Shown in pieces: positions 1 through 64,000 of a stretch of DNA of 64,000 bases. Location: assembly GCA_000002435.2 (NCBI GenBank), contig CM018792.1; one strand, written 5' to 3'. Numbering within the stretch: the stretch's first letter is position 1; each line of letters begins with the position of its first letter. Position numbers and translations under genes: made by a program. Below the pieces are notes generated by a model. That model was not told the DNA's origin and made no database searches. It saw only the letters and a program-made list of their open reading frames with translations. The stretch is from Giardia intestinalis. Taxonomy: Eukaryota.

Positions 1-824
1 CTAAGATACGATGTGAATCCACGTTGAGAGGAGTCAATACAGTCCTTTTCTAGTTCAAACAGTAGCTCTGCTACATCCTTCGCACCATGGATGATGGCAT
101 AGAACAGTGCACATTTATCTCCGTCATCAGGATTGGTCAGTTTGGCACAGTCTGAGATGTGGTCCTGGACGTACTGCACATCGTTTGTGGCAGCCGCATA
201 GAACCACGGATGTGTTGCTCTGAAAGACGGATCCTCTACCATGGCCCGTTGCTCAAGAAACGATGTGACCAAGTTGATACAATCTGTCTGGGCATCTGTC
301 AACTCACGATCACATGTACACTCCTGGACTATGACTGTTGTGAGACTAGAACACTCTGATGGGAGGAGCAGTTGCACAGATTCTTTGTGGCCGGACATCA
401 TCGCCATGGCCAGGGCATTACAACCTTTAGGAAAGTCTGAAACGGGCTCCTTCAGTGTGGCGTTGAGCTCTCCTTCGTAGGAGAAGAGAGTTTTTATAAT
501 GGTGGTGAAGCCATGAAGAGATGCCCGCATCAGGCCGGTGATGCCACGATAGTCTGAGAGACCTGCCTCAAGAGGAGCTAGCTCCTGGACAATAGGCTGA
601 TGACCAGAATCGCACGCAAACATTAGCGCCGTCCAGTGCGTGTCGCAGTAGATTCGCGCCTCATGACCCTTTAATACGCCCACCACTTCACGGCATCCGT
701 AGCGGGCCGCGATCATCAGCGCAGTATAGCCCCCGCTTGTGGTCCGTGAACCCTTCATCTGGCGACAGTAGGCCTTGATGTATGAAATGTCACCTGTCCT
801 GGCCGCCCTGAACCACTGATCCAT
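1..824 (-). CDS. Ankyrin-repeat protein (Giardia 'protein 21.1'-like); C-terminus runs off the window
   Basis: Minus-strand ORF with ATG at 824 (an in-frame stop lies immediately upstream), open to position 1. Translation MDQWFRAARTGDISYIKAYCRQMKGSRTTSGGYTALMIAARYGCREVVGVL...GDKCALFYAIIHGAKDVAELL shows repeated TALM/AA..G ankyrin units. Not in the ORF track because no stop occurs in-window. Confidence 0.75.
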   Translation of the reverse strand, partial: MDQWFRAARTGDISYIKAYCRQMKGSRTTSGGYTALMIAARYGCREVVGVLKGHEARIYCDTHWTALMFACDSGHQPIVQELAPLEAGLSDYRGITGLMRASLHGFTTIIKTLFSYEGELNATLKEPVSDFPKGCNALAMAMMSGHKESVQLLLPSECSSLTTVIVQECTCDRELTDAQTDCINLVTSFLEQRAMVEDPSFRATHPWFYAAATNDVQYVQDHISDCAKLTNPDDGDKCALFYAIIHGAKDVAELLFELEKDCIDSSQRGFTSYL

Positions 825-878
825 GACCGAGAATCTGGATTTTTGTTGACGGCAGATTATAAAAAACCACTAATTTAA

Positions 879-1850
879 ATGATCATTGCAAATGGCCAAT
901 ATATCTGTAAGATCGAGCCGACTGGGATTAAATACTTCTCCACAGCACAGCCCAACACTTTAGAGGTGAACACAGCCTTCACCATAACCGCAGCCACCCT
1001 TCCGGCTGATAGCAGCGTGTTATATTTTAGCGATGGGGAATTTCTATATACTTTCGATATGGGGCATGAAAATGACAATATTCGGAGAATCACTATTCCG
1101 AAAACGGGTTCTATTAAGCAACTATATTCTGCGGTCAATAGCATTTGTGCCCTCTTAGTGCTCCTCACTGAAGTTGAGCTGCTTCTTGTCACAGACAGAA
1201 ATGGTGTAGTGCACACCATACGGCATGCGCTAGAGCATCCTCCCCCCTTTTATGCCATGGACTTGTCATCGCTGGCACATCTATTCACAGATCCTCCTGG
1301 GATGATGAAATTAGAGTCATCCTCGCCTGCAAACTTCTTCCTGAGTATTGCGTTGCGCAACCTACAAAGTGTTGAGTACCGGTTTGCTGTCTCCATAGTA
1401 GATAACGCAAGTCTTTCAATCAACATTGCATCTACCAGTACTCTTATCCCTAGGGTTCCTCAGCCCATCTTATTCTTTAAGTATTTCGGTCGTCAGACCG
1501 TTTTTGTGACCACAGGGACGCTCTATCTCATTTCTCAAACAGACTACCTTGCTATACCTATAGATCAATCCTTAGCCAAGTCAATCTGCAACGCTAAGAT
1601 TTATTCATTGCTTTCATCTACCTCTGCCACTGGCAACACACCGGCCTTCCACGGAAATATCAGCTGTATTGTTCTTCTCTTCTGCAAGGACACTAACTGT
1701 CACGTTGTCAACCTAGAGACCAGGGCTGTGAAGGAGATCCTTGACACCAACGGTGCAAAACACGCATATGAGAATAATGGAAGCTTCTTTTTCGTGTCTG
1801 AAGATGTTCGGAAAGAGCTACGATTGACAGAACTGACCAAGTACTTCTAA
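879..1850 (+). CDS. Hypothetical protein (323 aa), no recognisable domain
   Basis: ATG at 879 preceded by AT-rich aaaaaaccactaatttaaATG. Long ORF in a compact genome context. The 114-aa antisense ORF at 875..1219 is considered spurious. Confidence 0.6.
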   Translation: MIIANGQYICKIEPTGIKYFSTAQPNTLEVNTAFTITAATLPADSSVLYFSDGEFLYTFDMGHENDNIRRITIPKTGSIKQLYSAVNSICALLVLLTEVELLLVTDRNGVVHTIRHALEHPPPFYAMDLSSLAHLFTDPPGMMKLESSSPANFFLSIALRNLQSVEYRFAVSIVDNASLSINIASTSTLIPRVPQPILFFKYFGRQTVFVTTGTLYLISQTDYLAIPIDQSLAKSICNAKIYSLLSSTSATGNTPAFHGNISCIVLLFCKDTNCHVVNLETRAVKEILDTNGAKHAYENNGSFFFVSEDVRKELRLTELTKYF

Positions 1851-1892
1851 ACCACCCACTGCCTACCTTCCTACTCTCTTACCTCTTATCTC

Positions 1893-3731
1893 TTATCTCT
1901 TTCCGACAACACGAGCCTGTCCACCCCAGTTGTCAGATGACTCTTGATATTGATCACCACCGCCTCTGTTATGGGACGACTCGTCGTACCAGCTGCTATC
2001 CTCCTTGCGGCGGACGCCTCCATGCTCGCCATCTGTGAATGAAGCGTTGATTGTAGAGTCCTTGTCAAGGAATCTTCCCGATGTCGACATCTCGTGCACA
2101 GTGGCTGTGTACTCGCTGGAGCGATCGTAGCTGCTCTCGCTGTTCGATCCATCATCCCCTTGTTCAGCCTGCTCATCTGTCCCATCATCCTCATTGTTAT
2201 CTTGCTCGATGTCTATCTTCGCCAGCATCGAGTACTTGATTATGTACTGCACTAAGAGCACTATTCCGAGCGTTGCCCCACAAAAATCACCAATGGGGTA
2301 GGCCAGAGTGAAGTCGGCCTGGTCACCTATAACAAGTGCCATGACCATCAACGAAAGAAGTGCTGGAATGGTGCGGGACAGCTGCATTATTATGGCCAGC
2401 AGGACCTTGCCTTCCAGTTGGGAGGTCGTGCTCACGATGTGGTAGGGTCCCATAAGTGGCGGTGTAATGAAGGCCCACTTGGTGATTGGTTTTATGGCCT
2501 CAAGGAAGGCATTGGACCAGTCTGGTTCAGTGGCGTAGCGTGGCTGAATCCCCTCTGTCAGATGATCAGAGACAGAGAGCAATGTGAAGGAAACGACGGA
2601 TGGAAGAACGCACATGTACACTAGTGTCAATATTATTGACTGTTTCGCCCTACGAAAACGCTTGATAGCCAGGTTGAACCCAATGATCTGAGCAAAGCCC
2701 TGAACTAATGAATTAGAAAGAAGTGAGGCAAGAGCATAGAATCGTGTGTACAAAGAATATCCGACGCGCTTATAGATTAGAACCTCCTGGTCTGAATAGA
2801 AGTACCCATAGAGAAGATTCATTATTATTACAACAAGTTGCATCTGAGCCAGGAAGAACCACTGCGGAATTGCAAAGAGCAGTATCCTCCATATTATTTT
2901 AATGTTGATGGGAAACAGGCGCCGGAGACTAAAGTGCAAACACCCCTTCAAGGGGATCATAAGGCAAGACTTGTGGAAGAAGACTACGATCATCCAGATG
3001 GCTATAACAAGATTGGTTGCTAGATATGCAATAGCTAGATAGTATAAAGTGCTCGGCGTTCCCACTGGATTGTACATAGATGAAATGTAAAGCAACATGA
3101 ATGTGAAAAAGAGCTGGAGAAGTGCAGAAAGCAATCCTCGCATAGTATGGATGCAATTACGATTTTCCACCCTCAAAAATGGCTGAATGGATGCGGAAAA
3201 GGCCGTTAAAATCGGTCCACCGATGAACATCCACAAGTAGTACACGTAGCCAAATGCATCTTCGGATCTTTTGAAGACAGAGAGGAACGAGCTTAGGTGT
3301 TTGTATGGAGATGCAAAACAAATTGGCACAAGGATTCCCCAGATGAAGATGATAAAGAAGAAGTGCGAAAGATATATGTTGGCCACGTTCGCATGTCCCT
3401 GTGCAAGAGCTCGTGATACAAATGTTGATGTCGCTGTTGCAAATGCATATGGCGCATACGTGTTTAGCATGAGTTCGAGCGGTTGGTACACGGAATGAAG
3501 TGCAACCGCACTGAACCCGGAGTAGTAAAATAGTAGAGTGTACTCTGCCAGGCCTCCAAGAGCACCCAGCGTGTTGACTATGATGGAGGGAGTGCTTGTC
3601 TTCCAGATGAGAGTATTAATGCTGTCAGTGGATAAACGTTGTATTGAGAGGTCCACAGCCAGGGCCTCCACGGATCCACCAGAGCCGTCCGATTGGGCAT
3701 CAAATTTATCATCGATCATTAGCGGCGGCAT
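1893..3731 (-). CDS. Polytopic integral membrane protein (>=10 hydrophobic helices) with acidic Ser/Asp-rich C-terminal tail; family unresolved (possibly a MOP/flippase-like transporter)
   Basis: ATG at 3731. 612 aa with many ~20-residue hydrophobic segments (e.g. FFFIIFIWGILVPICF, LLFAIPQWFFLAQMQLVVIIMNLLYGYF). C-terminal ~110 aa are D/E/S-rich. Confidence 0.8.
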   Translation of the reverse strand: MPPLMIDDKFDAQSDGSGGSVEALAVDLSIQRLSTDSINTLIWKTSTPSIIVNTLGALGGLAEYTLLFYYSGFSAVALHSVYQPLELMLNTYAPYAFATATSTFVSRALAQGHANVANIYLSHFFFIIFIWGILVPICFASPYKHLSSFLSVFKRSEDAFGYVYYLWMFIGGPILTAFSASIQPFLRVENRNCIHTMRGLLSALLQLFFTFMLLYISSMYNPVGTPSTLYYLAIAYLATNLVIAIWMIVVFFHKSCLMIPLKGCLHFSLRRLFPINIKIIWRILLFAIPQWFFLAQMQLVVIIMNLLYGYFYSDQEVLIYKRVGYSLYTRFYALASLLSNSLVQGFAQIIGFNLAIKRFRRAKQSIILTLVYMCVLPSVVSFTLLSVSDHLTEGIQPRYATEPDWSNAFLEAIKPITKWAFITPPLMGPYHIVSTTSQLEGKVLLAIIMQLSRTIPALLSLMVMALVIGDQADFTLAYPIGDFCGATLGIVLLVQYIIKYSMLAKIDIEQDNNEDDGTDEQAEQGDDGSNSESSYDRSSEYTATVHEMSTSGRFLDKDSTINASFTDGEHGGVRRKEDSSWYDESSHNRGGGDQYQESSDNWGGQARVVGKR

Positions 3732-3803
3732 TCAGACAAGATGCTCTAGGTAAAATATTATAAACAAAAGAAACTCTACTTCGAGCCTCCAGCTTTTCAA
3801 ACC

Positions 3804-6800
3804 ATGCCCAGGCCTCTTGTAGCAGCCGATACCATCGATTCCATTATGAGGCTGGAGCACGAGGAGACGCGGCTGCGACTCTTAGAGCTGGCGAAGCTGT
3901 CCTCAGATTCAAAGAAACTGACGCCCATTGACGAGGTAATTTCCACTCTACAGGCAATTGCGCCTGATGAGCTTGCATCTAAGACATCTATGCAGACACT
4001 TTCTGAAATCCTTAGTAGCATTTATGCCACCCCCAATCAAGATATTGCAGAGATGATAGTCCAACACGGAGCCAGCCCAAAAAGTGAGCCGACAAAAGTG
4101 AGCACCCAGCTACGCAGAAAGAATACAAGCAGAGCTGCCGAACTGCAACATTCCCTTGCGGCACACTCTGCATACTTGCAGTCGCAGCAGCATGAAGCCA
4201 GAAAGCCCATATCTCCTGAGCAGACGGAAAAGAAGGTCAAGCATCTTAAAAATACAGTAGCTAACGAGAACAAAGACACTACGGAGAACCAAGGCAAGGT
4301 GAGAAGGAGAAGCCGCATTAAGCTGGAATTAAAGGACGGTGCCACTGCTCCATCTGTCGAGCCCTCAATAAAGCGCAAGCATGTCCCCAAGAAGCAGGCC
4401 AGGCTCGAGACTCTGCAGTCCGTTTCTCATCTCGCTGTCCTCTTCAATGTTCTCACGAAGGAGGATGCTACAGCAGTGCCGCACGTATACATGCCGAATC
4501 TCTGGTTAGGATGCCTACAGAGTATCTCTTATGAGTCGTTTTTGTCCTTAGAAAAGCTTTTGAGCCGTAGCGAGTTCCTTTCAGTATTTGGTCTAGTTCT
4601 AGAAGCACAGTCTGCTGATAGCCAGATCCCTGCCTCTCTTGTAACCAAGCGTACATCGTCTGTGCTGCCACCTGAACAGCCAAAGAACGATATTGACATG
4701 CGAGCGAGTCTGGCGTCACTCCTATCGACATCATCAGAGTATCGCGCAACTGGCATGGTTTGCCCACTTTCTGGAAAGTCACGGACAACTGGGCAGTCAG
4801 CAGTGTCACTGCCCACTCCCAGTTCTTTTCAAGTCAGGAAGGACCCAGTGATCCACTTACTGACTCAATTATTGTTAGCTACCAGTGGAATCTCTTTAAC
4901 TATGCCGTCTCAGGCCCCAGATGACTCCCCAACTTCCATTTCAGAGTTTACTTTGATGAAAGAGGTCTTAGAGTACTCTTTGTACTATCAAAACGCTTAC
5001 TTTTTCGAACAATCTACTTTACACTCTAAGCAGCGGTTCAATAACGCAATGGACTGGGCCTCTACTTTAGTGCAAACAGCAAAGCCCTCTAATAATGCAG
5101 AGATACAATCCTTGCTCAGCTCTCTTGCACCCCATATTAAGCCATCCACACACGACATCAGCAGAGGAGAATTGCTTTCATATATCTACATTAGCCTATC
5201 ACTGAGGCGTTGGCTCAACATTCAGCAGTCTTCTAGTCCGTCCAGGCCTCTCTCAAACCTGCAACGCGTCATTATAGCAAAACTTAAACTTCCAAATCCA
5301 CTCCCTGCTGCGCACAACTTGGATAGTGATTCGCGACTCTTATTCTTCAGTAAGCGAATAGTGAGCCAGGCGTTGCTTAATCTTTACTATAACTCCTCCT
5401 CCACGGTAGTTGCACAACAAGAACAACCCTACGCTCGCTTGACAAAGTATCTGCTCCCCATGGGTATCCCACCTGTTCGGTTGGTGCTTCTTGACGAACC
5501 ACTGTGCGGCCCCGTTTTTGATCCATATGAAAAATATTTCCTAATGTCTGTGCACCATCCTGAACTTCAGTTTCTTGTTGCTCCTCCTCGATATCTTGAC
5601 CAACCCGCCTTCATGCAGAGCCCTGGCATCAGTGCACCTCATCTCGGGCCAACAAGGATTGCACCACGACTAGCTCTAAAAATAGAACAGAAATCTGGTT
5701 GCACTAACTTGGTTCTCGATGAAGCAATTGATCCGGGAACATGTATCATGGATGTAGTTGGGTGCTACTTACCGATTGAGGAAGCACACCGCATCCTTTG
5801 CTATCTTGTCGAAGAGGGGTTGCGCTCGGGTCACTCCTATTCAGCTGTATGGAACGAGGTTATTCGCTATTCTTCTCACTGTATTTATCTCGAAGGGCTT
5901 CGGGTAATTATTGACATGAACTGCTGCTCGTCACTATCTGTCTATATTCAATTTGATGAACCTGATAATAAGCAGGAGGCTGCAAACTGTGAGCTGGGCT
6001 TGTGCTATTCTCTAGACTACGTTATTTGTAGATTGTACAGTACCGTTGCTATCACGTCAGGATCGTCTATCCGTCTTCCACTTAAATATCAATGGCTAAA
6101 CAGAGAAGTACCTACAGAGATAACTGGCTGCACTGCAGACGATATTCGCAGAGAGTTGATATCGAAGCATATAAAGGGTTGTGAAGACTTTATAACCGAC
6201 CCCTTGGATAGCATTCTCGCAATACCTGCATACGATCCCTTCTCCGGAGGCTATTCCTTACTATCCTATCCTGGGCCCTATCTCTCACTCATCAAGGAAA
6301 TTATCGCTGTTATGATGTCTGTATCATACAGAGAGGCGTCGAAGTTCACGTCTGCAGACTACCTTTCTTTTCTAGAGGCCTACCGCATTGGGCTTCGTAG
6401 TCCCGGACCAGGATATACTAATACGTTACCTAAGAGTGCTCAAGCGCGGGTAACTCTTCAGCGAAACATTGAGCTTGCTCAGCGGCTAGTACTCTCGATC
6501 ATGATGGAGACGAAGAACTTGAACTTGTTCCTTGCACTGGACCGGGATAACTTATTAGATAAGCAGCTAATTGATACTGACACCCTAATTCCGGTTATAG
6601 CACAGAAGTTCAAAGATTGCTACCTATACAGTCACAGGTGCCGTCACGTGGCCAACGGTACTCCACCCGTTCCAGGAAGCTCATCTGCTGTGTTTCTCAA
6701 GCAGGCGATGGATAATAGATCAAATGCAGTCAAGCGTATTGGGACCGAATACAATCACTTCCTCCTCCTATACAGAATTGCATTTGCGGTACAGGCTATG

Positions 6801-7310
6801 GAGGATCTATTCTCGCACCCCATGATCAACGATGAGCTGTTCATACAAGCAGATACTCAAATATCCGCTCTCGGATACACAGAGTTGGAGCAGGAAGTAT
6901 CCCAAGAGCAGTCGTCGGACCAGGACGATGCCAAGCCAGCCCGTCTTGCCCTCACTGGAGCTCAGAAAAAAGAGCAAGCAGCAGAGCAAGTAACGATCGA
7001 ACCGTCAACTGATGCCTCTGTAGCACCTGCTCGAATCAATCTTAAGCTTAAGGAAGCCCCTGAGCAGGAGTCCAAGTCATCTTCTCCTAATATCACCTAT
7101 GATAAGCACACTTCTGAATGCCAAGCATTTTATATCCAGGAGCCTTACGCGCCATCTCCCAACCCGTACATTGATCTTAACACTATACGCCTTGTGTCAA
7201 CACTAGACTACCTTCTGGGTGAATCTGTTCCTGAGAAAAACCTAGCTTCAATGATAACAGAAGATGAGATGCGGCGGGGCCTCTCTAATGCCCTTGGATA
7301 TGGGTACTAA
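3804..7310 (+). CDS. Large hypothetical protein (1168 aa)
   Basis: ATG at 3804. Uninterrupted 3.5-kb ORF. An AGTGAAT poly(A)-signal-like heptamer lies 8 nt past the TAA stop (7318-7324), matching the Giardia AGTRAAY consensus. Confidence 0.85.
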   Translation: MPRPLVAADTIDSIMRLEHEETRLRLLELAKLSSDSKKLTPIDEVISTLQAIAPDELASKTSMQTLSEILSSIYATPNQDIAEMIVQHGASPKSEPTKVSTQLRRKNTSRAAELQHSLAAHSAYLQSQQHEARKPISPEQTEKKVKHLKNTVANENKDTTENQGKVRRRSRIKLELKDGATAPSVEPSIKRKHVPKKQARLETLQSVSHLAVLFNVLTKEDATAVPHVYMPNLWLGCLQSISYESFLSLEKLLSRSEFLSVFGLVLEAQSADSQIPASLVTKRTSSVLPPEQPKNDIDMRASLASLLSTSSEYRATGMVCPLSGKSRTTGQSAVSLPTPSSFQVRKDPVIHLLTQLLLATSGISLTMPSQAPDDSPTSISEFTLMKEVLEYSLYYQNAYFFEQSTLHSKQRFNNAMDWASTLVQTAKPSNNAEIQSLLSSLAPHIKPSTHDISRGELLSYIYISLSLRRWLNIQQSSSPSRPLSNLQRVIIAKLKLPNPLPAAHNLDSDSRLLFFSKRIVSQALLNLYYNSSSTVVAQQEQPYARLTKYLLPMGIPPVRLVLLDEPLCGPVFDPYEKYFLMSVHHPELQFLVAPPRYLDQPAFMQSPGISAPHLGPTRIAPRLALKIEQKSGCTNLVLDEAIDPGTCIMDVVGCYLPIEEAHRILCYLVEEGLRSGHSYSAVWNEVIRYSSHCIYLEGLRVIIDMNCCSSLSVYIQFDEPDNKQEAANCELGLCYSLDYVICRLYSTVAITSGSSIRLPLKYQWLNREVPTEITGCTADDIRRELISKHIKGCEDFITDPLDSILAIPAYDPFSGGYSLLSYPGPYLSLIKEIIAVMMSVSYREASKFTSADYLSFLEAYRIGLRSPGPGYTNTLPKSAQARVTLQRNIELAQRLVLSIMMETKNLNLFLALDRDNLLDKQLIDTDTLIPVIAQKFKDCYLYSHRCRHVANGTPPVPGSSSAVFLKQAMDNRSNAVKRIGTEYNHFLLLYRIAFAVQAMEDLFSHPMINDELFIQADTQISALGYTELEQEVSQEQSSDQDDAKPARLALTGAQKKEQAAEQVTIEPSTDASVAPARINLKLKEAPEQESKSSSPNITYDKHTSECQAFYIQEPYAPSPNPYIDLNTIRLVSTLDYLLGESVPEKNLASMITEDEMRRGLSNALGYGY

Positions 7311-7317
7311 GTTTATG

Positions 7318-7324
7318 AGTGAAT
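7318..7324 (+). promoter_or_regulatory. Putative polyadenylation signal AGTGAAT (Giardia AGTRAAY type) for the 3804..7310 gene
   Basis: Heptamer 8 nt downstream of the stop codon. The same motif class follows the VSP and HCMP stops in this window. Confidence 0.5.
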
Positions 7325-7693
7325 TATTTTCTAAAGATTGATGGAATTAGTTTTTTAGTTGGGGATTAGAAAGCATGATCACGGAGCAATCTGCAGCACA
7401 CAATCAAGGGTGATGGAGACTCTGTGAAAAGCATTGACATTCTCGAGATCTCATAAAGGAATGCTATTCTAGACAGAGTAGGGTACAGCAACAGTGACTA
7501 AGTAGCCACAAATCTCTCCTTTGTCTGTAGTGTTGTACTGGGACTCTTTTTCAACTCGAATTTTAGGGACACAGATGATACAGATCGAATGATGTGCAAG
7601 TACATAGCAAGGGTTGTTATTCAAGGATAAACGAACCCGATCCTTCTGATGCTTTCCTCTGATATTTTAACTGCTAATCGCTTAGAGTGTAAA

Positions 7694-8677
7694 ATGACTG
7701 ATTCTAAAGAAACTGCTGTTACGGCCTACAACTTGGTGGTATCATGCATTGGGCTCAAGCAGCTCCCAGAGCGAGCACACTACATGGCCGTCGCCCTATC
7801 TCTTCTATATATTTTGGACTCCCGGGGGCTCAGCAGCTTCTCGAACATCTGCAAGGATCATCCACAAATCTTCACCATCCTCGTTAATTCCATTCTTGAT
7901 TCAAAGAAATCTGGTTCCTTGGCCGTGCTTGCGCTGCGAGTTCTCTTCTTTGCGATAAATTGCCCCGAAACTGCACATATATTTTGCAAAGATAACTATC
8001 ACTTCCTTGAAAACCTCATCCACTTGTCAGAGAACCCACAGACAGATCCCAACATCGCTCAAATGCAAGTGGTTACGTTTAGCCCCACTGCACTTACTAA
8101 CACCAACCCTTCAGATGGGTCCCTACTCCTGACCCTGCAGGATCCTCTGCTGTCTGCAACCTTTGTAAGTACTCGATATACTCTGGACCCAGCCAGCTGC
8201 TGGGGCTGCGATATGCTGTCCGACGCTTCAGCGGCTATCATTGCGCATCTTGCACTCGTTAGCCCTCTCGCTCGGCGAATATTTATCCTGAGCCCCTGCA
8301 ACGGGCTGCTTGCTCACAGTCTCGCAAATGCGTCGTTTCTAGAGCTAGCTTCTCCGTCACGTCTCATTCACCTCCTGGACGCATTGTTCTACATGGGTAG
8401 CATGAGTGCTTCGCAGGAAGCAGCGGTACAATTTCAGGACTTTATTTGCAAACACAATCTAAAGAACATGGCCATCAAATTGGGCAATCTGATATTTCTT
8501 AATAACATACATTGGTATCTATTGTATCAACACACGGATGTACAAGTTAAAAAGGCTGGCTCTGGGATTTATAGCCTCGAGACCCGGCAAGTCATCTATG
8601 ACTCAGATGATCTTTTTTTGTTGAAGCAACAATTAATACGCTTCCTAAGATTGCTTTTTAAAATCGCCGACTACTAA
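7694..8677 (+). CDS. Hypothetical protein (327 aa from first ATG)
   Basis: The track ORF begins at 7649 with CTG. The first in-frame ATG is 7694 (gagtgtaaaATGactg, A-rich context). Protein MTDSKETAVTAYNLVV... is alpha-helical-looking with no recognisable motif. Confidence 0.65.
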   Translation: MTDSKETAVTAYNLVVSCIGLKQLPERAHYMAVALSLLYILDSRGLSSFSNICKDHPQIFTILVNSILDSKKSGSLAVLALRVLFFAINCPETAHIFCKDNYHFLENLIHLSENPQTDPNIAQMQVVTFSPTALTNTNPSDGSLLLTLQDPLLSATFVSTRYTLDPASCWGCDMLSDASAAIIAHLALVSPLARRIFILSPCNGLLAHSLANASFLELASPSRLIHLLDALFYMGSMSASQEAAVQFQDFICKHNLKNMAIKLGNLIFLNNIHWYLLYQHTDVQVKKAGSGIYSLETRQVIYDSDDLFLLKQQLIRFLRLLFKIADY

Positions 8678-8745
8678 GCTTTATTACTAAGTACTAAGCT
8701 TACGAAGGATCATTGGGTTCGTATGGTTAGCAGCATTGAAAACTC

Positions 8746-9153
8746 ATGGAAAAAATGAAACGAGTGGAGGTTGACCAGCACATTGAGGTATCGTTTGCAG
8801 ATCTTTTAGCAAAGAACCCCAAGTTGGACAAGCTCACTCTCTTTTCCTCTCTACAGGACCTAATCGCAGATTGTAACGAGAAGGTGGAGAAAAACTCTAT
8901 AACCGTTCGGCTTCTTGAAGACGAAGATGTATATGACATGAAAGATTTTAGCACGATTGCCGCCCTCAAACGGCATCGTCCTCCCGAAGAGCGCTGCCTC
9001 CACACGCGGGTCATGACGAAAGCAGGCATGCTTCGAGTTTCACTGGATGATGATTGTGCAACTCCGGCAGTCCAATCCATAATTATGGGCGAGATCCGGC
9101 GTCATCTTGACGAGTGTCTCGATGCTCTCACTGGCAAGGATACTAGCAAATAG
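8746..9153 (+). CDS. Small hypothetical protein (135 aa)
   Basis: ATG at 8746 in A-rich context (ttgaaaactcATGgaaaaaATG). Fits a 68-bp intergenic gap after the previous gene. Confidence 0.5.
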   Translation: MEKMKRVEVDQHIEVSFADLLAKNPKLDKLTLFSSLQDLIADCNEKVEKNSITVRLLEDEDVYDMKDFSTIAALKRHRPPEERCLHTRVMTKAGMLRVSLDDDCATPAVQSIIMGEIRRHLDECLDALTGKDTSK

Positions 9154-9197
9154 CCAACCAATTTACACCTCTAGATAGCTCTAAACAGCCGGACAAC

Positions 9198-9491
9198 TCA
9201 CATGTAGCGTGTACTATTTGCATCCATAGAGACTATTTGGTAGAAGGCAATAGAAAATAGAGTCAGTATGAGCATGACCATTGCTATAAATGGGACATTA
9301 TTCGGACTGTCCAGGCGTCGACGCTCTGCATTGCGGGCCATAGAGAGTAGGACTTCGTGATCATTGGACTCGACCTGCCGTGTGGCCTTCGTGAGAACGT
9401 CTATCGATATTTGCTTGGCAGCATCATCAAATGCGCTAATGTACTGGACGGACCCGTCCTTCACTGGCTCAGCGTGGCCATCCTTGGGCAT
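9198..9491 (-). CDS. Small tail-anchored membrane protein (97 aa); possibly SNARE-like
   Basis: ATG at 9491. Single C-terminal hydrophobic helix VPFIAMVMLILTLFSIAFYQIV preceded by a short charged helical region (VESNDHEVLLSMARNAERRRL). Only 17 bp separate it from the next gene. Confidence 0.5.
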   Translation of the reverse strand: MPKDGHAEPVKDGSVQYISAFDDAAKQISIDVLTKATRQVESNDHEVLLSMARNAERRRLDSPNNVPFIAMVMLILTLFSIAFYQIVSMDANSTRYM

Positions 9492-9508
9492 GGAATTTTG
9501 CTTTGAAT

Positions 9509-10966
9509 TTAGTTTACTTGGCTACTGAGAAAGGGTATAGACCTCTTATCAAGATCGAACGCAGAGACAGACGGCCGAGACGACACTGTTGCCTCATGAG
9601 GTTGCCTAGACTGGACTGGCTTAGAGATTGGCGGCAACTCGTCCTCTTCATCCGAGAAAACCGAAGAAAACGATGCGGATCGGGAATGCCCATCTGTTCT
9701 GCGCCCATACATTTGTTCGTGACTGTCTATGTCCAGAGAAGCATTGGTTTTGGTAGATGTCGTAGATACATTCTGTAACTGAAAGTGAGACTGTGCTGCA
9801 GTCGCATGGCTATGTGTATACCGGAGTGTTTTAGTTATTGATGGCAGCGCTTCTGGAAGCTCAAAACTAAGTTCGGACATGTATGGATTTTGAACGCCCT
9901 CTGTGAGATCAAAGAAGTCTCCATCCTCCTTTAATCTTTGTCTTCTGTCTCTGTTCAGTCGCTGACGCTTATCTGCATGATCCCCAATTCTCTGTCTATA
10001 AGATTTTGCCACCACTTCTTGATACTTGTTGACTACCGGCACATTTAGCGGACTTTTACTCGTACTACTACTTCTTGCTGCCAAGGAGACAATGCTCGAC
10101 CTTGACCTAATTCCTGATAATCCCAATTCTTCTCTCCGCTCTACAGTTCGCTTCTTTTCAGCCATTTGTGTGTAGTAGTTTGTTATTTCAGCCCGATTTA
10201 CATGCTCATGAGGAGCATATTGAATGGGCAAGCGTACTGTATTTCCCTGAGACCGTCCGACAGAGCTGGGAGTCATTGATCGCTGAGACCTTCCAGACCT
10301 GCTATCAGAGATGAGACGCTGTCCGGGCCGTGGCTCAAGCCGCATCTCACCATTTCTACTGTCATCCCAAGAAGAATGCTGTGTAGCCTTCCATGCTCCT
10401 GAGCTGGAGGATCTTTGCATGGCGTGATTCGCCCCTCGCTCCGACTCGCTGCTTCTCCTTGATGTGCTAGACGTATTGAACTGATTCCGTTTATTGGTTT
10501 CGCAAAGAACTGTAAGGGTCTCTAAATATGATTTATCGACAGCGATAGAAGCATTTGGAGCTCGTTTAACGTTGAATATTTGACCGTGTGTTACCAGTCG
10601 GTAGGCCTCTGCGAGAAGCTCCATTGGCTCAGCATGGTTCCTTAATCCTTCAGTGATCGCATCAATTGCCGCGTTTCTGCGAAATATAGCCATTTCAAAC
10701 TCAGCCCTGAAGACCCATGCTTCAGCGCATCGCCTAATCTGTGGGTGTTTGTCTGCAAAGTCATTAAGGATAGTGGACGCATAAATAAACCGAGCATCTA
10801 CCATAGCCGCTTGCAAAGCTGCTTGGCACTTTGTTGCGAAGTCGCGCTTTGAGAACTGTAAATCAATGATTGTTTCGAGGTAGAAAGTCCTCGGAGGCCG
10901 CAGAATACTCAACCGAGGGCCTACTATCTTTAGGGTCTCTGCGGCAGAGCCCAGTTTCTCTGGCAT
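9509..10966 (-). CDS. Hypothetical protein with N-terminal helical domain and long Ser/Arg-rich low-complexity region (485 aa from first ATG)
   Basis: Track start at 10972 is TTG. The first in-frame ATG is 10966 (gttttttgtttATGcca). The middle of the protein is SR/RS-rich (SRSGRSQRSMTPSS, RDRRQRLKEDGDFF). Confidence 0.75.
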   Translation of the reverse strand: MPEKLGSAAETLKIVGPRLSILRPPRTFYLETIIDLQFSKRDFATKCQAALQAAMVDARFIYASTILNDFADKHPQIRRCAEAWVFRAEFEMAIFRRNAAIDAITEGLRNHAEPMELLAEAYRLVTHGQIFNVKRAPNASIAVDKSYLETLTVLCETNKRNQFNTSSTSRRSSESERGANHAMQRSSSSGAWKATQHSSWDDSRNGEMRLEPRPGQRLISDSRSGRSQRSMTPSSVGRSQGNTVRLPIQYAPHEHVNRAEITNYYTQMAEKKRTVERREELGLSGIRSRSSIVSLAARSSSTSKSPLNVPVVNKYQEVVAKSYRQRIGDHADKRQRLNRDRRQRLKEDGDFFDLTEGVQNPYMSELSFELPEALPSITKTLRYTHSHATAAQSHFQLQNVSTTSTKTNASLDIDSHEQMYGRRTDGHSRSASFSSVFSDEEDELPPISKPVQSRQPHEATVSSRPSVSAFDLDKRSIPFLSSQVN

Positions 10967-11111
10967 AAACAAAAAACCGATTATTTACGGAGAATGAACA
11001 AACTAATTTATTTTAGTCACAGAGGAACATAGGAGCCATGCGACGGTAACATACGTACCTGAGTAGGTTCGCATCCTTTTCATCAGCAGTGTGCTAGAAA
11101 TAAAACTGAGC

Positions 11112-11321
11112 ATGGAGAAACCACAGATGTGTGATGCGGAGATAAACACGCCAATCTACAAGGAGGGATGTGAAACAGGACCAGCTACGGATGGAAACCC
11201 CAGTGAAGCTGCACTCAAGCTGAAGACCAGTCTTATTGAGGCTGAAAGGCTTCTTCAAGCAATTAAGATGGACTTCAGGAATCTTCAGATACTCGCGAAC
11301 GATGAGTGTGCGTCGGCATGA
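11112..11321 (+). CDS. Possible small coiled-coil protein (69 aa); weak call
   Basis: Track ORF 11091 starts at GTG. An in-frame ATG at 11112 has A/T-rich context (agaaataaaactgagcATG). It sits in a 380-bp otherwise empty gap. No homology recognised. Confidence 0.25.
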   Translation: MEKPQMCDAEINTPIYKEGCETGPATDGNPSEAALKLKTSLIEAERLLQAIKMDFRNLQILANDECASA

Positions 11322-11349
11322 AGCAGAACACGCGCAGTTTTGCGATAGG

Positions 11350-13692
11350 CTAGTTCCAGTGCAAGCGACTAGTAAATTGCTCTCCTTCCACATAAAATTC
11401 GCTGGGCGAGCTTGTGCAGATGACGTCCCTCTGTGCCAATTGTTGATTGGTAAATATAACTATTAGAATTGCCAGGCAGCGACCCATAAGGGTGCTATAT
11501 GAGCAGTGGAGAACAACCGCGCTCAGTGACTCTGTGGAGACACCGTCAACGGGTCGCAGTTTCAAAATATGCCCATAGGGATAGTTGTGCAATACTGTGA
11601 GAGAGATGATCTTTGTATAACGTGTTGCTAGGCAGAGCACAGACTCTAGCTCAAGTGAGCGAGCTGGCAAGCTCTCTACGAAGCTCTCTAACCGTGCAAT
11701 TGTTGCAGAGACATCAATCTCATTGAGGTTATCCTTCGCAGCCCCCATATGCGACCCAAGGTTGGATTGGCTTAGCTTGATTGCAGGTGTGGTGATCCAT
11801 TGCATAAAGGCATCCTTGACCTGCTTGACTTTGGCCCTTCGCAGTGGATAGCACTGATCGTAGAGCTCCTTGCAAACTTCCTCAAGCACAAGGTCAAAGC
11901 ATGTTGCTACAGGAGAACTGAGATAGGCATTTGTGAGCTCAGTAGAACCAACAATCTGCGACACATACCAGAGAACAGACCTAGAGCTATAAGAGTGAGC
12001 CCGCTTGGTCCTGGGCCGCCTCGCCCAGGCACCAAAAGCATCGAGAACATGAGACAGATTATAGTAGAGCGTCGACGGAGCAAGTGTAGTGGGAATGCAC
12101 GGGGCTTGCGTGAGGTTAGAAACCGTTATTAGAAGCTCTTTCTCCCCCAAGATGGGGATACCATCGCGTACCAGACCAAGAAGGAAAGGCTGGGCTTCAT
12201 CTTTTGAAACCGCAAACGACAGAGAAGCAAACTGAGAGGTACTTAGAATAGGTTGGAAGATGATTGAGGTTTGTCCAGAAGAAGCAGCACTTGCTGGGGG
12301 CGGTGTAACAAACTCAAGACTGGTCAATGGCATTATGTCAACGTGCGTTGGTCTAGACAAGGGTTTTGGAGCTTCAGTTAACGGAGACTCATGTGCAAGT
12401 TCAATGGGTTTAGAATCGCATTGTGTTGCAACGCAATCAATACTGTCATCATGTATAACCTCTCCCTCGTCCAGTGGCACCTGGTAATGACCCAATAGGG
12501 CCGTTAGGTCTTTCCGGGCATCACTGGAAAGGACTTGCATGACTCGCAGTTTCCGTAAAGAATCATTAGACAAATATGTCTCCATTTCTTTCGTTAGTTG
12601 TGTCAGGGTCTGGTCATCAAAAAGCTCTAAAGAAGCACTTTGTATTTTATAACGCAACGCATTGCGAGAGCCCCGACTCCACTCCGGGGGTTCTCCTAAG
12701 GGTGCTAGGGTGAGCCTCGTAATTCTGAATGCACGAAGAATCGTAGAGTTGGTAAAATTATTATGAAGTAAATCGTTAGTAAAGTAATTAGACGGAAGCA
12801 TGGAGGTGGTACCTGTGCAAGATACTGCTGAGCAATTAGGGTAGCAGGTGTGAAAGCGAGCCTCAGGGGTTAGATCCTTTGCCGCCCGCAGACTAGAATA
12901 CTCTGTATGCCCCCACACTCTCCTGGAAATAGCATTGCAAATACGCTTAATGCCAGCATCCACGTCATAGCACATTCCAGATTTGAAGTCTCGCTGCCGA
13001 GCAAGGATTGTCATATGAACCAGGTCGGGTAATGACTGCATAACGGGAAACCGTCGACGAATCAGTTCCTCGTCCAGCATATTGTATGATACCAGATACC
13101 TGTGCTCATTAGCATTGCCTCCGTTATCACCTATATAGGATAGAAATGCAGGCACAAACCCTCCTAAAAGTAGAGGAGCCGCCGAATTCTGTTCTCGCAA
13201 GTGGATCAGCTCCTCGATGATGGAGGGTGAGCCCAGTGCACCATTAGTTGAGTCCGCGCTTGTATGGATGATTGCATATCTCTGCTGCAAATTGCAATAG
13301 CAGACGGCCCCTGACAGAAGGGTACGCTCTACATAACGAAGTTGCTTCTGGTTGGAGTGGACAGGCATGCGCACTCCGTTGCGTATCCTGATAGAAAAGC
13401 GCTTGGCAAAGAAGACACGCAACCGAGGGAGTGACCGACGCCGCCGGGCTTTACGAGAAAGCTTTGGTGGTGGTGCTAGCTTATCGCGCTTGGCAAGAGT
13501 TTTGAATACTCGTGGAAGGCACCTGACCGACCAGCTCATGAGCCTTCGGCGCCGGTGTCGCGGGAGAAGCTGATATGTCCGGAACGTCTTATGACGTCCC
13601 GCAGCATCCAAAAGGGCCTTTATAGCATTCATCTGCTCCTTGAGCAGGGACTCGCCGTTGAGTGAAGCCAGCTTCGATGGAGGACTCGCCAT
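11350..13692 (-). CDS. POP1: RNase P/MRP protein subunit POP1-like (780 aa from first ATG)
   Basis: Track start 13698 is TTG; first ATG is 13692. The N-terminal region has a basic RHRRRRLMSWSVRCLPR stretch, then RRRRSLPRLRVFFAKRFSIRIRNGVRMP and GAVCYCNLQQRYAIIH. These match the POP1-domain signatures (Arg-rich segment, then the W/FHAKRFHM motif, then the 'DLSY..IxLxG'-type block). Confidence 0.5.
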   Translation of the reverse strand: MASPPSKLASLNGESLLKEQMNAIKALLDAAGRHKTFRTYQLLPRHRRRRLMSWSVRCLPRVFKTLAKRDKLAPPPKLSRKARRRRSLPRLRVFFAKRFSIRIRNGVRMPVHSNQKQLRYVERTLLSGAVCYCNLQQRYAIIHTSADSTNGALGSPSIIEELIHLREQNSAAPLLLGGFVPAFLSYIGDNGGNANEHRYLVSYNMLDEELIRRRFPVMQSLPDLVHMTILARQRDFKSGMCYDVDAGIKRICNAISRRVWGHTEYSSLRAAKDLTPEARFHTCYPNCSAVSCTGTTSMLPSNYFTNDLLHNNFTNSTILRAFRITRLTLAPLGEPPEWSRGSRNALRYKIQSASLELFDDQTLTQLTKEMETYLSNDSLRKLRVMQVLSSDARKDLTALLGHYQVPLDEGEVIHDDSIDCVATQCDSKPIELAHESPLTEAPKPLSRPTHVDIMPLTSLEFVTPPPASAASSGQTSIIFQPILSTSQFASLSFAVSKDEAQPFLLGLVRDGIPILGEKELLITVSNLTQAPCIPTTLAPSTLYYNLSHVLDAFGAWARRPRTKRAHSYSSRSVLWYVSQIVGSTELTNAYLSSPVATCFDLVLEEVCKELYDQCYPLRRAKVKQVKDAFMQWITTPAIKLSQSNLGSHMGAAKDNLNEIDVSATIARLESFVESLPARSLELESVLCLATRYTKIISLTVLHNYPYGHILKLRPVDGVSTESLSAVVLHCSYSTLMGRCLAILIVIFTNQQLAQRDVICTSSPSEFYVEGEQFTSRLHWN

Positions 13693-13789
13693 CCACAAAG
13701 TATAATCAAGCGGCTGGTCTTCCTTTTTGCTGAATCATGAATTCATACTCAAAAAGTCGCGTAATTCGTCGTTGCAAGCAAAGGCGACG

Positions 13790-16750
13790 ATGGCTAGCAG
13801 CTACCAGCGGCCTAACCAGCCATTCAATGGGGTAACTGTCACGCAAGAAGGACAGGAAGCGACAGTCATAGTGATATTGCCAAAATTGACTGAAAAGGGT
13901 ATCAATAACATGGCACAGCACTTGCGATGGTTAAGCAAGCTTGCGCACACGCACATCTCGCCCTTGATATCACACACTTATTCCAAAGAAAGCTCATGTC
14001 TTTCTCTCAAATACTTTGTTGGAGACGCGGTGCAACTATCCCAAATCATGGCCCGCTCTGCAGAGAAGAGCTCTGGAAAAGCACATATCACAGAGACAAC
14101 CATAATAGGCTTGTTATTGCATGCTGCGGCAGCGCTGGGATTTGTCTGCAATCCGATTCGCTCTCAGCTGATGAATATTCCTCCACAGCATCACTCCTTT
14201 CTCTCTCCAGACTTCATCTTCATTAATGAACACACGAGAATGGCTTCCATCGTCGCAGTAGGAATCTATTGGAATCTTCTGCAGCCAGAGGATTCTAGAG
14301 ACATGATGCCCACCATTTCTTATAGTCGCGAGAAAGAAGATGTTCTGGTGTTAGGGAAGCTGATTAATAACATCATCATGCAATCAACTGGGTCCTACTC
14401 TGGGCTACTAAAGCGGATTGTCAATCTTATGCTCAATGAAGATCCGCAATCTCGACCGAACTTTGCTGATCTATATATTTTTCTCTCATCACTAGTAGAA
14501 CTACAACAAAATCCTCAATATAAGCCTAAGGGTTCTACGGCACCACCAGATGAACTGCAACCTCCTCGAGCTATGCGGCGTGCAAGTACCCAAATACCAG
14601 ACTATCAGCGCTCTCCGTCACCGACGTATGAGAGATATACATCAACTATGCACCGATCTATAGAGGTACCCAAGACTTCTCGTTGTGTCCAAAGTCCCAC
14701 AGAACAATTCAGTCACACAGCACCCATCAAGCGACCAGTATCTGTCCTGCAGCAGGTAATAAAGACTAGGAGCCAGTCAAGGACTATGCAACCCATCTTC
14801 CCACAGTCTTCTCCAAGTCTGCAAACACAACAAGCAGGCAATCCAGTTAGTAAGAACATGAAGGTTACTAGAAAATGCAATCCGCTCTTCGAAGCAGTGG
14901 AGTCTAATGACATTGGCGAAGTGCGCCGTTTGAAAGAGCTGTTTGCACGGGGAACAGATGCTTCGGGGAATACTGCACTCATAAGGGCCTTACAACTTCG
15001 TAATACAGACATTGCCATGGAGCTCCTTCCCTTAGAATATCAGAAACGGAACAGCAAGGGCCAGCTGCCTCTAATGGTTTCTTTAATAGAGAAGATGGAT
15101 GCAGTTGCCGTCGAGCTACTCCTTAATTACGATGAGTTCTATGGCACAACAGACGATAAGGGGAACACAGCATTGATGTATGCAGTCATGAGCCACTTTA
15201 AAAAGGCGGTAGAGGTCCTTGCAGTACACGAGCACAGCATTCCAAACAAAGAAGGAACATATCCTATACACGTTGCCATAAAGCATGGATTTATTGATCT
15301 AGCGCTATATCTCTTAGAATATAATAGTGATGTACTAGATAGAGAATACAGGACCCTTTCTGAATACTGTGATCTTTACAATTGTCCACTAGTGAAAGAT
15401 AGACTTCTAACCATTAGCAAGCGAGCATCTAGCGCACCTTCTGATTACACAGCCTTAATGGTGGCTGCTGGCTTGAACGATATTGACGATCTATACAGGT
15501 ATCTTCCCTCGCATGTAGGTATGCGGCATGCATCTGGGGAAACAGCGCTTATGGTGGCCATCCGAAAGAACCAGGTGGATGCCATGCGAGTACTCCTTCC
15601 ATATGAGTTTCACCTTCCGGACAAAACCGGCCACTTCTTCATGTACCAAGCAGGGTTAACAGGCTCGCGGCAGCTTATCAAGTGTGCACTGGACTCTTTG
15701 TTCACTGATGCCATGCTTATGTGTTTGCAGTTTGATGACAATCTAAGTGAGATTGCGATAGAGCTACGAGCCATGATAGAGGAGGCCTTGGTTTCCAACG
15801 ACCAGGATCTCTTACGAAATTGCATTCAAGATCTTGATAGCATAATTAGTCACCAAGTAGAAACCGGAGCCATAGTCACGTACTATGACGATCTTTGGGT
15901 CGGTCCATCCACCCCACTATTGATTCCAGACTCTGCAGTGCATCTGGGAGAAGCAGATTTGGACATCAACGCCTTGAATGTATCGAATTCAGGTGTATAT
16001 GCAGAGGCATCGACCAGTTCACAGCTAACTGAGCAAGTCATTACAAGTAGGTTAAGGCTCTCCAAACCTTCGTATGCGTCTAACGTTTTTAAGGACGCGA
16101 AGAGTGTCACTTCATCTAAGCCAAGTAGGCTAGGTCGTCGCTCCTCGAGCAGCCTTGCACTATCGTCTACTGTCCAGGTCAATGACGTTTCTAAACCAGC
16201 TAGTAAGGTCTCTACTGTGATCAACGGGGATTCGCATGATCCCTCGTCCTCGACTGGTTTGTCAGCAGAAAGAAAGAAAGCTAAAACACTACTAACAGCA
16301 AGTACGGTTGGATTTAAGGATCTCTCCGAGAGTCTCCAGTCATCTTCAGCAACCCTTTTTTCCACAGACATAAATGAATACGGTAACACCCCGTTGACAT
16401 GCTCTGTGTTGAACAGCGATGTTGACTCCGTAAAAAGTTTCGCCAAAAGGTATGCATGCTCTCTCAATAACAAAGGTGAGACCGCACTCCACACGGCTCT
16501 TCAGTTACCCAACAATTCTACTACCGTAGAAATGGTGCGCATATTGGCACCACTAGAATGGAATGTTTCTTCATCAAATGGCACATATCCCATCGAATTG
16601 GCCGCCATCAGGATGCTCCGTGAGGCATTTCTCATATTAGTAGAGCACGACTCCCGCTACTCGGCTGAATCAGTCAAGGCCATCAAAAAAGCAATAGATG
16701 AAGGTGACACAAAGACTGTGAAAAGCCTTGTCTGGTCTAAGCAGATGTAG
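13790..16750 (+). CDS. NEK-like pseudokinase fused to ankyrin repeats (Giardia NEK/'21.1' family)
   Basis: Track start 13727 is TTG; first in-frame ATG is 13790 (MASSYQRPNQ...). The N-terminal ~270 aa has a kinase-like fold ending in ...NEDPQSRPNFADL (subdomain XI-like) but lacks an HRDLKPxN catalytic loop. The C-terminal half has repeated GNTALM../..TALMVA ankyrin units. Confidence 0.6.
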   Translation: MASSYQRPNQPFNGVTVTQEGQEATVIVILPKLTEKGINNMAQHLRWLSKLAHTHISPLISHTYSKESSCLSLKYFVGDAVQLSQIMARSAEKSSGKAHITETTIIGLLLHAAAALGFVCNPIRSQLMNIPPQHHSFLSPDFIFINEHTRMASIVAVGIYWNLLQPEDSRDMMPTISYSREKEDVLVLGKLINNIIMQSTGSYSGLLKRIVNLMLNEDPQSRPNFADLYIFLSSLVELQQNPQYKPKGSTAPPDELQPPRAMRRASTQIPDYQRSPSPTYERYTSTMHRSIEVPKTSRCVQSPTEQFSHTAPIKRPVSVLQQVIKTRSQSRTMQPIFPQSSPSLQTQQAGNPVSKNMKVTRKCNPLFEAVESNDIGEVRRLKELFARGTDASGNTALIRALQLRNTDIAMELLPLEYQKRNSKGQLPLMVSLIEKMDAVAVELLLNYDEFYGTTDDKGNTALMYAVMSHFKKAVEVLAVHEHSIPNKEGTYPIHVAIKHGFIDLALYLLEYNSDVLDREYRTLSEYCDLYNCPLVKDRLLTISKRASSAPSDYTALMVAAGLNDIDDLYRYLPSHVGMRHASGETALMVAIRKNQVDAMRVLLPYEFHLPDKTGHFFMYQAGLTGSRQLIKCALDSLFTDAMLMCLQFDDNLSEIAIELRAMIEEALVSNDQDLLRNCIQDLDSIISHQVETGAIVTYYDDLWVGPSTPLLIPDSAVHLGEADLDINALNVSNSGVYAEASTSSQLTEQVITSRLRLSKPSYASNVFKDAKSVTSSKPSRLGRRSSSSLALSSTVQVNDVSKPASKVSTVINGDSHDPSSSTGLSAERKKAKTLLTASTVGFKDLSESLQSSSATLFSTDINEYGNTPLTCSVLNSDVDSVKSFAKRYACSLNNKGETALHTALQLPNNSTTVEMVRILAPLEWNVSSSNGTYPIELAAIRMLREAFLILVEHDSRYSAESVKAIKKAIDEGDTKTVKSLVWSKQM

Positions 16751-16802
16751 GCTTGTGTACCGTATGAATCCCGGACCATAATTTCAAAAATTCGGAAAAT
16801 AC

Positions 16803-18887
16803 ATGTCTAGACGCCCTCCACAGCCTCTATCACAGCACTCATCGTGCATTAAGCTCGACCAAGATGCTAGTGTGTCAAAGACTATGGTATCCATGACACC
16901 ACTAACTGCCATGCTGAATAGAGTCTATAGTCAGAAGTGCGCCGTGCGTAACGTGTCGCGAGGTACAACAGGTCCGGAATCTAAGAAAAGCGCCTCTAAC
17001 TCGTCAGCAGTTGCCCCCACTCCTTCACTTGGCTCAAAGACAGTTACATCTGAGGACGTACTGAAAGCTATAGATCAACTCTCCATTACCTTCCAGGACA
17101 TAAAGAAATCATCGGATTTGACCGCAAAGTCAGTGTCCCAAACAAAGCCTCTTAGCTCCATAACGGCAAATGACCTGAACGCCCTTCCACAGTCTGGTCA
17201 GGCTGCTGCCGCAGTAGACGTTACTCAGGAAAACGACTCTTCCACAAATCTGGACAATTTTGAATTCACTGGAAAAACAATGCAGGAGAAGGTTGCTGAG
17301 CTTAGAGCTAAGCCGGAGATTTTGAAGAAGATAATAGCAGACTGCAACAACGAAAAGGCAAAGGCAGTGCTAGCCAAGAGAACAAAAAACTTGGAGGACA
17401 GAATAGCACACAGAGCTTTTCTCTCTCGCATGGAGCAGGGGACGGTTCCACAGAGCAATCCCCGCTGTTACACAGATTCACTTCAACACAGGCATTTGTT
17501 TACGCCCTATGCTGCGAGTTATAAGACTACGGGAGATAGAGTTACAACCTCTGGTAACATACCGACCGAATTATCAGCCTCTCTAAACCAAAAGATTCGT
17601 ACTTGCCTCGCTAGTTCCACTCCAAAAGCTGCGGGTGCCTCTGGCTCCGCTCTCGAAATAGGATCCTATCAAGATACGCAGCTTTTCTCGACGGCAGTAC
17701 CTCCGCTTATTCCAGACATTGTGAAGCATAATCGGCTTCTTTCACGCACAGACTACTATACACCAGAAGTGGCAGCTCTCCGGAATGAATACAGAGGCTT
17801 ACGGGAAAATATTAAGATGGAGATGGTACTAAACAACTACGACGCAGTCACCATGAAAGAATATGAAAGGAGCTCTTCAGCATATCGCAACAAGCTACAA
17901 AATGCACCTGGAATTATTCTGCCTCAGACATTCATTATTCAACGCAACAAACTATGCCCCCTAATTTACCTAGCTGCTCGATTTGCGGCTCTCTTCGAAG
18001 TTTCGAAGCTCTACTCAGAAATCAATCTCAATAATGCATTGATGAGCAAGGCTGCGATCACTATTCAGTATGTGTTCCGCGCCTATGCCGCTCGCAGGAA
18101 CCTCGAGCGCATGCGCCAAGCGGCCACCACCATTCAGTTGGCATCGCTCCGCTTTCTCAATAGCCTTCGGCTACAGCGCCGTAGGGCATCGCTGCTTGTT
18201 ATTAAGCGATACCTCATGGATACATACAGACAAAATACATGGATGGCTGCGACGTATATGCACTATCATGGAGCCGCCACGATTGTGCAGTGGCTGCGCT
18301 TTCATTTGAAAAGAAAGAATGCTCGCTTGGAGTATATCCGGGCCTCTCTGCGCCTCTATGATTGGATCGTGACGAAGGAGCTCCTAGGCCAGAAAAAAGT
18401 CAAGGCGGCAGAGGCATTCATGCGTGCTGAGTCAAAGAAGAAGACAAAGCGGGACCCAACCACAGGGAAGAAGATCCTCCCTGTTGCCCCTAGCACTGCT
18501 GTCAATGATGAGGAGATAGGTGTAGCAGTGTTCCAGCCAGATATAATTAATATGCTCAGTAGAATACTATACAATCATATCGCACGTGTGAATGCAGGCC
18601 AACTCGATAAGATACACGAATACATATTGGGCCCTTGCAGAGGCTACTGTGGGGCCTGCATGTCCTTCATCCCCGGGGAAGAGTGCCTTTTAGAGGTAAT
18701 CCGCTGTGCCAAGGGCATTCACGGGACAGAGGGAAGCACCATGGGCGATCTCCAAGCTGCGATCAATGGTTTGCTTTTGGACAATCCACAGTACGTTGAA
18801 AAGGTCGTACTAGACGAGAACTTCGGACACGTGAAGGTCAGCATAGTCAATGGAGCTATTGTGGAGGTGAATGAAGACGAAGAATAA
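16803..18887 (+). CDS. Hypothetical protein with tandem IQ (calmodulin-binding-type) motifs (694 aa)
   Basis: ATG at 16803 (ggaaaatacATG). Contains AAITIQYVFRAYAARRNLERMRQAATTIQLASLRFLNSLRLQRRR, i.e. two IQxxxRGxxxR-like motifs. Confidence 0.75.
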   Translation: MSRRPPQPLSQHSSCIKLDQDASVSKTMVSMTPLTAMLNRVYSQKCAVRNVSRGTTGPESKKSASNSSAVAPTPSLGSKTVTSEDVLKAIDQLSITFQDIKKSSDLTAKSVSQTKPLSSITANDLNALPQSGQAAAAVDVTQENDSSTNLDNFEFTGKTMQEKVAELRAKPEILKKIIADCNNEKAKAVLAKRTKNLEDRIAHRAFLSRMEQGTVPQSNPRCYTDSLQHRHLFTPYAASYKTTGDRVTTSGNIPTELSASLNQKIRTCLASSTPKAAGASGSALEIGSYQDTQLFSTAVPPLIPDIVKHNRLLSRTDYYTPEVAALRNEYRGLRENIKMEMVLNNYDAVTMKEYERSSSAYRNKLQNAPGIILPQTFIIQRNKLCPLIYLAARFAALFEVSKLYSEINLNNALMSKAAITIQYVFRAYAARRNLERMRQAATTIQLASLRFLNSLRLQRRRASLLVIKRYLMDTYRQNTWMAATYMHYHGAATIVQWLRFHLKRKNARLEYIRASLRLYDWIVTKELLGQKKVKAAEAFMRAESKKKTKRDPTTGKKILPVAPSTAVNDEEIGVAVFQPDIINMLSRILYNHIARVNAGQLDKIHEYILGPCRGYCGACMSFIPGEECLLEVIRCAKGIHGTEGSTMGDLQAAINGLLLDNPQYVEKVVLDENFGHVKVSIVNGAIVEVNEDEE

Positions 18888-18897
18888 GCCTTTACAG

Positions 18898-21615
18898 TTA
18901 GTTCATGTAAATAGTGTCGCGCCCAACGTATGCACGGACAAGGAGGGCCAGGGCCCGCGATGCCCTGTCTGCCTTTTCAAAGACAACCACTCCGTGTTTC
19001 ATCATTTCCATGCGGAGCTCGTGGAACTTCCATCCTGAGTCGCAAACAAACACCCACGGCTTAGAGTACTCAGGGTTAGCATGAAGAGCAATGAAGCGCC
19101 TGCAGATGGAGTCCTCATCAGCGACGCAATTCTCCCCTATGAGGGCACCGACATTGCCTGCGGTGGTCTTGATGATGTGAGTCTCAGGAACGGCACTGAA
19201 GATCGCACAATCTACAGACAAGCTCTTGAGCAGGATCTCTGCTATCTCCTGGTACGCCCTATCAGGAATGGTTGGGGTCGTGTCTATGATGTCGCTTACA
19301 TCAACAACAGCGCCAATCTTGTACTTCTCGTAGATTGCTTTAATCGCCTCTTTGGTCTCTGAGTCATAAGTGGGAAGTCTAAAGTAGCTCCTGGACCTTT
19401 CATCGCATGGATCAATCGAGCGTGTGCTCAGCTCAAACAGATGGTCTGCAATGCAGCAACATTCGAAGCCTGCATTGGAAAGAGCGGTCACAGATACGTA
19501 TCCTTTCGCATCAAAGCCCTCGCGGAGCCTGTGGATTCTGGGCGCAATCCCAGAGGCCAGATAAATTACGTCGTCGAAACTATCAAATGAGTCACAGACC
19601 ACGGCACCAGCCATGTCCAGAAGCTCACTGAACATGCTGTAGTCACCTGCCAACGAGGCTGTGTGCCCTGCAGCGGCGCTGGATCCCTGCGGTGTGCGAC
19701 CAGATTTATATATGACGATAACCTTTCCGAGATCACGAGCTTGAGCAACCAACTTCATAAGACGAATGCCTTCGTTCATATTGAGGCCCTCCATGTAGAC
19801 ACCGATAACGCGGATTAAGCTCTTCTGGGCGTCTAGATCCTTAAGCTTGGCAAGGGCACGGGAATCAAGCGTATAACCTGCAGAAATCGCATTCCTCTCG
19901 TATGTGCTAGCAGAATCTTCCGTCAACAGCCATTCGATGAAGTCGGTTCCCGATAAGCAAAGCTGATTCCCAACAGATACGGACATGAGAGGACGAACCT
20001 TGTATGCCAAGTTCGACATTCTTGTTATCATGCTGGCACCAGACTGGCAAACCAGAGCAACATTGTTGTTTGGAGAGGCAATAGACCGGATTCTCACGTC
20101 CGAGGACTTGATGGTCAACTTCGACTTCGTCACCTCTAGATCACCCTGGTCATCAAATGCAATATTTGTCTGCAGATTTGTAAGAACATCATCAGAAGTA
20201 GACGACTTTGACTCAAGATAGAACTCGTTGGCTGAGGACTTTGCGGAACTGACAAAAATGGTGTTAACAAGATCCTGCCAGACAAACCCAAGCGTATTGG
20301 GGCCTGAAACAAGGGTGCGGTTGTAAGCAGCACCATAGGAATTCAGTTTCGTGCGTAAGCGTTCTTCTATCTCTTTTCCGTTGGCAGTCTCGGCAAATCC
20401 ACCGGACAAGACAAAGATGCTGTTACAGAGGTTACTGTCTATCAAATCGTTCATAACAAGCTCTGCAGCCTTTGCAGCGACGCCTACAACGGCCAAATCT
20501 ATAGCTTTACCTGCCCTAAATAACAGCAAGTCAGAAACAGTCTTGAAACACGGCCTGCCAAAGATTTCATCAGCAGTGGGGTGGATGCAGAAGACATCGA
20601 TTCCAGGGATCTCCATAAGCTTGCGCAACACGACAGTTGACGGATTTGTGAGACTCTTCGTCGATGCGCCGACGATGACAACGGATTGCGGAGCAAATAG
20701 GGAACCGACCTTGTAGAGAGGCTTGTGCGCACTATACACCGGGATGGCGTCCTCTGCTGTTGCGTATGCTTTGTAGCTAGGATTGGGCAAGATGCGAACA
20801 ACAGCATCAAGGGCGAGTAGATTGCCTGTCTCCCTCTCCACAACCGCAGGGTTGATCTCTATCTCACGTATGACATACTTCGTTGTCGCATTGTTTCTAC
20901 AATAGTGCCTCAGAAGTGCCTGCAAGATGCTCAATGGAGAAACCACCTGATCTATAGAGGAAATCAACCGCTTTGAGCCACGAACCTTGCCCAGTAGAAA
21001 TTGACTAACAGGCAAGCGCTCCAGAGCGGCCATAGCAGCAGTCGAGTTCGCTAGATTGATCCAACTCGGAAGAAAAATGGAAGAGTGTCCCTGGCGCATA
21101 ACCTTCTTGTAATATTCCACTCCAGTTCCTCCGAGACCGAAACAGACACAAGGCCCGAACCCGGTATCTTCAAAGGCAGAGATCAGAAGCTCGCCGTTCG
21201 ACATCCCACTGTCATAAAACTTCGCCATCTCGACGACAATGACACCCTCGAGGTTGTGGCCAGCGCTCTTGAGCTTGTTGACAAATGGTTCCAGGTCAGC
21301 CTCGATGTTCGAGCGGTCCTTGAAGAGCATGATCCCGCCGATGTCCGTCTTGTGGAGGCACCCGGGAATGTGGCACTTGATGACGTACTTCTGGTTGGGC
21401 TTCATGAAGGTCTTGATCTGGGAAGCCAGGGACGAATGCAGAGGGAAGTATCTGAACTCGGGAACCTTGATGCCGATTAGCTCGAAGAGCTCATACGCCT
21501 CGTACTCATAGAGGAGCCCGTCAGGGCGCGAGGAAGCCTGTTCAAAGATGCTTGCTATCTCAGCCTCATGCCTCAGGGCAAAGTAGTCCTCGTGATGGAA
21601 ATCGGACGGGAGCAT
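18898..21615 (-). CDS. NDP-forming acyl-CoA synthetase (ADP-forming acetyl-CoA synthetase family), fused beta-alpha arrangement (905 aa)
   Basis: ATG at 21615 (ccacaaaaATG). N-terminal ATP-grasp (EAYELFELIGIKVPE...KCHIPGCLHKTDIGGI). Then a CoA-binding Rossmann (SVVIVGASTKSLTNP), then a phosphohistidine-loop region (SSAAAGHTASLAGDY), then a C-terminal ligase-CoA domain. The recurring Rossmann/phospho-His/ATP-grasp motifs are those of succinyl-CoA-synthetase-like ACD enzymes. Confidence 0.7.
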   Translation of the reverse strand: MLPSDFHHEDYFALRHEAEIASIFEQASSRPDGLLYEYEAYELFELIGIKVPEFRYFPLHSSLASQIKTFMKPNQKYVIKCHIPGCLHKTDIGGIMLFKDRSNIEADLEPFVNKLKSAGHNLEGVIVVEMAKFYDSGMSNGELLISAFEDTGFGPCVCFGLGGTGVEYYKKVMRQGHSSIFLPSWINLANSTAAMAALERLPVSQFLLGKVRGSKRLISSIDQVVSPLSILQALLRHYCRNNATTKYVIREIEINPAVVERETGNLLALDAVVRILPNPSYKAYATAEDAIPVYSAHKPLYKVGSLFAPQSVVIVGASTKSLTNPSTVVLRKLMEIPGIDVFCIHPTADEIFGRPCFKTVSDLLLFRAGKAIDLAVVGVAAKAAELVMNDLIDSNLCNSIFVLSGGFAETANGKEIEERLRTKLNSYGAAYNRTLVSGPNTLGFVWQDLVNTIFVSSAKSSANEFYLESKSSTSDDVLTNLQTNIAFDDQGDLEVTKSKLTIKSSDVRIRSIASPNNNVALVCQSGASMITRMSNLAYKVRPLMSVSVGNQLCLSGTDFIEWLLTEDSASTYERNAISAGYTLDSRALAKLKDLDAQKSLIRVIGVYMEGLNMNEGIRLMKLVAQARDLGKVIVIYKSGRTPQGSSAAAGHTASLAGDYSMFSELLDMAGAVVCDSFDSFDDVIYLASGIAPRIHRLREGFDAKGYVSVTALSNAGFECCCIADHLFELSTRSIDPCDERSRSYFRLPTYDSETKEAIKAIYEKYKIGAVVDVSDIIDTTPTIPDRAYQEIAEILLKSLSVDCAIFSAVPETHIIKTTAGNVGALIGENCVADEDSICRRFIALHANPEYSKPWVFVCDSGWKFHELRMEMMKHGVVVFEKADRASRALALLVRAYVGRDTIYMN

Positions 21616-21766
21616 TTTTGTGGTAAGAGTGTGTTTTTAAGCAAAAAAATGTCATGTAAAGATTTTGGATACTAAATTTGGATCTAAATTGGAAAAGGGA
21701 TAATTTAAATTCACGTGCAACAAAGTTGAAACACTGGATTGCATCTGGTCCTAGCGCAACCTTGTA

Positions 21767-23950
21767 ATGGTTATCTGCACAGAAAGTAAAGCGGAGGCAG
21801 GCAGGATCAGAAGCTTGTCGGCCGGCGATAGTCGGCTTATCTTGGCAACCCAGCAATTTCCAGATCCGTATAAGGTCGTTAGCGCATTACTTGAGAATTC
21901 CTTGGATGCAGGTGCCTCAGAAATTGCAATTGTCTTAGAGGGCATGGGGCTCAAGAGTATCACTGTCAATGATAATGGATGTGGACTGGACTTATCTACT
22001 CTCCAAGCACTCGGGAGCTGTAGGGTCACGACAGCTACTTCTCAGCCAGGCAGCTTGAACCGTAAGGGCGAGTCTATCTTCTTAATATCTGCCTTAAGTA
22101 CAGTCTTAGTCACCAGCTCATTGGGAGACGACCCCTATGAAAGAGTTGTTAGTGAAGATACAAGCAGCGCAAAGCACGCCACACGAGCAGGCAGGGGGAC
22201 CACTGTTGTTGTTCAAGATCTATATAGATCAATCCCTGTTCGTCAAAGATACTTCTCGACTCCGTCTCTTCGCAAGAAGCTGCTTCTGTCCATCACTGAT
22301 CTGATTCAGTCATATGCACTGGCTAACTATACGCTGGGTTTTCGACTAATTGTGGATGGAGCTGTGCACATTGATGTCTCTTCGGGATCCAAGAATTCCA
22401 TCCACGACCGCTACGTTGAGCTTTTCGGCAGAGATGTTCGATCTCTCGTTGGTTTCTTTTCATTTGAAACGCGTCTGGGCTATACTGTTAAGGCCAGTCT
22501 TGCGTGCCCAGATGCAGGCATTACTCCGCAAAGTAAGCTGGGACATGCCCGTAAGATCTTTCTTTCTACCAATGGAAGGCCCATACTTTGTCCCTCGTTG
22601 ATTGAGGCCCTTCAGCAAGTGTATGCACGGATCTCTGCAACCAACGTTCCGATTGGCGCGTTAAATCTCGTGCTTCCGTTGGGGACTTATGCACTGGCAC
22701 GGAGCACACCCTATGACACTCTTCAAATGCAAGGGCTGAGCGTATTTATCGATCTCTTATCAGAGGAGTATCTTGCATGGCTCCTGAGATATAACAAATC
22801 GACAATCACAAATGGGCATCTGGGACGCGACGTTACTAGCAAGAGTTTGATAGTCAGAGCAGCTAAAGAGAAGTCAGTTAATTCACCATGTCCTAAATCT
22901 AGCTTTGGAGTTAGATCTCAGCAACGAGATACTGTGCCAGATAATATTGTCATCAGTCGCGTATCGCACACTAAGGCGGCATCCTTCTTCCATACGCGGA
23001 AGCCTGAATTACGTCAAGCATATCATTCTGAGACAAACACCAATACCGAACCACCCCCTGGAGGCACACCTTCAGTGCTGGGAATCGTTGGCTTTTCAAA
23101 GCTACAAAGCTCACTCTCCAATCCAGGTCCATCTGATGCTTCGGATTCCATAAAAGTTGAAAGTCAATCATGTGACCCTGAAAGCAAGGTGAGGATTGGA
23201 CCAGTAAGAAGAAGAGGCTCGGCATCGGGATTCAGACAGCAAGACTTTAATAATCTAAAGTACATATGTCAATATAACCAATCGTTCCTAATAACTCAGC
23301 TTAACAACACCTTCTACCTGATCGACCAACACGCAGCTCATGAAGCCAAGCATTTTAGCGACTACTGGCATAACCCACACTGCTACTTATCGAGGCAGAA
23401 GACTATCACACCCCTGAAGCTAAGGCTTCGACCAGATGAAAAGCTGTGTCTTGAGGAGTTTCTCTCTAGTGCGATATTTGATATTATTGGATTTGAACTG
23501 TGCTTGTCAGAGAATTACGTGCTTATTTTTTCTTTCCCATCTCTTTTTGGGCAAACTCTTACGGAGGAGGACTTCAGAGAGTACCTTTTGTCACTGTATG
23601 GACACACCAGGGAACATGTTGAGAGCATCATATGCGCCAAGAGTACTGGATCAAAACCCAGGGAGAAATCACTTCTCTGCTTACTGCATAATAATATAGC
23701 TCCGCCCAGAATTAGAAAAATCTTCGCGTCAAAATCATGCAAGGCCTCCGTACGCCTCGGAGACCCGCTCTTAGACTCAACTGCCAAACGTATCATTGCA
23801 GATCTGGCCCGTTGCGAGAAGCCATTTAACTGTCCCCATGGAAGACCTGTATTACGATTCTTAGACCTTGCGCCACGAGCAGATTCTACCGATGAAGATC
23901 TGCCCCATGCAGAAGAATTACACAGTGATGTGATCAATAGCGAGGACTAA
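21767..23950 (+). CDS. DNA mismatch repair MutL homolog, PMS1/PMS2-type (727 aa)
   Basis: ATG at 21767. GHKL ATPase motifs ALLENSLDAGASEIAI and VNDNGCGLD at the N-terminus. The C-terminus carries DQHAAHE (endonuclease DQHAxxE motif) and FNCPHGRP (conserved MutL C-terminal CPHGRP). Confidence 0.75.
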   Translation: MVICTESKAEAGRIRSLSAGDSRLILATQQFPDPYKVVSALLENSLDAGASEIAIVLEGMGLKSITVNDNGCGLDLSTLQALGSCRVTTATSQPGSLNRKGESIFLISALSTVLVTSSLGDDPYERVVSEDTSSAKHATRAGRGTTVVVQDLYRSIPVRQRYFSTPSLRKKLLLSITDLIQSYALANYTLGFRLIVDGAVHIDVSSGSKNSIHDRYVELFGRDVRSLVGFFSFETRLGYTVKASLACPDAGITPQSKLGHARKIFLSTNGRPILCPSLIEALQQVYARISATNVPIGALNLVLPLGTYALARSTPYDTLQMQGLSVFIDLLSEEYLAWLLRYNKSTITNGHLGRDVTSKSLIVRAAKEKSVNSPCPKSSFGVRSQQRDTVPDNIVISRVSHTKAASFFHTRKPELRQAYHSETNTNTEPPPGGTPSVLGIVGFSKLQSSLSNPGPSDASDSIKVESQSCDPESKVRIGPVRRRGSASGFRQQDFNNLKYICQYNQSFLITQLNNTFYLIDQHAAHEAKHFSDYWHNPHCYLSRQKTITPLKLRLRPDEKLCLEEFLSSAIFDIIGFELCLSENYVLIFSFPSLFGQTLTEEDFREYLLSLYGHTREHVESIICAKSTGSKPREKSLLCLLHNNIAPPRIRKIFASKSCKASVRLGDPLLDSTAKRIIADLARCEKPFNCPHGRPVLRFLDLAPRADSTDEDLPHAEELHSDVINSED

Positions 23951-26900
23951 GTCTGCACTATGTTATTGTACAGTCCGTCTGCCAAGTGCTCTACATTTGT
24001 GCTTAGAACCACTCTGGAAAACTCAGTGGACTCAATTACTAAAATGTCTGAAATGACTTTTTGAACAGAGTACCCATCGGGCAAAGAAACCATTACCCTT
24101 GCCTCGACAGCTTCGTCCCATATGAGAATATTAAGAAGGAAGCAAACCGTTGTGGGAAGCAGTGGAACACATGCGGTGCACAAACGATCTAAGGTTATGC
24201 CAGGACAAAGTGAAATGAGAGATATTATTTGGCGAAGAGATAGCTCCGCTTCGTATCTATTACCATCAGCATAATCTATAGAGCAGTTTGCAGGGCTGAT
24301 GGCAGAAAACTCCGTCGCAAACTGCTCATAGCTGGAACTTGCTAAGAAGGTCTCGAGAGGAACAAACACCGTTTCAGTTATTAGTCGTCTAGGGACGAAG
24401 AAACCGCTGCCTAGTAAAATATCTTTACTCTCTGGGCAGTTGAAAAGCGTCAGGCTTAAGTTAGTATCATTATACTTCTGCAGCAATATGTCTATGCCTT
24501 GTTTTTGTGTAGAATTACAATCTTCAGTCAAATTGACTAAGGGACAGACAAGCTCCAACCCAATCTCTTGGAAGCCCTGGATTGCGTCACCTATCATTGC
24601 GCTCACAGCGTCGTCCATGCCAGCATACGTCTCAAGGATATCTTCTACGGGGTTGAATGATGTATCTTCCTCACCAAATTCCAGATCAATTATAGAGCAG
24701 GGATCGATAATCCTGAGCTCTTCTATCGTGCTCCCTGATAGGCGGTACCGCTGACGATGTAGTCCAAACAGAATAGAAGGTAGGAGGAGAAAGGCATGGT
24801 GTACAGTCATTGTACCCATATCGATATTACTGAGGTAGCTATTTCGGCTATCGGCAGATATTAGGCTAGGCTTCTGTAGTGTTTTGGAAACTGAGTACCC
24901 CAAAGATCCGTATTCTTGTTGTCGAGCATACCCAGATGCCAACAGATATTGCAAAGAAAAGTCACTCATGCTATTACTAGCCATTGACTCAATGGCGCGA
25001 AGGGCGGCTCCATCGGCTGTAATGTTAACTTGAGATGGATTCCATAGCGTACATGCCATGAACATCCTGATTTCTCTGGCCCACTTGTGCTGCTGCAAGA
25101 TCACCTTGTTGCGAAAACTGCACACAATATCCCGCAACCTCTGACACGCTAATGCTTTCCCGTTACTGGTGTCGTTAAGGAGTACATTTGTAGAGTGTAT
25201 TATTGCATTGCACAAGTAAGGCAAGCACAAGAAGCTAATGAGACTTTGAATGGTGTCGCCGCTTCGTGATAGACTTTGTTTTTCAGTATAATCTGTTCTT
25301 CTTAGAAGAAGACGGTGTGTACTATAACATACTTTGAGAGCGCGCTGATCTGTGTTATATGTTATGATAGGGTTGGCATGGTGGAGCATATTGCACGATA
25401 AAATACACTGTATTAGAAGAGATATATGCTCCTCCGCATCTATCATGTGGGAACAATCATAACAGGTAGCTGGACTTGCAGACGATTGACGGGCGATATC
25501 GTTGCACAGCAAGAGAAAACCGGGCTGCCAAAGATCAAAGAATCTCTTGTCGTACACATATGTTATGCAATCAGGGTCAGCTGCTCCTTCAAAATCAAAT
25601 TCCACCTTAAGGGAATCTGAGTTTATGCAGTTGATAAGAATGTCTTTTTCAATCAGTAGCTTAGATTGTAATTTTTTAGACGGAGATTGGTTTATTTTAT
25701 TAGTCAATAAGTACAGCAGGTTGGCCACTCTGACCGTTTCAGATGGATCAGAAAGTTGCCTTTCTCGATAGGTGTTACGGACAATGGACGTAATTACATC
25801 TGAGAACTTTCCTAAGAGCAAGCTTCTCTCCTTAGCTGATGGAAGATCTATGAGGACATCTATCTCTGGGCTTACAAGAGAAAGCGCGGCCATTGAATAT
25901 ATCCGTCCGTACGTGATAAAATCCCTCTTTGTTGCGTTGGTTTTTATGTACTTTTCAATCACAGCTGTTAAGGTACAACTGGATTGTTCTTGCAATAAAG
26001 CTACCACGCCGTCCTCTTCACTGTTGGGCTTGCTAGAAGCATATCCTCTCATCCATGGTGATACTACACGAAATAGGGACATATAATGCATCATGCAGTG
26101 CTCCCAATATCGAAGTTCATCATCACTCAAGCTAATATATCGGCGTGATGCTCTGTATTGTGCTACCATCTCTGTGAGGTCCTCTACTGTCAACGCACGT
26201 ACTTGCTCCGTGGGATGGTTCTTGGGTTCTGATTCCTCGCATAGCAAGAGTGCAAATTCTTCACGAAGATGCAGCTCTTGTTTCTGCTTATGTCTTTGCC
26301 TTTGCAATGCAGGTGTGAGACGTGAAGAGCGAGCAGACCGCATTCGCTGGATGTCTCTGTTATACTTTTGAAAGATTGATGCTCCTGTAGCCTTCATTGC
26401 AGCAATTGATTCGGTGCTGAATGCCAATAGCCAAGGACTATTTGTAAACAAGGACATGGAGCAGTACTCGGTTCCCCTACTGTCAGTAGGCTGCATGTTA
26501 ATGGAGAGAGACGACGAATTACCCCCTCTGGGCCTCATGTTCAGTAGCACCTTATCAACCCAGTATGAAACTGGAGCAGAAGCTCGAGCCACAAGGGCCT
26601 GAGAAAGCTGAACCTTATGTACTTTATGCCTGGTATCTGGTACGCACTGAATGAGGATATTCTTATCTATGTCTTCGGGCTTCAAAGAAACACTGGGAAT
26701 GTAAACACAATGTTGAGGATTGTGGTCATTAGGTTCGGATTGGCTCAGGAAATCATAAAAGGCCAATGTGACGATCTTCATAGAGTGCAGAATAAAGTGC
26801 AAAGTGTTCCACTGGGAAGAGCGATAGTACTCAAAGGCTTTATCCAGCGAGCCATCAAAGTGAAGATCTAGGTACTTTAAAGGCAGATCGCTCACAGCTG

Positions 26901-29900
26901 CAGTGGCTAAGCTGTGATAGTCCAGTATAAGCAGATTCGTGACAGAGTGCTGCAGACTTGCTCTTGCGTAGCTACACTCCTCGGCCTCAAAGAGCCTTTG
27001 CAGCTCCTTCTGCACTGCACCCATAAATGCATTGATGTGAACAATGACACCTTGTTGGCCTATAGTATCGCAAAGAGACATGGCTGCTTCCTGGGCTTTG
27101 GACACAGACGATTGGATAGTGGAGGCAAAATCTAAATCACCCAGTCGTTCCTTCAAAAATGCCAGTGTTTCTGAATTGACTATCCACGAACGTATCAGGG
27201 TATAGATAGCTAGCTCATTGCACAAGCAGGATAAGCTTATTGGTCCCTCATCTGTGCACAGCTTTAAAGCCATGTACACGCGCAAAGAAAAGTCCTCTAG
27301 AAGCGACCAGAACAGCACTAGCTCCTGTTCTGTAGAAACAGAGATGGGCTCCAGAAGCTCTATGCTTATGGTGTCAGCTTCATGAACTGCTCTGATTGTG
27401 GCCCCAATGCCAGATACGTAAAGCGAGGAGTACAGAGCTGACAAAACGTTATTCAGTATAATGGGGTGTCTCTTAAGATCACTAAGCTTTAGCGAAGGAA
27501 GATGCGAAACCGTCCTATGAATATGATTCTTGATCTTAGCATCTGGCTGTTCAATGGACCAGTGAAGAACATCTATATGCTGGAGCCACTCACGATATTT
27601 TCCCATTCTTAGAACAAAAAAATTATTAAGCACCAATAAATAAAGTGCCGGATTGCTCACTTTATAAATAAAAGTATTGGGAAAAGAAAGCAGATAGGGC
27701 AAGAAAAGATGGTAGAGGGGAGAAGATTCTGGGAAAGGAAACAGGTATGCATATTCTGAGAAGGTAAGAGCCTCGCAAAGAGATATGTCAGACACAGATG
27801 AATGAGCCATGTCCTTGATTGATTGCAAGAGTACGATGTGCAGGAGCATGAGCTTGCGCAGAGTGTACTTTCTCTTTGTGCGAGAGATATCAGCCTTAAT
27901 AGCCATAAGCGTCTCAGAACAAGAAGAAAGATATGCAGAGACTTGAGCCATTGACTGTTCGCTCCGTGTGGACCCTGCTAAGACTACAACTTTTACGTTG
28001 GAGCGCTTCACATGACTATTCAAATCATGGAGAAATACATCTGTGCTTTCATAACCAGTCAATTCTGGCATGCAAGAGGTCATCCAGGATAGAGTAGATG
28101 ACTCAGACCCAGAGGACAGCTCTGCACTACCTTCTCGGCCAGGATCATTAAGGTAGTCTTGTTCGAGGTCAGCACCTATGCCTGCGTCTGTCTCGTCACG
28201 AGCTAGCAAAGTTGGAAGAGTGGATAGGTAGACCTTGAGACGATCTAAAAGATTCGGCATATTCTGAAGAAACCCAGAGGTAGGAGAGTCACCAAGTTCG
28301 TGCGTATCCATTACAAATATATCTGAACGATAGTAAACAGTACATGTCTTTGCGCCTATTGACACAGAAGACTCGAGTATGTACCCTGTCTCCAGAAGGT
28401 AATCAATTGACCGCTGCACAACCTTTCTGTCTGTCTTTTTCTTTGTTAGGTCTTTGAATCCATAAGAGAGTGGAAAGGAGGTATATACCTCTGCAGGAAG
28501 CAGTGAAGCAAGTTGGACAAGATCTTGCTGGATGTATAGCGGTGTGAGCCGAAAGAAGCTGAGAATAAGCTGTGCTTTGGCACTCATTGCAATATTTCTC
28601 TGAGTATCATATGTTATAAGGGCACACTCGAGAGCATCAGGAAAGAAGCAGCCCAAAGGTGTTAGAATAGGTGTGCTGGGCTTCTGAGGAGCATTATCTG
28701 TTGGTGTGGCGCACAGAAGCGTCTGCTTAAGAGGAGAGTCTTCCTCCTGATGCATCTCATGAACAGTTATACTATTTGTAGATAAGCTGACACTGAGGGC
28801 AGAGCTAGTGGGGCCACTATGATTAGTTGAAAGAAAGCCAGCAAGGCGGGAATAACCATACCTGATTTTGCGCTCAAATGATCGTCTAGAGCCAGACCCA
28901 GAGGATGTCTTCGCAGGGGAGTCGAAAAGAGGCGTGTAAAGAGCTTGAGGTCCATGAGGAAAGTACCAATATTTGAACGCCCCCGATTCCTCGGACTTTA
29001 CAACGGGAAAAGAGGAGACTAGGACGTCTGAAATCCATTCCATGACCTTTCGTGCTAGACAGAATTGGTCTCTCAAATTAGTAAGCTGAATGCCTTCTTC
29101 TCCAGCCTGAAAAATCTTTATAAGTAGGAGCTCTGTCACAGTAGATACCCTATTTCCATAAGTGAGTGGAATTAAAAGACTTACTTCGATAGGAGTAAAT
29201 CCATCAATGGGATACAAGGTCAGTGATGGTAAGACTTGCTGCGCTGATGCAAGGGTTTGCGCGGAAGTAAGAAAAAGAAAGTTGGGGCTAAATGTCATAG
29301 GAGACATGGGGCTCATATGAAAGATGTTCTGCGAGCCCTTGTTTTCACGGCGGATTGCACTAAGAGGCTTGAAACTGAGACTTTGGGGTGTCAAAAAGCG
29401 AGAGTATACCAGTGTATCCCCCAATTTTACATAGCTTCCTAGAACACCTGCCTTATCGAGGGCAGTCGTAATAGTGTCAAGCTGAACATTGAGAGTTTTA
29501 CGAGCCTTTGCGGAATCTACGCCTAGTTCCTTAATAAAGTGATCTAGGATGTCCTCGTATGCTTGCTCTCTTCCAGTAGAGGCTAGATACTGACACACCA
29601 TCATGGCAGTGGGAGCCTTTTGGCCTTCTGGCTGGTGAGAATGAGCCCCAAAGCTGCTTAACCCCCGAGTATACTCTATAAATGCTTCACGCAACTCTTC
29701 ATCAGATCTCCTACCAAGAAAGATGGTGGCCCACACGATGTTGGATGTGTTAGTTCCCCAGTAGTCCTTGATTGCCCCTGTAAGTGTCACAGAAAGTGAA
29801 TACACCAGTCTGTTTCCTGATAAGATCTTAATGAAGCGAGACACCTGCCGACTGTCCAGCTTAGTCTTTGAAGAAATTTCCGTGGCAAGAATTCCGTGAG

Positions 29901-30204
29901 AAAAGGATGCAGCGACGGCACGAAACACAGGCTCACCATCTTCCGAGAGTCGCGTGTTCTTGGTCCCTAATACTTCCGCAGACCAACTAGGAGATGGATA
30001 AATTCGCTCGCCGAAGTCAGTAAAGCCAGGGTACTTCCTGAAAAACTCAAAGAGGCGGCGGGAAGCCTCTGAAACATCGTTAGCAGCCGAGAATTTTGGC
30101 TGCTCTAGACGAAGAAAAGTCTCTATCTCCTCCAGAGATGCCCCATTGGGTCCCTGGATGGCCATGAAGAACTTCGTGAATTGTGCGATTTGATGCCAAA
30201 ACAT
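23947..30204 (-). CDS. Giant hypothetical protein (2085 aa); N-terminus winged-helix-like
   Basis: ATG at 30204 with an in-frame TAG immediately upstream. Uninterrupted 6.26-kb ORF. Its stop overlaps the MutL stop by 4 bp in a convergent arrangement. Confidence 0.85.
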   Translation of the reverse strand: MFWHQIAQFTKFFMAIQGPNGASLEEIETFLRLEQPKFSAANDVSEASRRLFEFFRKYPGFTDFGERIYPSPSWSAEVLGTKNTRLSEDGEPVFRAVAASFSHGILATEISSKTKLDSRQVSRFIKILSGNRLVYSLSVTLTGAIKDYWGTNTSNIVWATIFLGRRSDEELREAFIEYTRGLSSFGAHSHQPEGQKAPTAMMVCQYLASTGREQAYEDILDHFIKELGVDSAKARKTLNVQLDTITTALDKAGVLGSYVKLGDTLVYSRFLTPQSLSFKPLSAIRRENKGSQNIFHMSPMSPMTFSPNFLFLTSAQTLASAQQVLPSLTLYPIDGFTPIEVSLLIPLTYGNRVSTVTELLLIKIFQAGEEGIQLTNLRDQFCLARKVMEWISDVLVSSFPVVKSEESGAFKYWYFPHGPQALYTPLFDSPAKTSSGSGSRRSFERKIRYGYSRLAGFLSTNHSGPTSSALSVSLSTNSITVHEMHQEEDSPLKQTLLCATPTDNAPQKPSTPILTPLGCFFPDALECALITYDTQRNIAMSAKAQLILSFFRLTPLYIQQDLVQLASLLPAEVYTSFPLSYGFKDLTKKKTDRKVVQRSIDYLLETGYILESSVSIGAKTCTVYYRSDIFVMDTHELGDSPTSGFLQNMPNLLDRLKVYLSTLPTLLARDETDAGIGADLEQDYLNDPGREGSAELSSGSESSTLSWMTSCMPELTGYESTDVFLHDLNSHVKRSNVKVVVLAGSTRSEQSMAQVSAYLSSCSETLMAIKADISRTKRKYTLRKLMLLHIVLLQSIKDMAHSSVSDISLCEALTFSEYAYLFPFPESSPLYHLFLPYLLSFPNTFIYKVSNPALYLLVLNNFFVLRMGKYREWLQHIDVLHWSIEQPDAKIKNHIHRTVSHLPSLKLSDLKRHPIILNNVLSALYSSLYVSGIGATIRAVHEADTISIELLEPISVSTEQELVLFWSLLEDFSLRVYMALKLCTDEGPISLSCLCNELAIYTLIRSWIVNSETLAFLKERLGDLDFASTIQSSVSKAQEAAMSLCDTIGQQGVIVHINAFMGAVQKELQRLFEAEECSYARASLQHSVTNLLILDYHSLATAAVSDLPLKYLDLHFDGSLDKAFEYYRSSQWNTLHFILHSMKIVTLAFYDFLSQSEPNDHNPQHCVYIPSVSLKPEDIDKNILIQCVPDTRHKVHKVQLSQALVARASAPVSYWVDKVLLNMRPRGGNSSSLSINMQPTDSRGTEYCSMSLFTNSPWLLAFSTESIAAMKATGASIFQKYNRDIQRMRSARSSRLTPALQRQRHKQKQELHLREEFALLLCEESEPKNHPTEQVRALTVEDLTEMVAQYRASRRYISLSDDELRYWEHCMMHYMSLFRVVSPWMRGYASSKPNSEEDGVVALLQEQSSCTLTAVIEKYIKTNATKRDFITYGRIYSMAALSLVSPEIDVLIDLPSAKERSLLLGKFSDVITSIVRNTYRERQLSDPSETVRVANLLYLLTNKINQSPSKKLQSKLLIEKDILINCINSDSLKVEFDFEGAADPDCITYVYDKRFFDLWQPGFLLLCNDIARQSSASPATCYDCSHMIDAEEHISLLIQCILSCNMLHHANPIITYNTDQRALKVCYSTHRLLLRRTDYTEKQSLSRSGDTIQSLISFLCLPYLCNAIIHSTNVLLNDTSNGKALACQRLRDIVCSFRNKVILQQHKWAREIRMFMACTLWNPSQVNITADGAALRAIESMASNSMSDFSLQYLLASGYARQQEYGSLGYSVSKTLQKPSLISADSRNSYLSNIDMGTMTVHHAFLLLPSILFGLHRQRYRLSGSTIEELRIIDPCSIIDLEFGEEDTSFNPVEDILETYAGMDDAVSAMIGDAIQGFQEIGLELVCPLVNLTEDCNSTQKQGIDILLQKYNDTNLSLTLFNCPESKDILLGSGFFVPRRLITETVFVPLETFLASSSYEQFATEFSAISPANCSIDYADGNRYEAELSLRQIISLISLCPGITLDRLCTACVPLLPTTVCFLLNILIWDEAVEARVMVSLPDGYSVQKVISDILVIESTEFSRVVLSTNVEHLADGLYNNIVQT

Positions 30205-30333
30205 CTATGCGAGCAATGGCGGCTGGTGGTTGGCAGCTACTAATCTATACTTGCCGAAATACACTTGACAATAAAATATTTATTCTGACCAAAACCAAAA
30301 CTCGAATTTCGTGCTTTCGTTGTCACCTAATCT

Positions 30334-33300
30334 ATGCTTCCCCCAAAACAGGGACTGACAAGATCGTCTAGAATTGCACAGCCCACACGTATGCAGGTTG
30401 TGGTGAGAGTGCGGCCACCTACGAAGACAGAGCTGGAATCTGGTGTCGGGAACCTCACGTTCCTTGAAAACTCTATACAGGTAAAAGCCAATGCAACAAA
30501 GCGGCAATCTCAGGTTATAGATGAACCTGTCATCGCTGATAACACACAGACCCGAGAGAGGAGATTCACTTTCGATCACCTCTTCGAGCCTTCCTCCACT
30601 CAGGCGGAGGTTTACTATTCGATTGGGCAAGATCTTGTCGATGCAGCCCTTTCTGGAATCAATGCAGCCCTCATGTGCTACGGTGTCACGGGTTCTGGCA
30701 AAACGTATTCCCTGTCTAACCTGACCCCAAACCACGAGGGCCTAGTAGTCCGTTGCTGCTCTCATCTTTTCAACAAGGCTGCGGAAGAGAACACAGACAT
30801 ATCTATTTCGGTCAGCTATTACCAAATTTATCTTGAGCAGGTCTATGATCTGTTGGCCTTTGAGGCAGGAGAAACTGGACCCCAGGTTAAGTCGATAGAG
30901 CAGCGCACAAAGAAGCTCTCGGATCCAAAGCAGTTCATTCCTGGGCTTCCTGTCCGGGAAAATAGGGACGGAACAGTTTTTGTGGAGTCTCTTTCCTCGC
31001 ACATTTGTAGGTCAATGAGTGAGCTTCAGCAGCTACTAGCAATAGGAGAAAACAATAAGATTTTTGCGGCAACGCAGATGAACCAGGCTAGCTCCCGCTC
31101 TCACGTTATTCTAGACTTAAAAATCACGATAAATAGCGGCATGTCCGGCTCACATTCTCGATTTACAACGGAGAAGTACACCAGCAACTTCCTATTTGTC
31201 GACTTAGCTGGATCTGAGCGGCAATCTAAGACGGAAGCCGCTGGGCGTCGTTTGGAGGAGGCTAAATTTATTAACAAGAGCTTGTCTGCACTAGGTAAGA
31301 TAGTCGCTGCACTTTCTAGTAAGGGAACTGCAGAAATGAAAAGTGCAGACTCTGTGCAAGGGAGCCAAACCCCTAAGCAGCGCTCCGTGTCGTCGGCCAG
31401 CCAGACCCCGAGCATTACCAAAGATCCGCTATACTGCGATGACTTCAGCGACGATGACATCAATTCGTCTGGCTGCTTCAGTAGCCGGAGCAGCAACGCA
31501 TCGACAAGGTCGCACTCTCCAAGCGTTAACTCGATGAAGAGTGCATCACGTGACAGTCTTTTGGACGATTCCATTAAGACACACATTCCGTGGCGAGACT
31601 CGAAGCTGACTAGGCTCCTCAAGAACGTGTTGGGAGGGAATTCTCGCGCTACTCTAATGATAAACATCTCTCCGTCCAACGACATGATCCAGGAGACAGT
31701 TACTTCTCTCCTTTTCGGTCGCCGGGCGATGAGTATCGTGCAGGCACCTAAGGTGAATGTCGCAGGCTCCATGAAGGCCCTTTCAGAGCAGATGCAGGCC
31801 GAGATGATAGAATTGAAGGAGACCCTTACGAGGAAGGAGGATGAAAATACAAAACTGAAGACGTTTGTCGTTGAGCTAGAACGGACGATAACAACCCTTA
31901 ACGATCAGTTGGATGAGAAGAACAGAGACCTAGTGGAGACAGAAAATTACTATAAAGAGGTCTTAGCAAAATTGCGGCCTAAGTCTAGTCGCACGTCATG
32001 CGTAACTGATGCGTCTGGTTCTGTGGACTCTCCTACAATGCACCCTCTTTTTAAGAACGAGATTTCCATATCCCCTCATCACAGACAGTCTGACGATGGC
32101 CCTCTGTTGGCAGATCATCACACGAGAAGTCCTGCAGACAGTGGGTTTATGGAGAGGTTCAGTACGGGGGCATCAAAGCGCCTTTCCGATTGCGATGCGA
32201 GTGCTGCCGATCATCCTGGTGTTGCTAAGGGTGTAACTGTTGACAGCATATCAACGTCGGTAGCTACCAAGGCTCTTCTAACAAGCAGAAATGTATACGA
32301 TGGGGTCCCCAGATACAGCAGTGTCGATCAAAATGATCTGGACTACGCCTCTGCTATCTCAGGATTGTGCTCTCCAGGCAGACATTCTCAGCCTAGGAAG
32401 CGTGCCCCTCACAACTTCCGTGATTCTACATCTTCGACCGCTATGCAGGATGAGAGTTTTGCATCTACAGCAATGTCCCCTGTCGCAGGATCTGGGAGCT
32501 TTCGTAACAACCGACCCAATCTGCTTCGTCAATCAATCAGTAGTCATAAAGCAGATGCAGACTGGGATATTAATCAGTTCCGCGCAGAGTACCATGCCCT
32601 CCTTGCCAAGTATCAACTACTCCAAACGAAACTGGAAGGTACACGGGACGGCTCTGTTGTCGACAACAATCTTGGCGTCTCTGAAGACCTTAGCTCATAC
32701 ATTCAGCGCCTTGCAGTGGTGAAGTTCATTAATTACGCGGAAAGCTATGGGGTCTCATCTGTTCACACAGCAAAGCTAAACAATTTGCTACTACAGTTTA
32801 AGGGAACTACATCTAATGCACTAATCAGCATTATTAAGGAGTTGCTTAAGCTAGAGGTATTATTATTGATTGCATCAGACAATAAGGTTCAAATGAAGGA
32901 TATAATGTCAGCCGCCATCGCCAATACAGCCCACCTAGCCCCAAGCGATCTTCCAGGGCGGCAGATCTCTACCTCCATTCTTTCCACCTGCTCAAACCCT
33001 AACAACCCCCTTCCGGTAGACAGTTTTATTTCTGAGGATCTCTTTGCATGGATCAAGGATATAGACGAGAATTCACTTTTAGACAAGAGCAAGTGTAAGC
33101 TGGCAGACGCCGTTCAATCTAATGTACCCCAGTCATCAACCCTGGTTGGCTCTCAAATAACTGTACGCTCTCATAGCAACACAAATTTGCGCGACCCTTC
33201 GAAGACAGGCAGCCGAGCTGGATCTTCACTGCAGGGGGATGTAGATGCTGCATCTGTGGGCACACAGACGGTACACACAGGTGATGGTTTTGCCGTTTTG

Positions 33301-33918
33301 AGTAGCCAGGCTTTAAGTCCTAGATCATCGAACCCGATAACCTTCAGAGACAATGCGCCCAAGACGTCAATACAGCAGTTTGATAAGATGAACTTATACG
33401 AAATAAATAAGATGTGTAACAACCTGTCCTCCGCAAAGACCCAGGCGGATATACCGCACACTATCGTGGAGAGTCTGGCGATTCAGTCCGTACGCCTTTT
33501 TGCAGACATCGTCAATTCGGTGAGCACTTCAACAAATGCCACCAAGGCCAATTTATCCGCGTTTGAAACGGGGACAAACTGCTTGACGAGGAATCTCGAG
33601 TTTTCAAAGCTCATGGACACCAATCTATCATCATTGAATAATGACTTCACTCTTCTCCGTGAAATAATAATAGTTTATGAGCTGTACATTGAGAAGTTGA
33701 TTGAGCTGATGAGTGCGTCTTCTGCGAATGACCAAAGCAATATGGACACTAGTGCATTCAACTCTATATTATCACAACTATCTACCTCTCTCCAACTGTC
33801 GCCTATGACGTGCCTCTCTGCGCTAGGGAGCCAACTCAGCCACTGCAAGACCCCATCCGCCGCCATTCGGGTATTAGCAGACTACTTTATGAACAAAGAA
33901 ACGTCGCATATGGAGTAA
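30334..33918 (+). CDS. Kinesin-like motor protein with N-terminal motor domain and long C-terminal tail (1194 aa)
   Basis: P-loop GVTGSGKTYS, switch I NQASSRSHVIL, switch II VDLAGSERQ, and HIPWRDSKLTRLL / LMINISPS motifs. An ~88-aa Ser-rich insertion lies between the switch-II helix (KSLSALGKIVAALS) and HIPWRDSKLT. A second possible start MQVVVRVRPP lies at ~30391. Confidence 0.9.
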   Translation: MLPPKQGLTRSSRIAQPTRMQVVVRVRPPTKTELESGVGNLTFLENSIQVKANATKRQSQVIDEPVIADNTQTRERRFTFDHLFEPSSTQAEVYYSIGQDLVDAALSGINAALMCYGVTGSGKTYSLSNLTPNHEGLVVRCCSHLFNKAAEENTDISISVSYYQIYLEQVYDLLAFEAGETGPQVKSIEQRTKKLSDPKQFIPGLPVRENRDGTVFVESLSSHICRSMSELQQLLAIGENNKIFAATQMNQASSRSHVILDLKITINSGMSGSHSRFTTEKYTSNFLFVDLAGSERQSKTEAAGRRLEEAKFINKSLSALGKIVAALSSKGTAEMKSADSVQGSQTPKQRSVSSASQTPSITKDPLYCDDFSDDDINSSGCFSSRSSNASTRSHSPSVNSMKSASRDSLLDDSIKTHIPWRDSKLTRLLKNVLGGNSRATLMINISPSNDMIQETVTSLLFGRRAMSIVQAPKVNVAGSMKALSEQMQAEMIELKETLTRKEDENTKLKTFVVELERTITTLNDQLDEKNRDLVETENYYKEVLAKLRPKSSRTSCVTDASGSVDSPTMHPLFKNEISISPHHRQSDDGPLLADHHTRSPADSGFMERFSTGASKRLSDCDASAADHPGVAKGVTVDSISTSVATKALLTSRNVYDGVPRYSSVDQNDLDYASAISGLCSPGRHSQPRKRAPHNFRDSTSSTAMQDESFASTAMSPVAGSGSFRNNRPNLLRQSISSHKADADWDINQFRAEYHALLAKYQLLQTKLEGTRDGSVVDNNLGVSEDLSSYIQRLAVVKFINYAESYGVSSVHTAKLNNLLLQFKGTTSNALISIIKELLKLEVLLLIASDNKVQMKDIMSAAIANTAHLAPSDLPGRQISTSILSTCSNPNNPLPVDSFISEDLFAWIKDIDENSLLDKSKCKLADAVQSNVPQSSTLVGSQITVRSHSNTNLRDPSKTGSRAGSSLQGDVDAASVGTQTVHTGDGFAVLSSQALSPRSSNPITFRDNAPKTSIQQFDKMNLYEINKMCNNLSSAKTQADIPHTIVESLAIQSVRLFADIVNSVSTSTNATKANLSAFETGTNCLTRNLEFSKLMDTNLSSLNNDFTLLREIIIVYELYIEKLIELMSASSANDQSNMDTSAFNSILSQLSTSLQLSPMTCLSALGSQLSHCKTPSAAIRVLADYFMNKETSHME

Positions 33919-33961
33919 ACATGTGGTCCACCTTACACAGGGCTCTATAATTTACTGGAAT

Positions 33962-34801
33962 TCAGAAGATGTCGTTATTATCGTTTCCGGCAATGTCATC
34001 CGTCAAGAAGGTGTTGCCTCGAACTTCACGCTGGTTATTTATGATATCCTGTGCAAAATCGTCATCGTTGTAATCATCGTAGTCTTCCTTGTACTCAGCT
34101 TCCTGTGGCTTCGAGACTGGCGGCGGCTGGGGTGCTTCTACCTGTTCCTTAAAGCACTCAGTATCAAAGGTGTCGTCATCATCGGTCGGTGCAGTGTAGT
34201 CATTATTAGAAGTACGATTCAAAAAGTCCTCGGTTCTGTAGGAGTCCTCCTTGGGGGTGTACCTTTGTCGGTGGGCCCTGACAGAAGGCAAAGATGAATT
34301 GCGAGACGACCGGTCATAGTTGTAGCTAGACATCCCGGCGGACGCAGGAGGGTATTCGGACAGATGCTCAAGATCCTTTCTGGAACGAATGTAGTCGGCC
34401 TCGAGCTTCTGAACAGAATGAGTGGGCTTGACGCTAGAGATCTGGCGGTGGATCCTTTGGTTCTCTGCTTCTATTTCGCGCACCCTCTTCTCGCGCATGA
34501 GAATATTGAGGGACTTCGGACCTTGCTGCTTCAGATGGCAGTCGATGCGCGCCGGGTGGCGTAGTTCGTTATGATAGTCAATTCGTCTCAAAAGAATATG
34601 ATTTTCGCGGTTTATCTGTTCAAGACGTTCGTTTGCTTCGTAGAGCTTCTTAGAACGACACTCAAGATGCGGCTGTCTCGGCGGTGTCTTGTTGTCCACA
34701 GCCGCCTTCATGGACGCCTTCTTCTTCTCGTGCGCTTGCTTATCCCTCTCGACCCAGATCTTTTGGAGGTACTTGGATGCAACGGGTATACCTCTATCCA
34801 T
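33962..34801 (-). CDS. Hypothetical coiled-coil protein with acidic C-terminus (279 aa from first ATG)
   Basis: Track start 34885 is TTG. The first ATG is 34801 with a classic AT-rich upstream (ctcaaaattacaataaaatccaaaaattaATG). K/R/E-rich heptad-like sequence, then a D/E/Y-rich tail. Confidence 0.65.
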   Translation of the reverse strand: MDRGIPVASKYLQKIWVERDKQAHEKKKASMKAAVDNKTPPRQPHLECRSKKLYEANERLEQINRENHILLRRIDYHNELRHPARIDCHLKQQGPKSLNILMREKRVREIEAENQRIHRQISSVKPTHSVQKLEADYIRSRKDLEHLSEYPPASAGMSSYNYDRSSRNSSLPSVRAHRQRYTPKEDSYRTEDFLNRTSNNDYTAPTDDDDTFDTECFKEQVEAPQPPPVSKPQEAEYKEDYDDYNDDDFAQDIINNQREVRGNTFLTDDIAGNDNNDIF

Positions 34802-34939
34802 TAATTTTTGGATTTTATTGTAATTTTGAGATCCCAGCAGGTCAGATCTCTGAGTAGAAACATGGAACTGAATAGTACACAACAAGCATACAGCGCTGTC
34901 CTTTATACCTGTGGAATCATCATCGTCAGAAGGCCGTCT

Positions 34940-35863
34940 CTAATCCTCGGCAACTTCACTAATATTTGAGCTACGATTGCTCGTAGTACTGGCAAAGGAT
35001 CTCAGGTGTATGGCAAACTCGGCATGTGAGTCGGACATATTGCTGCACACGGCTGGATCTATTTCTATCTCATCTTGGGTGCCGTGAATGTTCACAAAGG
35101 AAGCTTGCACAGGTGACGCCAAGGACCGAACAGACGGAACTGTTTCAACGCTCTCAAAAGAGCCACGGAACAAGTGAGCAGGGTCTACCTTAAAGCGGGA
35201 CACCAGCAAGGACGGATTGGTCGCATCCTCTTTATAGGTCATTGAACCTGGAACTATGTACCGTGGAGACACCGTTCCCGAAAAATCTGCCGGAACCTCA
35301 GCACTGAAAACGGTACCGGACAGGGAGACGATATTGGATATAGATTCTGCAACCCTCTGCTTTCGATTTTCTTCTCCTGCGACACACATGGCTGCTACGA
35401 AGGGTCCGAGGTCATACTCTGCATTAGAAGACCGGCTTCCGGATGATCTTTTCCCATGCTTGTTGGATCGGTGTCGTGACTTATCCTTCCCGTTGTACTT
35501 GTGCCCCTTCCAGGCGGAGGAAACCAAGTTGGGATTTGTATAGATGAAGGAGTAAACAGGCTTCGAGAGAGCGTCAGATCCCTCTTGTGAGAGGCCGTAG
35601 CTCATGCTCAGCTTGTCTGTGGTTGATGGCTCATCAGCTAATGGCTTCCTTTTCTCTCTGACCGTGCGATCCTTGCGTTTGCTAGTATTTTCTGTAAGCA
35701 TCTGAACCGCCAAGGACAGGGGAGAAAGCGGCCTCGCAGAAGCTATTACACAACTGGAAGCCTTTCTCTTGCTCTGCTTACATCCAGGTGCATGGCTCAG
35801 AGGTTGATACCTGTCGCCACCTGGCTTTCCAGGTGCTGTTTCTGGAACAGTAGAAACTTTCAT
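34940..35863 (-). CDS. Hypothetical Ser-rich protein (307 aa)
   Basis: ATG at 35863. No recognisable domain. Basic Ser-rich middle region (KDKSRHRSNKHGKRSSGSRSS). Confidence 0.55.
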   Translation of the reverse strand: MKVSTVPETAPGKPGGDRYQPLSHAPGCKQSKRKASSCVIASARPLSPLSLAVQMLTENTSKRKDRTVREKRKPLADEPSTTDKLSMSYGLSQEGSDALSKPVYSFIYTNPNLVSSAWKGHKYNGKDKSRHRSNKHGKRSSGSRSSNAEYDLGPFVAAMCVAGEENRKQRVAESISNIVSLSGTVFSAEVPADFSGTVSPRYIVPGSMTYKEDATNPSLLVSRFKVDPAHLFRGSFESVETVPSVRSLASPVQASFVNIHGTQDEIEIDPAVCSNMSDSHAEFAIHLRSFASTTSNRSSNISEVAED

Positions 35864-36109
35864 GCTGGCTGGCTGGGACCCAGTAGCAGTGATTACAGTA
35901 GCATCGTCTGCCTCCCAGTCGTTGCAGCAGGCACAGAAACCTAATTTCCGCGTCTCAAATTGACCTTAGTGCTGGCAGAATTTGTTTGTAACTCTTGTGG
36001 CACACGAAAATTGCGATATAAGCCATGTTCCGGCAAACTAGTATGTGCTACGGGGCCAGGGCTGACTAAGGTAACGCAGTAATGCAATCAAATCCATGTT
36101 CACACGAGC

Positions 36110-36754
36110 TTATATGGAGGACATGGGTGCGCGTACCGGCGTTCCCAACCGCTGCCCTGGGGGGTCGGTTGTTAGCTCCCTACATTGGGATTTCAAATGA
36201 ACTGTCTGAGAGGAATCTATGTTTTCGTGCTCAGCATAGTTTGAAAATAAGCCGGGATTAGAGCTTACAAGAGAGTGCATGTCTTCAGGAATCATAGCGC
36301 CATCTTGCAAAGACGCCACTAGGTCTGGATTATGAATCAGCACTTGTTCATTTGCACTTATGCGAGTCGATTCTTGTGCCTCCACTATCTCATGTTCAGC
36401 TGGGTCCGCCAGATCGTGGAAATCACTGGGAGGCTCTTCAATAGGAGGCGGGGCTGGTAGATCGGCTGTATAAAGGAGGGACCTTGCGACAGAGAGGTCC
36501 TTTGGCTCGGGAGCAGGCTCCTCGAGGATATTACTGAGCCCACCAGTCATATTGATGTTGGTGTCTGCAATTAATCCATAGCCAGTAACGTTCTCTAAAT
36601 CGGGGGTAGGGAACGCGTCACGCTGGAATGCAGCGCCTGCAGGCCTCGTGTACGCCTCTTCTGTTTCTACCACTACATTGTATCGTTCACAGATGGCCCG
36701 GATCTTATTATACGACTCTGTGAGCATGGAGTACGCCATGGTGGCCGTGTTCAT
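36110..36754 (-). CDS. Hypothetical protein (214 aa)
   Basis: ATG at 36754 with AT-rich upstream (ttttaaaccaaaATG). Pro/Glu-rich middle region. Confidence 0.55.
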   Translation of the reverse strand: MNTATMAYSMLTESYNKIRAICERYNVVVETEEAYTRPAGAAFQRDAFPTPDLENVTGYGLIADTNINMTGGLSNILEEPAPEPKDLSVARSLLYTADLPAPPPIEEPPSDFHDLADPAEHEIVEAQESTRISANEQVLIHNPDLVASLQDGAMIPEDMHSLVSSNPGLFSNYAEHENIDSSQTVHLKSQCRELTTDPPGQRLGTPVRAPMSSI

Positions 36755-37175
36755 TTTGGTTTAAAAGTTTCAAGTCGAGCCCACATTGTATGCCATATGT
36801 CTTTGAGAAGTCTGAGACAGGGATGCTGGTCATTATCTCTCTGACTGCTGTGAGCGGGCTTTGCCAGTTAGCGACACTGCGATTGGCTCCGCTTAGATCG
36901 CTGCTATCATCTATACTGTATCAGGCGGTTTTTGCCACAAATCCTAGTAACTAACTGTATTAGTATCTTAATCTATGTGTTATCGATGTAATGTCATCAG
37001 CTTTTAATTGAGTAACTCACTACTTGCTCACCTCTCAAACCTACGCCTTGCCACCACTTATCTGCCGTGATTTTGGATCTTCTCCGGGTCCCTATTCAGA
37101 TACTGCGTGTCGCTTGAAGATCTATGGCCAGATATCCACCAGCGGATTCATCGATGATGCGTTTACTATCTAAGT

Positions 37176-38963
37176 CTACGCCTTTCCGCGGCAGATGAAC
37201 CACCAACACAAGAAGCCCACGAGGCCCCCAACGACAACAATCACAGCGACGGAGATCCCCGCGATGGCCCCCGTGGAGAGCCCGCCCCTGTTGGCGCCAG
37301 AGGACACACACCTGCCACCCTCCAGCTTGTAGTCGTCCCCGCACTGGCCGCACTTGTTCTCCTCGCTGCACCTGATACACCCGTCGATATTGCAGGCGAT
37401 GCACTTCGTTCCGTCTGTGTCCGGTCTCTGGTCTTTACTGGTACAGGCCTCGCACTTGCCGCCTGCTCCACAGTGCGAGCATCCGTCAACGGTACATGCG
37501 AAGCACCCGCTCCCAGCCAGGTTGGGCTTGTTGTTGCCGCTACACGCTGTGCACGTGGCGGGGGCCATGCCAGGAGCCTCTAGCGCTGCTGGGGCCGTGC
37601 ATGCTGTGCAGCCATATACCCCCACATATGCCTTAGCGGTGCTGCCAGCCCCTATCACTGTGCCAAGGGGGTTCTCGCAGGCCAGGACAGACTGATCAGT
37701 ACTGGATGCCCCCGGGACCAGGAAGTACCGGCCGTTCTCGCTGGGGGCGGTGCACCTCCCTCCCTCGGCAGTCTTGCACATATAGCTACCAGGAGCCTTC
37801 GACACATCATAGCAGCCGCCCATGTACAGGAAGTACCCGGCAGCACACCGGGTGCAGACGCCGTTCTCGCAGGTGTTGTCACCTTTAGTTCCTGTGCAGA
37901 TCCCATCGATGGGGAACGTGGCGGGGTCTCCGCACAGCGAGCAGTACTGGGAGAACGCCCCGGCGCTGTCAACGACGACCGCCCCGCAGGCCCCAGACGT
38001 CCCCCCGCAGGCCGTGGGGTCCTCGCAGGCCTTTGTGCACTTCACCGGATTGGTTCCCTCCTTGCGATAGTTGGACTTGCAATCGGTGCATGTAGGGGTT
38101 AGGCCGCTGTTACATTGGGAGCACCCCTCGATGCCATTGTCGGCTTTACTGTCGCAGGCGAAGCACTTACCAGCAGAGCCGGGTTGTTTCATGAAGAATC
38201 CAGGCTTGCATTTAGTGCACTGATCATTGCCAGCAGCAGAGCATGTAGCACAGTTGGCACCGCAAGCTGTGCATGTATCAGAACCAAAGTATCCGTCGAG
38301 GCAAGCTGAGCAGGTCGGCTTGGCTCCGTTCTTCTTACACGTTTTACAATTAGCAATCCCCTTGTCGTTTGCTTCTGTTCCTGTTGTTGTATCACTGCAT
38401 AATATGCACTTGGTGCTATCATCACTCAGAAAGTGGGATCCGTCGACGTTATCTGTTGCGCACCCAGCATCATCGACGCAAGTGGTTGTCCCATCCAGCT
38501 CTGTCTTCACCTTCTTATTGTTACAGGCGGTGCACTGGGGCTTGCTGACAGTCGTGTTGTACTCACACGCGGTGCAATCTGCTATACCAGACTCCTTGCA
38601 TGTCCTTGTCACAGGGTCAGCATAAGTGTTTCCTTCACATGTAGGTGAACAGGTATTATCGCTTTTCAGATACTTCCCCTCCTTACAGGATGTGCAATGA
38701 TTCGGACCACTTCCACTGCAAGTCAGACAGGACTGATCACACTGATTGCATTCGTTATTCTCTTTATAGTACCCCTCTTGACAGGCAGTGCACGTGGCTG
38801 CCCCCTTATTATTAGTTGGTGCCGTACATGTGGCACAGCCCTCGACTCCCTTCGTCGCGCCATCTCCCACCGTGTCCCAGCAGAGGATGCACTCATTACC
38901 AGGAGTCACTGTTGCAGCCGGGTTCTTGAACAGGCCGTTAGCTGTGTTACAAGCAGTGCACAC
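37176..38963 (-). CDS. Variant-specific surface protein (VSP), 5'-truncated copy lacking a start codon and signal peptide; likely pseudogene or silent cassette
   Basis: Ends ...GGLSTGAIAGISVAVIVVVGGLVGFLCWWFICRGKA* followed by AGTAAAC (37161-37167 on the forward strand). CXXC-rich throughout. The track 'M' at 38963 is actually GTG. An in-frame TAG lies 3 codons upstream. No in-frame ATG occurs until ~aa 256. There is no hydrophobic N-terminal signal sequence. Confidence 0.7.
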   Translation of the reverse strand: MCTACNTANGLFKNPAATVTPGNECILCWDTVGDGATKGVEGCATCTAPTNNKGAATCTACQEGYYKENNECNQCDQSCLTCSGSGPNHCTSCKEGKYLKSDNTCSPTCEGNTYADPVTRTCKESGIADCTACEYNTTVSKPQCTACNNKKVKTELDGTTTCVDDAGCATDNVDGSHFLSDDSTKCILCSDTTTGTEANDKGIANCKTCKKNGAKPTCSACLDGYFGSDTCTACGANCATCSAAGNDQCTKCKPGFFMKQPGSAGKCFACDSKADNGIEGCSQCNSGLTPTCTDCKSNYRKEGTNPVKCTKACEDPTACGGTSGACGAVVVDSAGAFSQYCSLCGDPATFPIDGICTGTKGDNTCENGVCTRCAAGYFLYMGGCYDVSKAPGSYMCKTAEGGRCTAPSENGRYFLVPGASSTDQSVLACENPLGTVIGAGSTAKAYVGVYGCTACTAPAALEAPGMAPATCTACSGNNKPNLAGSGCFACTVDGCSHCGAGGKCEACTSKDQRPDTDGTKCIACNIDGCIRCSEENKCGQCGDDYKLEGGRCVSSGANRGGLSTGAIAGISVAVIVVVGGLVGFLCWWFICRGKA

Positions 38964-38993
38964 TCCACTACTGGCCTTTGTGCATATCTCACT

Positions 38994-39050
38994 CCACTAT
39001 CACCCTCTATCATCACCCTCTATCACACACTATCACCTTCTATCACACAT
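38994..39050. repeat. Phased CTATCAC repeat (5 copies at ~10-bp spacing) between the two tandem VSP genes
   Basis: CTATCAC at 38997, 39007, 39019, 39029 and 39039 (forward strand; GTGATAG on the VSP coding strand). Confidence 0.7.
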
Positions 39051-39072
39051 TGTACAGCATTCACTACCTAAG

Positions 39073-41049
39073 TCACGCCTTCCCCCTGCAGAGGAACCAC
39101 CAGCAGAGGAAGCCCACGAGGCCCCCCACGACAGCGACCACAGCGACGGAGATCCCCGCGATGGCCCCCGTGGAGAGCCCGCCCCTGTTGACGCTTCCGC
39201 CGGTGTTGTCGCCAGTGCCGTCGCCCATCTCGAGGCACATGAACGCACCGGTGGATGACACCGTGCACTGCCTGCACCCAGCGAGCCCCTCAGAGCACGG
39301 ATTACACTTTGTCCCAGCACTCTGCGGTTTGTAATATCCAGTGCTGCATGTAGCACAGGCGTTAGCGTCGTTAGCAGCCGTGCATGTCTCGCAGCTAAGA
39401 TGGCACCTTTTATTGGAACAATCGCCATTATCAGCCGTTAGACCACTGGCACATTTTGTACATTTTCCTCCCTGCACTGTAGTACACACCTGCTTGCCAG
39501 GCTGTCTATCTGTCTGATAGCAACCACCATCTTTGAGGAAGTAGTTATTTTCACATTGAGTGCATGCTCCATTACTCACCGTAGTGCAAAATCGTGTTCG
39601 CGTATTGGCCGCACAGTTGCCATCCAGTGGTGCCTGTTGAGTGTTCTTGCACTTTGAGCAGTATGCAGTTCCTCCTATTTGGGCCCCACACTCTGCGCAT
39701 CCATCGTTTGCAGGGCTCACGCTGCACTGGTTCATGCACGTGCCCCCATTGGCAGGAGTATCAGCATCTGTATACTGAAGCATCCTCCCAGCAGGACAAG
39801 CCGTACACTTATCAGCGCCCTCACCCTTGCACTCTATGCACGCATCGTTGCACTTCTTGCACTTTCTGTCAGTGTCATTTCCGTAGTAGCCCTTGAGGGT
39901 CGTGCAGTCAGATACGCATTGACTGGTTGGGGTGAGGTAGTACTCAGACAGACACTTTGTACAGACCTCCTTATCGGCACCTTCACCGGTGCACTCCAAA
40001 CAGTGCTCTGTGTTACAGTTACTGATTGGTTGGCATTCAGTCGATTCAGTATTAGGTTGGAGTCCTTCGTTGCACTCGCACATTTGGCTACCCTGCCCGG
40101 TGGCCTTGGGGGTAGAGTTAGCAGGGCAACTAGCAACGCACGACTTTCTGTTGAGACCAAAGATGGTCTTCTTGCCAGTCGTACATGTCTTGCAAACCAC
40201 TCCGTTGGCGCCTTTCTCACAAGTGGTGCAGTCCACCGTCCCTCCTGAAACGCAGGTGTTGCACTCCTTTGCTTCTTCATCAACGTAGTGGGTTGCCGGA
40301 CAACCAGCTGTATCAACACATTCTCCTGAATTACTAGAAGCATCTGTCACTTTAAGATATTCCTTGTCGTTGCCACCAGCTGATTTCAGCTTGCATCGTG
40401 TGCATTTGCTGTTTCCTGCTCCAACACATGTAGCGCAGTTATCATCGTTGCAGGCAGTGCATGCTGTTCCGCCAGAGGCAACAAAGAATCCTTCAAAGCA
40501 CGTCTTGCATGTGGCGGTTTTCCCCAAACGAAGAGCACCAGCAGGATTCTCTATTGTGCACGTCGCACAGTTCTGAACCCCCTTGTTTTCATCTATAGCT
40601 GTGGTTTGATTGCATGCAATACAGGACTCCTTCGTTTTATCGAGAGATTCTGTCGGATTCTTGAAATATCCCGGGCTGCACGCCTCGCAGACCCCTTGAG
40701 TTTGTGACGCCTGCGTGTCCTCGCAAATGAGATTCCCCGGCTCCGTCCCTATCTTGTAACATCCTCCCCTGTGCAGGAAGAAGCCGGCTTTACAAGATGT
40801 ACATGTGCCATCATTCTTTGTTGTACATGCTCCTTCAGCATCCTCGCCTGTAGTTATGCACTTTCCATTGACAAGATGCTCTGCTGCTGTCGAGCACTGG
40901 GAGCAGAAGTTTGAGCCCCCAATCCAGACGTCGCACTTGTCCTGTTTGCATTTCTTTGATTCCGGGTCGCTGGTAGCCACTGTGCATGTTTCTGCCGCAG
41001 CCCATACCACTTGCAGGATGGCGATTCCGAAGATGATTTTCTCGAACAT
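39073..41049 (-). CDS. Variant-specific surface protein (VSP), apparently intact (658 aa from ATG)
   Basis: Track start 41070 is GTG. The in-frame ATG at 41049 gives the signal peptide MFEKIIFGIAILQVVWAAAETC. Numerous CXXC motifs. GGTC/GGCY-type Cys-rich repeats. C-terminal TM plus CRGKA* and an AGTGAAT poly(A) signal right after the stop. Confidence 0.9.
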   Translation of the reverse strand: MFEKIIFGIAILQVVWAAAETCTVATSDPESKKCKQDKCDVWIGGSNFCSQCSTAAEHLVNGKCITTGEDAEGACTTKNDGTCTSCKAGFFLHRGGCYKIGTEPGNLICEDTQASQTQGVCEACSPGYFKNPTESLDKTKESCIACNQTTAIDENKGVQNCATCTIENPAGALRLGKTATCKTCFEGFFVASGGTACTACNDDNCATCVGAGNSKCTRCKLKSAGGNDKEYLKVTDASSNSGECVDTAGCPATHYVDEEAKECNTCVSGGTVDCTTCEKGANGVVCKTCTTGKKTIFGLNRKSCVASCPANSTPKATGQGSQMCECNEGLQPNTESTECQPISNCNTEHCLECTGEGADKEVCTKCLSEYYLTPTSQCVSDCTTLKGYYGNDTDRKCKKCNDACIECKGEGADKCTACPAGRMLQYTDADTPANGGTCMNQCSVSPANDGCAECGAQIGGTAYCSKCKNTQQAPLDGNCAANTRTRFCTTVSNGACTQCENNYFLKDGGCYQTDRQPGKQVCTTVQGGKCTKCASGLTADNGDCSNKRCHLSCETCTAANDANACATCSTGYYKPQSAGTKCNPCSEGLAGCRQCTVSSTGAFMCLEMGDGTGDNTGGSVNRGGLSTGAIAGISVAVVAVVGGLVGFLCWWFLCRGKA

Positions 41050-41447
41050 TGCCGGCAGCCCATAGAGCACGCAACACCAGGCGACGCTGCCACGTGGTGA
41101 GTGAGGATAATGTGCACCTCACAGGCATGCCCCGGTGTAGCGGATCTCTGGTGTCCTAGCGGCCTCTCCTGTGTGTGGCGTCTCTAGGTACCAAGGAGAG
41201 AATGGGCGTTGTGACATCTCAAGAACGGCCCCTCGCACATCACCGGTACCTGCGACAGTAGCCACCACCCCACGAATGGTCCGCTCAGATAGTGAATACG
41301 TCCACTGCTATGAAACTGGACCGATGCTCTTCACAAGAGCTGCCTGGACGGGAAGAAGCGCTGTGCTGTTGGGATTGCCTGTAAGCGCACCCAGAAATCC
41401 CACGAGTAAGTTTCACTCTTGTGGTCGTGTCCGGAGACAAACGTTAG

Positions 41448-41469
41448 TCCCTGATGATATCATCAGGGA
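41448..41469. repeat. 22-bp perfect palindrome TCCCTGATGATATCATCAGGGA in the divergent VSP/HCMP intergenic region
   Basis: Read directly: the first half ccctgatgat is the reverse complement of atcatcaggg, and the flanking t/a extend it to 22 bp. Confidence 0.8.
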
Positions 41470-41811
41470 TCTCTCTTTATTTGTATACCAGGAGTTGCTT
41501 GTATTCATCGGTCGTTTTGTGTAGTATGTGCTCAGACTGAGTGTGTGTCGACCTGCCTCACTTTTTGATCTTCTTTTATGTTGGGTGAAGTGAATCATCA
41601 TCGTCCAAGTAGTATCCGATTTCTTGAATCAAAAAACAGCGAGAATGCCGCTCTACGTGACAGTTCCCATGCTTGACGTTAACTGTACCGGTTGACTACG
41701 CAAGAATCTATGCGAGTCTTATGTTTCCGAGTATTTCTATAACAAAAGTAGTGTGATAGGATTCTCTATTAAATATGGATGCATTAAAAACTTGCTTTCT
41801 CCAGGAGTCTC

Positions 41812-44313
41812 ATGATCGGTTTCGTCTCGCTTCTCCTATGCGGTATTTTCTCAGAATGCACCCAGGATAGCGAGTGTGGCGGCGCCGGGGGTACTTGTGA
41901 TGTCACGATCGGCGGTAAGAAGTACTGCTCCAAGTGCGACGGAGCGCGGGTCCCCGTCAACGGAGTTTGCAGATTGTTGAATGTATCTCGTAGTATATGC
42001 CAAGTTCCATTGAATAGCGCGGGTACTGGCTCTTGTACAGGCTGCATCCGTGACTTCCTCTTCTACAGGGGCGGGTGCTACCGCACGGCATCCCTGATCA
42101 ACGCCATATGCAAGGAGAAGCACATCGTCGAGGAGGGGATGTACTGCGGGGCGTGCGCCATCGAGGGCGACGTCCCGATCGACGGGGTGTGCGTATCAGC
42201 AAGCACAGATAGCTCTGGAAACACGTGCGACAAGGGCGTGTGCACGACATGCGCAAGCGGATACTTCTTCCACTACGGGTCATGCTACAAATTCGGAGGA
42301 TCTCCAGGCAGCACTGTGTGTCCTAAGCCAACTAGCACTACTGGCTCTGTCTGTGATTCTTGCGGGTCGAAGTTCGTCAAGAACCCCAGTGCGAGCTCGT
42401 CTGCCACCTCCTGCCTCGCGTGCTACGGGCTGGACGGGACCCTCTTCTGCGAGCGCTGCCGGATGAACGTGCTCACGAGCGCAGACGTGAAGCCCACTCT
42501 GTGCACACAGTGCAAAATAGGCTACGTGCCCGTGGATGGTCGTTGTGTGTCAACTTACTCTGCCACCTCGGCTCTTGCAGGGTGCTCTACCTATAGCGGT
42601 AATGAGAATACAAAGGGACTTTGCGAAACGTGCTCCTCCGGCTACATGCTCTTCTACGGGAGCTGCTACTCTGTCAACGGCCCCCTCGCCCAGGCCATCT
42701 GCAAGACCGAGAACCAGATCTACCTTGGGGGAAGGGTCTTCTGCAAGAGGTGCGCCCAGACAGACCACTACCCCATCAACGGCTTATGCATTGCTGATAA
42801 GGGATCACATACGTGCGAGGCGGGCATCTGCACAGCATGCGACACCAGCATGACCTCTGTCGACACCTCCAAGGTTTTCCTGTTCTACAACGGCTGCTAT
42901 GATGCAAACTCTGCAATCGGAAAGCTAATATGCCAGGAGGCGTCTAATGGAGCGTGTTCAACTTGCAATACAAACGAGACATCGAATATAATAGCTAATC
43001 CTAATTCTGCAGATGGCCAACCAAAATGTCTTGGATGTTGGGACGAGGCAGCTACTGGGGTGGCCAACTGCGGAGGGTGTGCGGCCGGCACAGACGGCGA
43101 TTCCAAGATCGTCTGTAGCAAGTGCACCGACTCGACGGAGCCCAAAGACAACACGTGCCCTCAGGCCCTCCCGCCCACAACGCCTGAAGGATGCGCCGTC
43201 CAGGGCTGCCAGGCGTGCTCGAAGGACTCCGCTACGACGTGCGACGCCTGCTTCGAGCCTCTCATCATGAAGGAGGACAAGACGAAGTGCTTCGGGAGTT
43301 GCCTGGCGCTGGGCCCGGGCTACTACAACAACTCTGGGATATGCAGCCCATGCATAGAGAACTGTCTCCTTTGTACAGACGGGGCCACGTGCTCCCAGTG
43401 CGCCGAAGGGTACTATCTCGAAGTGTCTGGTGCCGGCTCAACGACAGGAACCTGTAAGGCGTGTGCTACTGGATGCTCGACGTGCGCCAGTGCCGGTGAT
43501 AACCTTTGCTCTACGTGTGCTGTGGGATATTATGCTGCATTTGCTCCACGGCGCGGGGAAACGGGAAAATGCATTCTATGTAATGCCAGTGGGGATGGAT
43601 ATACTGGCGTCGCAAACTGTGCCGTTTGCTATAGTACTACAGGGGAAAGCGGAAATAAAAACGTTGTATGTAATACATGTGATGATGGATACATTAAACA
43701 GCACACAGGTAATACAGTCGTTTGTAACCTTCCGACTCCAGAATGCAATGCCGCAATGTGCTCGGTTTGTGTTGAAAATAACCCAGATCGTTGTGAGCAC
43801 TGCACGACCGGCGCGTACCTCTGCCCGCGGACGGCGACGTGCACGAAGGACTGCGCCAGCTGCGGCGGCTCGATGTACCCCGACGATGACCTCGGGGAGT
43901 GCCAGCCGTGCGACATCGCGAACTGCCGGGTCTGCGCGACGGGGCTCAAGTGCGAGAGCTGCGCGGAGAGCGCCGTCCCCATCTCCCCGGACGTCTACCA
44001 CACGGCGTGCATGGGCTGCAGCGACACCGGGGGCATGGACGGCTGGGTGGGCCTCGCGGGGTGCACGACCTGCGAGCTGACCGACAAGGGCGGCGGGAGC
44101 GTCAACTGCCTCGACCCCGGCTACTACCGGCGGGGCGGGCTCGGCGGGGGAGCAATCGCCGCCATCGTCATCGTCGTCCTCCTCGTCCTGGCCGTCGCCG
44201 GCTTCCTCGTCTGGTGGTTCGTCTTCAGGAGGGGCGGCCGGCCCAAGCGCGGGGCGAAGTACACATCGCTCATGCGGGGCGAGTCCTACGACTACCGCCA
44301 GTCTCTAATATGA
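41812..44313 (+). CDS. High-cysteine membrane protein (HCMP; VSP-like Cys-rich type I membrane protein without CRGKA tail), 833 aa
   Basis: ATG at 41812 with signal peptide MIGFVSLLLCGIFSEC. Dozens of CXXC/CXC motifs. C-terminal TM AIAAIVIVVLLVLAVAGFLVWWFVF, then a cytoplasmic tail RRGGRPKRGAKYTSLMRGESYDYRQSLI. AGTAAAC at 44320-44326, 7 nt after the stop. Confidence 0.9.
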   Translation: MIGFVSLLLCGIFSECTQDSECGGAGGTCDVTIGGKKYCSKCDGARVPVNGVCRLLNVSRSICQVPLNSAGTGSCTGCIRDFLFYRGGCYRTASLINAICKEKHIVEEGMYCGACAIEGDVPIDGVCVSASTDSSGNTCDKGVCTTCASGYFFHYGSCYKFGGSPGSTVCPKPTSTTGSVCDSCGSKFVKNPSASSSATSCLACYGLDGTLFCERCRMNVLTSADVKPTLCTQCKIGYVPVDGRCVSTYSATSALAGCSTYSGNENTKGLCETCSSGYMLFYGSCYSVNGPLAQAICKTENQIYLGGRVFCKRCAQTDHYPINGLCIADKGSHTCEAGICTACDTSMTSVDTSKVFLFYNGCYDANSAIGKLICQEASNGACSTCNTNETSNIIANPNSADGQPKCLGCWDEAATGVANCGGCAAGTDGDSKIVCSKCTDSTEPKDNTCPQALPPTTPEGCAVQGCQACSKDSATTCDACFEPLIMKEDKTKCFGSCLALGPGYYNNSGICSPCIENCLLCTDGATCSQCAEGYYLEVSGAGSTTGTCKACATGCSTCASAGDNLCSTCAVGYYAAFAPRRGETGKCILCNASGDGYTGVANCAVCYSTTGESGNKNVVCNTCDDGYIKQHTGNTVVCNLPTPECNAAMCSVCVENNPDRCEHCTTGAYLCPRTATCTKDCASCGGSMYPDDDLGECQPCDIANCRVCATGLKCESCAESAVPISPDVYHTACMGCSDTGGMDGWVGLAGCTTCELTDKGGGSVNCLDPGYYRRGGLGGGAIAAIVIVVLLVLAVAGFLVWWFVFRRGGRPKRGAKYTSLMRGESYDYRQSLI

Positions 44314-45123
44314 TTCCCCAGTAAACGGAGCTATCGCCTGCCGGTGCCTGTCTCTGAACGCGCATATCCCGGAGATGTCGACGGAGCCGAGGAGCCTCCG
44401 CGCCCGCAAGCGCTCCCCCGGAAAGGGCTCGGTGTCCGCCGTCTTCGAGATCGACACGCTGCACTCTGCGGCATCCGACGCGACGCAGGAGAGGCCGTTG
44501 TGGAGCACCACCCGGGAGATCTCGCTGACGTGGACGGACAGCATGGGCCGCAGGATGCACACTCGATGCCTGGCCCTGCTGGCAAAGTCCCTGACCTCGC
44601 AGTTGTAGTACCCCCGGAGCCCGAAGAAGGAGGCCCCGTGGACCCCGGTGATCGCCAGGGTCTCCAGGTCGTCCAGCAGGTGGTGGCCGAGGGCCAGGGC
44701 GTCGTAGCCGCCGGCGGACACAAAGCTCGCCAGTGTTCCGCGGCGGCAGCGAGAGCAGACGCTGCACGCAGACGCCTTCCTGGCCTCCTGCCCCGATGCA
44801 TCCAGGCGGGCGATCTTGGCCGAGACGTCCATCCCAACCACCTGCTGCTCGAACGTCATGGCTCCCTCTGCGGCGTCGTCGATCGATAGCGCACACGGGC
44901 AGAGGCTCCGTATCGTGTCCAGGATGAAGCCGGGTATCTTTGGGTCGAAGGTCACAGGGGTCACTTCCAGCGCCCCCAGGTCTCCTAGGCCGATGGGGTC
45001 AAACAGCCGCTTGATCATAGTAGCTGGAAGGAAGCCCACGCCTCTTCTGAAAGGACCAAAGTCGTCCGGTCTAGCCATCGGGACCAGTGGGTCAAACCGT
45101 TCAGCGTTAGAAGGAAAAGCCAT
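44305..45123 (-). CDS. TtcA/Ctu1-family PP-loop tRNA 2-thiolation-type protein homolog with degenerate PP-loop (272 aa)
   Basis: ATG at 45123. CSVCSRCRRGTLASFVSAGGYDALALGHHLLDDLETL matches the TtcA CxxC...RRG...ALGHHxDDxxETL core. Upstream DPKIPGF aligns to the TtcA DQKQPGF block. The residues where SGGKDS should sit read VGFLPA. Very GC-rich. The 3' end overlaps the HCMP 3' end by 9 bp. Confidence 0.6.
   Translation of the reverse strand: MAFPSNAERFDPLVPMARPDDFGPFRRGVGFLPATMIKRLFDPIGLGDLGALEVTPVTFDPKIPGFILDTIRSLCPCALSIDDAAEGAMTFEQQVVGMDVSAKIARLDASGQEARKASACSVCSRCRRGTLASFVSAGGYDALALGHHLLDDLETLAITGVHGASFFGLRGYYNCEVRDFASRARHRVCILRPMLSVHVSEISRVVLHNGLSCVASDAAECSVSISKTADTEPFPGERLRARRLLGSVDISGICAFRDRHRQAIAPFTGESY
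44320..44326 (+). promoter_or_regulatory. Polyadenylation signal AGTAAAC for the HCMP gene
   Basis: Canonical Giardia AGTRAAY heptamer 7 nt after the TGA stop. Confidence 0.6.
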
Positions 45124-45585
45124 TCTCGGGCGTCGCTAGTCTGCTGCTGTGGATCTCAGTGCGTTCCTACGTGGAACGAACCAATTACATGGCCAACGTG
45201 TAGCCACGTCACGCCTCTGGTACGAATATATCTACTGGGAAGGAATATAACGGAGAGTGATGGAAGAACAAGGCTACAATACGCTTGGTGATAGAGTAGA
45301 GAGGACCAGATTACTGGATCTAAAATTAGAAAGTGTAACTCTACGTGGCATCTCCTACTTAACAACCTACCTGACAAAAGTAATGACAGGACCATTTTAC
45401 TTGTTTAGCTGGTTAGACTCACACATACTCCATTAAAGTAGTGTATAATTGTGGTACAAGCCATAAGCAGCACTTATTGATAGCAATCCGTCATCGAGTA
45501 CAATCCAACCTGTACTCCTTATGTCCTTTGCAGAACTCAGCCTATATACAGTTTACTGAGCCAATCCGCTATAAACCTTTTCTGC

Positions 45586-48500
45586 CTACTTCTTTCTGTT
45601 ATGTCTTCTATTTTTAAGATTTGGCGGGATGTGCCCATGCTTCATCATCGCCCGTTTCTCTGCGTGACTGAGCATCTGCTTCTTTGCAATACGCTCGTCT
45701 CTCGTCCGCTTTTGAGTAACGAGTGTCATGCCTGCCTTTAGACGGGTTCTATCTTGTTTGCTGATATGCTTCCCAGTAAGAAGAGGAAGATAGGCATAAG
45801 GATCTGCTTTATTAGCGGTTTGTACATCACCTCCAGCACGCTTTGAACTGAACTCGTGACCTGTGTGCACAACCTTGAGTCTTCCACTGCTGTACTGCTT
45901 TCTCTGATTAATCTTCTTAATTTCAGATAATGTTCTGTTTAAGATGGCGTCGTTCTCTTTAATCTGGGTAAGCTTTTGTATATGTTCTGGCCTCAGACTA
46001 TCCCTCTCAACGGTCTCGTCAAGAAGCATCGCCATCGCCGAGTTGAGTGATTTGCCAAACTTCTTATTGTTTTTGAAAGGATCGTCAGCATCATTCGAAG
46101 AGTCTGGACACGGCTGCTTTTCCTCTAGGTCTATTACCTCTTCGGTTCCGTCAATTATATGCTTATAAATGTCCGCGAAGTCGGCATCATCGTCGCCATA
46201 AGACCTGATTCGCCCATGCATGTCCTCAGGAATTGATAGAGCAACATCCAGGTAATTCGGCAACGTGAACCTCCCTATCATCTGGTCAGAGGCCTTGTGT
46301 CTCAGCTTGGAAAGAACAGCCGAGACCATGCGCCTAGCAGACACGCATGCCTCAGCGGCAGCATCGCGGATAGCCACTAGTATTTCTGGGTCTAGGTTAT
46401 GGATAGGAGTTTCACTATTAGCAACTATATACTCCATCATGTCCTTGATGATTAAGTTGAAGGCCTCCTCATAGAGGTCCTTGGAATAACTGTATCCCAT
46501 GGCGAGGCCAAGTTGAAAGAGGATGTTTTTGACGACGGACCGATATGGAGAAGTCAGCGAGCCAATGACAAGGCGAAGCAACACCCGCGGGATCTCCTCG
46601 GCTATGGAAAGAAGTTCGGACGGTCCTGCTGCTGATATAAAGGCGGAGAAGAAATTCAGTAATCGTTTGGCAGAGTGAGTGGGAAGAGAAAGAGTATATC
46701 TGTAAGAGAATTCTGTTGTTTCTTCACCAGTCTCCGCGTCTGTTGAGGCAACCTTTCGCTTTTCTAGGAATAGGTTAGTCCTAATGTCTGCCAGTAACTG
46801 AGTGGCGATTGTGATAAAGAGCGGGTGGGTACAGTTGAAGTCAGAGATGTTGACGCCCTTTTCCAGAAGAATGTTTAAGTCTTCAACAAGAAGCTTTTTG
46901 ATAACTTCTGTCATTCCAATCATAATTATCTGGAGGAGATATGCATAGTTTGCCCACACGTCAACAGAAGAGTTCTGCGGTGGCTGCAGGCAATCAGTGA
47001 TCTTCTGAACAGCCTCATAAATATCCAGCTTCAGCGAGCCAAGCGACTCATTGTTGCAGCATTGTCTACAGGCCTTTACTGTCGCTGCCTTAATCATTTC
47101 TGATGCCATGTGCCTGACACGCATGTTATTATCACTCAGACAGAGATATATATCACGTGCAAACTCCGAAAGAATGTGAGACGGCTCCAAATTAAATACC
47201 TCTGAAGAGCGGACTATGTCAGCATAAAGTCCAAAGCGATGGCGCTGCAATGCACCACCCCGGAAGGTTTCTGCGCCAGCTGACTCTATGGACGAGATAA
47301 TCGCCTGTGAAAGCTCGGGGTTGTCTTTAGAGGACGCATTCACAAGAAACCGTAAGATTTTATAGTGCAGTTTCTGCGCAGAAATAGTGTGTATAGTGGA
47401 AAGCTTGGAATCCAGCTCGAGAAACACAGGGACTGTCTGGGGACCGAGAGGAGAGAAGTTTGTAGCCGTAATACATCCAGAGAGAATACCATTGAAGACA
47501 TCAAAAAGGCTGGCCTGTGGTCCTGTGCCATCAATAATTCGCTTGATGACATTAGCACAGGCGGTGGATATTAAGGGCTTCTTTGCTAAAGACACTGCTA
47601 GCGGTAACAAAGTTACATAGGGATTGTTAGGAGGAGAGTCTGCAGCCAGCATGCGGTCCAGAAGAGGAGATAACAGCTTTGGAACCAGGAATCCTCCAAC
47701 AAATGAAAGACTAGCCTCAAAGAGACGCAAGTTTTTAATAACAGCGGCAGAAAGCTGAAAGGGCTCCGGCTTGGCAATGAGCTCCATAAGCAAAGTGCAT
47801 GTATCGCCAGTTGAAGAAAGCTCACTAGTAGGACCAGCTCCTTGAGAGGTGGATGATGTTTTGATAATGGACTCAACAAGCTTCGTGACATTAGCTCGTA
47901 GCGTAGAAAAGAACCGGAGAAGGTTGCCTATAGCAGAGCCACACGCATGAAGAGCGCGCTGCTCTGCTTCAGTTGATCCGAATAGGTTATCGATTAATAT
48001 GCTGCAGAAAATATCAACAGAGGTTTTAGTAGGGGCTTCAGCCAAAGCTATTGAGGTGTCCTGTGAATATCCAAGAAGATCGTCTACTACTGGATTGCGT
48101 GTTACCTCTGAGACTATGGCCCAGACCTGATCAAGAAGAATTGAACGCGTTCCTGCCTGCAGTTTTTTAAACGCTGATTGGTTGAGGATTGCTTCAAACA
48201 GATGTGTATAAATGAAGGAGAGGGAGGCTGACTTGCATTTAGAATAGTAGGAAAGAAGCCACAGATCAGTGGCACTTGAGGGAGTCTGAACTAGGTCCAT
48301 CAGCTTACTGGTGCCGTCGTCACTTACTAGTCCGCAGTTGAATGCTTTAAATGCCAACTGCAGATCCATGTGCTTGATGAATGAGGTAATGATGAGGATG
48401 CAAGTGTGATTCTCCGTATGGCGAGCACCTGCAACTAGCGCCGTAAAGAGTCCTTTGAGACCAGCAATAACCTCCTCACACTCTTGTTGTTCATTTTGCT

Positions 48501-49881
48501 TTACAAGGAAGCATCCATCTGCGATTCCAGTAAATCCTGCACCAACCTTTGCGAAAAATGACTCTGCGTTAACGGGGTCTATCGTACTAGTAATGGCACC
48601 TATTGCCTTCTCAAACGCAGGGAGCAAGCGACCTGTTACAATGGCGTAATGTGTGAAGACGGACATGCAGATCAATGAAAGAGACTTTTGAACAACCTCT
48701 GGGTTGGCTCCCATTTTATAGAACAGTTTTAGCTGTTTCAAGAAGATGACGAAGTAGTCGAACAGTTGCTCGATAACCTGAAATGTGCCAGCGCCTGATG
48801 CTGCCTCTAAGATTCTCCTTGAAAGATGAAATGCAACAGTCTCATATATTAGAAGCATGCGGTTCACGATATCCCTATCTATGGGCAGTTCACGGAACGA
48901 CGATTCAATAAGCGACAAAAGGGATGCATCAATCACCAAATCCGATGATAAGATTCCTCCCAACACGTTTAGCGCACTCGCAGACATATCCGGAGCAAAT
49001 AACAGCTGCAGTAGTCTAATAACCAACATGCACCCTGCTGACATTTCCGTATCTTTATTCGAATGGTACACTGCCGGGCCTCCCGAGGCAGCATAGACAA
49101 GGTTTGCGGGGAGAGAAAGCTGCCCATCAGATAGAGATGAGTCATGTGTACGGAGATTATATAGAACAACCTTGGTCACTGCTGTGGTACCTTCTGTAAG
49201 AAGCATGGAGAGGATGGAAGAAATTATCTGTATGCTGCAGTAGCCTGGTGTTCGCGAATTTGTTGAATTGTCAAGATTTTGTCTTGTGGACTCATCAACA
49301 TCCGTATCAGCATCAGAGTCTAACGTATCGGTAGCTACTTTTATATTCTCCTTGATCAGCTCAACTTCATATCGCACGATGATACTCAAAATATCGTGCA
49401 CCAGAGACGCCACTTTGCGACGCCCATCTCCCAGCATTAGAGCCAGAAAGCCAGGCAGTTTGCTTTGAGGTGGAAAGGTGCCACCATCTGTTAAATTAGA
49501 AGCAAACTGCCTCAGCATCTCCAGGTAGAGAACTGTGATAAAGGTCGGTATGTTAGGAGCGCTAAGAAACTCCAGTGTAAAGGACTCTATGCGTGGAAGG
49601 ATAGCAAGAGACGATGCAACTGAGATGTCAGAGAGCATACTTTTAGCCAGAATAAATGGCGGCACAAGAGTTTCCATGGGAGTGAGATTCTTCCAGTCGG
49701 CGATAAAGGTTAGAATAAATGCGAGTACGTGTTCTCTTTTAGGTTCCGTGTCCTTAGAAATGCGGCTCCGCACAGCTGAAAATGCATTATTGCAAAAGAT
49801 TGTGAGAGGCTCTGCAAAGCTAGGATACGTGAGGAGGAATGGATTGGAGAAGGCTCCCGAAACTGAGATGCCCTCGTTCAT
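45586..49881 (-). CDS. Large alpha-helical (HEAT/ARM-repeat-like) protein with basic C-terminal tail (1431 aa from first ATG); possibly RRP12-like nucleolar/export factor
   Basis: Track start 49941 is GTG. First ATG 49881 in AT-rich context (gcaattaattataactttATG). Helical-repeat composition throughout. C-terminus ...DPYAYLPLLTGKHISKQDRTRLKAG...KNRRHNRKK is Lys/Arg-rich. Confidence 0.8.
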   Translation of the reverse strand: MNEGISVSGAFSNPFLLTYPSFAEPLTIFCNNAFSAVRSRISKDTEPKREHVLAFILTFIADWKNLTPMETLVPPFILAKSMLSDISVASSLAILPRIESFTLEFLSAPNIPTFITVLYLEMLRQFASNLTDGGTFPPQSKLPGFLALMLGDGRRKVASLVHDILSIIVRYEVELIKENIKVATDTLDSDADTDVDESTRQNLDNSTNSRTPGYCSIQIISSILSMLLTEGTTAVTKVVLYNLRTHDSSLSDGQLSLPANLVYAASGGPAVYHSNKDTEMSAGCMLVIRLLQLLFAPDMSASALNVLGGILSSDLVIDASLLSLIESSFRELPIDRDIVNRMLLIYETVAFHLSRRILEAASGAGTFQVIEQLFDYFVIFLKQLKLFYKMGANPEVVQKSLSLICMSVFTHYAIVTGRLLPAFEKAIGAITSTIDPVNAESFFAKVGAGFTGIADGCFLVKQNEQQECEEVIAGLKGLFTALVAGARHTENHTCILIITSFIKHMDLQLAFKAFNCGLVSDDGTSKLMDLVQTPSSATDLWLLSYYSKCKSASLSFIYTHLFEAILNQSAFKKLQAGTRSILLDQVWAIVSEVTRNPVVDDLLGYSQDTSIALAEAPTKTSVDIFCSILIDNLFGSTEAEQRALHACGSAIGNLLRFFSTLRANVTKLVESIIKTSSTSQGAGPTSELSSTGDTCTLLMELIAKPEPFQLSAAVIKNLRLFEASLSFVGGFLVPKLLSPLLDRMLAADSPPNNPYVTLLPLAVSLAKKPLISTACANVIKRIIDGTGPQASLFDVFNGILSGCITATNFSPLGPQTVPVFLELDSKLSTIHTISAQKLHYKILRFLVNASSKDNPELSQAIISSIESAGAETFRGGALQRHRFGLYADIVRSSEVFNLEPSHILSEFARDIYLCLSDNNMRVRHMASEMIKAATVKACRQCCNNESLGSLKLDIYEAVQKITDCLQPPQNSSVDVWANYAYLLQIIMIGMTEVIKKLLVEDLNILLEKGVNISDFNCTHPLFITIATQLLADIRTNLFLEKRKVASTDAETGEETTEFSYRYTLSLPTHSAKRLLNFFSAFISAAGPSELLSIAEEIPRVLLRLVIGSLTSPYRSVVKNILFQLGLAMGYSYSKDLYEEAFNLIIKDMMEYIVANSETPIHNLDPEILVAIRDAAAEACVSARRMVSAVLSKLRHKASDQMIGRFTLPNYLDVALSIPEDMHGRIRSYGDDDADFADIYKHIIDGTEEVIDLEEKQPCPDSSNDADDPFKNNKKFGKSLNSAMAMLLDETVERDSLRPEHIQKLTQIKENDAILNRTLSEIKKINQRKQYSSGRLKVVHTGHEFSSKRAGGDVQTANKADPYAYLPLLTGKHISKQDRTRLKAGMTLVTQKRTRDERIAKKQMLSHAEKRAMMKHGHIPPNLKNRRHNRKK

Positions 49882-50160
49882 AAAGTTATAATTAATTGCA
49901 AAGCAGAATAAATGATGCCTCAAGCTGGGCCACAGAGCCACCCATTCATCTACACCATAGAAGACGAGTTCTCTGTCGGTCGCCTAATATCTCTGAACTA
50001 ATTAAACATAGGTTTACCTCTAGAGTCTTTCGTCACCTTATTGAAAATCTGTTCTTGTTCTTCCACTCTATCCTTAATGGCCAGGATTTCACGGATGAAT
50101 TAGTTCTTAGTGGCGAGCATTTACTTCAGGAAACAAAAAATTGAGAGGGGTCCGCCGTCA

Positions 50161-52323
50161 ATGTCAACATCGTCCCGTCAAAGGTCTCCACGAGACCAAC
50201 TGCCGCCTCAAATGACCGCTCCTCGAGCTAAATATAATAGAAGGCGGCGTGTAGTACACCAGAATGAAGATACAGGGCTACATATCCAATCAAACAGAAA
50301 TCCTAGCAAAACCTCACGGAAACCAAGTGTACCAGCCAGTGCAAAAGTATACACCCTCGTCCCACCTCTTGTTTCACCCCTAACGCTGATTTCCCCAGAT
50401 TTGACAAGGATCGAGCAAATGGAAGCAAGAAGACTAAGCCCTCGCACACTTTCCAGCTACTCGTTAACAAATCATCACTTTCTATTGCCACATAACAATG
50501 ACATAGCCACCAATATAATAAGGCTGTGGAATTACCTTAGACTCCCCTTTCCGGAACAGCGATATGCCATGCAGTCTTTCATAGCCAATGAATCTCTACT
50601 TTTTCCGTATCTCAAGAGGCTAACTAAGTTTTCCACTCTTCTGCGTGCTTATGATCATTGCAGCAAGGTCCGCATAGGATTGCTAGGCCGCTTCCGTGCA
50701 AACCTATATGGTTCTACTTGTCGAGATAGCATCATAGTAGACCTACTGGAGCTACGGGAGCTCACTCTTTTCATAGTCTCTTTTGATAATGAGGCAAGCA
50801 CGATATTGGGCCGACCAATCTCTTTAGCAAAGGTGCTAGGTAGGGATTGCCCCAGTTCGGAAGCTTTCTTCTTTGATGAATGCTTATTCACAGAAGAAAC
50901 CGTCGCTACCATGATGCTAGCAACCCAGTTTATCAGAACAATGAGCCTTATTCAGCTCCAAACCCTAATCAACATGTTCTTTGACAGGTGCATCAACTGG
51001 TACACTCCTGCGGACTCTCCCAGCGATCAGCTCATTGACTATGAAAAGAAGGCTCGTAAAATTGTCTCTCTCTGCTTTCTGCTGGGTTTAGTAGCAGATG
51101 CACAGTTTGAGGGAAACATCCTCCCAGCTCTTTTCATGACTCACCTGATTTCTATCAAGGGAAGGGATCTAATCGCGTTCAGGAATGAGCTGCTCTCACA
51201 ATGCAGTAGTATGGACCTTGTATCCTTGCCTACAAAGGAAGTCAATCAGCCATATGTTAATATTCCTTTGCAACCTCTCATTGGTTTAAAAAATTGCAAA
51301 ACGAGCCTTTCTGAACCAGAACCCACGCCCCATCACCCTATTGTCAACAACGATGTGGCAGAGACCATTTTGCTTACACCCAGCGAGGCTTTTCACGCAA
51401 TATTAACCGATAGGTTCCTCACAGAGATTGATGATGAGTTTTTGTTATTCTGCAACGACTTAGGGTATAGCCTTCCACTCATTCCTGTGGAGCCTAAAGA
51501 AACCTTGGTTGAAATCTATCGAGTTATCAATCCAAACCAATTTCCAAACACCTCCACAAAGAGCCCAGATGCTACGCTCATCGACATGTCTGTTCCGTCG
51601 CCTTTTGGGGTGGAGAGTATCTGGGTAAACACGCCTAACTATACAGAGTTCTCGATTGGCAATGCCTACGATCGCAGCATAGAAGGCACAACAGGGCTCA
51701 ATCCCATGCAGTTACTTGGAGAGGAGGAGTATGACTTGCTAGGGGTTTTGAACTGGCCCAGGGTACACATCACACCGTTTCTAGTGGAAGGAGCAAGCAA
51801 ACTAATGAAGAGGCTCATCGCTAACAGCATTGAACGCAGATCTAAAAGTTTACCCGCTAGATCTCCAAAAGAAAATAAACCCCAAGCAAAGAAAAAGAAA
51901 GCCCCTCATAGCTGCAAAAAAAATCTGAGTCAGCACAGTGAATCACCTCCGCCACCACCATCAATACACACTACCGCTGTGCTGCCTGGCTCTTCAAAAT
52001 CCGTCCCAACAAGACCGCGTTTTACCAGAAGGGCTGTCGTAGGTAGTACACGACAAGATCCGCCTAGTATGCATACACAAAAAAGTACTAAGTCAATCCT
52101 TACCCTAAAAGATTTGGAAAATGAGTTGACCAATCGGATTGGAGATTTAAAACTTACAAAAGAAGTTGAAAAGCATAACAAAGAACTAAGCACTCACGAA
52201 CAATCCACGGAAGATAACAAGATGATTATTAGTGCAGATCTGACTGCAATCTTCTTGGGACACAGCAGTCCAACAGATGAATCCCCTCTGTCTTCCAAAG
52301 AGCAGCTTAGAGCATCCCCATAA
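50161..52323 (+). CDS. Hypothetical protein (720 aa from first ATG) with basic/Pro-rich C-terminal region
   Basis: Track start 50110 is GTG. First ATG at 50161; a later ATG at ~50212 is also possible. Divergent from the upstream minus-strand gene across a ~280-bp gap. Confidence 0.7.
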   Translation: MSTSSRQRSPRDQLPPQMTAPRAKYNRRRRVVHQNEDTGLHIQSNRNPSKTSRKPSVPASAKVYTLVPPLVSPLTLISPDLTRIEQMEARRLSPRTLSSYSLTNHHFLLPHNNDIATNIIRLWNYLRLPFPEQRYAMQSFIANESLLFPYLKRLTKFSTLLRAYDHCSKVRIGLLGRFRANLYGSTCRDSIIVDLLELRELTLFIVSFDNEASTILGRPISLAKVLGRDCPSSEAFFFDECLFTEETVATMMLATQFIRTMSLIQLQTLINMFFDRCINWYTPADSPSDQLIDYEKKARKIVSLCFLLGLVADAQFEGNILPALFMTHLISIKGRDLIAFRNELLSQCSSMDLVSLPTKEVNQPYVNIPLQPLIGLKNCKTSLSEPEPTPHHPIVNNDVAETILLTPSEAFHAILTDRFLTEIDDEFLLFCNDLGYSLPLIPVEPKETLVEIYRVINPNQFPNTSTKSPDATLIDMSVPSPFGVESIWVNTPNYTEFSIGNAYDRSIEGTTGLNPMQLLGEEEYDLLGVLNWPRVHITPFLVEGASKLMKRLIANSIERRSKSLPARSPKENKPQAKKKKAPHSCKKNLSQHSESPPPPPSIHTTAVLPGSSKSVPTRPRFTRRAVVGSTRQDPPSMHTQKSTKSILTLKDLENELTNRIGDLKLTKEVEKHNKELSTHEQSTEDNKMIISADLTAIFLGHSSPTDESPLSSKEQLRASP

Positions 52324-52327
52324 AACT

Positions 52328-52384
52328 GTTGACTGTTGGCAGTTGACAATTGACAATTGACAATTGACAATTAACAAGTAACAA
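52328..52384. repeat. Tandem heptamer array (T/G)TGACAA x ~8 occupying the whole intergenic region
   Basis: tgttgac tgttggc agttgacaa ttgacaa ttgacaa ttaacaa gtaacaa ttgacag, read directly between the TAA stop (52321-52323) and the next ATG (52400). Confidence 0.8.
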
Positions 52385-52399
52385 TTGACAGAAAAAGGC

Positions 52400-54061
52400 A
52401 TGGTGGTGCTGGTCATAGGATTCTTTCTCTCCATATTGATGTGCACGCGCATTGACGTGTTCTTGCTGGATGGCATGCGAGAAGACTTTTTTCTCGACGG
52501 GGAAGTCATCAATAAAACATATTTCCCTCGTCTTACTGTCTCTGCCTTTCCATCTGTAAAGAAAACAGTGCTCACCGAAACACCAACGTACACAACCAAC
52601 TGTCTTCATGCCATGTATACAGGTAGGGTCACTCATCCGCTTTGCGTCCTGCTGGCACTGGCTCCATCAATGTATACCATCACTGGAGGACCAAGAGAAA
52701 AACCTCGCGTTCTCAAGCTTCTGCTGCAGAGGGGGTATAGTTTGAGTGTCAGTGGGGATGACACATTAGCCAAGATGTTCCCTAGCTACTTCAGTCAATC
52801 GCAGACAGCATACTCCTTCAGCATAGGTGACTATGACACAGTAGATAACATAGTACTCCAGAGCCTGCAAGATCTTTGGGCAAGTGGTGCAGCTGTAACC
52901 AATCAGTTCTCGGTATACCACTTTCTCGGAGCAGACCATGTTGCACACAGCGAAGGCCTACTGTCCGCTACACTACGTGAGAGGTATAACAGGTATGATA
53001 ATCTGATAGACACTCACCTGAATTTTCTTCACAATATGTGGACCAAAGGCGATCTTGATAGCTATGTTGTCATCATTCTCTCGGACCACGGGATGACAGA
53101 CAAGGGTACCCACGGCGGCTTCAGTGCAGCAGAGACTCACACTCCCTTTCTGCTATTCACGTCCTCAGAATCGCTTAGAGAAGGCCTTGAAACGCGAGTC
53201 GGTCAACTGATTCCACAGCGACACATCCTACTTCACGTTCTCTCGAAGTTATTTCTCGCAGAGACAGGAGCCGAAATTGAGATAGAAGCGACAGATGGAG
53301 CGCCTTCCAGTGCTGTTTCGTCCATAGACGTCTGTATTATCATCGCTTACACTATCTTATTAGCGATACTTTCGACAATAATTATCGCCCGTAAGCGTCC
53401 TATAAGCTCAGCAATTCTAATGTGTCAGTTTCTGTGCGCTGTAGCTGCACGGTTTGCGCACAACGAAACGGTGCCTTTGGTAATTAGCCTTGCAATGGAA
53501 CTTATTTGGAAGACTAGGTCTGATAGCAATGAAATCAACGTAAGATACGGTGGAAAGAATCCTGCGAGAAGACATAGCATGTATCGGGCTCTCCTAATTG
53601 TATCTTATGGTGCCTGGATAGCGTCTCTTGCATATATTACAAGGAGCGTGTACTCAGTAACACCAGCAGCCTTGATGTTGGTGATCCAAACCTTCAATGC
53701 CCGAGCAGAGCTGCGGCATATATTGCTGCGCCTGCTACTCAACGGTATGGGGCACACAGAACTCTTTTCATATAGACTTCCATCCATATATCTGTCAAAT
53801 AGACCCAAAAACTCGGCCAATCCTTGGAGTTGTGCAGCTTATATTTTCTTAGCCGATGGACTGCCTACAATGATCAGCGGAAGCATATATGACTTCACCA
53901 GTCTTGCTACTCTGATATTCTCCTCTCTGCTATTTCGATGGCACCCCCTCTACAACTCCATCTGCGTTTCGAGGCTAATAATGGGGATCGTGACGGCTAT
54001 TCTGAGTTTAAGCGGTGTGATTATGAGGAGAGTAGGGTCAACCTTGGGGTTCTTGAGATAG
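52400..54061 (+). CDS. GPI ethanolamine-phosphate transferase-like protein (PIG-N/PIG-O/PIG-G alkaline-phosphatase-superfamily fold) with C-terminal TM helices (553 aa)
   Basis: Track start 52385 is TTG; ATG at 52400 (acagaaaaaggcATG). Motifs VFLLDGMREDFF (like VLLVIDALRxDF), TETPTYTTNCLHAMYTG, HFLGADHVAH, and ILSDHGMTDKGTHGGFSAAETHTPFLLF (like GDHGM..G.HGG.S..E). About six C-terminal hydrophobic helices. Confidence 0.65.
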   Translation: MVVLVIGFFLSILMCTRIDVFLLDGMREDFFLDGEVINKTYFPRLTVSAFPSVKKTVLTETPTYTTNCLHAMYTGRVTHPLCVLLALAPSMYTITGGPREKPRVLKLLLQRGYSLSVSGDDTLAKMFPSYFSQSQTAYSFSIGDYDTVDNIVLQSLQDLWASGAAVTNQFSVYHFLGADHVAHSEGLLSATLRERYNRYDNLIDTHLNFLHNMWTKGDLDSYVVIILSDHGMTDKGTHGGFSAAETHTPFLLFTSSESLREGLETRVGQLIPQRHILLHVLSKLFLAETGAEIEIEATDGAPSSAVSSIDVCIIIAYTILLAILSTIIIARKRPISSAILMCQFLCAVAARFAHNETVPLVISLAMELIWKTRSDSNEINVRYGGKNPARRHSMYRALLIVSYGAWIASLAYITRSVYSVTPAALMLVIQTFNARAELRHILLRLLLNGMGHTELFSYRLPSIYLSNRPKNSANPWSCAAYIFLADGLPTMISGSIYDFTSLATLIFSSLLFRWHPLYNSICVSRLIMGIVTAILSLSGVIMRRVGSTLGFLR

Positions 54062-54062
54062 C

Positions 54063-54602
54063 TCAGCCGCTTAGGGAAGCAACGAGATGTCTTGCGTGTC
54101 TTGCCGCCGTGGCTGATGCATGCACACGGTCCAGACCTGAAAGGCACTCTGTTTCTTTATCAGAGACGGAGCAGTCCTGTACAGTTAGTTGTAAGTTGGC
54201 GATGGAGTAATTAGGTTGCTGAAAATCTGAATATGAACTACTTGATCTGGGCCTCACTCTATGTCTAGTGGCCGAGAAATTGTCAGTGTCATCAAGAGCA
54301 AGATTGCGGAGCACCAATGTCCGCGTGCCCTCCTTCTTCACTGCCTTCCAGCACATGCAATTATTGTATATAATGCTAACCTGATCAGTTGCAGCACTAC
54401 TCTCCTGCGGCCTATAAAGAATGTAAGTTGACCCCTCGTGGCTGGCCTCAGAGGCAGAGGAGTTCTTCAAGCATGTACCTGCTGGGGAAGTAAGTAGTGA
54501 TGACTTAGGGGAACTAGTTAACCGCTTGGGGTGTTTCTTTATTAATTGTAGCCTCTGAGCAACGATATCTGCGTCCTCGCGGAGCCAAGATCGGGCGTTC
54601 AT
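54063..54602 (-). CDS. Hypothetical protein (179 aa)
   Basis: ATG at 54602 with AT-rich upstream (gaagagataaattaaaaaATG). Only 16 bp from the stop of the upstream DHHC gene. Confidence 0.5.
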   Translation of the reverse strand: MNARSWLREDADIVAQRLQLIKKHPKRLTSSPKSSLLTSPAGTCLKNSSASEASHEGSTYILYRPQESSAATDQVSIIYNNCMCWKAVKKEGTRTLVLRNLALDDTDNFSATRHRVRPRSSSSYSDFQQPNYSIANLQLTVQDCSVSDKETECLSGLDRVHASATAARHARHLVASLSG

Positions 54603-54618
54603 TTTTTAATTTATCTCT

Positions 54619-55560
54619 TCAATTCATCTCTTCACCCGATAAATCTATGGCTCTATTTTTCAGGGCGCTAAATATGACGCTTTCATCTGCTGTCCCGGAA
54701 GCGACTGCATTGTATGCCTCAATTAGTCGAACGTATTTTGGAGACATCTCATAGTCGTAGCCACTTCGTGTGGGCCGTATTCGAGCGGGCAGAAGGAGAG
54801 CTGCTATCATACGCTCCCCAAAAAGCTCGGAGAGATTAGTACGGAGGCCGCTAGAGTAAGGGTACGGAAAGGGGATCCCAAGGCGCTTGCACCTCTCCTT
54901 CACCCAGTGATAATCACACTCTTCAGCCCCAATCTCATTATGCAAGATTGCAGGAAGCTGAGAAACAATAATGACCATGCATGCTAAAATGTTCAAGCAA
55001 TCAATTCCTGTGCCAAGAACAAATATCCCTATGCGTATCCTTTTATCAGTCTCTGGAAGAAAGGAGTTCGTGATGAAGCTTATGATGTTTATAAGGCAGC
55101 TTGTCAGTGAGCCGAGGACACCAAAGAGTAAGAAGCGGAGGAAGTAGCCATGATTACGAAGCCCAACACAGTTTCCAATCCAGGGGCAATGGTGATCATA
55201 CTTTAGCACACATCTACCGCAGATGCTGCAGTGATGAGTCCGCATGGGACGAGCATTGTGGCATTTTCCGCAAGACGTAAATGCCTCGTCTGGTATTGTA
55301 AATCCCGGAGGAGTGAAGATTGCTAGGCAGTAACTGGAAAGGTAGACCACAGATATGTACCCCATCAATGTGTAAACAAACACCTGAGCAACCCAAGATC
55401 TATAGGAGATGGCTGCAATGCACATTGGAACCAAAATGCAAACTGCAGACAAACACAGACAGGTTCCTATGACAAATCCGTGCATGGCACAGACACCAGC
55501 CCGTCGGAGACAGCGAAATCCCAGGCAGTTGAGGCACCTATTGGGGCCCTCCTTGCGCAT
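54619..55560 (-). CDS. DHHC-type protein S-acyltransferase (palmitoyltransferase), 313 aa
   Basis: CGKCHNARPMRTHHCSICGRCVLKYDHHCPWIGNCVGLRNHGYFLRFLLF is the canonical DHHC-CRD. It is flanked by four TM helices. Confidence 0.9.
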   Translation of the reverse strand: MRKEGPNRCLNCLGFRCLRRAGVCAMHGFVIGTCLCLSAVCILVPMCIAAISYRSWVAQVFVYTLMGYISVVYLSSYCLAIFTPPGFTIPDEAFTSCGKCHNARPMRTHHCSICGRCVLKYDHHCPWIGNCVGLRNHGYFLRFLLFGVLGSLTSCLINIISFITNSFLPETDKRIRIGIFVLGTGIDCLNILACMVIIVSQLPAILHNEIGAEECDYHWVKERCKRLGIPFPYPYSSGLRTNLSELFGERMIAALLLPARIRPTRSGYDYEMSPKYVRLIEAYNAVASGTADESVIFSALKNRAIDLSGEEMN

Positions 55561-55582
55561 GCTCCAATGAAATTAATTTCTT
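55561..55582. promoter_or_regulatory. 22-bp bidirectional promoter/initiator region between divergent DHHC and methyltransferase genes
   Basis: gctccaatgaaattaatttctt lies between ATG(-) at 55560 and ATG(+) at 55583. It contains the AT-rich aattaattt element of the kind Giardia uses as a combined promoter/initiator. Confidence 0.5.
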
Positions 55583-56605
55583 ATGGACTTCTCTGCGAAT
55601 CCTTGTGAAAGAGGCTCTACTGAGGCTGCGAACGAATGGAATCATGTCTACACACAGCACAAGGGATCGTTGTATCGAGATAGACACTGGCTATGGGCTG
55701 TTTTCCCGGAGCTTTTCCCTCTCCCTCCACACTACAAGGGAGACTTGGACACTGAAACATTTGCATGCCACTGTGGAAAGGCGACAGCCATTAGCAGTGC
55801 ATTGGTTAACGAAGTGAATATGCATGGCCTAGCTTTGAGAGCCTGTTGCTGTCCAGTCTGCGAATATAGAGTTGTGTACCAATCAACATACGTATACGCT
55901 CCCGGAAGACCTACACGTGGAGAAGAAGTTCCGTTCCCTCCTCGAACAGGACACGTCTGGGTCCTCGACATAGGGTGTGGAACCGGGAGTCTAGCGTTTC
56001 CACTCCTCGAAAAGAACTCACAGGTTCGTCTACTCTCACTAGATTACTCAGAAGAGGCCATTAAAGTCCTCAAACTGAGAGAGCGTTACAACGAAGAGGT
56101 GATCGTTGGAGAGATCTGTGACATCACAAGTCTTCAGAACTTGTCCGCCGCATGTGCACAATTGGCTACGCGATTCACTCCTTCCCCGGTCTTCTACTAT
56201 GCAACGATGGTCTTTGTTTTGAGTGCGCTGAAGGACAGCAACACCGTCAAAACAGCCATCTCTAACGTCTTATCGGTGTTAACGGACAACGGCGTGTTGC
56301 TAATCTATGATTATGCGGAAGGAGACTACCGTGAGGGAAAGTTCTCTGCAAGAGAGCAGAGCTCCCTTGACCGCTCTCCTATGGACCGAAAGAACCACTA
56401 CCTAGGAACTACATATCTGCGCGGCGAAGGCACACGGGCAACTTTCTTTTATTTGGAAGCACTCAAGGAACTTTGCTCAGAGCTTGGGGTGGTTCATGAA
56501 GCCTTGGTTCGAACGAAGGAAGAGTACAACAGAAAAACACAGGAACGATGGGTAAAGAAATATCTGTTAATTAAGGTTCGCAAATCCTCGCATGAACAGA
56601 AATAG
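55583..56605 (+). CDS. SAM-dependent methyltransferase, METTL2/METTL6 (tRNA m3C, Trm140-like) family (340 aa)
   Basis: EWNHVYTQHKGSLYRDRHWLWAVFPEL (like WD.FY....FFKDRHW...EFPEL). Motif I VLDIGCGTGSLAFPLLEKN...LDYSEEAI. A Cys-rich insertion (CHCGK...ACCCPVCEY) lies between these blocks. Confidence 0.65.
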   Translation: MDFSANPCERGSTEAANEWNHVYTQHKGSLYRDRHWLWAVFPELFPLPPHYKGDLDTETFACHCGKATAISSALVNEVNMHGLALRACCCPVCEYRVVYQSTYVYAPGRPTRGEEVPFPPRTGHVWVLDIGCGTGSLAFPLLEKNSQVRLLSLDYSEEAIKVLKLRERYNEEVIVGEICDITSLQNLSAACAQLATRFTPSPVFYYATMVFVLSALKDSNTVKTAISNVLSVLTDNGVLLIYDYAEGDYREGKFSAREQSSLDRSPMDRKNHYLGTTYLRGEGTRATFFYLEALKELCSELGVVHEALVRTKEEYNRKTQERWVKKYLLIKVRKSSHEQK

Positions 56606-56681
56606 ATAAATAAAAAGCTCCTGGATAGCACGTTCAAGCTTTACAACTAAATTTCAAAATTTTAAGTTAAGCATTTAGGAT

Positions 56682-59600
56682 ATGGCGGTGAGTGACACGT
56701 TTGAGGTTCCCAGCGGCTACGATGACCTCATCCATGTATATGGCGACAACTACTGTAATCTGTACGACGCCCTAGACACAGCCTCCAGCAAGCGAAAGCG
56801 GAAGTTTTTGCTTGAGATATTTCTATCACGAGTTGATCCGGAGATCAAGCAGAGCATCAGTCCCACCGCTACGGCTTTGATGCGTATCAATAATCAGCAT
56901 ATCCTGCGTCTCTATGACGTTTATACGGAAATCCCCAACAAGATATTTGTGACACACGAATACGCTCGAAACGGCCGGCTAATCGACTACTTGGATCATT
57001 GTTACGATATGCACAAGCATCCTGAGGAGGACACCGTCTGGAAGGTCGCTGCTGTGGTGGCCAACGCCCTTACGTCATCAAATCTCAAGAAGAAGAATGA
57101 TACAAGCGAATTTATTCATGGGCATCTGTGTCCAGCGGCTTTATTTATTACACACGAGGGCCAGGTGAAACTGGGTCACCTGGAGTACTTTAGACTCATT
57201 GGAAAAGCATCCTGCACGTTACCTATAGAGAATACTTCCCTTTACGCTGCACCAGAGACAGTTCTCCGCAAAGAATTTACCTCAAAAAGCGACGCGTGGA
57301 GCCTTGGCTGTATTCTCTATGAGCTCTGCTGTCTTGATCCAGCAATCAACCTATCTGTAGATGACGATGCAGCCAAATATTTTGCCACAGATCCCAAGGT
57401 AACGCTAGACACATCGCGGTATTCAGATGAGCTTGTGACAGTTATTCGCAAGCTGCTTGTTGTTTGTCCAGAAAAACGTATAAGTATTTCAGAGCTTGTC
57501 CTTCACCCACGGATATCAGCTGCCTTTAAATGCCTGCAGGATAACAACTTCGTTGTTTTGCCTGGATATAAGTACGTACCGCGAAGTACGCCTACGAAAC
57601 TAAGTGCAACCAATTCTCCCATAGCAGGGGTTCCCACAAAAGTTTCCATCTCCCCCAAAACGGCGCAGAAGCCACAGACTACTGTAGTTCCTACGACAAG
57701 CGCTGCCTTCCCCGTCGTTGGAAATTTATCTACTCCAACGATACCTGGGCCCGTCAAACCTGCTCCGGCTGCTGCCAAAGTGACACCGTCAGTTATTCCA
57801 CCGCCCCCACCTGCTGTGTTTCTCCCACATGCATCTACCGCACCTCCTGCTCCGGCCTCAATTTCGGCTCCTACTTCCGCCCAAGTGCCATCTATACCAT
57901 CTGTCCCGTCTGTCCCCCAAACAAAATCAAGCTATTTGGCCAGTTCTTCATCTACTTTTAAGACCACAACTAATCCCCAGGTTGAGTCCCCTCCGGCAGT
58001 CCCTGCACCGGTGCCGGCCCCGGCTCCGCCGGTTCAGTCGACCCAGCCCAAACTTCCTCGAGAGCCAACATACACCAATCTCATGCAGTGCGTAATTAAC
58101 AACAACATGACAGAGGCAGCTAAGTACTTAGATCAACGTGGCCAGACGACCGAAGAAGGAATAACGGCTCTTATGTTGGCTGCGGAACGAGGATTGACTG
58201 ATTTCATGAAGATATTGAGTAGCGAGATTCGGCAACGAGCGATTCCTAAGCAGGGTTGGGACATTAAGGATAGGTGGTACGCTGGCGCTTCTGCACTGCA
58301 CTTTGCCGCACATGGAAATCAGAAGGCGGTGATAGGAATGCTAATTGACGTAGAAGCAGATATGTGCACAGATCACGGGTATAACGCATTAATGGTGGCC
58401 GCTATGGCCAACAGCCTCGATTGCGTTCCACTCCTCGTAGAAAAACTCTCCGGGAAGACCATCAGTTTCGGTAGAGAAAAAGGGAAAACAGCGCTTATGA
58501 TAGCAGCAGAGAGTGGTCATGCCCAGGTCTGTCAACTCCTTCTCAAATTGGAGGGGTCCATGGCCTTGGACTACGATAATAAAACGGCCCTCATGTACGC
58601 AGCAGAGAACGGTCATGTGGCAGCAGTGAAGATCCTCAAGCGCAGAGAGGTCCGTCTTACTCTCAATGACAATGGAATCCTTCCAGGGGGAAGCGCGATG
58701 ATGCTTGCTGTGCTAACACGAAACGACGATGTTGTCTCCATACTGGTTGAGAATGAAGGAGGAATATTCACGAGTTCTGCGTTACCAGAGCTTAGTCCAT
58801 ACTTTGAGAAGGATATTCAGTGTCTTGTTAGACCGTTTACCGGAAAGAGCAGTTCAACAGAGGTTTCTGTCTTCAGCGACAAGGAGGCATATCGGTATAA
58901 GTTGCTTAAGAACATCTACACTATCCGGGCGGTATCTGCTATGATGCTTGCAGCACAATTAAACCTCCGAGATCTAGTCATTAAGCTGCACCGTCGGGAA
59001 GCTGGTCTGAGGCGGCCTGTGGATAAGTTAACCGCCTATGATATCATTTCGAAAGTGTACATTAATCAAAGTGTGTATGAATTAATCGATCCAAGGGTCT
59101 TTAATGCAGCGCGCCCAGACCTCACAGTGAAGGACTACCATCCTACTATGCAATTCCTTAAGTTGGAGCTCAGTGTTACGCGAGATGAGTCTCTTAACAC
59201 GGAACTTATTTTAGCAGCAGAAGCAAATGACATCGAGGCCATGAAGGCCAACCTGGTCCAGGCAGGGCTTCAGAACAACCGCGGTAAAACAGCCTTAATG
59301 GCAGCAGCAGAAAAGGGACACCTTTCCTGCGCCTCGCTGGTCATCAACAAAGAGGCAAAGATGCAGAACTCCTCTGGCTGGACAGCACTCATGATAGCAA
59401 GTATGTTTGGTAAGGTGGAGGTAGCCAAGCATCTTGTCAGCCTCGAGATAGGCATGGTCACGGTTGATGGCTGGACAGCGCTAATGGGTGCCGCTTACTC
59501 CAACAGCCCTGAGCTTGTCCAGCTTCTTCTCAAAGAGGAGGCTGGCAAGGCCACCAATGCCATGTATTATGATGGAGCAGGATGGACTGCTCTTCTTCTG

Positions 59601-59774
59601 GCTGCGAAGAGAAACAATCTTGAGTGCGTCAAGTTTCTGATTCAGCACGAGATGACCATGCGGCTGCCACCGAGTGACGGTCACCCGAAAGGTCGTACGG
59701 TTCTGGACGTATCTGGAGCCAAGATTAAGGATTGGGTTATAGCCTATGTCCGTGAGCACGTATCCAAGAGGTAA
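56682..59774 (+). CDS. NEK-like pseudokinase fused to Pro-rich linker and ankyrin repeats (1030 aa)
   Basis: Kinase subdomains VIII/IX present (SLYAAPETV...SDAWSLGCILYEL). The catalytic-loop position reads IHGHLCPAALFI, with no HRD. Then a P/A/V-rich linker (PSIPSVPSVPQ, PAVPAPVPAPAPP). Then >10 ankyrin units (GITALMLAAERG, KTALMIAAESGH, KTALMAAAEKGH...). Confidence 0.75.
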   Translation: MAVSDTFEVPSGYDDLIHVYGDNYCNLYDALDTASSKRKRKFLLEIFLSRVDPEIKQSISPTATALMRINNQHILRLYDVYTEIPNKIFVTHEYARNGRLIDYLDHCYDMHKHPEEDTVWKVAAVVANALTSSNLKKKNDTSEFIHGHLCPAALFITHEGQVKLGHLEYFRLIGKASCTLPIENTSLYAAPETVLRKEFTSKSDAWSLGCILYELCCLDPAINLSVDDDAAKYFATDPKVTLDTSRYSDELVTVIRKLLVVCPEKRISISELVLHPRISAAFKCLQDNNFVVLPGYKYVPRSTPTKLSATNSPIAGVPTKVSISPKTAQKPQTTVVPTTSAAFPVVGNLSTPTIPGPVKPAPAAAKVTPSVIPPPPPAVFLPHASTAPPAPASISAPTSAQVPSIPSVPSVPQTKSSYLASSSSTFKTTTNPQVESPPAVPAPVPAPAPPVQSTQPKLPREPTYTNLMQCVINNNMTEAAKYLDQRGQTTEEGITALMLAAERGLTDFMKILSSEIRQRAIPKQGWDIKDRWYAGASALHFAAHGNQKAVIGMLIDVEADMCTDHGYNALMVAAMANSLDCVPLLVEKLSGKTISFGREKGKTALMIAAESGHAQVCQLLLKLEGSMALDYDNKTALMYAAENGHVAAVKILKRREVRLTLNDNGILPGGSAMMLAVLTRNDDVVSILVENEGGIFTSSALPELSPYFEKDIQCLVRPFTGKSSSTEVSVFSDKEAYRYKLLKNIYTIRAVSAMMLAAQLNLRDLVIKLHRREAGLRRPVDKLTAYDIISKVYINQSVYELIDPRVFNAARPDLTVKDYHPTMQFLKLELSVTRDESLNTELILAAEANDIEAMKANLVQAGLQNNRGKTALMAAAEKGHLSCASLVINKEAKMQNSSGWTALMIASMFGKVEVAKHLVSLEIGMVTVDGWTALMGAAYSNSPELVQLLLKEEAGKATNAMYYDGAGWTALLLAAKRNNLECVKFLIQHEMTMRLPPSDGHPKGRTVLDVSGAKIKDWVIAYVREHVSKR

Positions 59775-59832
59775 ATTAGCATCTACGTGCTCATTCTTTA
59801 TTCTCCATCCTTGGTGTCCAGAAAAAGAAAAG

Positions 59833-60171
59833 ATGGATCTCGGCGGGGACGCAGAAAAAGCAATTAATCATGCTTTGGAGAGAGCAGGGTATATGGAGTA
59901 TCAGCTGCTGGAGGCCCGCGTCCTCCGGAAGTTACAGGAAGAAATGGAGGAGCTTCTCTCGTCTCGGGACAGTGCGTTATCAGAAATACGTGCTCACCGC
60001 CAAAGCATCCAGCAGATGGTGGAAGAACTAGCATGCCTTGATAAAAAGCTCAGCAAAGAAGCCGACTCCATCTGTACACACTTCGATACATGCGTTGCAG
60101 AGCTTCGACTAAAGTATACAAACCATTTACGACGAGAGAAGGCACGCCTAAAATCCGTTAGTTATAACTAG
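59833..60171 (+). CDS. Small coiled-coil hypothetical protein (112 aa from second ATG)
   Basis: The track ORF starts at ATG 59746, which overlaps the previous gene. An internal ATG at 59833 has a textbook A-rich initiator (ccagaaaaagaaaagATGgat). Heptad-rich sequence LRKLQEEMEELLSSRDSALSEIRAHRQSIQQMVEEL. Confidence 0.45.
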   Translation: MDLGGDAEKAINHALERAGYMEYQLLEARVLRKLQEEMEELLSSRDSALSEIRAHRQSIQQMVEELACLDKKLSKEADSICTHFDTCVAELRLKYTNHLRREKARLKSVSYN

Positions 60172-60208
60172 CGCTTGCCAAGGTACAAAGCAAATCGTCC
60201 AGCTGCAT

Positions 60209-61804
60209 TTACTGCTCGCCATGTTTCTTATTCTCCTTGTACATTGCCAATTCTTTTTGCCGTTCCCTCAACCGATGCTCAAGTGTGCCGTCAAATGGTC
60301 TGTTTGTGATTCGGCGATACTTTTCTAGCTTAAACAGCGATAACCCGCCCTCTATATAAACTTCGCATAGGTCTGTGATCTTATGTGTCATTGTTATGCC
60401 AACGAGGGGGTGGTCACACGCACGAGGTGGCCCGCCACTGGACACCGATTGACATGTTCTGGCTTCTGAGAGCAAGCTTAATGCAACACCATATACTCTG
60501 GCCCTGGCTAGGGCCTTGGATTGCAGAAATCTAATATTTTTAGTAAGAAACCGATAGGAAGGGCCTGACAGGTAAAACTTGGGCAATCGTGTTGAGGTAT
60601 ACTCTGCCCTCTCAAAAAGCAACAATTCCCCTGGTGCTATTGGGTAGTCTGGCTTTCCAGGAAACTGCTCAACATTCAGAAGGTCAGAGATGAGGGATGG
60701 GGGTTCTAATTCAGCGCCTATATGCAGGAGCAAGCTAGCAATACATCGAATCTGGTGGTATAAGAAAGCAGATCCGCACACCACCAGAGATAGAGTGCTA
60801 TTTTCTTTCATAGCCATCCTATCATTCTCACAGTCGTAGGGTTGGCCATCAATCTCTAAGAAACAAGAAAAAATCACTCGCTCAAATGTCTTTATGCTAT
60901 CCAGCGACGGTTTGCAGATATTTCTAAAGTCATGAAAGCCCACCAACTTTGTGCACGCCTCTGCCATTCGTCGAATGTTGAGTGATCCTACTTCCCCGAA
61001 CATGTAAACGTAACGTCGCGAAGACGTAGAATGCCGGGCTGAAAAATTCTCATCAACTGGTGCCCAGCCAAGGACCCGTATTGTTTCTGGAAGACGCATG
61101 TTAATGGCTGAGACGTAGTCTATCTCCTGCTCTTGAGGAACTTGCTTAAGCTCAGGCTCCTTCTCAGCATTCACAAGATCTCCATCTGCCCCTCTGTCGT
61201 CAGTCGCGCTATCACTGGGCTTTGCGGGTGGTGTCAGTCCATCGCGCCGGTCGCGATAAAAGCGGGGATCGGGTGCCGGTATTGGCTGCGGCCCCATACC
61301 CTTGTTGTTTGTCCTTACATAGAAGCTGAACACCTGCCCTGCTGCGCTCACACCCCTATCTGTTCGGCCGGATCTTTCAAAGTGGACGTCACTGGCTTCT
61401 GCGTGTTGCGGTATCAGTGCTGCGCCACGCAACGCATTTAAAAGCAGTTCCTCGATGGTGTATTCCCTATTAGGTTGCTGAGCAAGTCCTGCGTACTCTG
61501 TTCCATCATAGCATACTTGAATGGCTATGTGACGCAGCGGAATGGTTGACCAGTCCATCAGAGAGCGAGAGCTGGGCTTACCGAGCTTCTTGGTCTCCTT
61601 TGCAAAACACGTCTCTATTTGTTCGTCTGTCAGCACAGCTAGCATCTGCTGAATGTGCCGCAGCAGCTCGGCCCGTGGGAGATTGTAGAAATACGCTATG
61701 TCCACTCTTCCCATTTTAAAACAACATTCCAAACGTTCAGGAAAACAATCCACTAATTTATGTAAGAAGCACATGCGCAGGTGCAGCAGACTAAGAGTAA
61801 TCAT
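60209..61804 (-). CDS. tRNA pseudouridine synthase, TruA family (Pus3/Deg1-like)
   Basis: HIAIQVCYDGTEYAGLAQQ...ERSGRTDRGVSAAGQVFSF (catalytic-Asp RTDxGV motif) and FHDFRNICK (like FHNFRNF). ATG at 61804. An internal ATG at 61714 (tgttgttttaaaATGgga) has the better AT-rich context and may be the true start. Confidence 0.8.
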   Translation of the reverse strand: MITLSLLHLRMCFLHKLVDCFPERLECCFKMGRVDIAYFYNLPRAELLRHIQQMLAVLTDEQIETCFAKETKKLGKPSSRSLMDWSTIPLRHIAIQVCYDGTEYAGLAQQPNREYTIEELLLNALRGAALIPQHAEASDVHFERSGRTDRGVSAAGQVFSFYVRTNNKGMGPQPIPAPDPRFYRDRRDGLTPPAKPSDSATDDRGADGDLVNAEKEPELKQVPQEQEIDYVSAINMRLPETIRVLGWAPVDENFSARHSTSSRRYVYMFGEVGSLNIRRMAEACTKLVGFHDFRNICKPSLDSIKTFERVIFSCFLEIDGQPYDCENDRMAMKENSTLSLVVCGSAFLYHQIRCIASLLLHIGAELEPPSLISDLLNVEQFPGKPDYPIAPGELLLFERAEYTSTRLPKFYLSGPSYRFLTKNIRFLQSKALARARVYGVALSLLSEARTCQSVSSGGPPRACDHPLVGITMTHKITDLCEVYIEGGLSLFKLEKYRRITNRPFDGTLEHRLRERQKELAMYKENKKHGEQ

Positions 61805-61853
61805 CTATGAGTCTATAATCCAACCTGCTCTGCTTTCCTTTTAGCTCTGTATG

Positions 61854-63935
61854 CTATTTCCGGCTGGTGACATGTTCAATATTATCCATATGTGCCTTGA
61901 CAACATTTATTATTTCCTGCGACTTGGTGCTTTTAGCTATGTCTATAACATCCTTTTCTTTAAATGTTTTAATGTTACTTTCGTACGGAAGCAGTACCTT
62001 CACACAGTCAATTGCCTTGGCCTCTATGGCATACATAAGAGCACTGTGTCCGGTATCATCCACCAACTGCTTCTCGTACGGTAATAGGATCTCTACTATT
62101 CTGACATTGTTGGCTGTGGCAGCATACATTAGCGCTGTGGCCTGCGTCGCTGACCGAGTCCCTGCTTGATTGATGTACTTATGTACGGCATCTACATCAT
62201 TGATAAATGCTCCCCACATGAGATCTGTTATCTGAGATATATCCTTTTCGTATTTATATAGCATAGTTGCAGCCTCAAGACAGTTCTCTTGCATACTTAG
62301 TGCGAGAGCACTATACCCTTTATGCGAGATCATCATCTTCTCCTCCTCTAGCAGAAGTCTGACACAGTCGATACTCTTGTTGCCAGCCGCACACATAAGT
62401 GCGCTGCTACCGTCATTAGAGACGAGGCCAGATTCGTAGGGCAGGAGAAGCTTAACGCAGTCCTGATGGCCCTCAATGGCTGCATACATGAGCGCTGTGT
62501 CTCCGTTGCTGGCCACTTTTCCTGCCTCATAGGGGATCAGAAGCTTCACTAGTTCTACAAAGCCCAGTGAGGCAGCAACCATCAGGCACGTCCTTTCGTT
62601 ATACCTCACACAGTTTATTTCTGGAAGCAGTAACTGCGCAGCCTCGATGTTGTTTTCAGTTATTGCATACAAAAGAGCAGTGTACCCCATTGTATTAACG
62701 TATCCGAGCTCGCACAACAGCAGCTTTACAGCTTCTTGGTTGCGCACGTAGACAGCTTTTTGAAGGGGGCTCCAGAGGTCTGTGCAGTGATTGGCTTGAT
62801 AGAGGTATTTTCTTACACCGTCGTTATCAAAATCCTCAACAGCTTCCAATAAGGGACTGGAGCACTGCGAGTAATTAGATATTTGTCGTCGCTTCACAAA
62901 GATAGGCAGTTTCTTAAGAGACAAATACTCCACAATTCGAAGAATCGCCTCGGAGCTTCCATGCTCTATGGCGACGTCGAGAATGCTTAGGTCATTAGAA
63001 AAGGTCATGATAGCCTCATAGTCCAAGAGCTGCTCCATTAACCCTAGGTTGTTGGTCTTGATGGCATGTGCTATTGCAAAGAGGCCCCCGACACAATTTA
63101 GTCCTGCCTCCAGCCTGATTAGGTCCTTATAAATTAGAGGATCGTCTGCATGGCCTGCTATAGCGGCATACATCAGTGCAGTTAGTCCGTGGATATCCCT
63201 TTTCCGAGCATCTCCTATGTGCTGCACCAATCCTGGTGCGTCCCCCGTAGCAGCCGCAATCATGAGCGGAGTGATACCATCACGTATCCTATTAGATCTA
63301 CGCACTACATCTAATATGTACGTGTTACCAGATATTGCTGCAAAGAATAGGGGAGACGGCCTGGGCCATGACCCTATAACAAATCTCTTGCAAATAAACT
63401 CGACAACTTCTTGCTTATACGCTTTGATAGCTGATATGAGGATAAGGTCAGCATATGCAGTGAATCTTTTCGGGTAAGCTGTTGCGAAGTATTTTACACA
63501 CTCAAGATGGCCGTGCTCTGCCGCTGCAATGATGATGTTTGCTGAAATGTTTTTAGTACGCCCACAGATGGACAAGAGTATCCTCAAAAAATCCAGGTGC
63601 CCTGCCTTCGCTGCCTCGATCAGAGCCATTCTGATCCTGTCCATAGAGATAACAGAAGTGATCGGCTTAGGAACTATCTCGAGAAAGAGGTTCAGATGCT
63701 GCAGAAAATTGTACCTAGCTGCTATCACAAGAGGATCTGCCCACGTAGGGTAATCGGGCATATCTATAAATTCATTGGCTATGAGCTCTGCTGCCTTGAG
63801 ATGCCCGAACATGGTAGCCAGCGACAGTGCAGTGAACCTATTTGCGTCGCGGGCATTGATGTAGTCCATAGAACGCAGCATTCCTGGAATATCATCCTTA
63901 ATGGCAGAGGCCATTAAGTGAGTCACACCAGCCAT
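61854..63935 (-). CDS. Ankyrin-repeat protein (Giardia 'protein 21.1' family), 693 aa
   Basis: ATG at 63935. About 15 ankyrin units with TALMYAA..GH / CV.LLLPYE periodicity. Confidence 0.85.
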   Translation of the reverse strand: MAGVTHLMASAIKDDIPGMLRSMDYINARDANRFTALSLATMFGHLKAAELIANEFIDMPDYPTWADPLVIAARYNFLQHLNLFLEIVPKPITSVISMDRIRMALIEAAKAGHLDFLRILLSICGRTKNISANIIIAAAEHGHLECVKYFATAYPKRFTAYADLILISAIKAYKQEVVEFICKRFVIGSWPRPSPLFFAAISGNTYILDVVRRSNRIRDGITPLMIAAATGDAPGLVQHIGDARKRDIHGLTALMYAAIAGHADDPLIYKDLIRLEAGLNCVGGLFAIAHAIKTNNLGLMEQLLDYEAIMTFSNDLSILDVAIEHGSSEAILRIVEYLSLKKLPIFVKRRQISNYSQCSSPLLEAVEDFDNDGVRKYLYQANHCTDLWSPLQKAVYVRNQEAVKLLLCELGYVNTMGYTALLYAITENNIEAAQLLLPEINCVRYNERTCLMVAASLGFVELVKLLIPYEAGKVASNGDTALMYAAIEGHQDCVKLLLPYESGLVSNDGSSALMCAAGNKSIDCVRLLLEEEKMMISHKGYSALALSMQENCLEAATMLYKYEKDISQITDLMWGAFINDVDAVHKYINQAGTRSATQATALMYAATANNVRIVEILLPYEKQLVDDTGHSALMYAIEAKAIDCVKVLLPYESNIKTFKEKDVIDIAKSTKSQEIINVVKAHMDNIEHVTSRK

Positions 63936-64000
63936 TCCTATCTCCTTGTCGATGAGTAGGAGGATAGTGCTCCGCTGATGATTGCTAATTGCTAGGGTCA

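What the first reader, a model, noticed from the sequence alone, without database searches (positions are those of the whole stretch)
18898..21615. NDP-forming acyl-CoA synthetase with beta-alpha (ATP-grasp first) domain order
The ORF encodes all five ACD domains in one chain. The order is ATP-grasp, then CoA-binding, then phospho-His loop (GHTASLAG), then ligase-CoA. That is the reverse of the alpha-beta fusion that characterises the known Giardia/Entamoeba ADP-forming acetyl-CoA synthetase. It may therefore be a second, differently permuted paralog with different acyl specificity, or a protein-acetylation-related enzyme.
Basis: partly seen in the sequence, partly recalled or inferred. Interest (0 to 1): 0.5.

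Follow-up and report, generated by a model that had tools for sequence, protein, structure and literature searches.

The report
Giardia's uncharacterised ATP-grasp-first acyl-CoA synthetase

Summary
Window 18898-21615 (-) is a 905-aa ORF, identical to Giardia intestinalis WB GL50803_16667 ("Acyl-CoA synthetase", XP_001709605.1). Its domain order is ATP-grasp, linker, CoA-binding, phospho-His domain (GHTASLAG, His651), then ligase-CoA-like domain 5.

The architecture is not new. This [3-4-1-2-5] order is that of Nitrosopumilus 3-hydroxypropionyl-CoA synthetase (PDB 9y43, the best sequence and fold match) and of the Archaeoglobus acetate-CoA ligase model.

The residues aligned with the catalytic His69, Glu462 and His503 of 9y43 are conserved (His88, Glu609, His651). 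There is no GNAT domain, so a protein-acetylation role is unsupported.

The gene belongs to a large colinear family:
- a second Giardia paralog, GL50803_86511;
- copies in Spironucleus, Hexamita, Dysnectes, Anaeramoeba and Stygiella;
- hundreds of bacterial species, where it usually sits in an iorA-iorB-acd operon.

Most likely it is a working ADP-forming acyl-CoA synthetase with a substrate other than, or broader than, acetyl-CoA. The substrate is untested.

One side finding: a 358-nt stretch of the ATP-grasp region is kept nearly identical between the two Giardia paralogs by recurrent gene conversion.

Verdict: new member of a known kind, modest interest.

The parts
18898..21615 (-). Complete CDS of GL50803_16667, 905 aa plus stop: NDP-forming acyl-CoA synthetase with domain order [3-4-1-2-5]
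   Evidence: ORF list; exact match to XP_001709605.1/A8B4I3; gene ID from PMC4510421 Table 1
20791..21537 (-). ATP-grasp domain (subdomains 3-4), aa 27-275. Contains LHKTDIGG (His88, window 21334-21357), the EIEINP Mg/ATP motif (aa 251-256) and Asp270.
   Evidence: Pfam ATP-grasp_5, E 1.5e-32. His88 aligns with His69 of Nmar_1309 and with the equivalent His of the ckcACD1 beta subunit. Fold match to 4xyl_B/4xz3_B, TM 0.79-0.81. Coordinates.
21177..21534 (-). Gene-conversion tract shared with the paralog GL50803_86511: CDS nt 82-439, aa 28-146
   Evidence: Only 4 mismatches in 358 nt, all synonymous third positions, against about 45-50% mismatch on either side. Within-lineage paralog identity is 100%, 98.3% and 99.2% in assemblages A, B and E, against 46% for the rest of the protein. 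Lineage-specific substitutions are shared by both paralogs.
20701..20790 (-). [quoted passage not shown]
   Evidence: Lies between the Pfam domains. The model shows mostly coil here. Nmar_1309 has a linker at the same junction.
20254..20700 (-). CoA-binding Rossmann domain (subdomain 1), aa 306-454, with VGAST (Gly316, Ser318)
   Evidence: Pfam CoA_binding_2, aa 311-411. Aligns with 4xyl_A residues 6-147. Gly316 and Ser318 are invariant in 49 family members.
20080..20253 (-). Giardia-16667-specific Ser-rich insertion, aa 455-512, predicted disordered
   Evidence: pLDDT below 50 over 455-512. Absent from all the other sequences of alignment A1 except the assemblage-B ortholog (P0002).
19546..20079 (-). 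Subdomain 2 (flavodoxin-like Succ_CoA_lig), aa 513-690, with Glu609 (YMEG) and a helical insertion at about aa 565-598
   Evidence: Pfam Succ_CoA_lig, E 2.5e-26. Glu609 aligns with Glu462 of Nmar_1309. Helices at 568-578 and 585-598 in the model.
19645..19668 (-). Phosphohistidine 'swinging loop' motif GHTASLAG, aa 650-657, with His651
   Evidence: Position. His651 aligns with His503 of Nmar_1309. H651, T652 and A653 are invariant in 49 family members.
18901..19545 (-). Subdomain 5 (ligase-CoA-like), aa 691-905, with invariant Asp724 and Asp778
   Evidence: No Pfam hit. Covered by the structural superposition on the full ACD alpha subunit and on 9y43. Aligns with domain 5 of alpha-beta fused homologs. 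Invariant residues.

Best explanation
The ORF is GL50803_16667, one of two Giardia paralogs of a single-chain NDP-forming acyl-CoA synthetase (ACD superfamily) with domain order [3-4-1-2-5]. By analogy with solved relatives, I propose this mechanism. An acyl-CoA and phosphate react at a site formed by subdomains 1, 2 and 5 (domain 5 coming from the partner monomer of a homodimer) to give acyl-phosphate and CoA. The phosphoryl group passes to His651 on the mobile GHTASLAG loop. The loop swings to the N-terminal ATP-grasp domain. There, with help from His88, ADP is phosphorylated to ATP. The reaction is reversible; in a fermenting cell the ATP-yielding direction is the likely one.

Shown here: the architecture, the fold, the conservation of catalytic residues, and family membership.

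Inferred: activity, dimerisation, direction, cytosolic location and substrate.

My best guess for the substrate is an acyl-CoA other than, or broader than, acetyl-CoA, for example one derived from an amino-acid 2-oxoacid. The reasons are that the bacterial relatives are usually translationally coupled to an indolepyruvate-type 2-oxoacid:ferredoxin oxidoreductase, and that Giardia already has a dedicated alpha-beta acetyl-CoA synthetase (GL50803_13608).
For: Pfam domains and their order.

The best PDB sequence hit is 9y43, a 3-hydroxypropionate-CoA ligase (ADP-forming), colinear over aa 20-443 and 599-684.

The AlphaFold model (pLDDT 75, pTM 0.81) matches 9y43 best (E 1e-39, TM 0.83), then the ACD alpha and beta subunits.

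His88, Glu609 and His651 align with His69, Glu462 and His503 of Nmar_1309, which that paper names as catalytic.

These residues, plus the ATP-grasp Lys80, Glu251, Glu253, Asn255 and Asp270, are invariant or at least 90% conserved in 8 close and 49 diverse family members.

An exhaustive HMM search lists 150 cluster representatives with E below 1e-111. Most match as one colinear stretch in proteins of about 730-800 aa.

528 relatives were found in GTDB species genomes. Of the best 80 loci, 71 have enough upstream DNA to judge. In 46 of those 71, iorA and iorB lie on the same strand. In 40 loci the iorB ORF ends immediately upstream of the ACD ORF start, commonly with a 4-bp overlap. The pathway from 2-oxoacid oxidoreductase through acyl-CoA to ACD and ATP is established in archaea (PMC3942289).

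Outside the conversion tract, the protein is 90.8% identical between assemblages A and B and 95.4% between A and E. I read that as purifying selection.
Against: No enzymatic, expression or localisation data exist for this gene. The only paper that names it suggests it may be a CoA-binding protein rather than a synthetase (PMC4510421).

NCBIfam scores (118-132 bits) are far below the equivalog cut-offs (1200-1300). It is therefore not an ortholog of any characterised enzyme, and no substrate can be transferred to it.

The IOR link comes from bacteria. I did not, and could not, test whether Giardia encodes an IOR-type enzyme. From my own knowledge it has fused PFORs.

The bacterial context also varies: 16 of the 71 loci lack IOR, and one close prokaryotic relative sits beside CoA-transferase genes.

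The protein carries two lineage-specific insertions (aa 455-512 and about 565-598) whose effect is unknown.

The 8-sequence alignment gives only a moderate-confidence model.
Confidence: 0.7

Rival explanations
1. It is a non-catalytic CoA-binding or regulatory protein that has kept the ACD fold but lost synthetase activity, as suggested in passing by Guo et al. 2015.
For: [quoted passage not shown] Pfam misses domain 5 and scores CoA_binding_2 weakly. There are large lineage-specific insertions, including one of 58 disordered residues.
Against: Both histidines, Glu609 and the ATP-grasp Mg/ATP-binding motif are conserved in both Giardia paralogs and across the whole family. The full five-domain fold is retained. 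Bacterial relatives are translationally coupled to an acyl-CoA-producing oxidoreductase.
Confidence: 0.1
2. It works mainly in the synthetic direction. It would use ATP to activate a short-chain or other organic acid taken from the gut lumen into its CoA thioester. This is what Nmar_1309, with the same domain order, does for 3-hydroxypropionate.
For: The closest solved structure and sequence hit is an acid-activating enzyme with the same order. ACD reactions are reversible (family knowledge). Giardia cannot make fatty acids de novo and relies on scavenged acids (PMC4510421 abstract).
Against: Identity to Nmar_1309 is only about 20%, and the score is an order of magnitude below the equivalog cut-off. 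The much closer bacterial relatives sit downstream of an acyl-CoA-generating IOR, which points to the ATP-yielding direction. Giardia has five AMP-forming long-chain acyl-CoA synthetases for acid activation.
Confidence: 0.15
3. It is a protein-acetylation-related (Pat/PatZ-like) enzyme, in which the ACD-like module regulates or feeds an acetyltransferase.
For: Many of the more distant database hits are bifunctional ACD-GNAT proteins. E. coli PatZ appears among the fold matches (9it0_A, E 1e-18).
Against: There is no GNAT domain in the 905-aa chain. Pat-type proteins have the alpha-beta order followed by GNAT (Pfam lists). PatZ matches only the alpha part, with TM 0.42-0.43. The closest family of about 750-aa proteins also lacks GNAT.
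Confidence: 0.03

Closest known systems
[quoted passage not shown]
   Same: [quoted passage not shown] It is the best sequence hit in the PDB (E 1.6e-25) and the best fold hit (E 1e-39, TM 0.83). His69, Glu462 and His503 correspond to His88, Glu609 and His651.
   Different: Identity is only about 19-20%. The NCBIfam HydPropCoALig score is 118 bits against a cut-off of 1300, so it is not an ortholog. The Giardia protein is 200 aa longer because of insertions. The organism and pathway differ: an archaeal CO2-fixation cycle versus a fermenting protist.
Archaeoglobus-type acetate-CoA ligase (ADP-forming), NCBIfam NF045494
   Same: It is a fused single chain with the ATP-grasp first. The model is colinear with the bacterial family member P0146 over positions 2-662 of 665. 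In the model, the CoA-binding domain of the Giardia protein maps to positions 218-352.
   Different: The score is 132 bits against a cut-off of 1200. This is a different subfamily, so acetate specificity cannot be transferred.
Giardia ACS1 (GL50803_13608) and Entamoeba ACD, ADP-forming acetyl-CoA synthetases
   Same: Same superfamily, same organism, and the same five domains with the phospho-His mechanism.
   Different: Opposite fusion order, alpha-beta or [1-2-5-3-4] (Sanchez et al. 2000, my own knowledge; not re-tested here). It is a separate gene and a separate orthogroup. The metamonad ACS1/ACS2/ACS3 literature that I read does not mention the beta-alpha family.
Uncharacterised bacterial beta-alpha ACDs in iorA-iorB-acd operons (Acidobacteriota, Gemmatimonadota, Bdellovibrionota, Planctomycetota, Spirochaetota and others)
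   Same: They are colinear over the full length, at about 25-32% identity, with HMM E-values from 1e-111 to 1e-180 and the same invariant residues.
   Different: They are about 740 aa and lack the Giardia insertions. They are operonic with IOR subunits, which cannot apply in Giardia. They are also uncharacterised, so they supply context but no biochemistry.
Pat/PatZ protein lysine acetyltransferases and the DddX DMSP lyase (ACD-superfamily offshoots)
   Same: They share the ACD-like modules and are recovered as distant sequence or fold hits.
   Different: They have the alpha-beta order. Pat has a C-terminal GNAT domain, which is absent here. TM is only 0.40-0.43 when normalised to the query.

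Membership tests
NDP-forming acyl-CoA synthetase (ACD) superfamily | Five subdomains: CoA-binding (1), phospho-His flavodoxin-like (2), ATP-grasp (3-4), ligase-CoA-like (5) | tested here: met
   Pfam finds 3-4, 1 and 2. Domain 5 is shown by superposition on the full ACD alpha subunit (TM 0.81-0.85) and on 9y43, and by alignment A1.
NDP-forming acyl-CoA synthetase (ACD) superfamily | Phosphorylatable His on the mobile loop of subdomain 2, with its partner Glu | tested here: met
   His651 in GHTASLAG aligns with His503, and Glu609 with Glu462, of Nmar_1309. His651 is invariant and Glu609 at least 90% conserved.
NDP-forming acyl-CoA synthetase (ACD) superfamily | Second His in the ATP-grasp domain (His71-beta of P. 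furiosus ACD) and Mg/ATP-binding acidic residues | tested here: met
   His88 in LHKTDIGG aligns with His69 of Nmar_1309 and with the VHKSDVGG motif of 4xyl_B. Glu251, Glu253, Asn255 and Asp270 are at least 90% conserved.
NDP-forming acyl-CoA synthetase (ACD) superfamily | Catalysis of acyl-CoA + NDP + Pi <-> acid + CoA + NTP | not testable with these tools
   No biochemical data were found for GL50803_16667 or GL50803_86511. Only one paper in the library names them.
[3-4-1-2-5] (beta-alpha fused) ACD architecture class | ATP-grasp N-terminal to subdomains 1-2-5 in a single polypeptide | tested here: met
   Domain order from Pfam. Colinear match to 9y43 and to NF045494.
3-hydroxypropionate-CoA ligase / Archaeoglobus acetate-CoA ligase equivalogs (NCBIfam NF045492, NF045494) | Whole-protein score above the curated equivalog cut-off | tested here: not met
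   118 bits against 1300, and 132 bits against 1200.
Characterised Giardia/Entamoeba ADP-forming acetyl-CoA synthetase (ACS1 type) | Alpha-beta fusion order and orthology to GL50803_13608 | tested here: not met
   The order here is beta-alpha. The gene ID and orthogroup differ. The sequence of 13608 was not available to me for a direct alignment.
Pat/PatZ-type protein acetyltransferase | C-terminal GNAT acetyltransferase domain after an ACD-like module | tested here: not met
   No GNAT family hit at E up to 0.1. Pat-type hits all list PF00583 or PF13302.
Succinyl-CoA synthetase / ATP-citrate lyase | Domain 5 attached to the ATP-grasp chain (3-4-5 + 1-2); for ACLY also a citryl-CoA lyase module | tested here: not met
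   Domain 5 follows subdomain 2 here. SCS-beta models score only 22-24 bits. ACLY fold matches have TM 0.22-0.27.

The most novel reading that the evidence does not exclude
Giardia and other anaerobic protists (diplomonads, Dysnectes, Anaeramoeba, the jakobid Stygiella) may carry an overlooked second class of substrate-level-phosphorylation enzyme. This would be a beta-alpha ACD related to bacterial enzymes that partner with indolepyruvate-type 2-oxoacid oxidoreductases. It would make ATP from non-acetyl acyl-CoAs, for example those derived from amino acids. The ACS1/ACS2/ACS3 accounts of metamonad energy metabolism that I read do not mention it. In Giardia the two paralogs are kept identical over a 358-nt ATP-grasp segment by recurrent gene conversion in at least three assemblages. 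That may be because this segment must fit a shared partner or interface.
Probability: 0.25. Interest if true: 0.55.

Novelty: new member of a known kind. Interest (0 to 1): 0.3.

Why it matters
ATP supply in Giardia is usually described as glycolysis, the arginine dihydrolase pathway and one ADP-forming acetyl-CoA synthetase. Two further conserved and apparently catalytically intact ACD paralogs imply at least one more acyl-CoA to ATP (or acid to acyl-CoA) reaction that nobody has assigned.

The same family is present in several free-living and parasitic anaerobic protists. It is absent from the evolutionary accounts of ACS1-3 that I read. Those accounts are used to reconstruct how mitochondrion-related organelles lost ATP synthesis.

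A recent structural paper states that, in its phylogenetic tree, these ACD groups are not found in Eukarya (PMC13018889). This gene family contradicts that statement.

In practical terms the finding is a curation and assay target, not a new kind of enzyme.

Tried and rejected
1. I tested whether this family is the 'divergent', hydrogenosome-located ACS of Spironucleus salmonicida. Rejected: that protein is SS50377_10513 / EST49290.1, in the OrthoMCL group of Giardia 13608. The Spironucleus members of this family are P0007 and P0134 (EST44983.1).

2. The word-indexed homolog search missed almost the whole bacterial family. Repeating it with a 49-sequence alignment added nothing. Only the exhaustive HMM search and the genome scan revealed it.

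3. The genome scan with a 30-sequence alignment failed for lack of a conserved 7-10-column stretch. It was repeated with 8 sequences.

4. Supplementary files of the Spironucleus hydrogenosome paper and the metamonad paper are not held, so their ACS trees could not be checked.

5. Literature searches for A8B4I3, GL50803_16667 and GL50803_86511 found only Guo et al. 2015.

6. I considered inferring substrate from pocket residues. The Nmar_1309 paper text gives no pocket residue list that I could map, so I dropped this.

7. The eukaryotes as a pure monophyletic LGT clade is not supported. The 19-sequence clade (NJ bootstrap 100/100) also contains contigs with prokaryote-like gene content, P0135 and P0141. 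The NJ tree is rough, and the conversion tract biases the grouping of the two Giardia paralogs.
Full report
**1. What is there**

Window 18898-21615 (minus strand) is a single 905-aa ORF with an ATG start and a TAA stop. The sequence is identical to XP_001709605.1 / UniProt A8B4I3, annotated "Acyl-CoA synthetase" in Giardia intestinalis WB clone C6. The flanking ORFs are the Giardia proteins GL50803_16668 and Pms1. Guo et al. 2015 list XP_001709605 as GL50803_16667 (PMC4510421).

The window is therefore Giardia chromosome sequence. A G+C-rich cluster of VSP genes at 37-44 kb fits this. An A-rich stretch precedes the start codon, inside a 151-bp divergent spacer shared with Pms1. The stop codon lies 10 bp from the convergent neighbour. 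From my own knowledge, that is the usual compact Giardia layout.

**2. The observation**

Pfam gives the following, in this order:
- ATP-grasp_5 at aa 27-275 (E 1.5e-32)
- CoA_binding_2 at aa 311-411 (E 4.7e-08)
- Succ_CoA_lig at aa 577-684 (E 2.5e-26)

GHTASLAG is at aa 650-657.

An AlphaFold2 model built on eight homologs has mean pLDDT 75 and pTM 0.81. It superposes best on PDB 9y43: Foldseek E 1e-39, TM 0.83 normalised to the target, 887 columns. Residues about 300-905 superpose on the whole alpha subunit of Korarchaeum ACD1, which comprises domains 1, 2 and 5 (TM 0.81-0.85). The C-terminal part also aligns with domain 5 of alpha-beta fused homologs.

In detail: all five ACD subdomains are present, in the order 3-4, 1, 2, 5.

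**3. Is the order unusual?**

No. The best PDB sequence match is Nmar_1309, the ADP-forming 3-hydroxypropionyl-CoA synthetase of Nitrosopumilus maritimus. It is colinear with the query from the ATP-grasp into the CoA-binding domain. [quoted passage not shown]

The NCBIfam model for the Archaeoglobus acetate-CoA ligase has the same order. The query's CoA-binding domain maps to model positions 218-352 of 665. A bacterial family member matches the model colinearly over positions 2-662.

The scores to these characterised enzymes are 118-132 bits, against equivalog cut-offs of 1200-1300. The Giardia protein shares their architecture but is not their ortholog.

**4. Catalytic equipment**

Combining the phmmer alignment with the residues named in the Nmar_1309 paper:
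- His88 (LHKTDIGG) corresponds to His69, the ATP-site histidine.
- Glu609 (YMEG) corresponds to Glu462.
- His651 corresponds to His503, at the tip of the swinging loop.

His88 also aligns with the VHKSDVGG motif of the Korarchaeum beta subunit.

In a 49-sequence alignment of the family, His651-Thr652-Ala653, Gly316, Ser318, Asp724 and Asp778 are invariant. His88, Lys89, Lys80, Glu251, Glu253, Asn255, Asp270 and Glu609 are at least 90% conserved. The second Giardia paralog keeps them as well. Nothing suggests a dead enzyme.

No GNAT domain is present, which sets the protein apart from the Pat/PatZ-type hits.

**5. The family**

The word-indexed search found only a handful of close relatives. 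These were Giardia assemblages, a second Giardia paralog, Hexamita, two Dysnectes sequences, Spironucleus, Anaeramoeba and Aduncisulcus.

The second Giardia paralog is GL50803_86511 (XP_001710279.2, 902 aa in the current annotation).

The exhaustive profile search changed the picture. It gave 18,739 hits at E up to 1e-3 and 2,742 at E up to 1e-30. The best 150 cluster representatives all have E below 1e-111. Most match as one colinear stretch over nearly the full profile, in proteins of about 730-800 aa. Named members include a second Spironucleus paralog and the jakobid Stygiella incarcerata.

A scan of one genome per prokaryotic species found 528 relatives. The best 80 come from Acidobacteriota, Gemmatimonadota, Bdellovibrionota/Oligoflexia, Planctomycetota, Spirochaetota, Latescibacteria and others.

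In a neighbour-joining tree, all named eukaryotic sequences fall in a 19-sequence clade. It is separated from 50 randomly chosen sequences from the rest of the set in 100 of 100 bootstraps. At least two members of that clade lie on contigs with prokaryote-like gene content. The direction and number of transfers therefore remain open.

**6. Functional context in bacteria**

I clustered all ORFs of the 80 bacterial loci. Two neighbours are conserved:
- a protein of about 540 aa (POR_N + TPP_enzyme_C; NCBIfam IOR_alpha at 513 bits, below its cut-off of 651)
- a protein of about 190 aa (POR; indolepyruvate oxidoreductase subunit beta at 275 bits, above its cut-off of 222)

Of the 80 loci, 71 have enough upstream DNA to judge. 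In 46 of those 71, both genes lie on the same strand as the ACD gene. In 40 loci the iorB ORF ends immediately upstream of the ACD ORF start, commonly overlapping it by 4 bp. This is the classic arrangement for 2-oxoacid to acyl-CoA to acid plus ATP, known from archaeal peptide fermentation (PMC3942289).

Other contexts exist. Sixteen loci lack IOR, among them Gemmatimonadota loci. One Gemmatimonadota locus carries CitF and a thiolase. One close relative sits beside CoA-transferase subunits.

This supports a true synthetase role and hints at non-acetyl substrates. It is indirect evidence for Giardia, whose own 2-oxoacid oxidoreductases I could not examine.

**7. What the literature says**

Only Guo et al. 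2015 name the gene. They list 16667 and 86511 as unnamed "ACS-related" proteins with an ATP-grasp_5 domain, probably acquired laterally and "more likely CoA-binding proteins than ACS".

Papers on metamonad energy metabolism discuss ACS1 (the 13608 type), ACS2, ACS3 and a Spironucleus hydrogenosomal ACS. That hydrogenosomal ACS is SS50377_10513, in the 13608 orthogroup, so it does not belong to this family. None of the passages I read in these papers mentions the beta-alpha family.

The Nmar_1309 paper says that, apart from SCS and citrate lyase, none of the groups in its tree occur in Eukarya. Both this family and Giardia ACS1 show otherwise.

**8. Side finding: gene conversion**

Over most of their length the two Giardia paralogs are 46% identical. 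Over aa 28-146 they are far closer:
- 100% identical in assemblage A (WB)
- 98.3% identical in B
- 99.2% identical in E (P15)

I assigned the two assemblage-B sequences as follows. P0002 is named as strain ATCC 50581. P0126 is called B-type because it shares the B-specific substitutions with P0002.

Substitutions specific to one lineage are shared by both paralogs of that lineage. These are P31L and I79V in E, K114R and S117D in B, and Glu45 in A. This is the signature of repeated conversion after the assemblages split.

At the DNA level I compared the window gene with the 86511 locus on a metagenomic Giardia contig. That contig's protein differs from the WB protein at 2 of 902 residues. CDS nt 82-439 show only 4 mismatches, all synonymous third positions. 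The sequence on either side mismatches at about half of all positions, and the upstream DNA is unrelated. The tract covers window 21177-21534 and includes the His88 motif.

The 27-aa N-terminal leader is exchanged between the paralogs in assemblage B relative to A and E.

Outside the tract, 16667 has diverged about three times more than 86511 between A and B: 9.2% against 3.0%.

**9. Verdict**

The reading "a second, differently permuted ACD paralog" is right as far as it goes. The permutation itself is a known arrangement, the gene is already annotated, and a protein-acetylation role has no support.

The most likely function is a working ADP-forming acyl-CoA synthetase. I put the probability of catalytic competence at about 0.7. 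The substrate is unassigned and possibly non-acetyl.

This is a new, uncharacterised member of a known kind. Interest is modest. It is raised slightly by the unnoticed spread of the family among anaerobic protists, the IOR-linked bacterial relatives, and the gene-conversion tract.

Noticed in passing
window 21177-21534 (-), compared with L001:6157-6514: A 358-nt segment of the ATP-grasp region (aa 28-146) differs at only 4 synonymous sites from the paralog GL50803_86511, while the rest of the two genes is about 50-65% identical at DNA level. Lineage-specific substitutions are shared by both paralogs in assemblages A, B and E, which indicates recurrent gene conversion with sharp, conserved boundaries.
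   Followed up: yes
window 21535-21615 (-), aa 1-27; proteins P0002, P0126, P0069, P0123, P0125: The 27-aa N-terminal leader occurs in two types (HHEDYFALRHEAE... and HSDHFNEHANAAA...). Relative to assemblages A and E, the two types are swapped between the 16667 and 86511 orthologs in assemblage B. I did not check whether this is real reciprocal exchange or an assembly or annotation effect in the B genomes.
   Followed up: partly
L004:3768-8217 and 45 other bacterial loci among L002-L081: In bacteria, the closest relatives of the Giardia protein sit in a conserved iorA-iorB-acd operon: indolepyruvate-type 2-oxoacid:ferredoxin oxidoreductase alpha and beta subunits, then the beta-alpha ACD. The iorB stop commonly overlaps the ACD start by 4 bp. 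I found no paper describing this operon or this bacterial family.
   Followed up: yes
L085:3225-7172: One prokaryotic member of the eukaryote-containing clade (P0141) lies directly downstream of two CoA-transferase subunit genes (PF01144) instead of IOR. This suggests a different route for supplying the acyl-CoA.
   Followed up: no
window 18898-21615 versus P0125/P0126/P0002: Outside the conversion tract, 16667 has diverged about three times more than 86511 between assemblages A and B (9.2% against 3.0% amino-acid differences). Only 16667 carries the 58-residue Ser-rich disordered insertion (aa 455-512, window 20080-20253).
   Followed up: partly
window 37176-44313: The G+C-rich stretch of the window (53-57% against about 47%) holds three ORFs that match the Giardia variant-specific surface protein family: 37176-38963 (-), 39073-41070 (-) and 41812-44313 (+).
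   Followed up: partly
window 18887/18898 and 23947-23950: Gene packing is very tight. The convergent stops of GL50803_16668 and 16667 are 10 bp apart. The Pms1 ORF (ending at 23950) overlaps the convergent 2085-aa ORF (23947-30204, -) by 4 bp, so the 3' ends of the transcripts must overlap.
   Followed up: no
window 33962-34885 (-) and 34940-35863 (-): Two adjacent same-strand ORFs have exactly the same length (307 aa). The first matches Hmw_CFAP97 (E 1.3e-17); the second has no Pfam hit. I did not test whether they are tandem duplicates.
   Followed up: no
literature: PMC13018889 (Fig. 4 legend): The Nmar_1309 structure paper states that, apart from SCS and citrate lyase, none of the ACD groups in its tree are found in Eukarya. 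The beta-alpha family described here (Giardia, Spironucleus, Hexamita, Dysnectes, Anaeramoeba, Stygiella) and Giardia ACS1 contradict this.
   Followed up: partly

Follow-up and report, generated by a model that had tools for sequence, protein, structure and literature searches.

VSPs are the antigens by which Giardia varies its surface during infection, and the locus described here raises the question of what a VSP copy is that stands directly behind a complete one and lacks a start of its own: a gene, a remnant or a piece of sequence kept for recombination. The window, i.e., the whole stretch of 64,000 nucleotides that was analysed, was assigned to chromosome 4 of Giardia intestinalis WB C6 in the 2020 reference genome by exact protein matches. 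Here, two VSP genes lie head-to-tail on the minus strand, the upstream one at 39073-41049 and the downstream one at 37176-38996, as the first-pass annotation had proposed. It is highly probable that they constitute the two-member vsp linear array vsp11/vsp10, in which an expressible head is followed by a 5'-truncated pseudogene acting as part of a passive reservoir. Adam et al. (2010, BMC Genomics 11:424), in the portions of that study covered here, catalogued vsp11 and vsp10 as exactly this two-member “linear array”, and the corresponding Additional file 1 marks 32933 as “LA, X” (the array's first member) and 32890 as “LA”. In the table for the earlier WB assembly (Adam et al., 2010), 32933 has 658 aa with 78 Cys and 25 CXXC, and 32890 has 338 aa with 39 Cys and 13 CXXC; exactly the same figures are obtained from the window, and no result speaks against this identity of the locus. 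The finding is thus an ordinary one, because the downstream copy is already catalogued as a surface-antigen pseudogene in strain WB; the initial interpretation of the pair was right, and nothing about it is new in kind. A full-text literature search on both gene IDs returned no papers.

The head gene GL50803_0032933 (vsp11; KAE8303702.1/XP_001709621.2; gene ID from tables S1/S2 of Rodriguez-Walker et al., 2022) occupies 39073-41049 on the minus strand, matches its protein entry exactly (658 aa plus stop) and contains the Pfam VSP domain PF03302 (E = 5e-80). Its ATG at 41049 is embedded in the initiator CAATGTT (41045-41051, minus strand; context CCGGCAATGTTCGAG), the same Inr that the gene table of Adam et al. 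(2010), which also supplies the Inr definition, lists for 32933. The translated N-terminus MFEKIIFGIAILQVVWA (40999-41049, minus strand) resembles a signal peptide with a putative cleavage site, and the gene is found among the complete VSPs, all with predicted signal peptide, in the relevant part of Rodriguez-Walker et al. (2022). At the 3' end, a TM segment and CRGKA precede the stop TGA (39075-39073), followed by the extended polyadenylation motif ACTTAGGTAGTGAAT (39059-39072, minus strand; core AGTGAAT at 39065-39059), which appears as GACTTAGGTAGTGAATGCTG in table S6 (Rodriguez-Walker et al., 2022). All elements for which the upstream copy had been called complete, from the ATG to AGTGAAT, are accordingly present.

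The downstream copy GL50803_0032890 (vsp10; 37176-38996, minus strand) comprises 606 sense codons plus a TAG (37178-37176). Its sequence in the window is identical to the entry in table S7 of Rodriguez-Walker et al. (2022), a pVSP of 1821 nt starting with tggagtgagatatgc and scored “N” for both ORF and SP, and the protein accessions pass from KAE8303701 to KAE8303702 with none in between for this copy. Its open frame cannot be random, because it combines 606 stop-free codons with a VSP Pfam match (PF03302, E = 1e-34). We compared it with the features of complete VSPs (Xu et al., 2020; Rodriguez-Walker et al., 2022) and with those of psiVSPs and linear arrays (Adam et al., 2010; Xu et al., 2020). 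Like complete VSPs, it has a Cys-rich ectodomain (75 Cys, 12.4%; 28 CXXC motifs), the TM sequence AIAGISVAVIVVVGGLVGFLCWWFI followed by CRGKA, and, after the TAG, the extended polyadenylation motif ACTTAGATAGTAAAC (37161-37175, minus strand; core AGTAAAC at 37167-37161), given as GACTTAGATAGTAAACGCAT in table S6 (Rodriguez-Walker et al., 2022). A PyAATGTT initiator is absent, as is a signal peptide, with no Met before codon 269, where the first in-frame ATG (38190-38192, minus strand) stands in the context TTCTTCATGAAA, which is not an Inr; the long stretch without ATG noted at first pass is therefore real, and the table of Adam et al. (2010) likewise records the Inr of 32890 as “No”. A VSP-like 3' end without proper start codon, Inr and signal peptide is what the pertinent section of Xu et al. 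(2020, Sci Data 7:38) defines as a psiVSP, and both the pVSP label in table S7 and the “LA” entry for vsp10 place the copy in published catalogues. The early description of a promoter-less, signal-less cassette behind an expressible VSP agrees with both that annotation and that definition. TM, CRGKA and AGTAAAC are indeed retained, but the ectodomain, initially thought to be full, is incomplete: alignment to full-length relatives begins at their residue 100-110, so that about 100 N-terminal residues, i.e., the signal peptide and ~85 ectodomain residues (~300 bp of coding sequence), are missing.

The frame is preceded by the in-frame stops TGA (39002-39000) and TAG (38999-38997), and it is open from 38996, 11 codons upstream of the GTG at 38963. 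The spacer from the head stop to the first sense codon consequently measures 76 bp, because TAG 38999-38997 is the true in-frame stop; the 109 bp reported initially reach to that GTG, and the TAG at 38970-38968, taken to lie in frame three codons before the cassette, is out of frame. Linear arrays have spacers of 60 bp on average (range 0-241), and an Inr is absent from all downstream members according to the array section of Adam et al. (2010); the pseudogene, on the same strand as the vsp in front of it, lies within this range. Its spacer has stop codons in all three frames and consists of nothing but the poly(A) motif of the head gene and a short GTGATAG-type repeat. An Rfam search across the whole window returned no RNA family.

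This degenerate repeat of ~10 nt (38997-39049, minus strand; TRF period 10, 4.7 copies) forms the array junction and ends in the in-frame TGA TAG, with GTGATAG occurring 4 times within 50 bp as against 14 occurrences in the rest of the 64 kb. The same junction of PAS and GTGATAG repeat is found at the 5' ends of the pVSPs GL50803_00114065, 00115085, 0040022, 0040023 and 0061959. Moreover, the 5' boundary TGGAGTGAGATATGC (“WSEICTKA”) has at least about 50 occurrences in the table published for the cysteine-rich pseudogenes of WB: counted in this table S7, not in the genome sequence, tggagtgagatatgc appears at least 48 times and “WSEICTKA” at least 52 times, and six of the seven entries in one part of it begin with tggagtgagatatgc or a one-base variant. 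In the tables of complete genes, “WSEICTKA” occurs zero times, and in the alignment of a full-length homologue with the pseudogene, similarity starts at CAG/TGG with none upstream. Since this boundary recurs some 50 times among WB pseudogenes, the truncation was most likely inherited and not a local lesion.

As to the descent of the body, a recent origin by tandem duplication of the head gene was rejected because the two proteins share 35% identity, nucleotide similarity is confined to 120 nt of the 3' end, and vsp11 and vsp10 fall into separate clades, I and II, in the published classification as far as covered (Adam et al., 2010). This conserved VSP 3' end (TM and CRGKA; 37178-37297, minus strand) matches 39075-39194 of the head gene at 90% over 120 nt and is the sole nucleotide similarity between the copies in blastn. 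The body is a patchwork of blocks with partners elsewhere in the genome. A first block of 203 residues (aa 72-274; 38175-38783, minus strand) is exactly identical to the pVSP GL50803_00114065 (vsp93, another chromosome 4 array); at the nucleotide level, identity is 100% from ~38786 over the ~400 nt of it compared, and the sequences diverge abruptly upstream of this edge. A second block of 125 residues (aa 241-365; 37902-38276, minus strand) is exactly identical to the CRMP/HCMP GL50803_0010659 on chromosome 5 (ID from table S3) and overlaps the first in a 34-residue crossover zone. The third block (aa 270-525; 37422-38189, minus strand) shares 97-100% identity with the complete VSP GL50803_00111732 on chromosome 5, a near-exact run of 256 residues, and the assemblage A2 (DH) homologue of this VSP shares 91% nucleotide identity over 38081-37125. 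GL50803_0050497 carries the identical block combination. For the first ~70 codons of the pseudogene, none of the relatives compared offers a close match. In assemblage A2, the syntenic VSP has an orthologous 3' flank (95% nucleotide identity) and an ectodomain only ~45% identical, which speaks for turnover at this slot. Sought by tblastn, an orphan module with the N-terminus or signal peptide did not turn up, the matches being confined to the three known Cys-rich genes.

The block mosaic shows that the pseudogene has been involved in sequence exchange, in one direction or the other. It lends support to the idea of a recombination substrate, which had been put forward at first pass and equals the hypothesis of Adam et al. 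(2010), in the portion covered, that downstream array members are silent recombination cassettes. We propose that a single truncation event in an ancestral cassette could have been followed by the spread of a unit consisting of junction repeat, WSEICTKA body, TM-CRGKA and poly(A) motif by tandem duplication or by unequal crossing-over that made use of the 3' end conserved in all VSPs. The pseudogene itself would yield no surface protein; continuing gene conversion with relatives may keep it open and near-identical, and by such ongoing exchange of segments it would contribute, passively at the least, to the store of sequence for new VSP variants. This proposed donor role draws on the pattern of shared blocks.

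The strongest competitor is that the copy is neutral debris, a discarded VSP remnant in decay which contributes neither to diversification nor to regulation, and we regard this as possible, although on the unlikely side. In the section covered, Adam et al. (2010) set such debris beside the reservoir idea as the other option, many sister pseudogenes with the shared 5' boundary bear frameshifts and stop codons, and essentially all psiVSPs of G. muris are untranscribed (Xu et al., 2020, Microb Genom 6:mgen000402). However, 606 codons are still open in this copy, and the 97-100% identical blocks that it shares with two chromosome 5 genes, one a complete VSP and the other a CRMP, point to recent exchange, which does not in itself prove usefulness: the copying of the blocks could have run one way only, towards the pseudogene, as would fit the “discarded remains” of Adam et al. 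(2010).

A second option, which appears quite unlikely, is that the copy is a source of regulatory RNA, whether transcription runs on into it from the head VSP or proceeds antisense from a bidirectional promoter of GL50803_0012920, and so feeds the proposed dsRNA/small-RNA silencing of VSPs. Giardia promoters are described as bidirectional, and sterile antisense transcripts as abundant, in the available part of one report (PMC1885649); the start of GL50803_0012920 lies 421 bp downstream of the pseudogene on the same strand. Silence of the pseudogene should not be assumed, because a published expression table gives values above zero for a different array pseudogene, the block 1 partner GL50803_00114065. 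Yet the head gene has an extended poly(A) motif of its own, intact and just before the junction, which argues against routine read-through, and the reported lack of psiVSP transcription in G. muris (Xu et al., 2020, Microb Genom 6:mgen000402) argues against the RNA option as a whole.

Expression as a protein, whether by initiation at the internal ATG, by translation continuing past the stop of the head VSP or by a splice joining both ORFs, is very improbable. An earlier annotation did hold a 338-aa “VSP” from ATG 38192 (Adam et al., 2010, gene table), and Rodriguez-Walker et al. (2022), in the passage covered, mention and dispute a report of signal-peptide-less “VSPs” at the plasma membrane. 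That ATG, however, has no Inr, its product would have no signal peptide, and a fusion must bypass several stops in every frame. Neither a GTATGT 5' splice site nor a CTRACMCACAG 3' motif was found within 37000-41200, so that splicing or fusion of the ORFs, named at the outset as a way in which the reading could fail, finds no Giardia intron motif, and both current annotations treat the copy as a pseudogene in the entries covered (Rodriguez-Walker et al., 2022; Xu et al., 2020). Least probable of all is an assembly or sequencing artefact hiding an intact 5' end or creating the mosaic: VSP regions are hard to assemble, many samples' short-read contigs break in the conserved 3' end (those carrying the neighbour GL50803_0012920, including DH A2 and an ENA contig, end in or just before it) and allelic variation is raised around VSPs (Xu et al., 2020, Sci Data 7:38, section covered), but the earlier WB assembly gave identical statistics for both genes (Adam et al., 2010, gene table), all three spacer frames have stops, and an indel at 38964-39072 restoring start and signal peptide is excluded because ~300 bp of coding sequence, not one base, are missing and the boundary recurs in dozens of other pseudogenes.

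The reading as an array with a truncated, reservoir-type member is in line with known systems. In their covered parts, the descriptions of Giardia vsp linear and psiVSP arrays (Adam et al., 2010; Xu et al., 2020; Rodriguez-Walker et al., 2022, bioRxiv 10.1101/2022.03.07.483299) fit the locus as this exact thing: a first member with Inr and long upstream non-coding region, and a downstream member that has lost Inr, start and signal peptide and retains CRGKA and the extended poly(A) motif. The psiVSP arrays of G. muris likewise consist of signal-peptide-less copies, which are reported as silent and for which recombination or gene conversion with intact VSPs was proposed (Xu et al., 2020, Microb Genom 6:mgen000402). 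They comprise, however, 5-23 telomere-adjacent members with CRGK ends, whereas the WB locus has just one cassette, which follows a complete gene and lies in an otherwise gene-dense, chromosome-internal region. The same logic as in the reservoir hypothesis is found in the VSG pseudogene archive of Trypanosoma brucei, where silent, incomplete antigen genes feed mosaic VSGs, a parallel drawn before (Xu et al., 2020, Microb Genom 6:mgen000402; for recent VSG work see PMC13233330). This resemblance is one of mode of action only and not of family membership. In T. brucei, donor use was experimentally shown and dedicated telomeric expression sites exist, whereas pseudogene donors in Giardia are a hypothesis and VSP switching is regarded as epigenetic or post-transcriptional.

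The locus adds no new type of element, as names for both genes are already published and the reservoir idea goes back to 2010, and its value is the modest one of a clean, chromosome-internal, two-member array. In the parts of the literature covered, the shared ~50-copy 5' boundary and the three-partner block structure are not spelled out. Since the first ~70 codons stand apart from the later blocks with their known partners, they could serve as a marker for pseudogene segments entering expressed VSPs. A further-reaching and rather doubtful idea is that the joint of poly(A) motif, GTGATAG-type microsatellite and TAG/TGGAGTGAGATATGC might be the recombination-prone boundary of a copyable cassette, and that such units, the present one included, might be active donors of segments for CRMPs and complete VSPs that lie on other chromosomes. 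If true, DNA-level mosaic formation would represent a second route of antigenic diversification in Giardia beside epigenetic switching.

The two genes form the vsp11/vsp10 linear array, with an annotated pseudogene in the downstream position; the feature exists, was interpreted correctly and is already known. Both genes are listed in Additional file 1 of Adam et al. (2010), in which vsp10 (32890) appears as a clade I, "LA" (linear array) gene of chromosome 4 without initiator element (Inr) and with a product of 338 aa, 33.9 kDa, 39 Cys and 13 CXXC. These 338 aa correspond to translation starting at the internal Met 269, and recomputing the values from the window sequence gave an exact match; the earlier WB assembly used by Adam et al. 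(2010) therefore agrees with the window sequence. In table S7 of Rodriguez-Walker et al. (2022), GL50803_0032890 on NC_051859.1 is given as pVSP of 1821 nt with the 5' start tggagtgagatatgcacaaaggcc, ORF and signal peptide both being recorded as absent. This 1821-nt entry is exactly window 38996-37176, the window being part of NC_051859.1, the chromosome 4 record named in the supplement of that study. For seven window-encoded proteins, identical entries were obtained, all belonging to the 2020 reference genome of Giardia intestinalis WB clone C6 (ATCC 50803).

The upstream VSP gene, GL50803_0032933 (vsp11; 39073-41049, minus strand), is complete, as already proposed in the first-pass annotation. 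Its ATG lies within CAATGTT, fitting the vsp initiator element PyAATGTT described by Adam et al. (2010), the translated N-terminus is MFEKIIFGIAILQVVWA, and the 3' end comprises a TM segment, CRGKA and TGA, followed by ACTTAGGTAGTGAAT. The gene is classed as VSP in the tables of Rodriguez-Walker et al. (2022), and Pfam VSP PF03302 is matched by head gene and downstream copy alike. Exact protein matches were obtained for GL50803_0012920 (36110-36754, minus strand; KAE8303701), the head VSP (KAE8303702) and an 833-aa HCMP (High cysteine membrane protein) group 3 gene (41812-44313, plus strand; KAE8303703.1). Since these accessions are consecutive, the current annotation contains no protein record for the VSP-like copy located between the first two. 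The head VSP and the HCMP gene are arranged head-to-head, with 762 bp of non-coding sequence (41050-41811) between their start codons.

For the downstream copy (GL50803_0032890; 37176-38996, minus strand), the first-pass annotation had described a full Cys-rich ectodomain without start codon or signal peptide. Both are indeed missing and the 3' end is kept, with TM segment, CRGKA and TAG (37178-37176) followed by ACTTAGATAGTAAAC, but the ectodomain is incomplete: the pseudogene aligns to full-length relatives only from their residue 100-110 onward, with ~300 bp missing from the 5' part of the coding sequence. Furthermore, the TAG three codons ahead of GTG 38963, previously taken as the opening stop, lies in a different frame. 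The stops in the frame of the copy itself are TGA 39002-39000 and TAG 38999-38997, so that the open frame begins at 38996 and spans 606 codons, with its first ATG at 38192 (codon 269).

The 76-bp spacer has stop codons in all three frames and consists of two parts, the extended poly(A) motif of the head gene, running on as ATGCTGTACA, and a degenerate ~10-nt GTGATAG-type repeat (38997-39049), which leads directly into TAG/TGG AGT GAG ATA TGC. In table S7, the 15-mer tggagtgagatatgc occurs at least 48 times and the peptide WSEICTKA at least 52 times, the latter with no occurrence across the tables of complete genes. Six of the seven pseudogene entries in one part of this table start with the boundary sequence or a one-base variant, and the seventh has TGGAGTG after GTGATAG. 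The junction of poly(A) motif and GTGATAG repeat is also found at the 5' ends of GL50803_00114065, 00115085, 0040022 and 0040023. In a full-length assemblage A2 homologue (DH contig AHGT01000044.1), the corresponding site reads AAG ACG AGC CAG/TGG TCT GAG ATC TGC; similarity to the pseudogene runs from (C/T)AG TGG onward, with no alignment upstream of that site. The truncation probably arose once, followed by amplification of the truncated unit. On the same DH contig (5800-6100), the homologue of the complete VSP GL50803_00111732 carries a "partial" label, its annotated N-terminus lying in the wrong frame, while LLCVGTTLAVALAAPCQPDGDH is readable in another frame without obvious ATG, which points to either pseudogenisation of the 5' end or a sequencing error there.

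The pseudogene body is a patchwork. Residues 72-274 (38783-38175) show no mismatch to the psiVSP GL50803_00114065 (vsp93), which belongs to a different array on chromosome 4, and at the nucleotide level identity to this gene switches abruptly from ~70% to 100% near 38786. The cysteine-rich membrane protein (CRMP/HCMP) GL50803_0010659 matches residues 241-365 (38276-37902) at every position, and residues 270-525 share 97-100% identity with GL50803_00111732, both partners being encoded on the 4.0-Mb chromosome. The same block combination occurs in GL50803_0050497, a pseudogene on an unplaced scaffold. Head gene and pseudogene, by comparison, share only 35% protein identity, with nucleotide similarity confined to the last 120 nt. 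Such a block pattern is what results when family members recombine or undergo segmental gene conversion; it proves that the pseudogene took part in exchange, not in which direction. For GL50803_00114065, a published expression table (table S9, 10.1101/2022.03.07.483299) gives values close to 0 for seven samples and of 12-79 for another seven, which multi-mapping with the shared 203-residue identical block could affect.

At the same position, a VSP 3' end adjoins the GL50803_0012920 orthologue in assemblage A2 (DH, AHGT01000022, 1-745) and in an ENA contig (3-797). The 3' flank shows 95% identity to the window, whereas the VSP ectodomain reaches only ~45% identity to the WB pseudogene, both contigs terminating within the slot VSP and the comparison covering its 3' part. 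The slot is conserved, but what it contains has been replaced.

As rival readings, the pseudogene may be neutral debris or may serve as an RNA source for silencing. Neither translation from Met 269 nor stop read-through or splicing has support: the copy has neither Inr nor signal peptide, the spacer is closed in all frames, and Giardia intron motifs sought across 37000-41200 were not found. An assembly artefact is very unlikely, as the earlier-assembly figures match the window, ~300 bp are missing and the 5' boundary is common to other pseudogenes; nor can a sequencing correction or indel in 38964-39072 recover a start.

With the head-to-head HCMP gene included, the locus is a three-gene Cys-rich cluster within an otherwise ordinary gene-dense region. 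Several long ORFs of the window (9509-16750, 33962-34885, 52385-54061) carry TTG or GTG starts in the bacterial-code ORF listing, which are probably artefacts of the tool's start rule rather than unusual starts. As an example, for the CFAP97-like gene adjoining kinesin-6, a 307-aa product was called on DH contig AHGT01000022.1 versus 279 aa on Logan contigs.

According to Adam et al. (2010), more than half of the vsp genes of WB are arranged head-to-tail in linear arrays, in which spacers average 60 bp and range from overlapping to 241 bp. An Inr and a long upstream region are often present in first members; the Inr is reported for none of the downstream members, some of which also miss the start codon, and the downstream members were proposed to be unexpressed. 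The study also demonstrated recombination statistically for vsp 3' regions. The psiVSP arrays of G. muris are described in its genome paper as essentially untranscribed and with indications of gene conversion involving intact VSPs. As the structure is well described in the literature, the initial interpretation of the copy as a VSP cassette lacking promoter and signal peptide, and not a normally translated gene, is correct but restates published views. The truncation boundary common to many pseudogenes and the explicit block map add useful detail while remaining inside this published framework.
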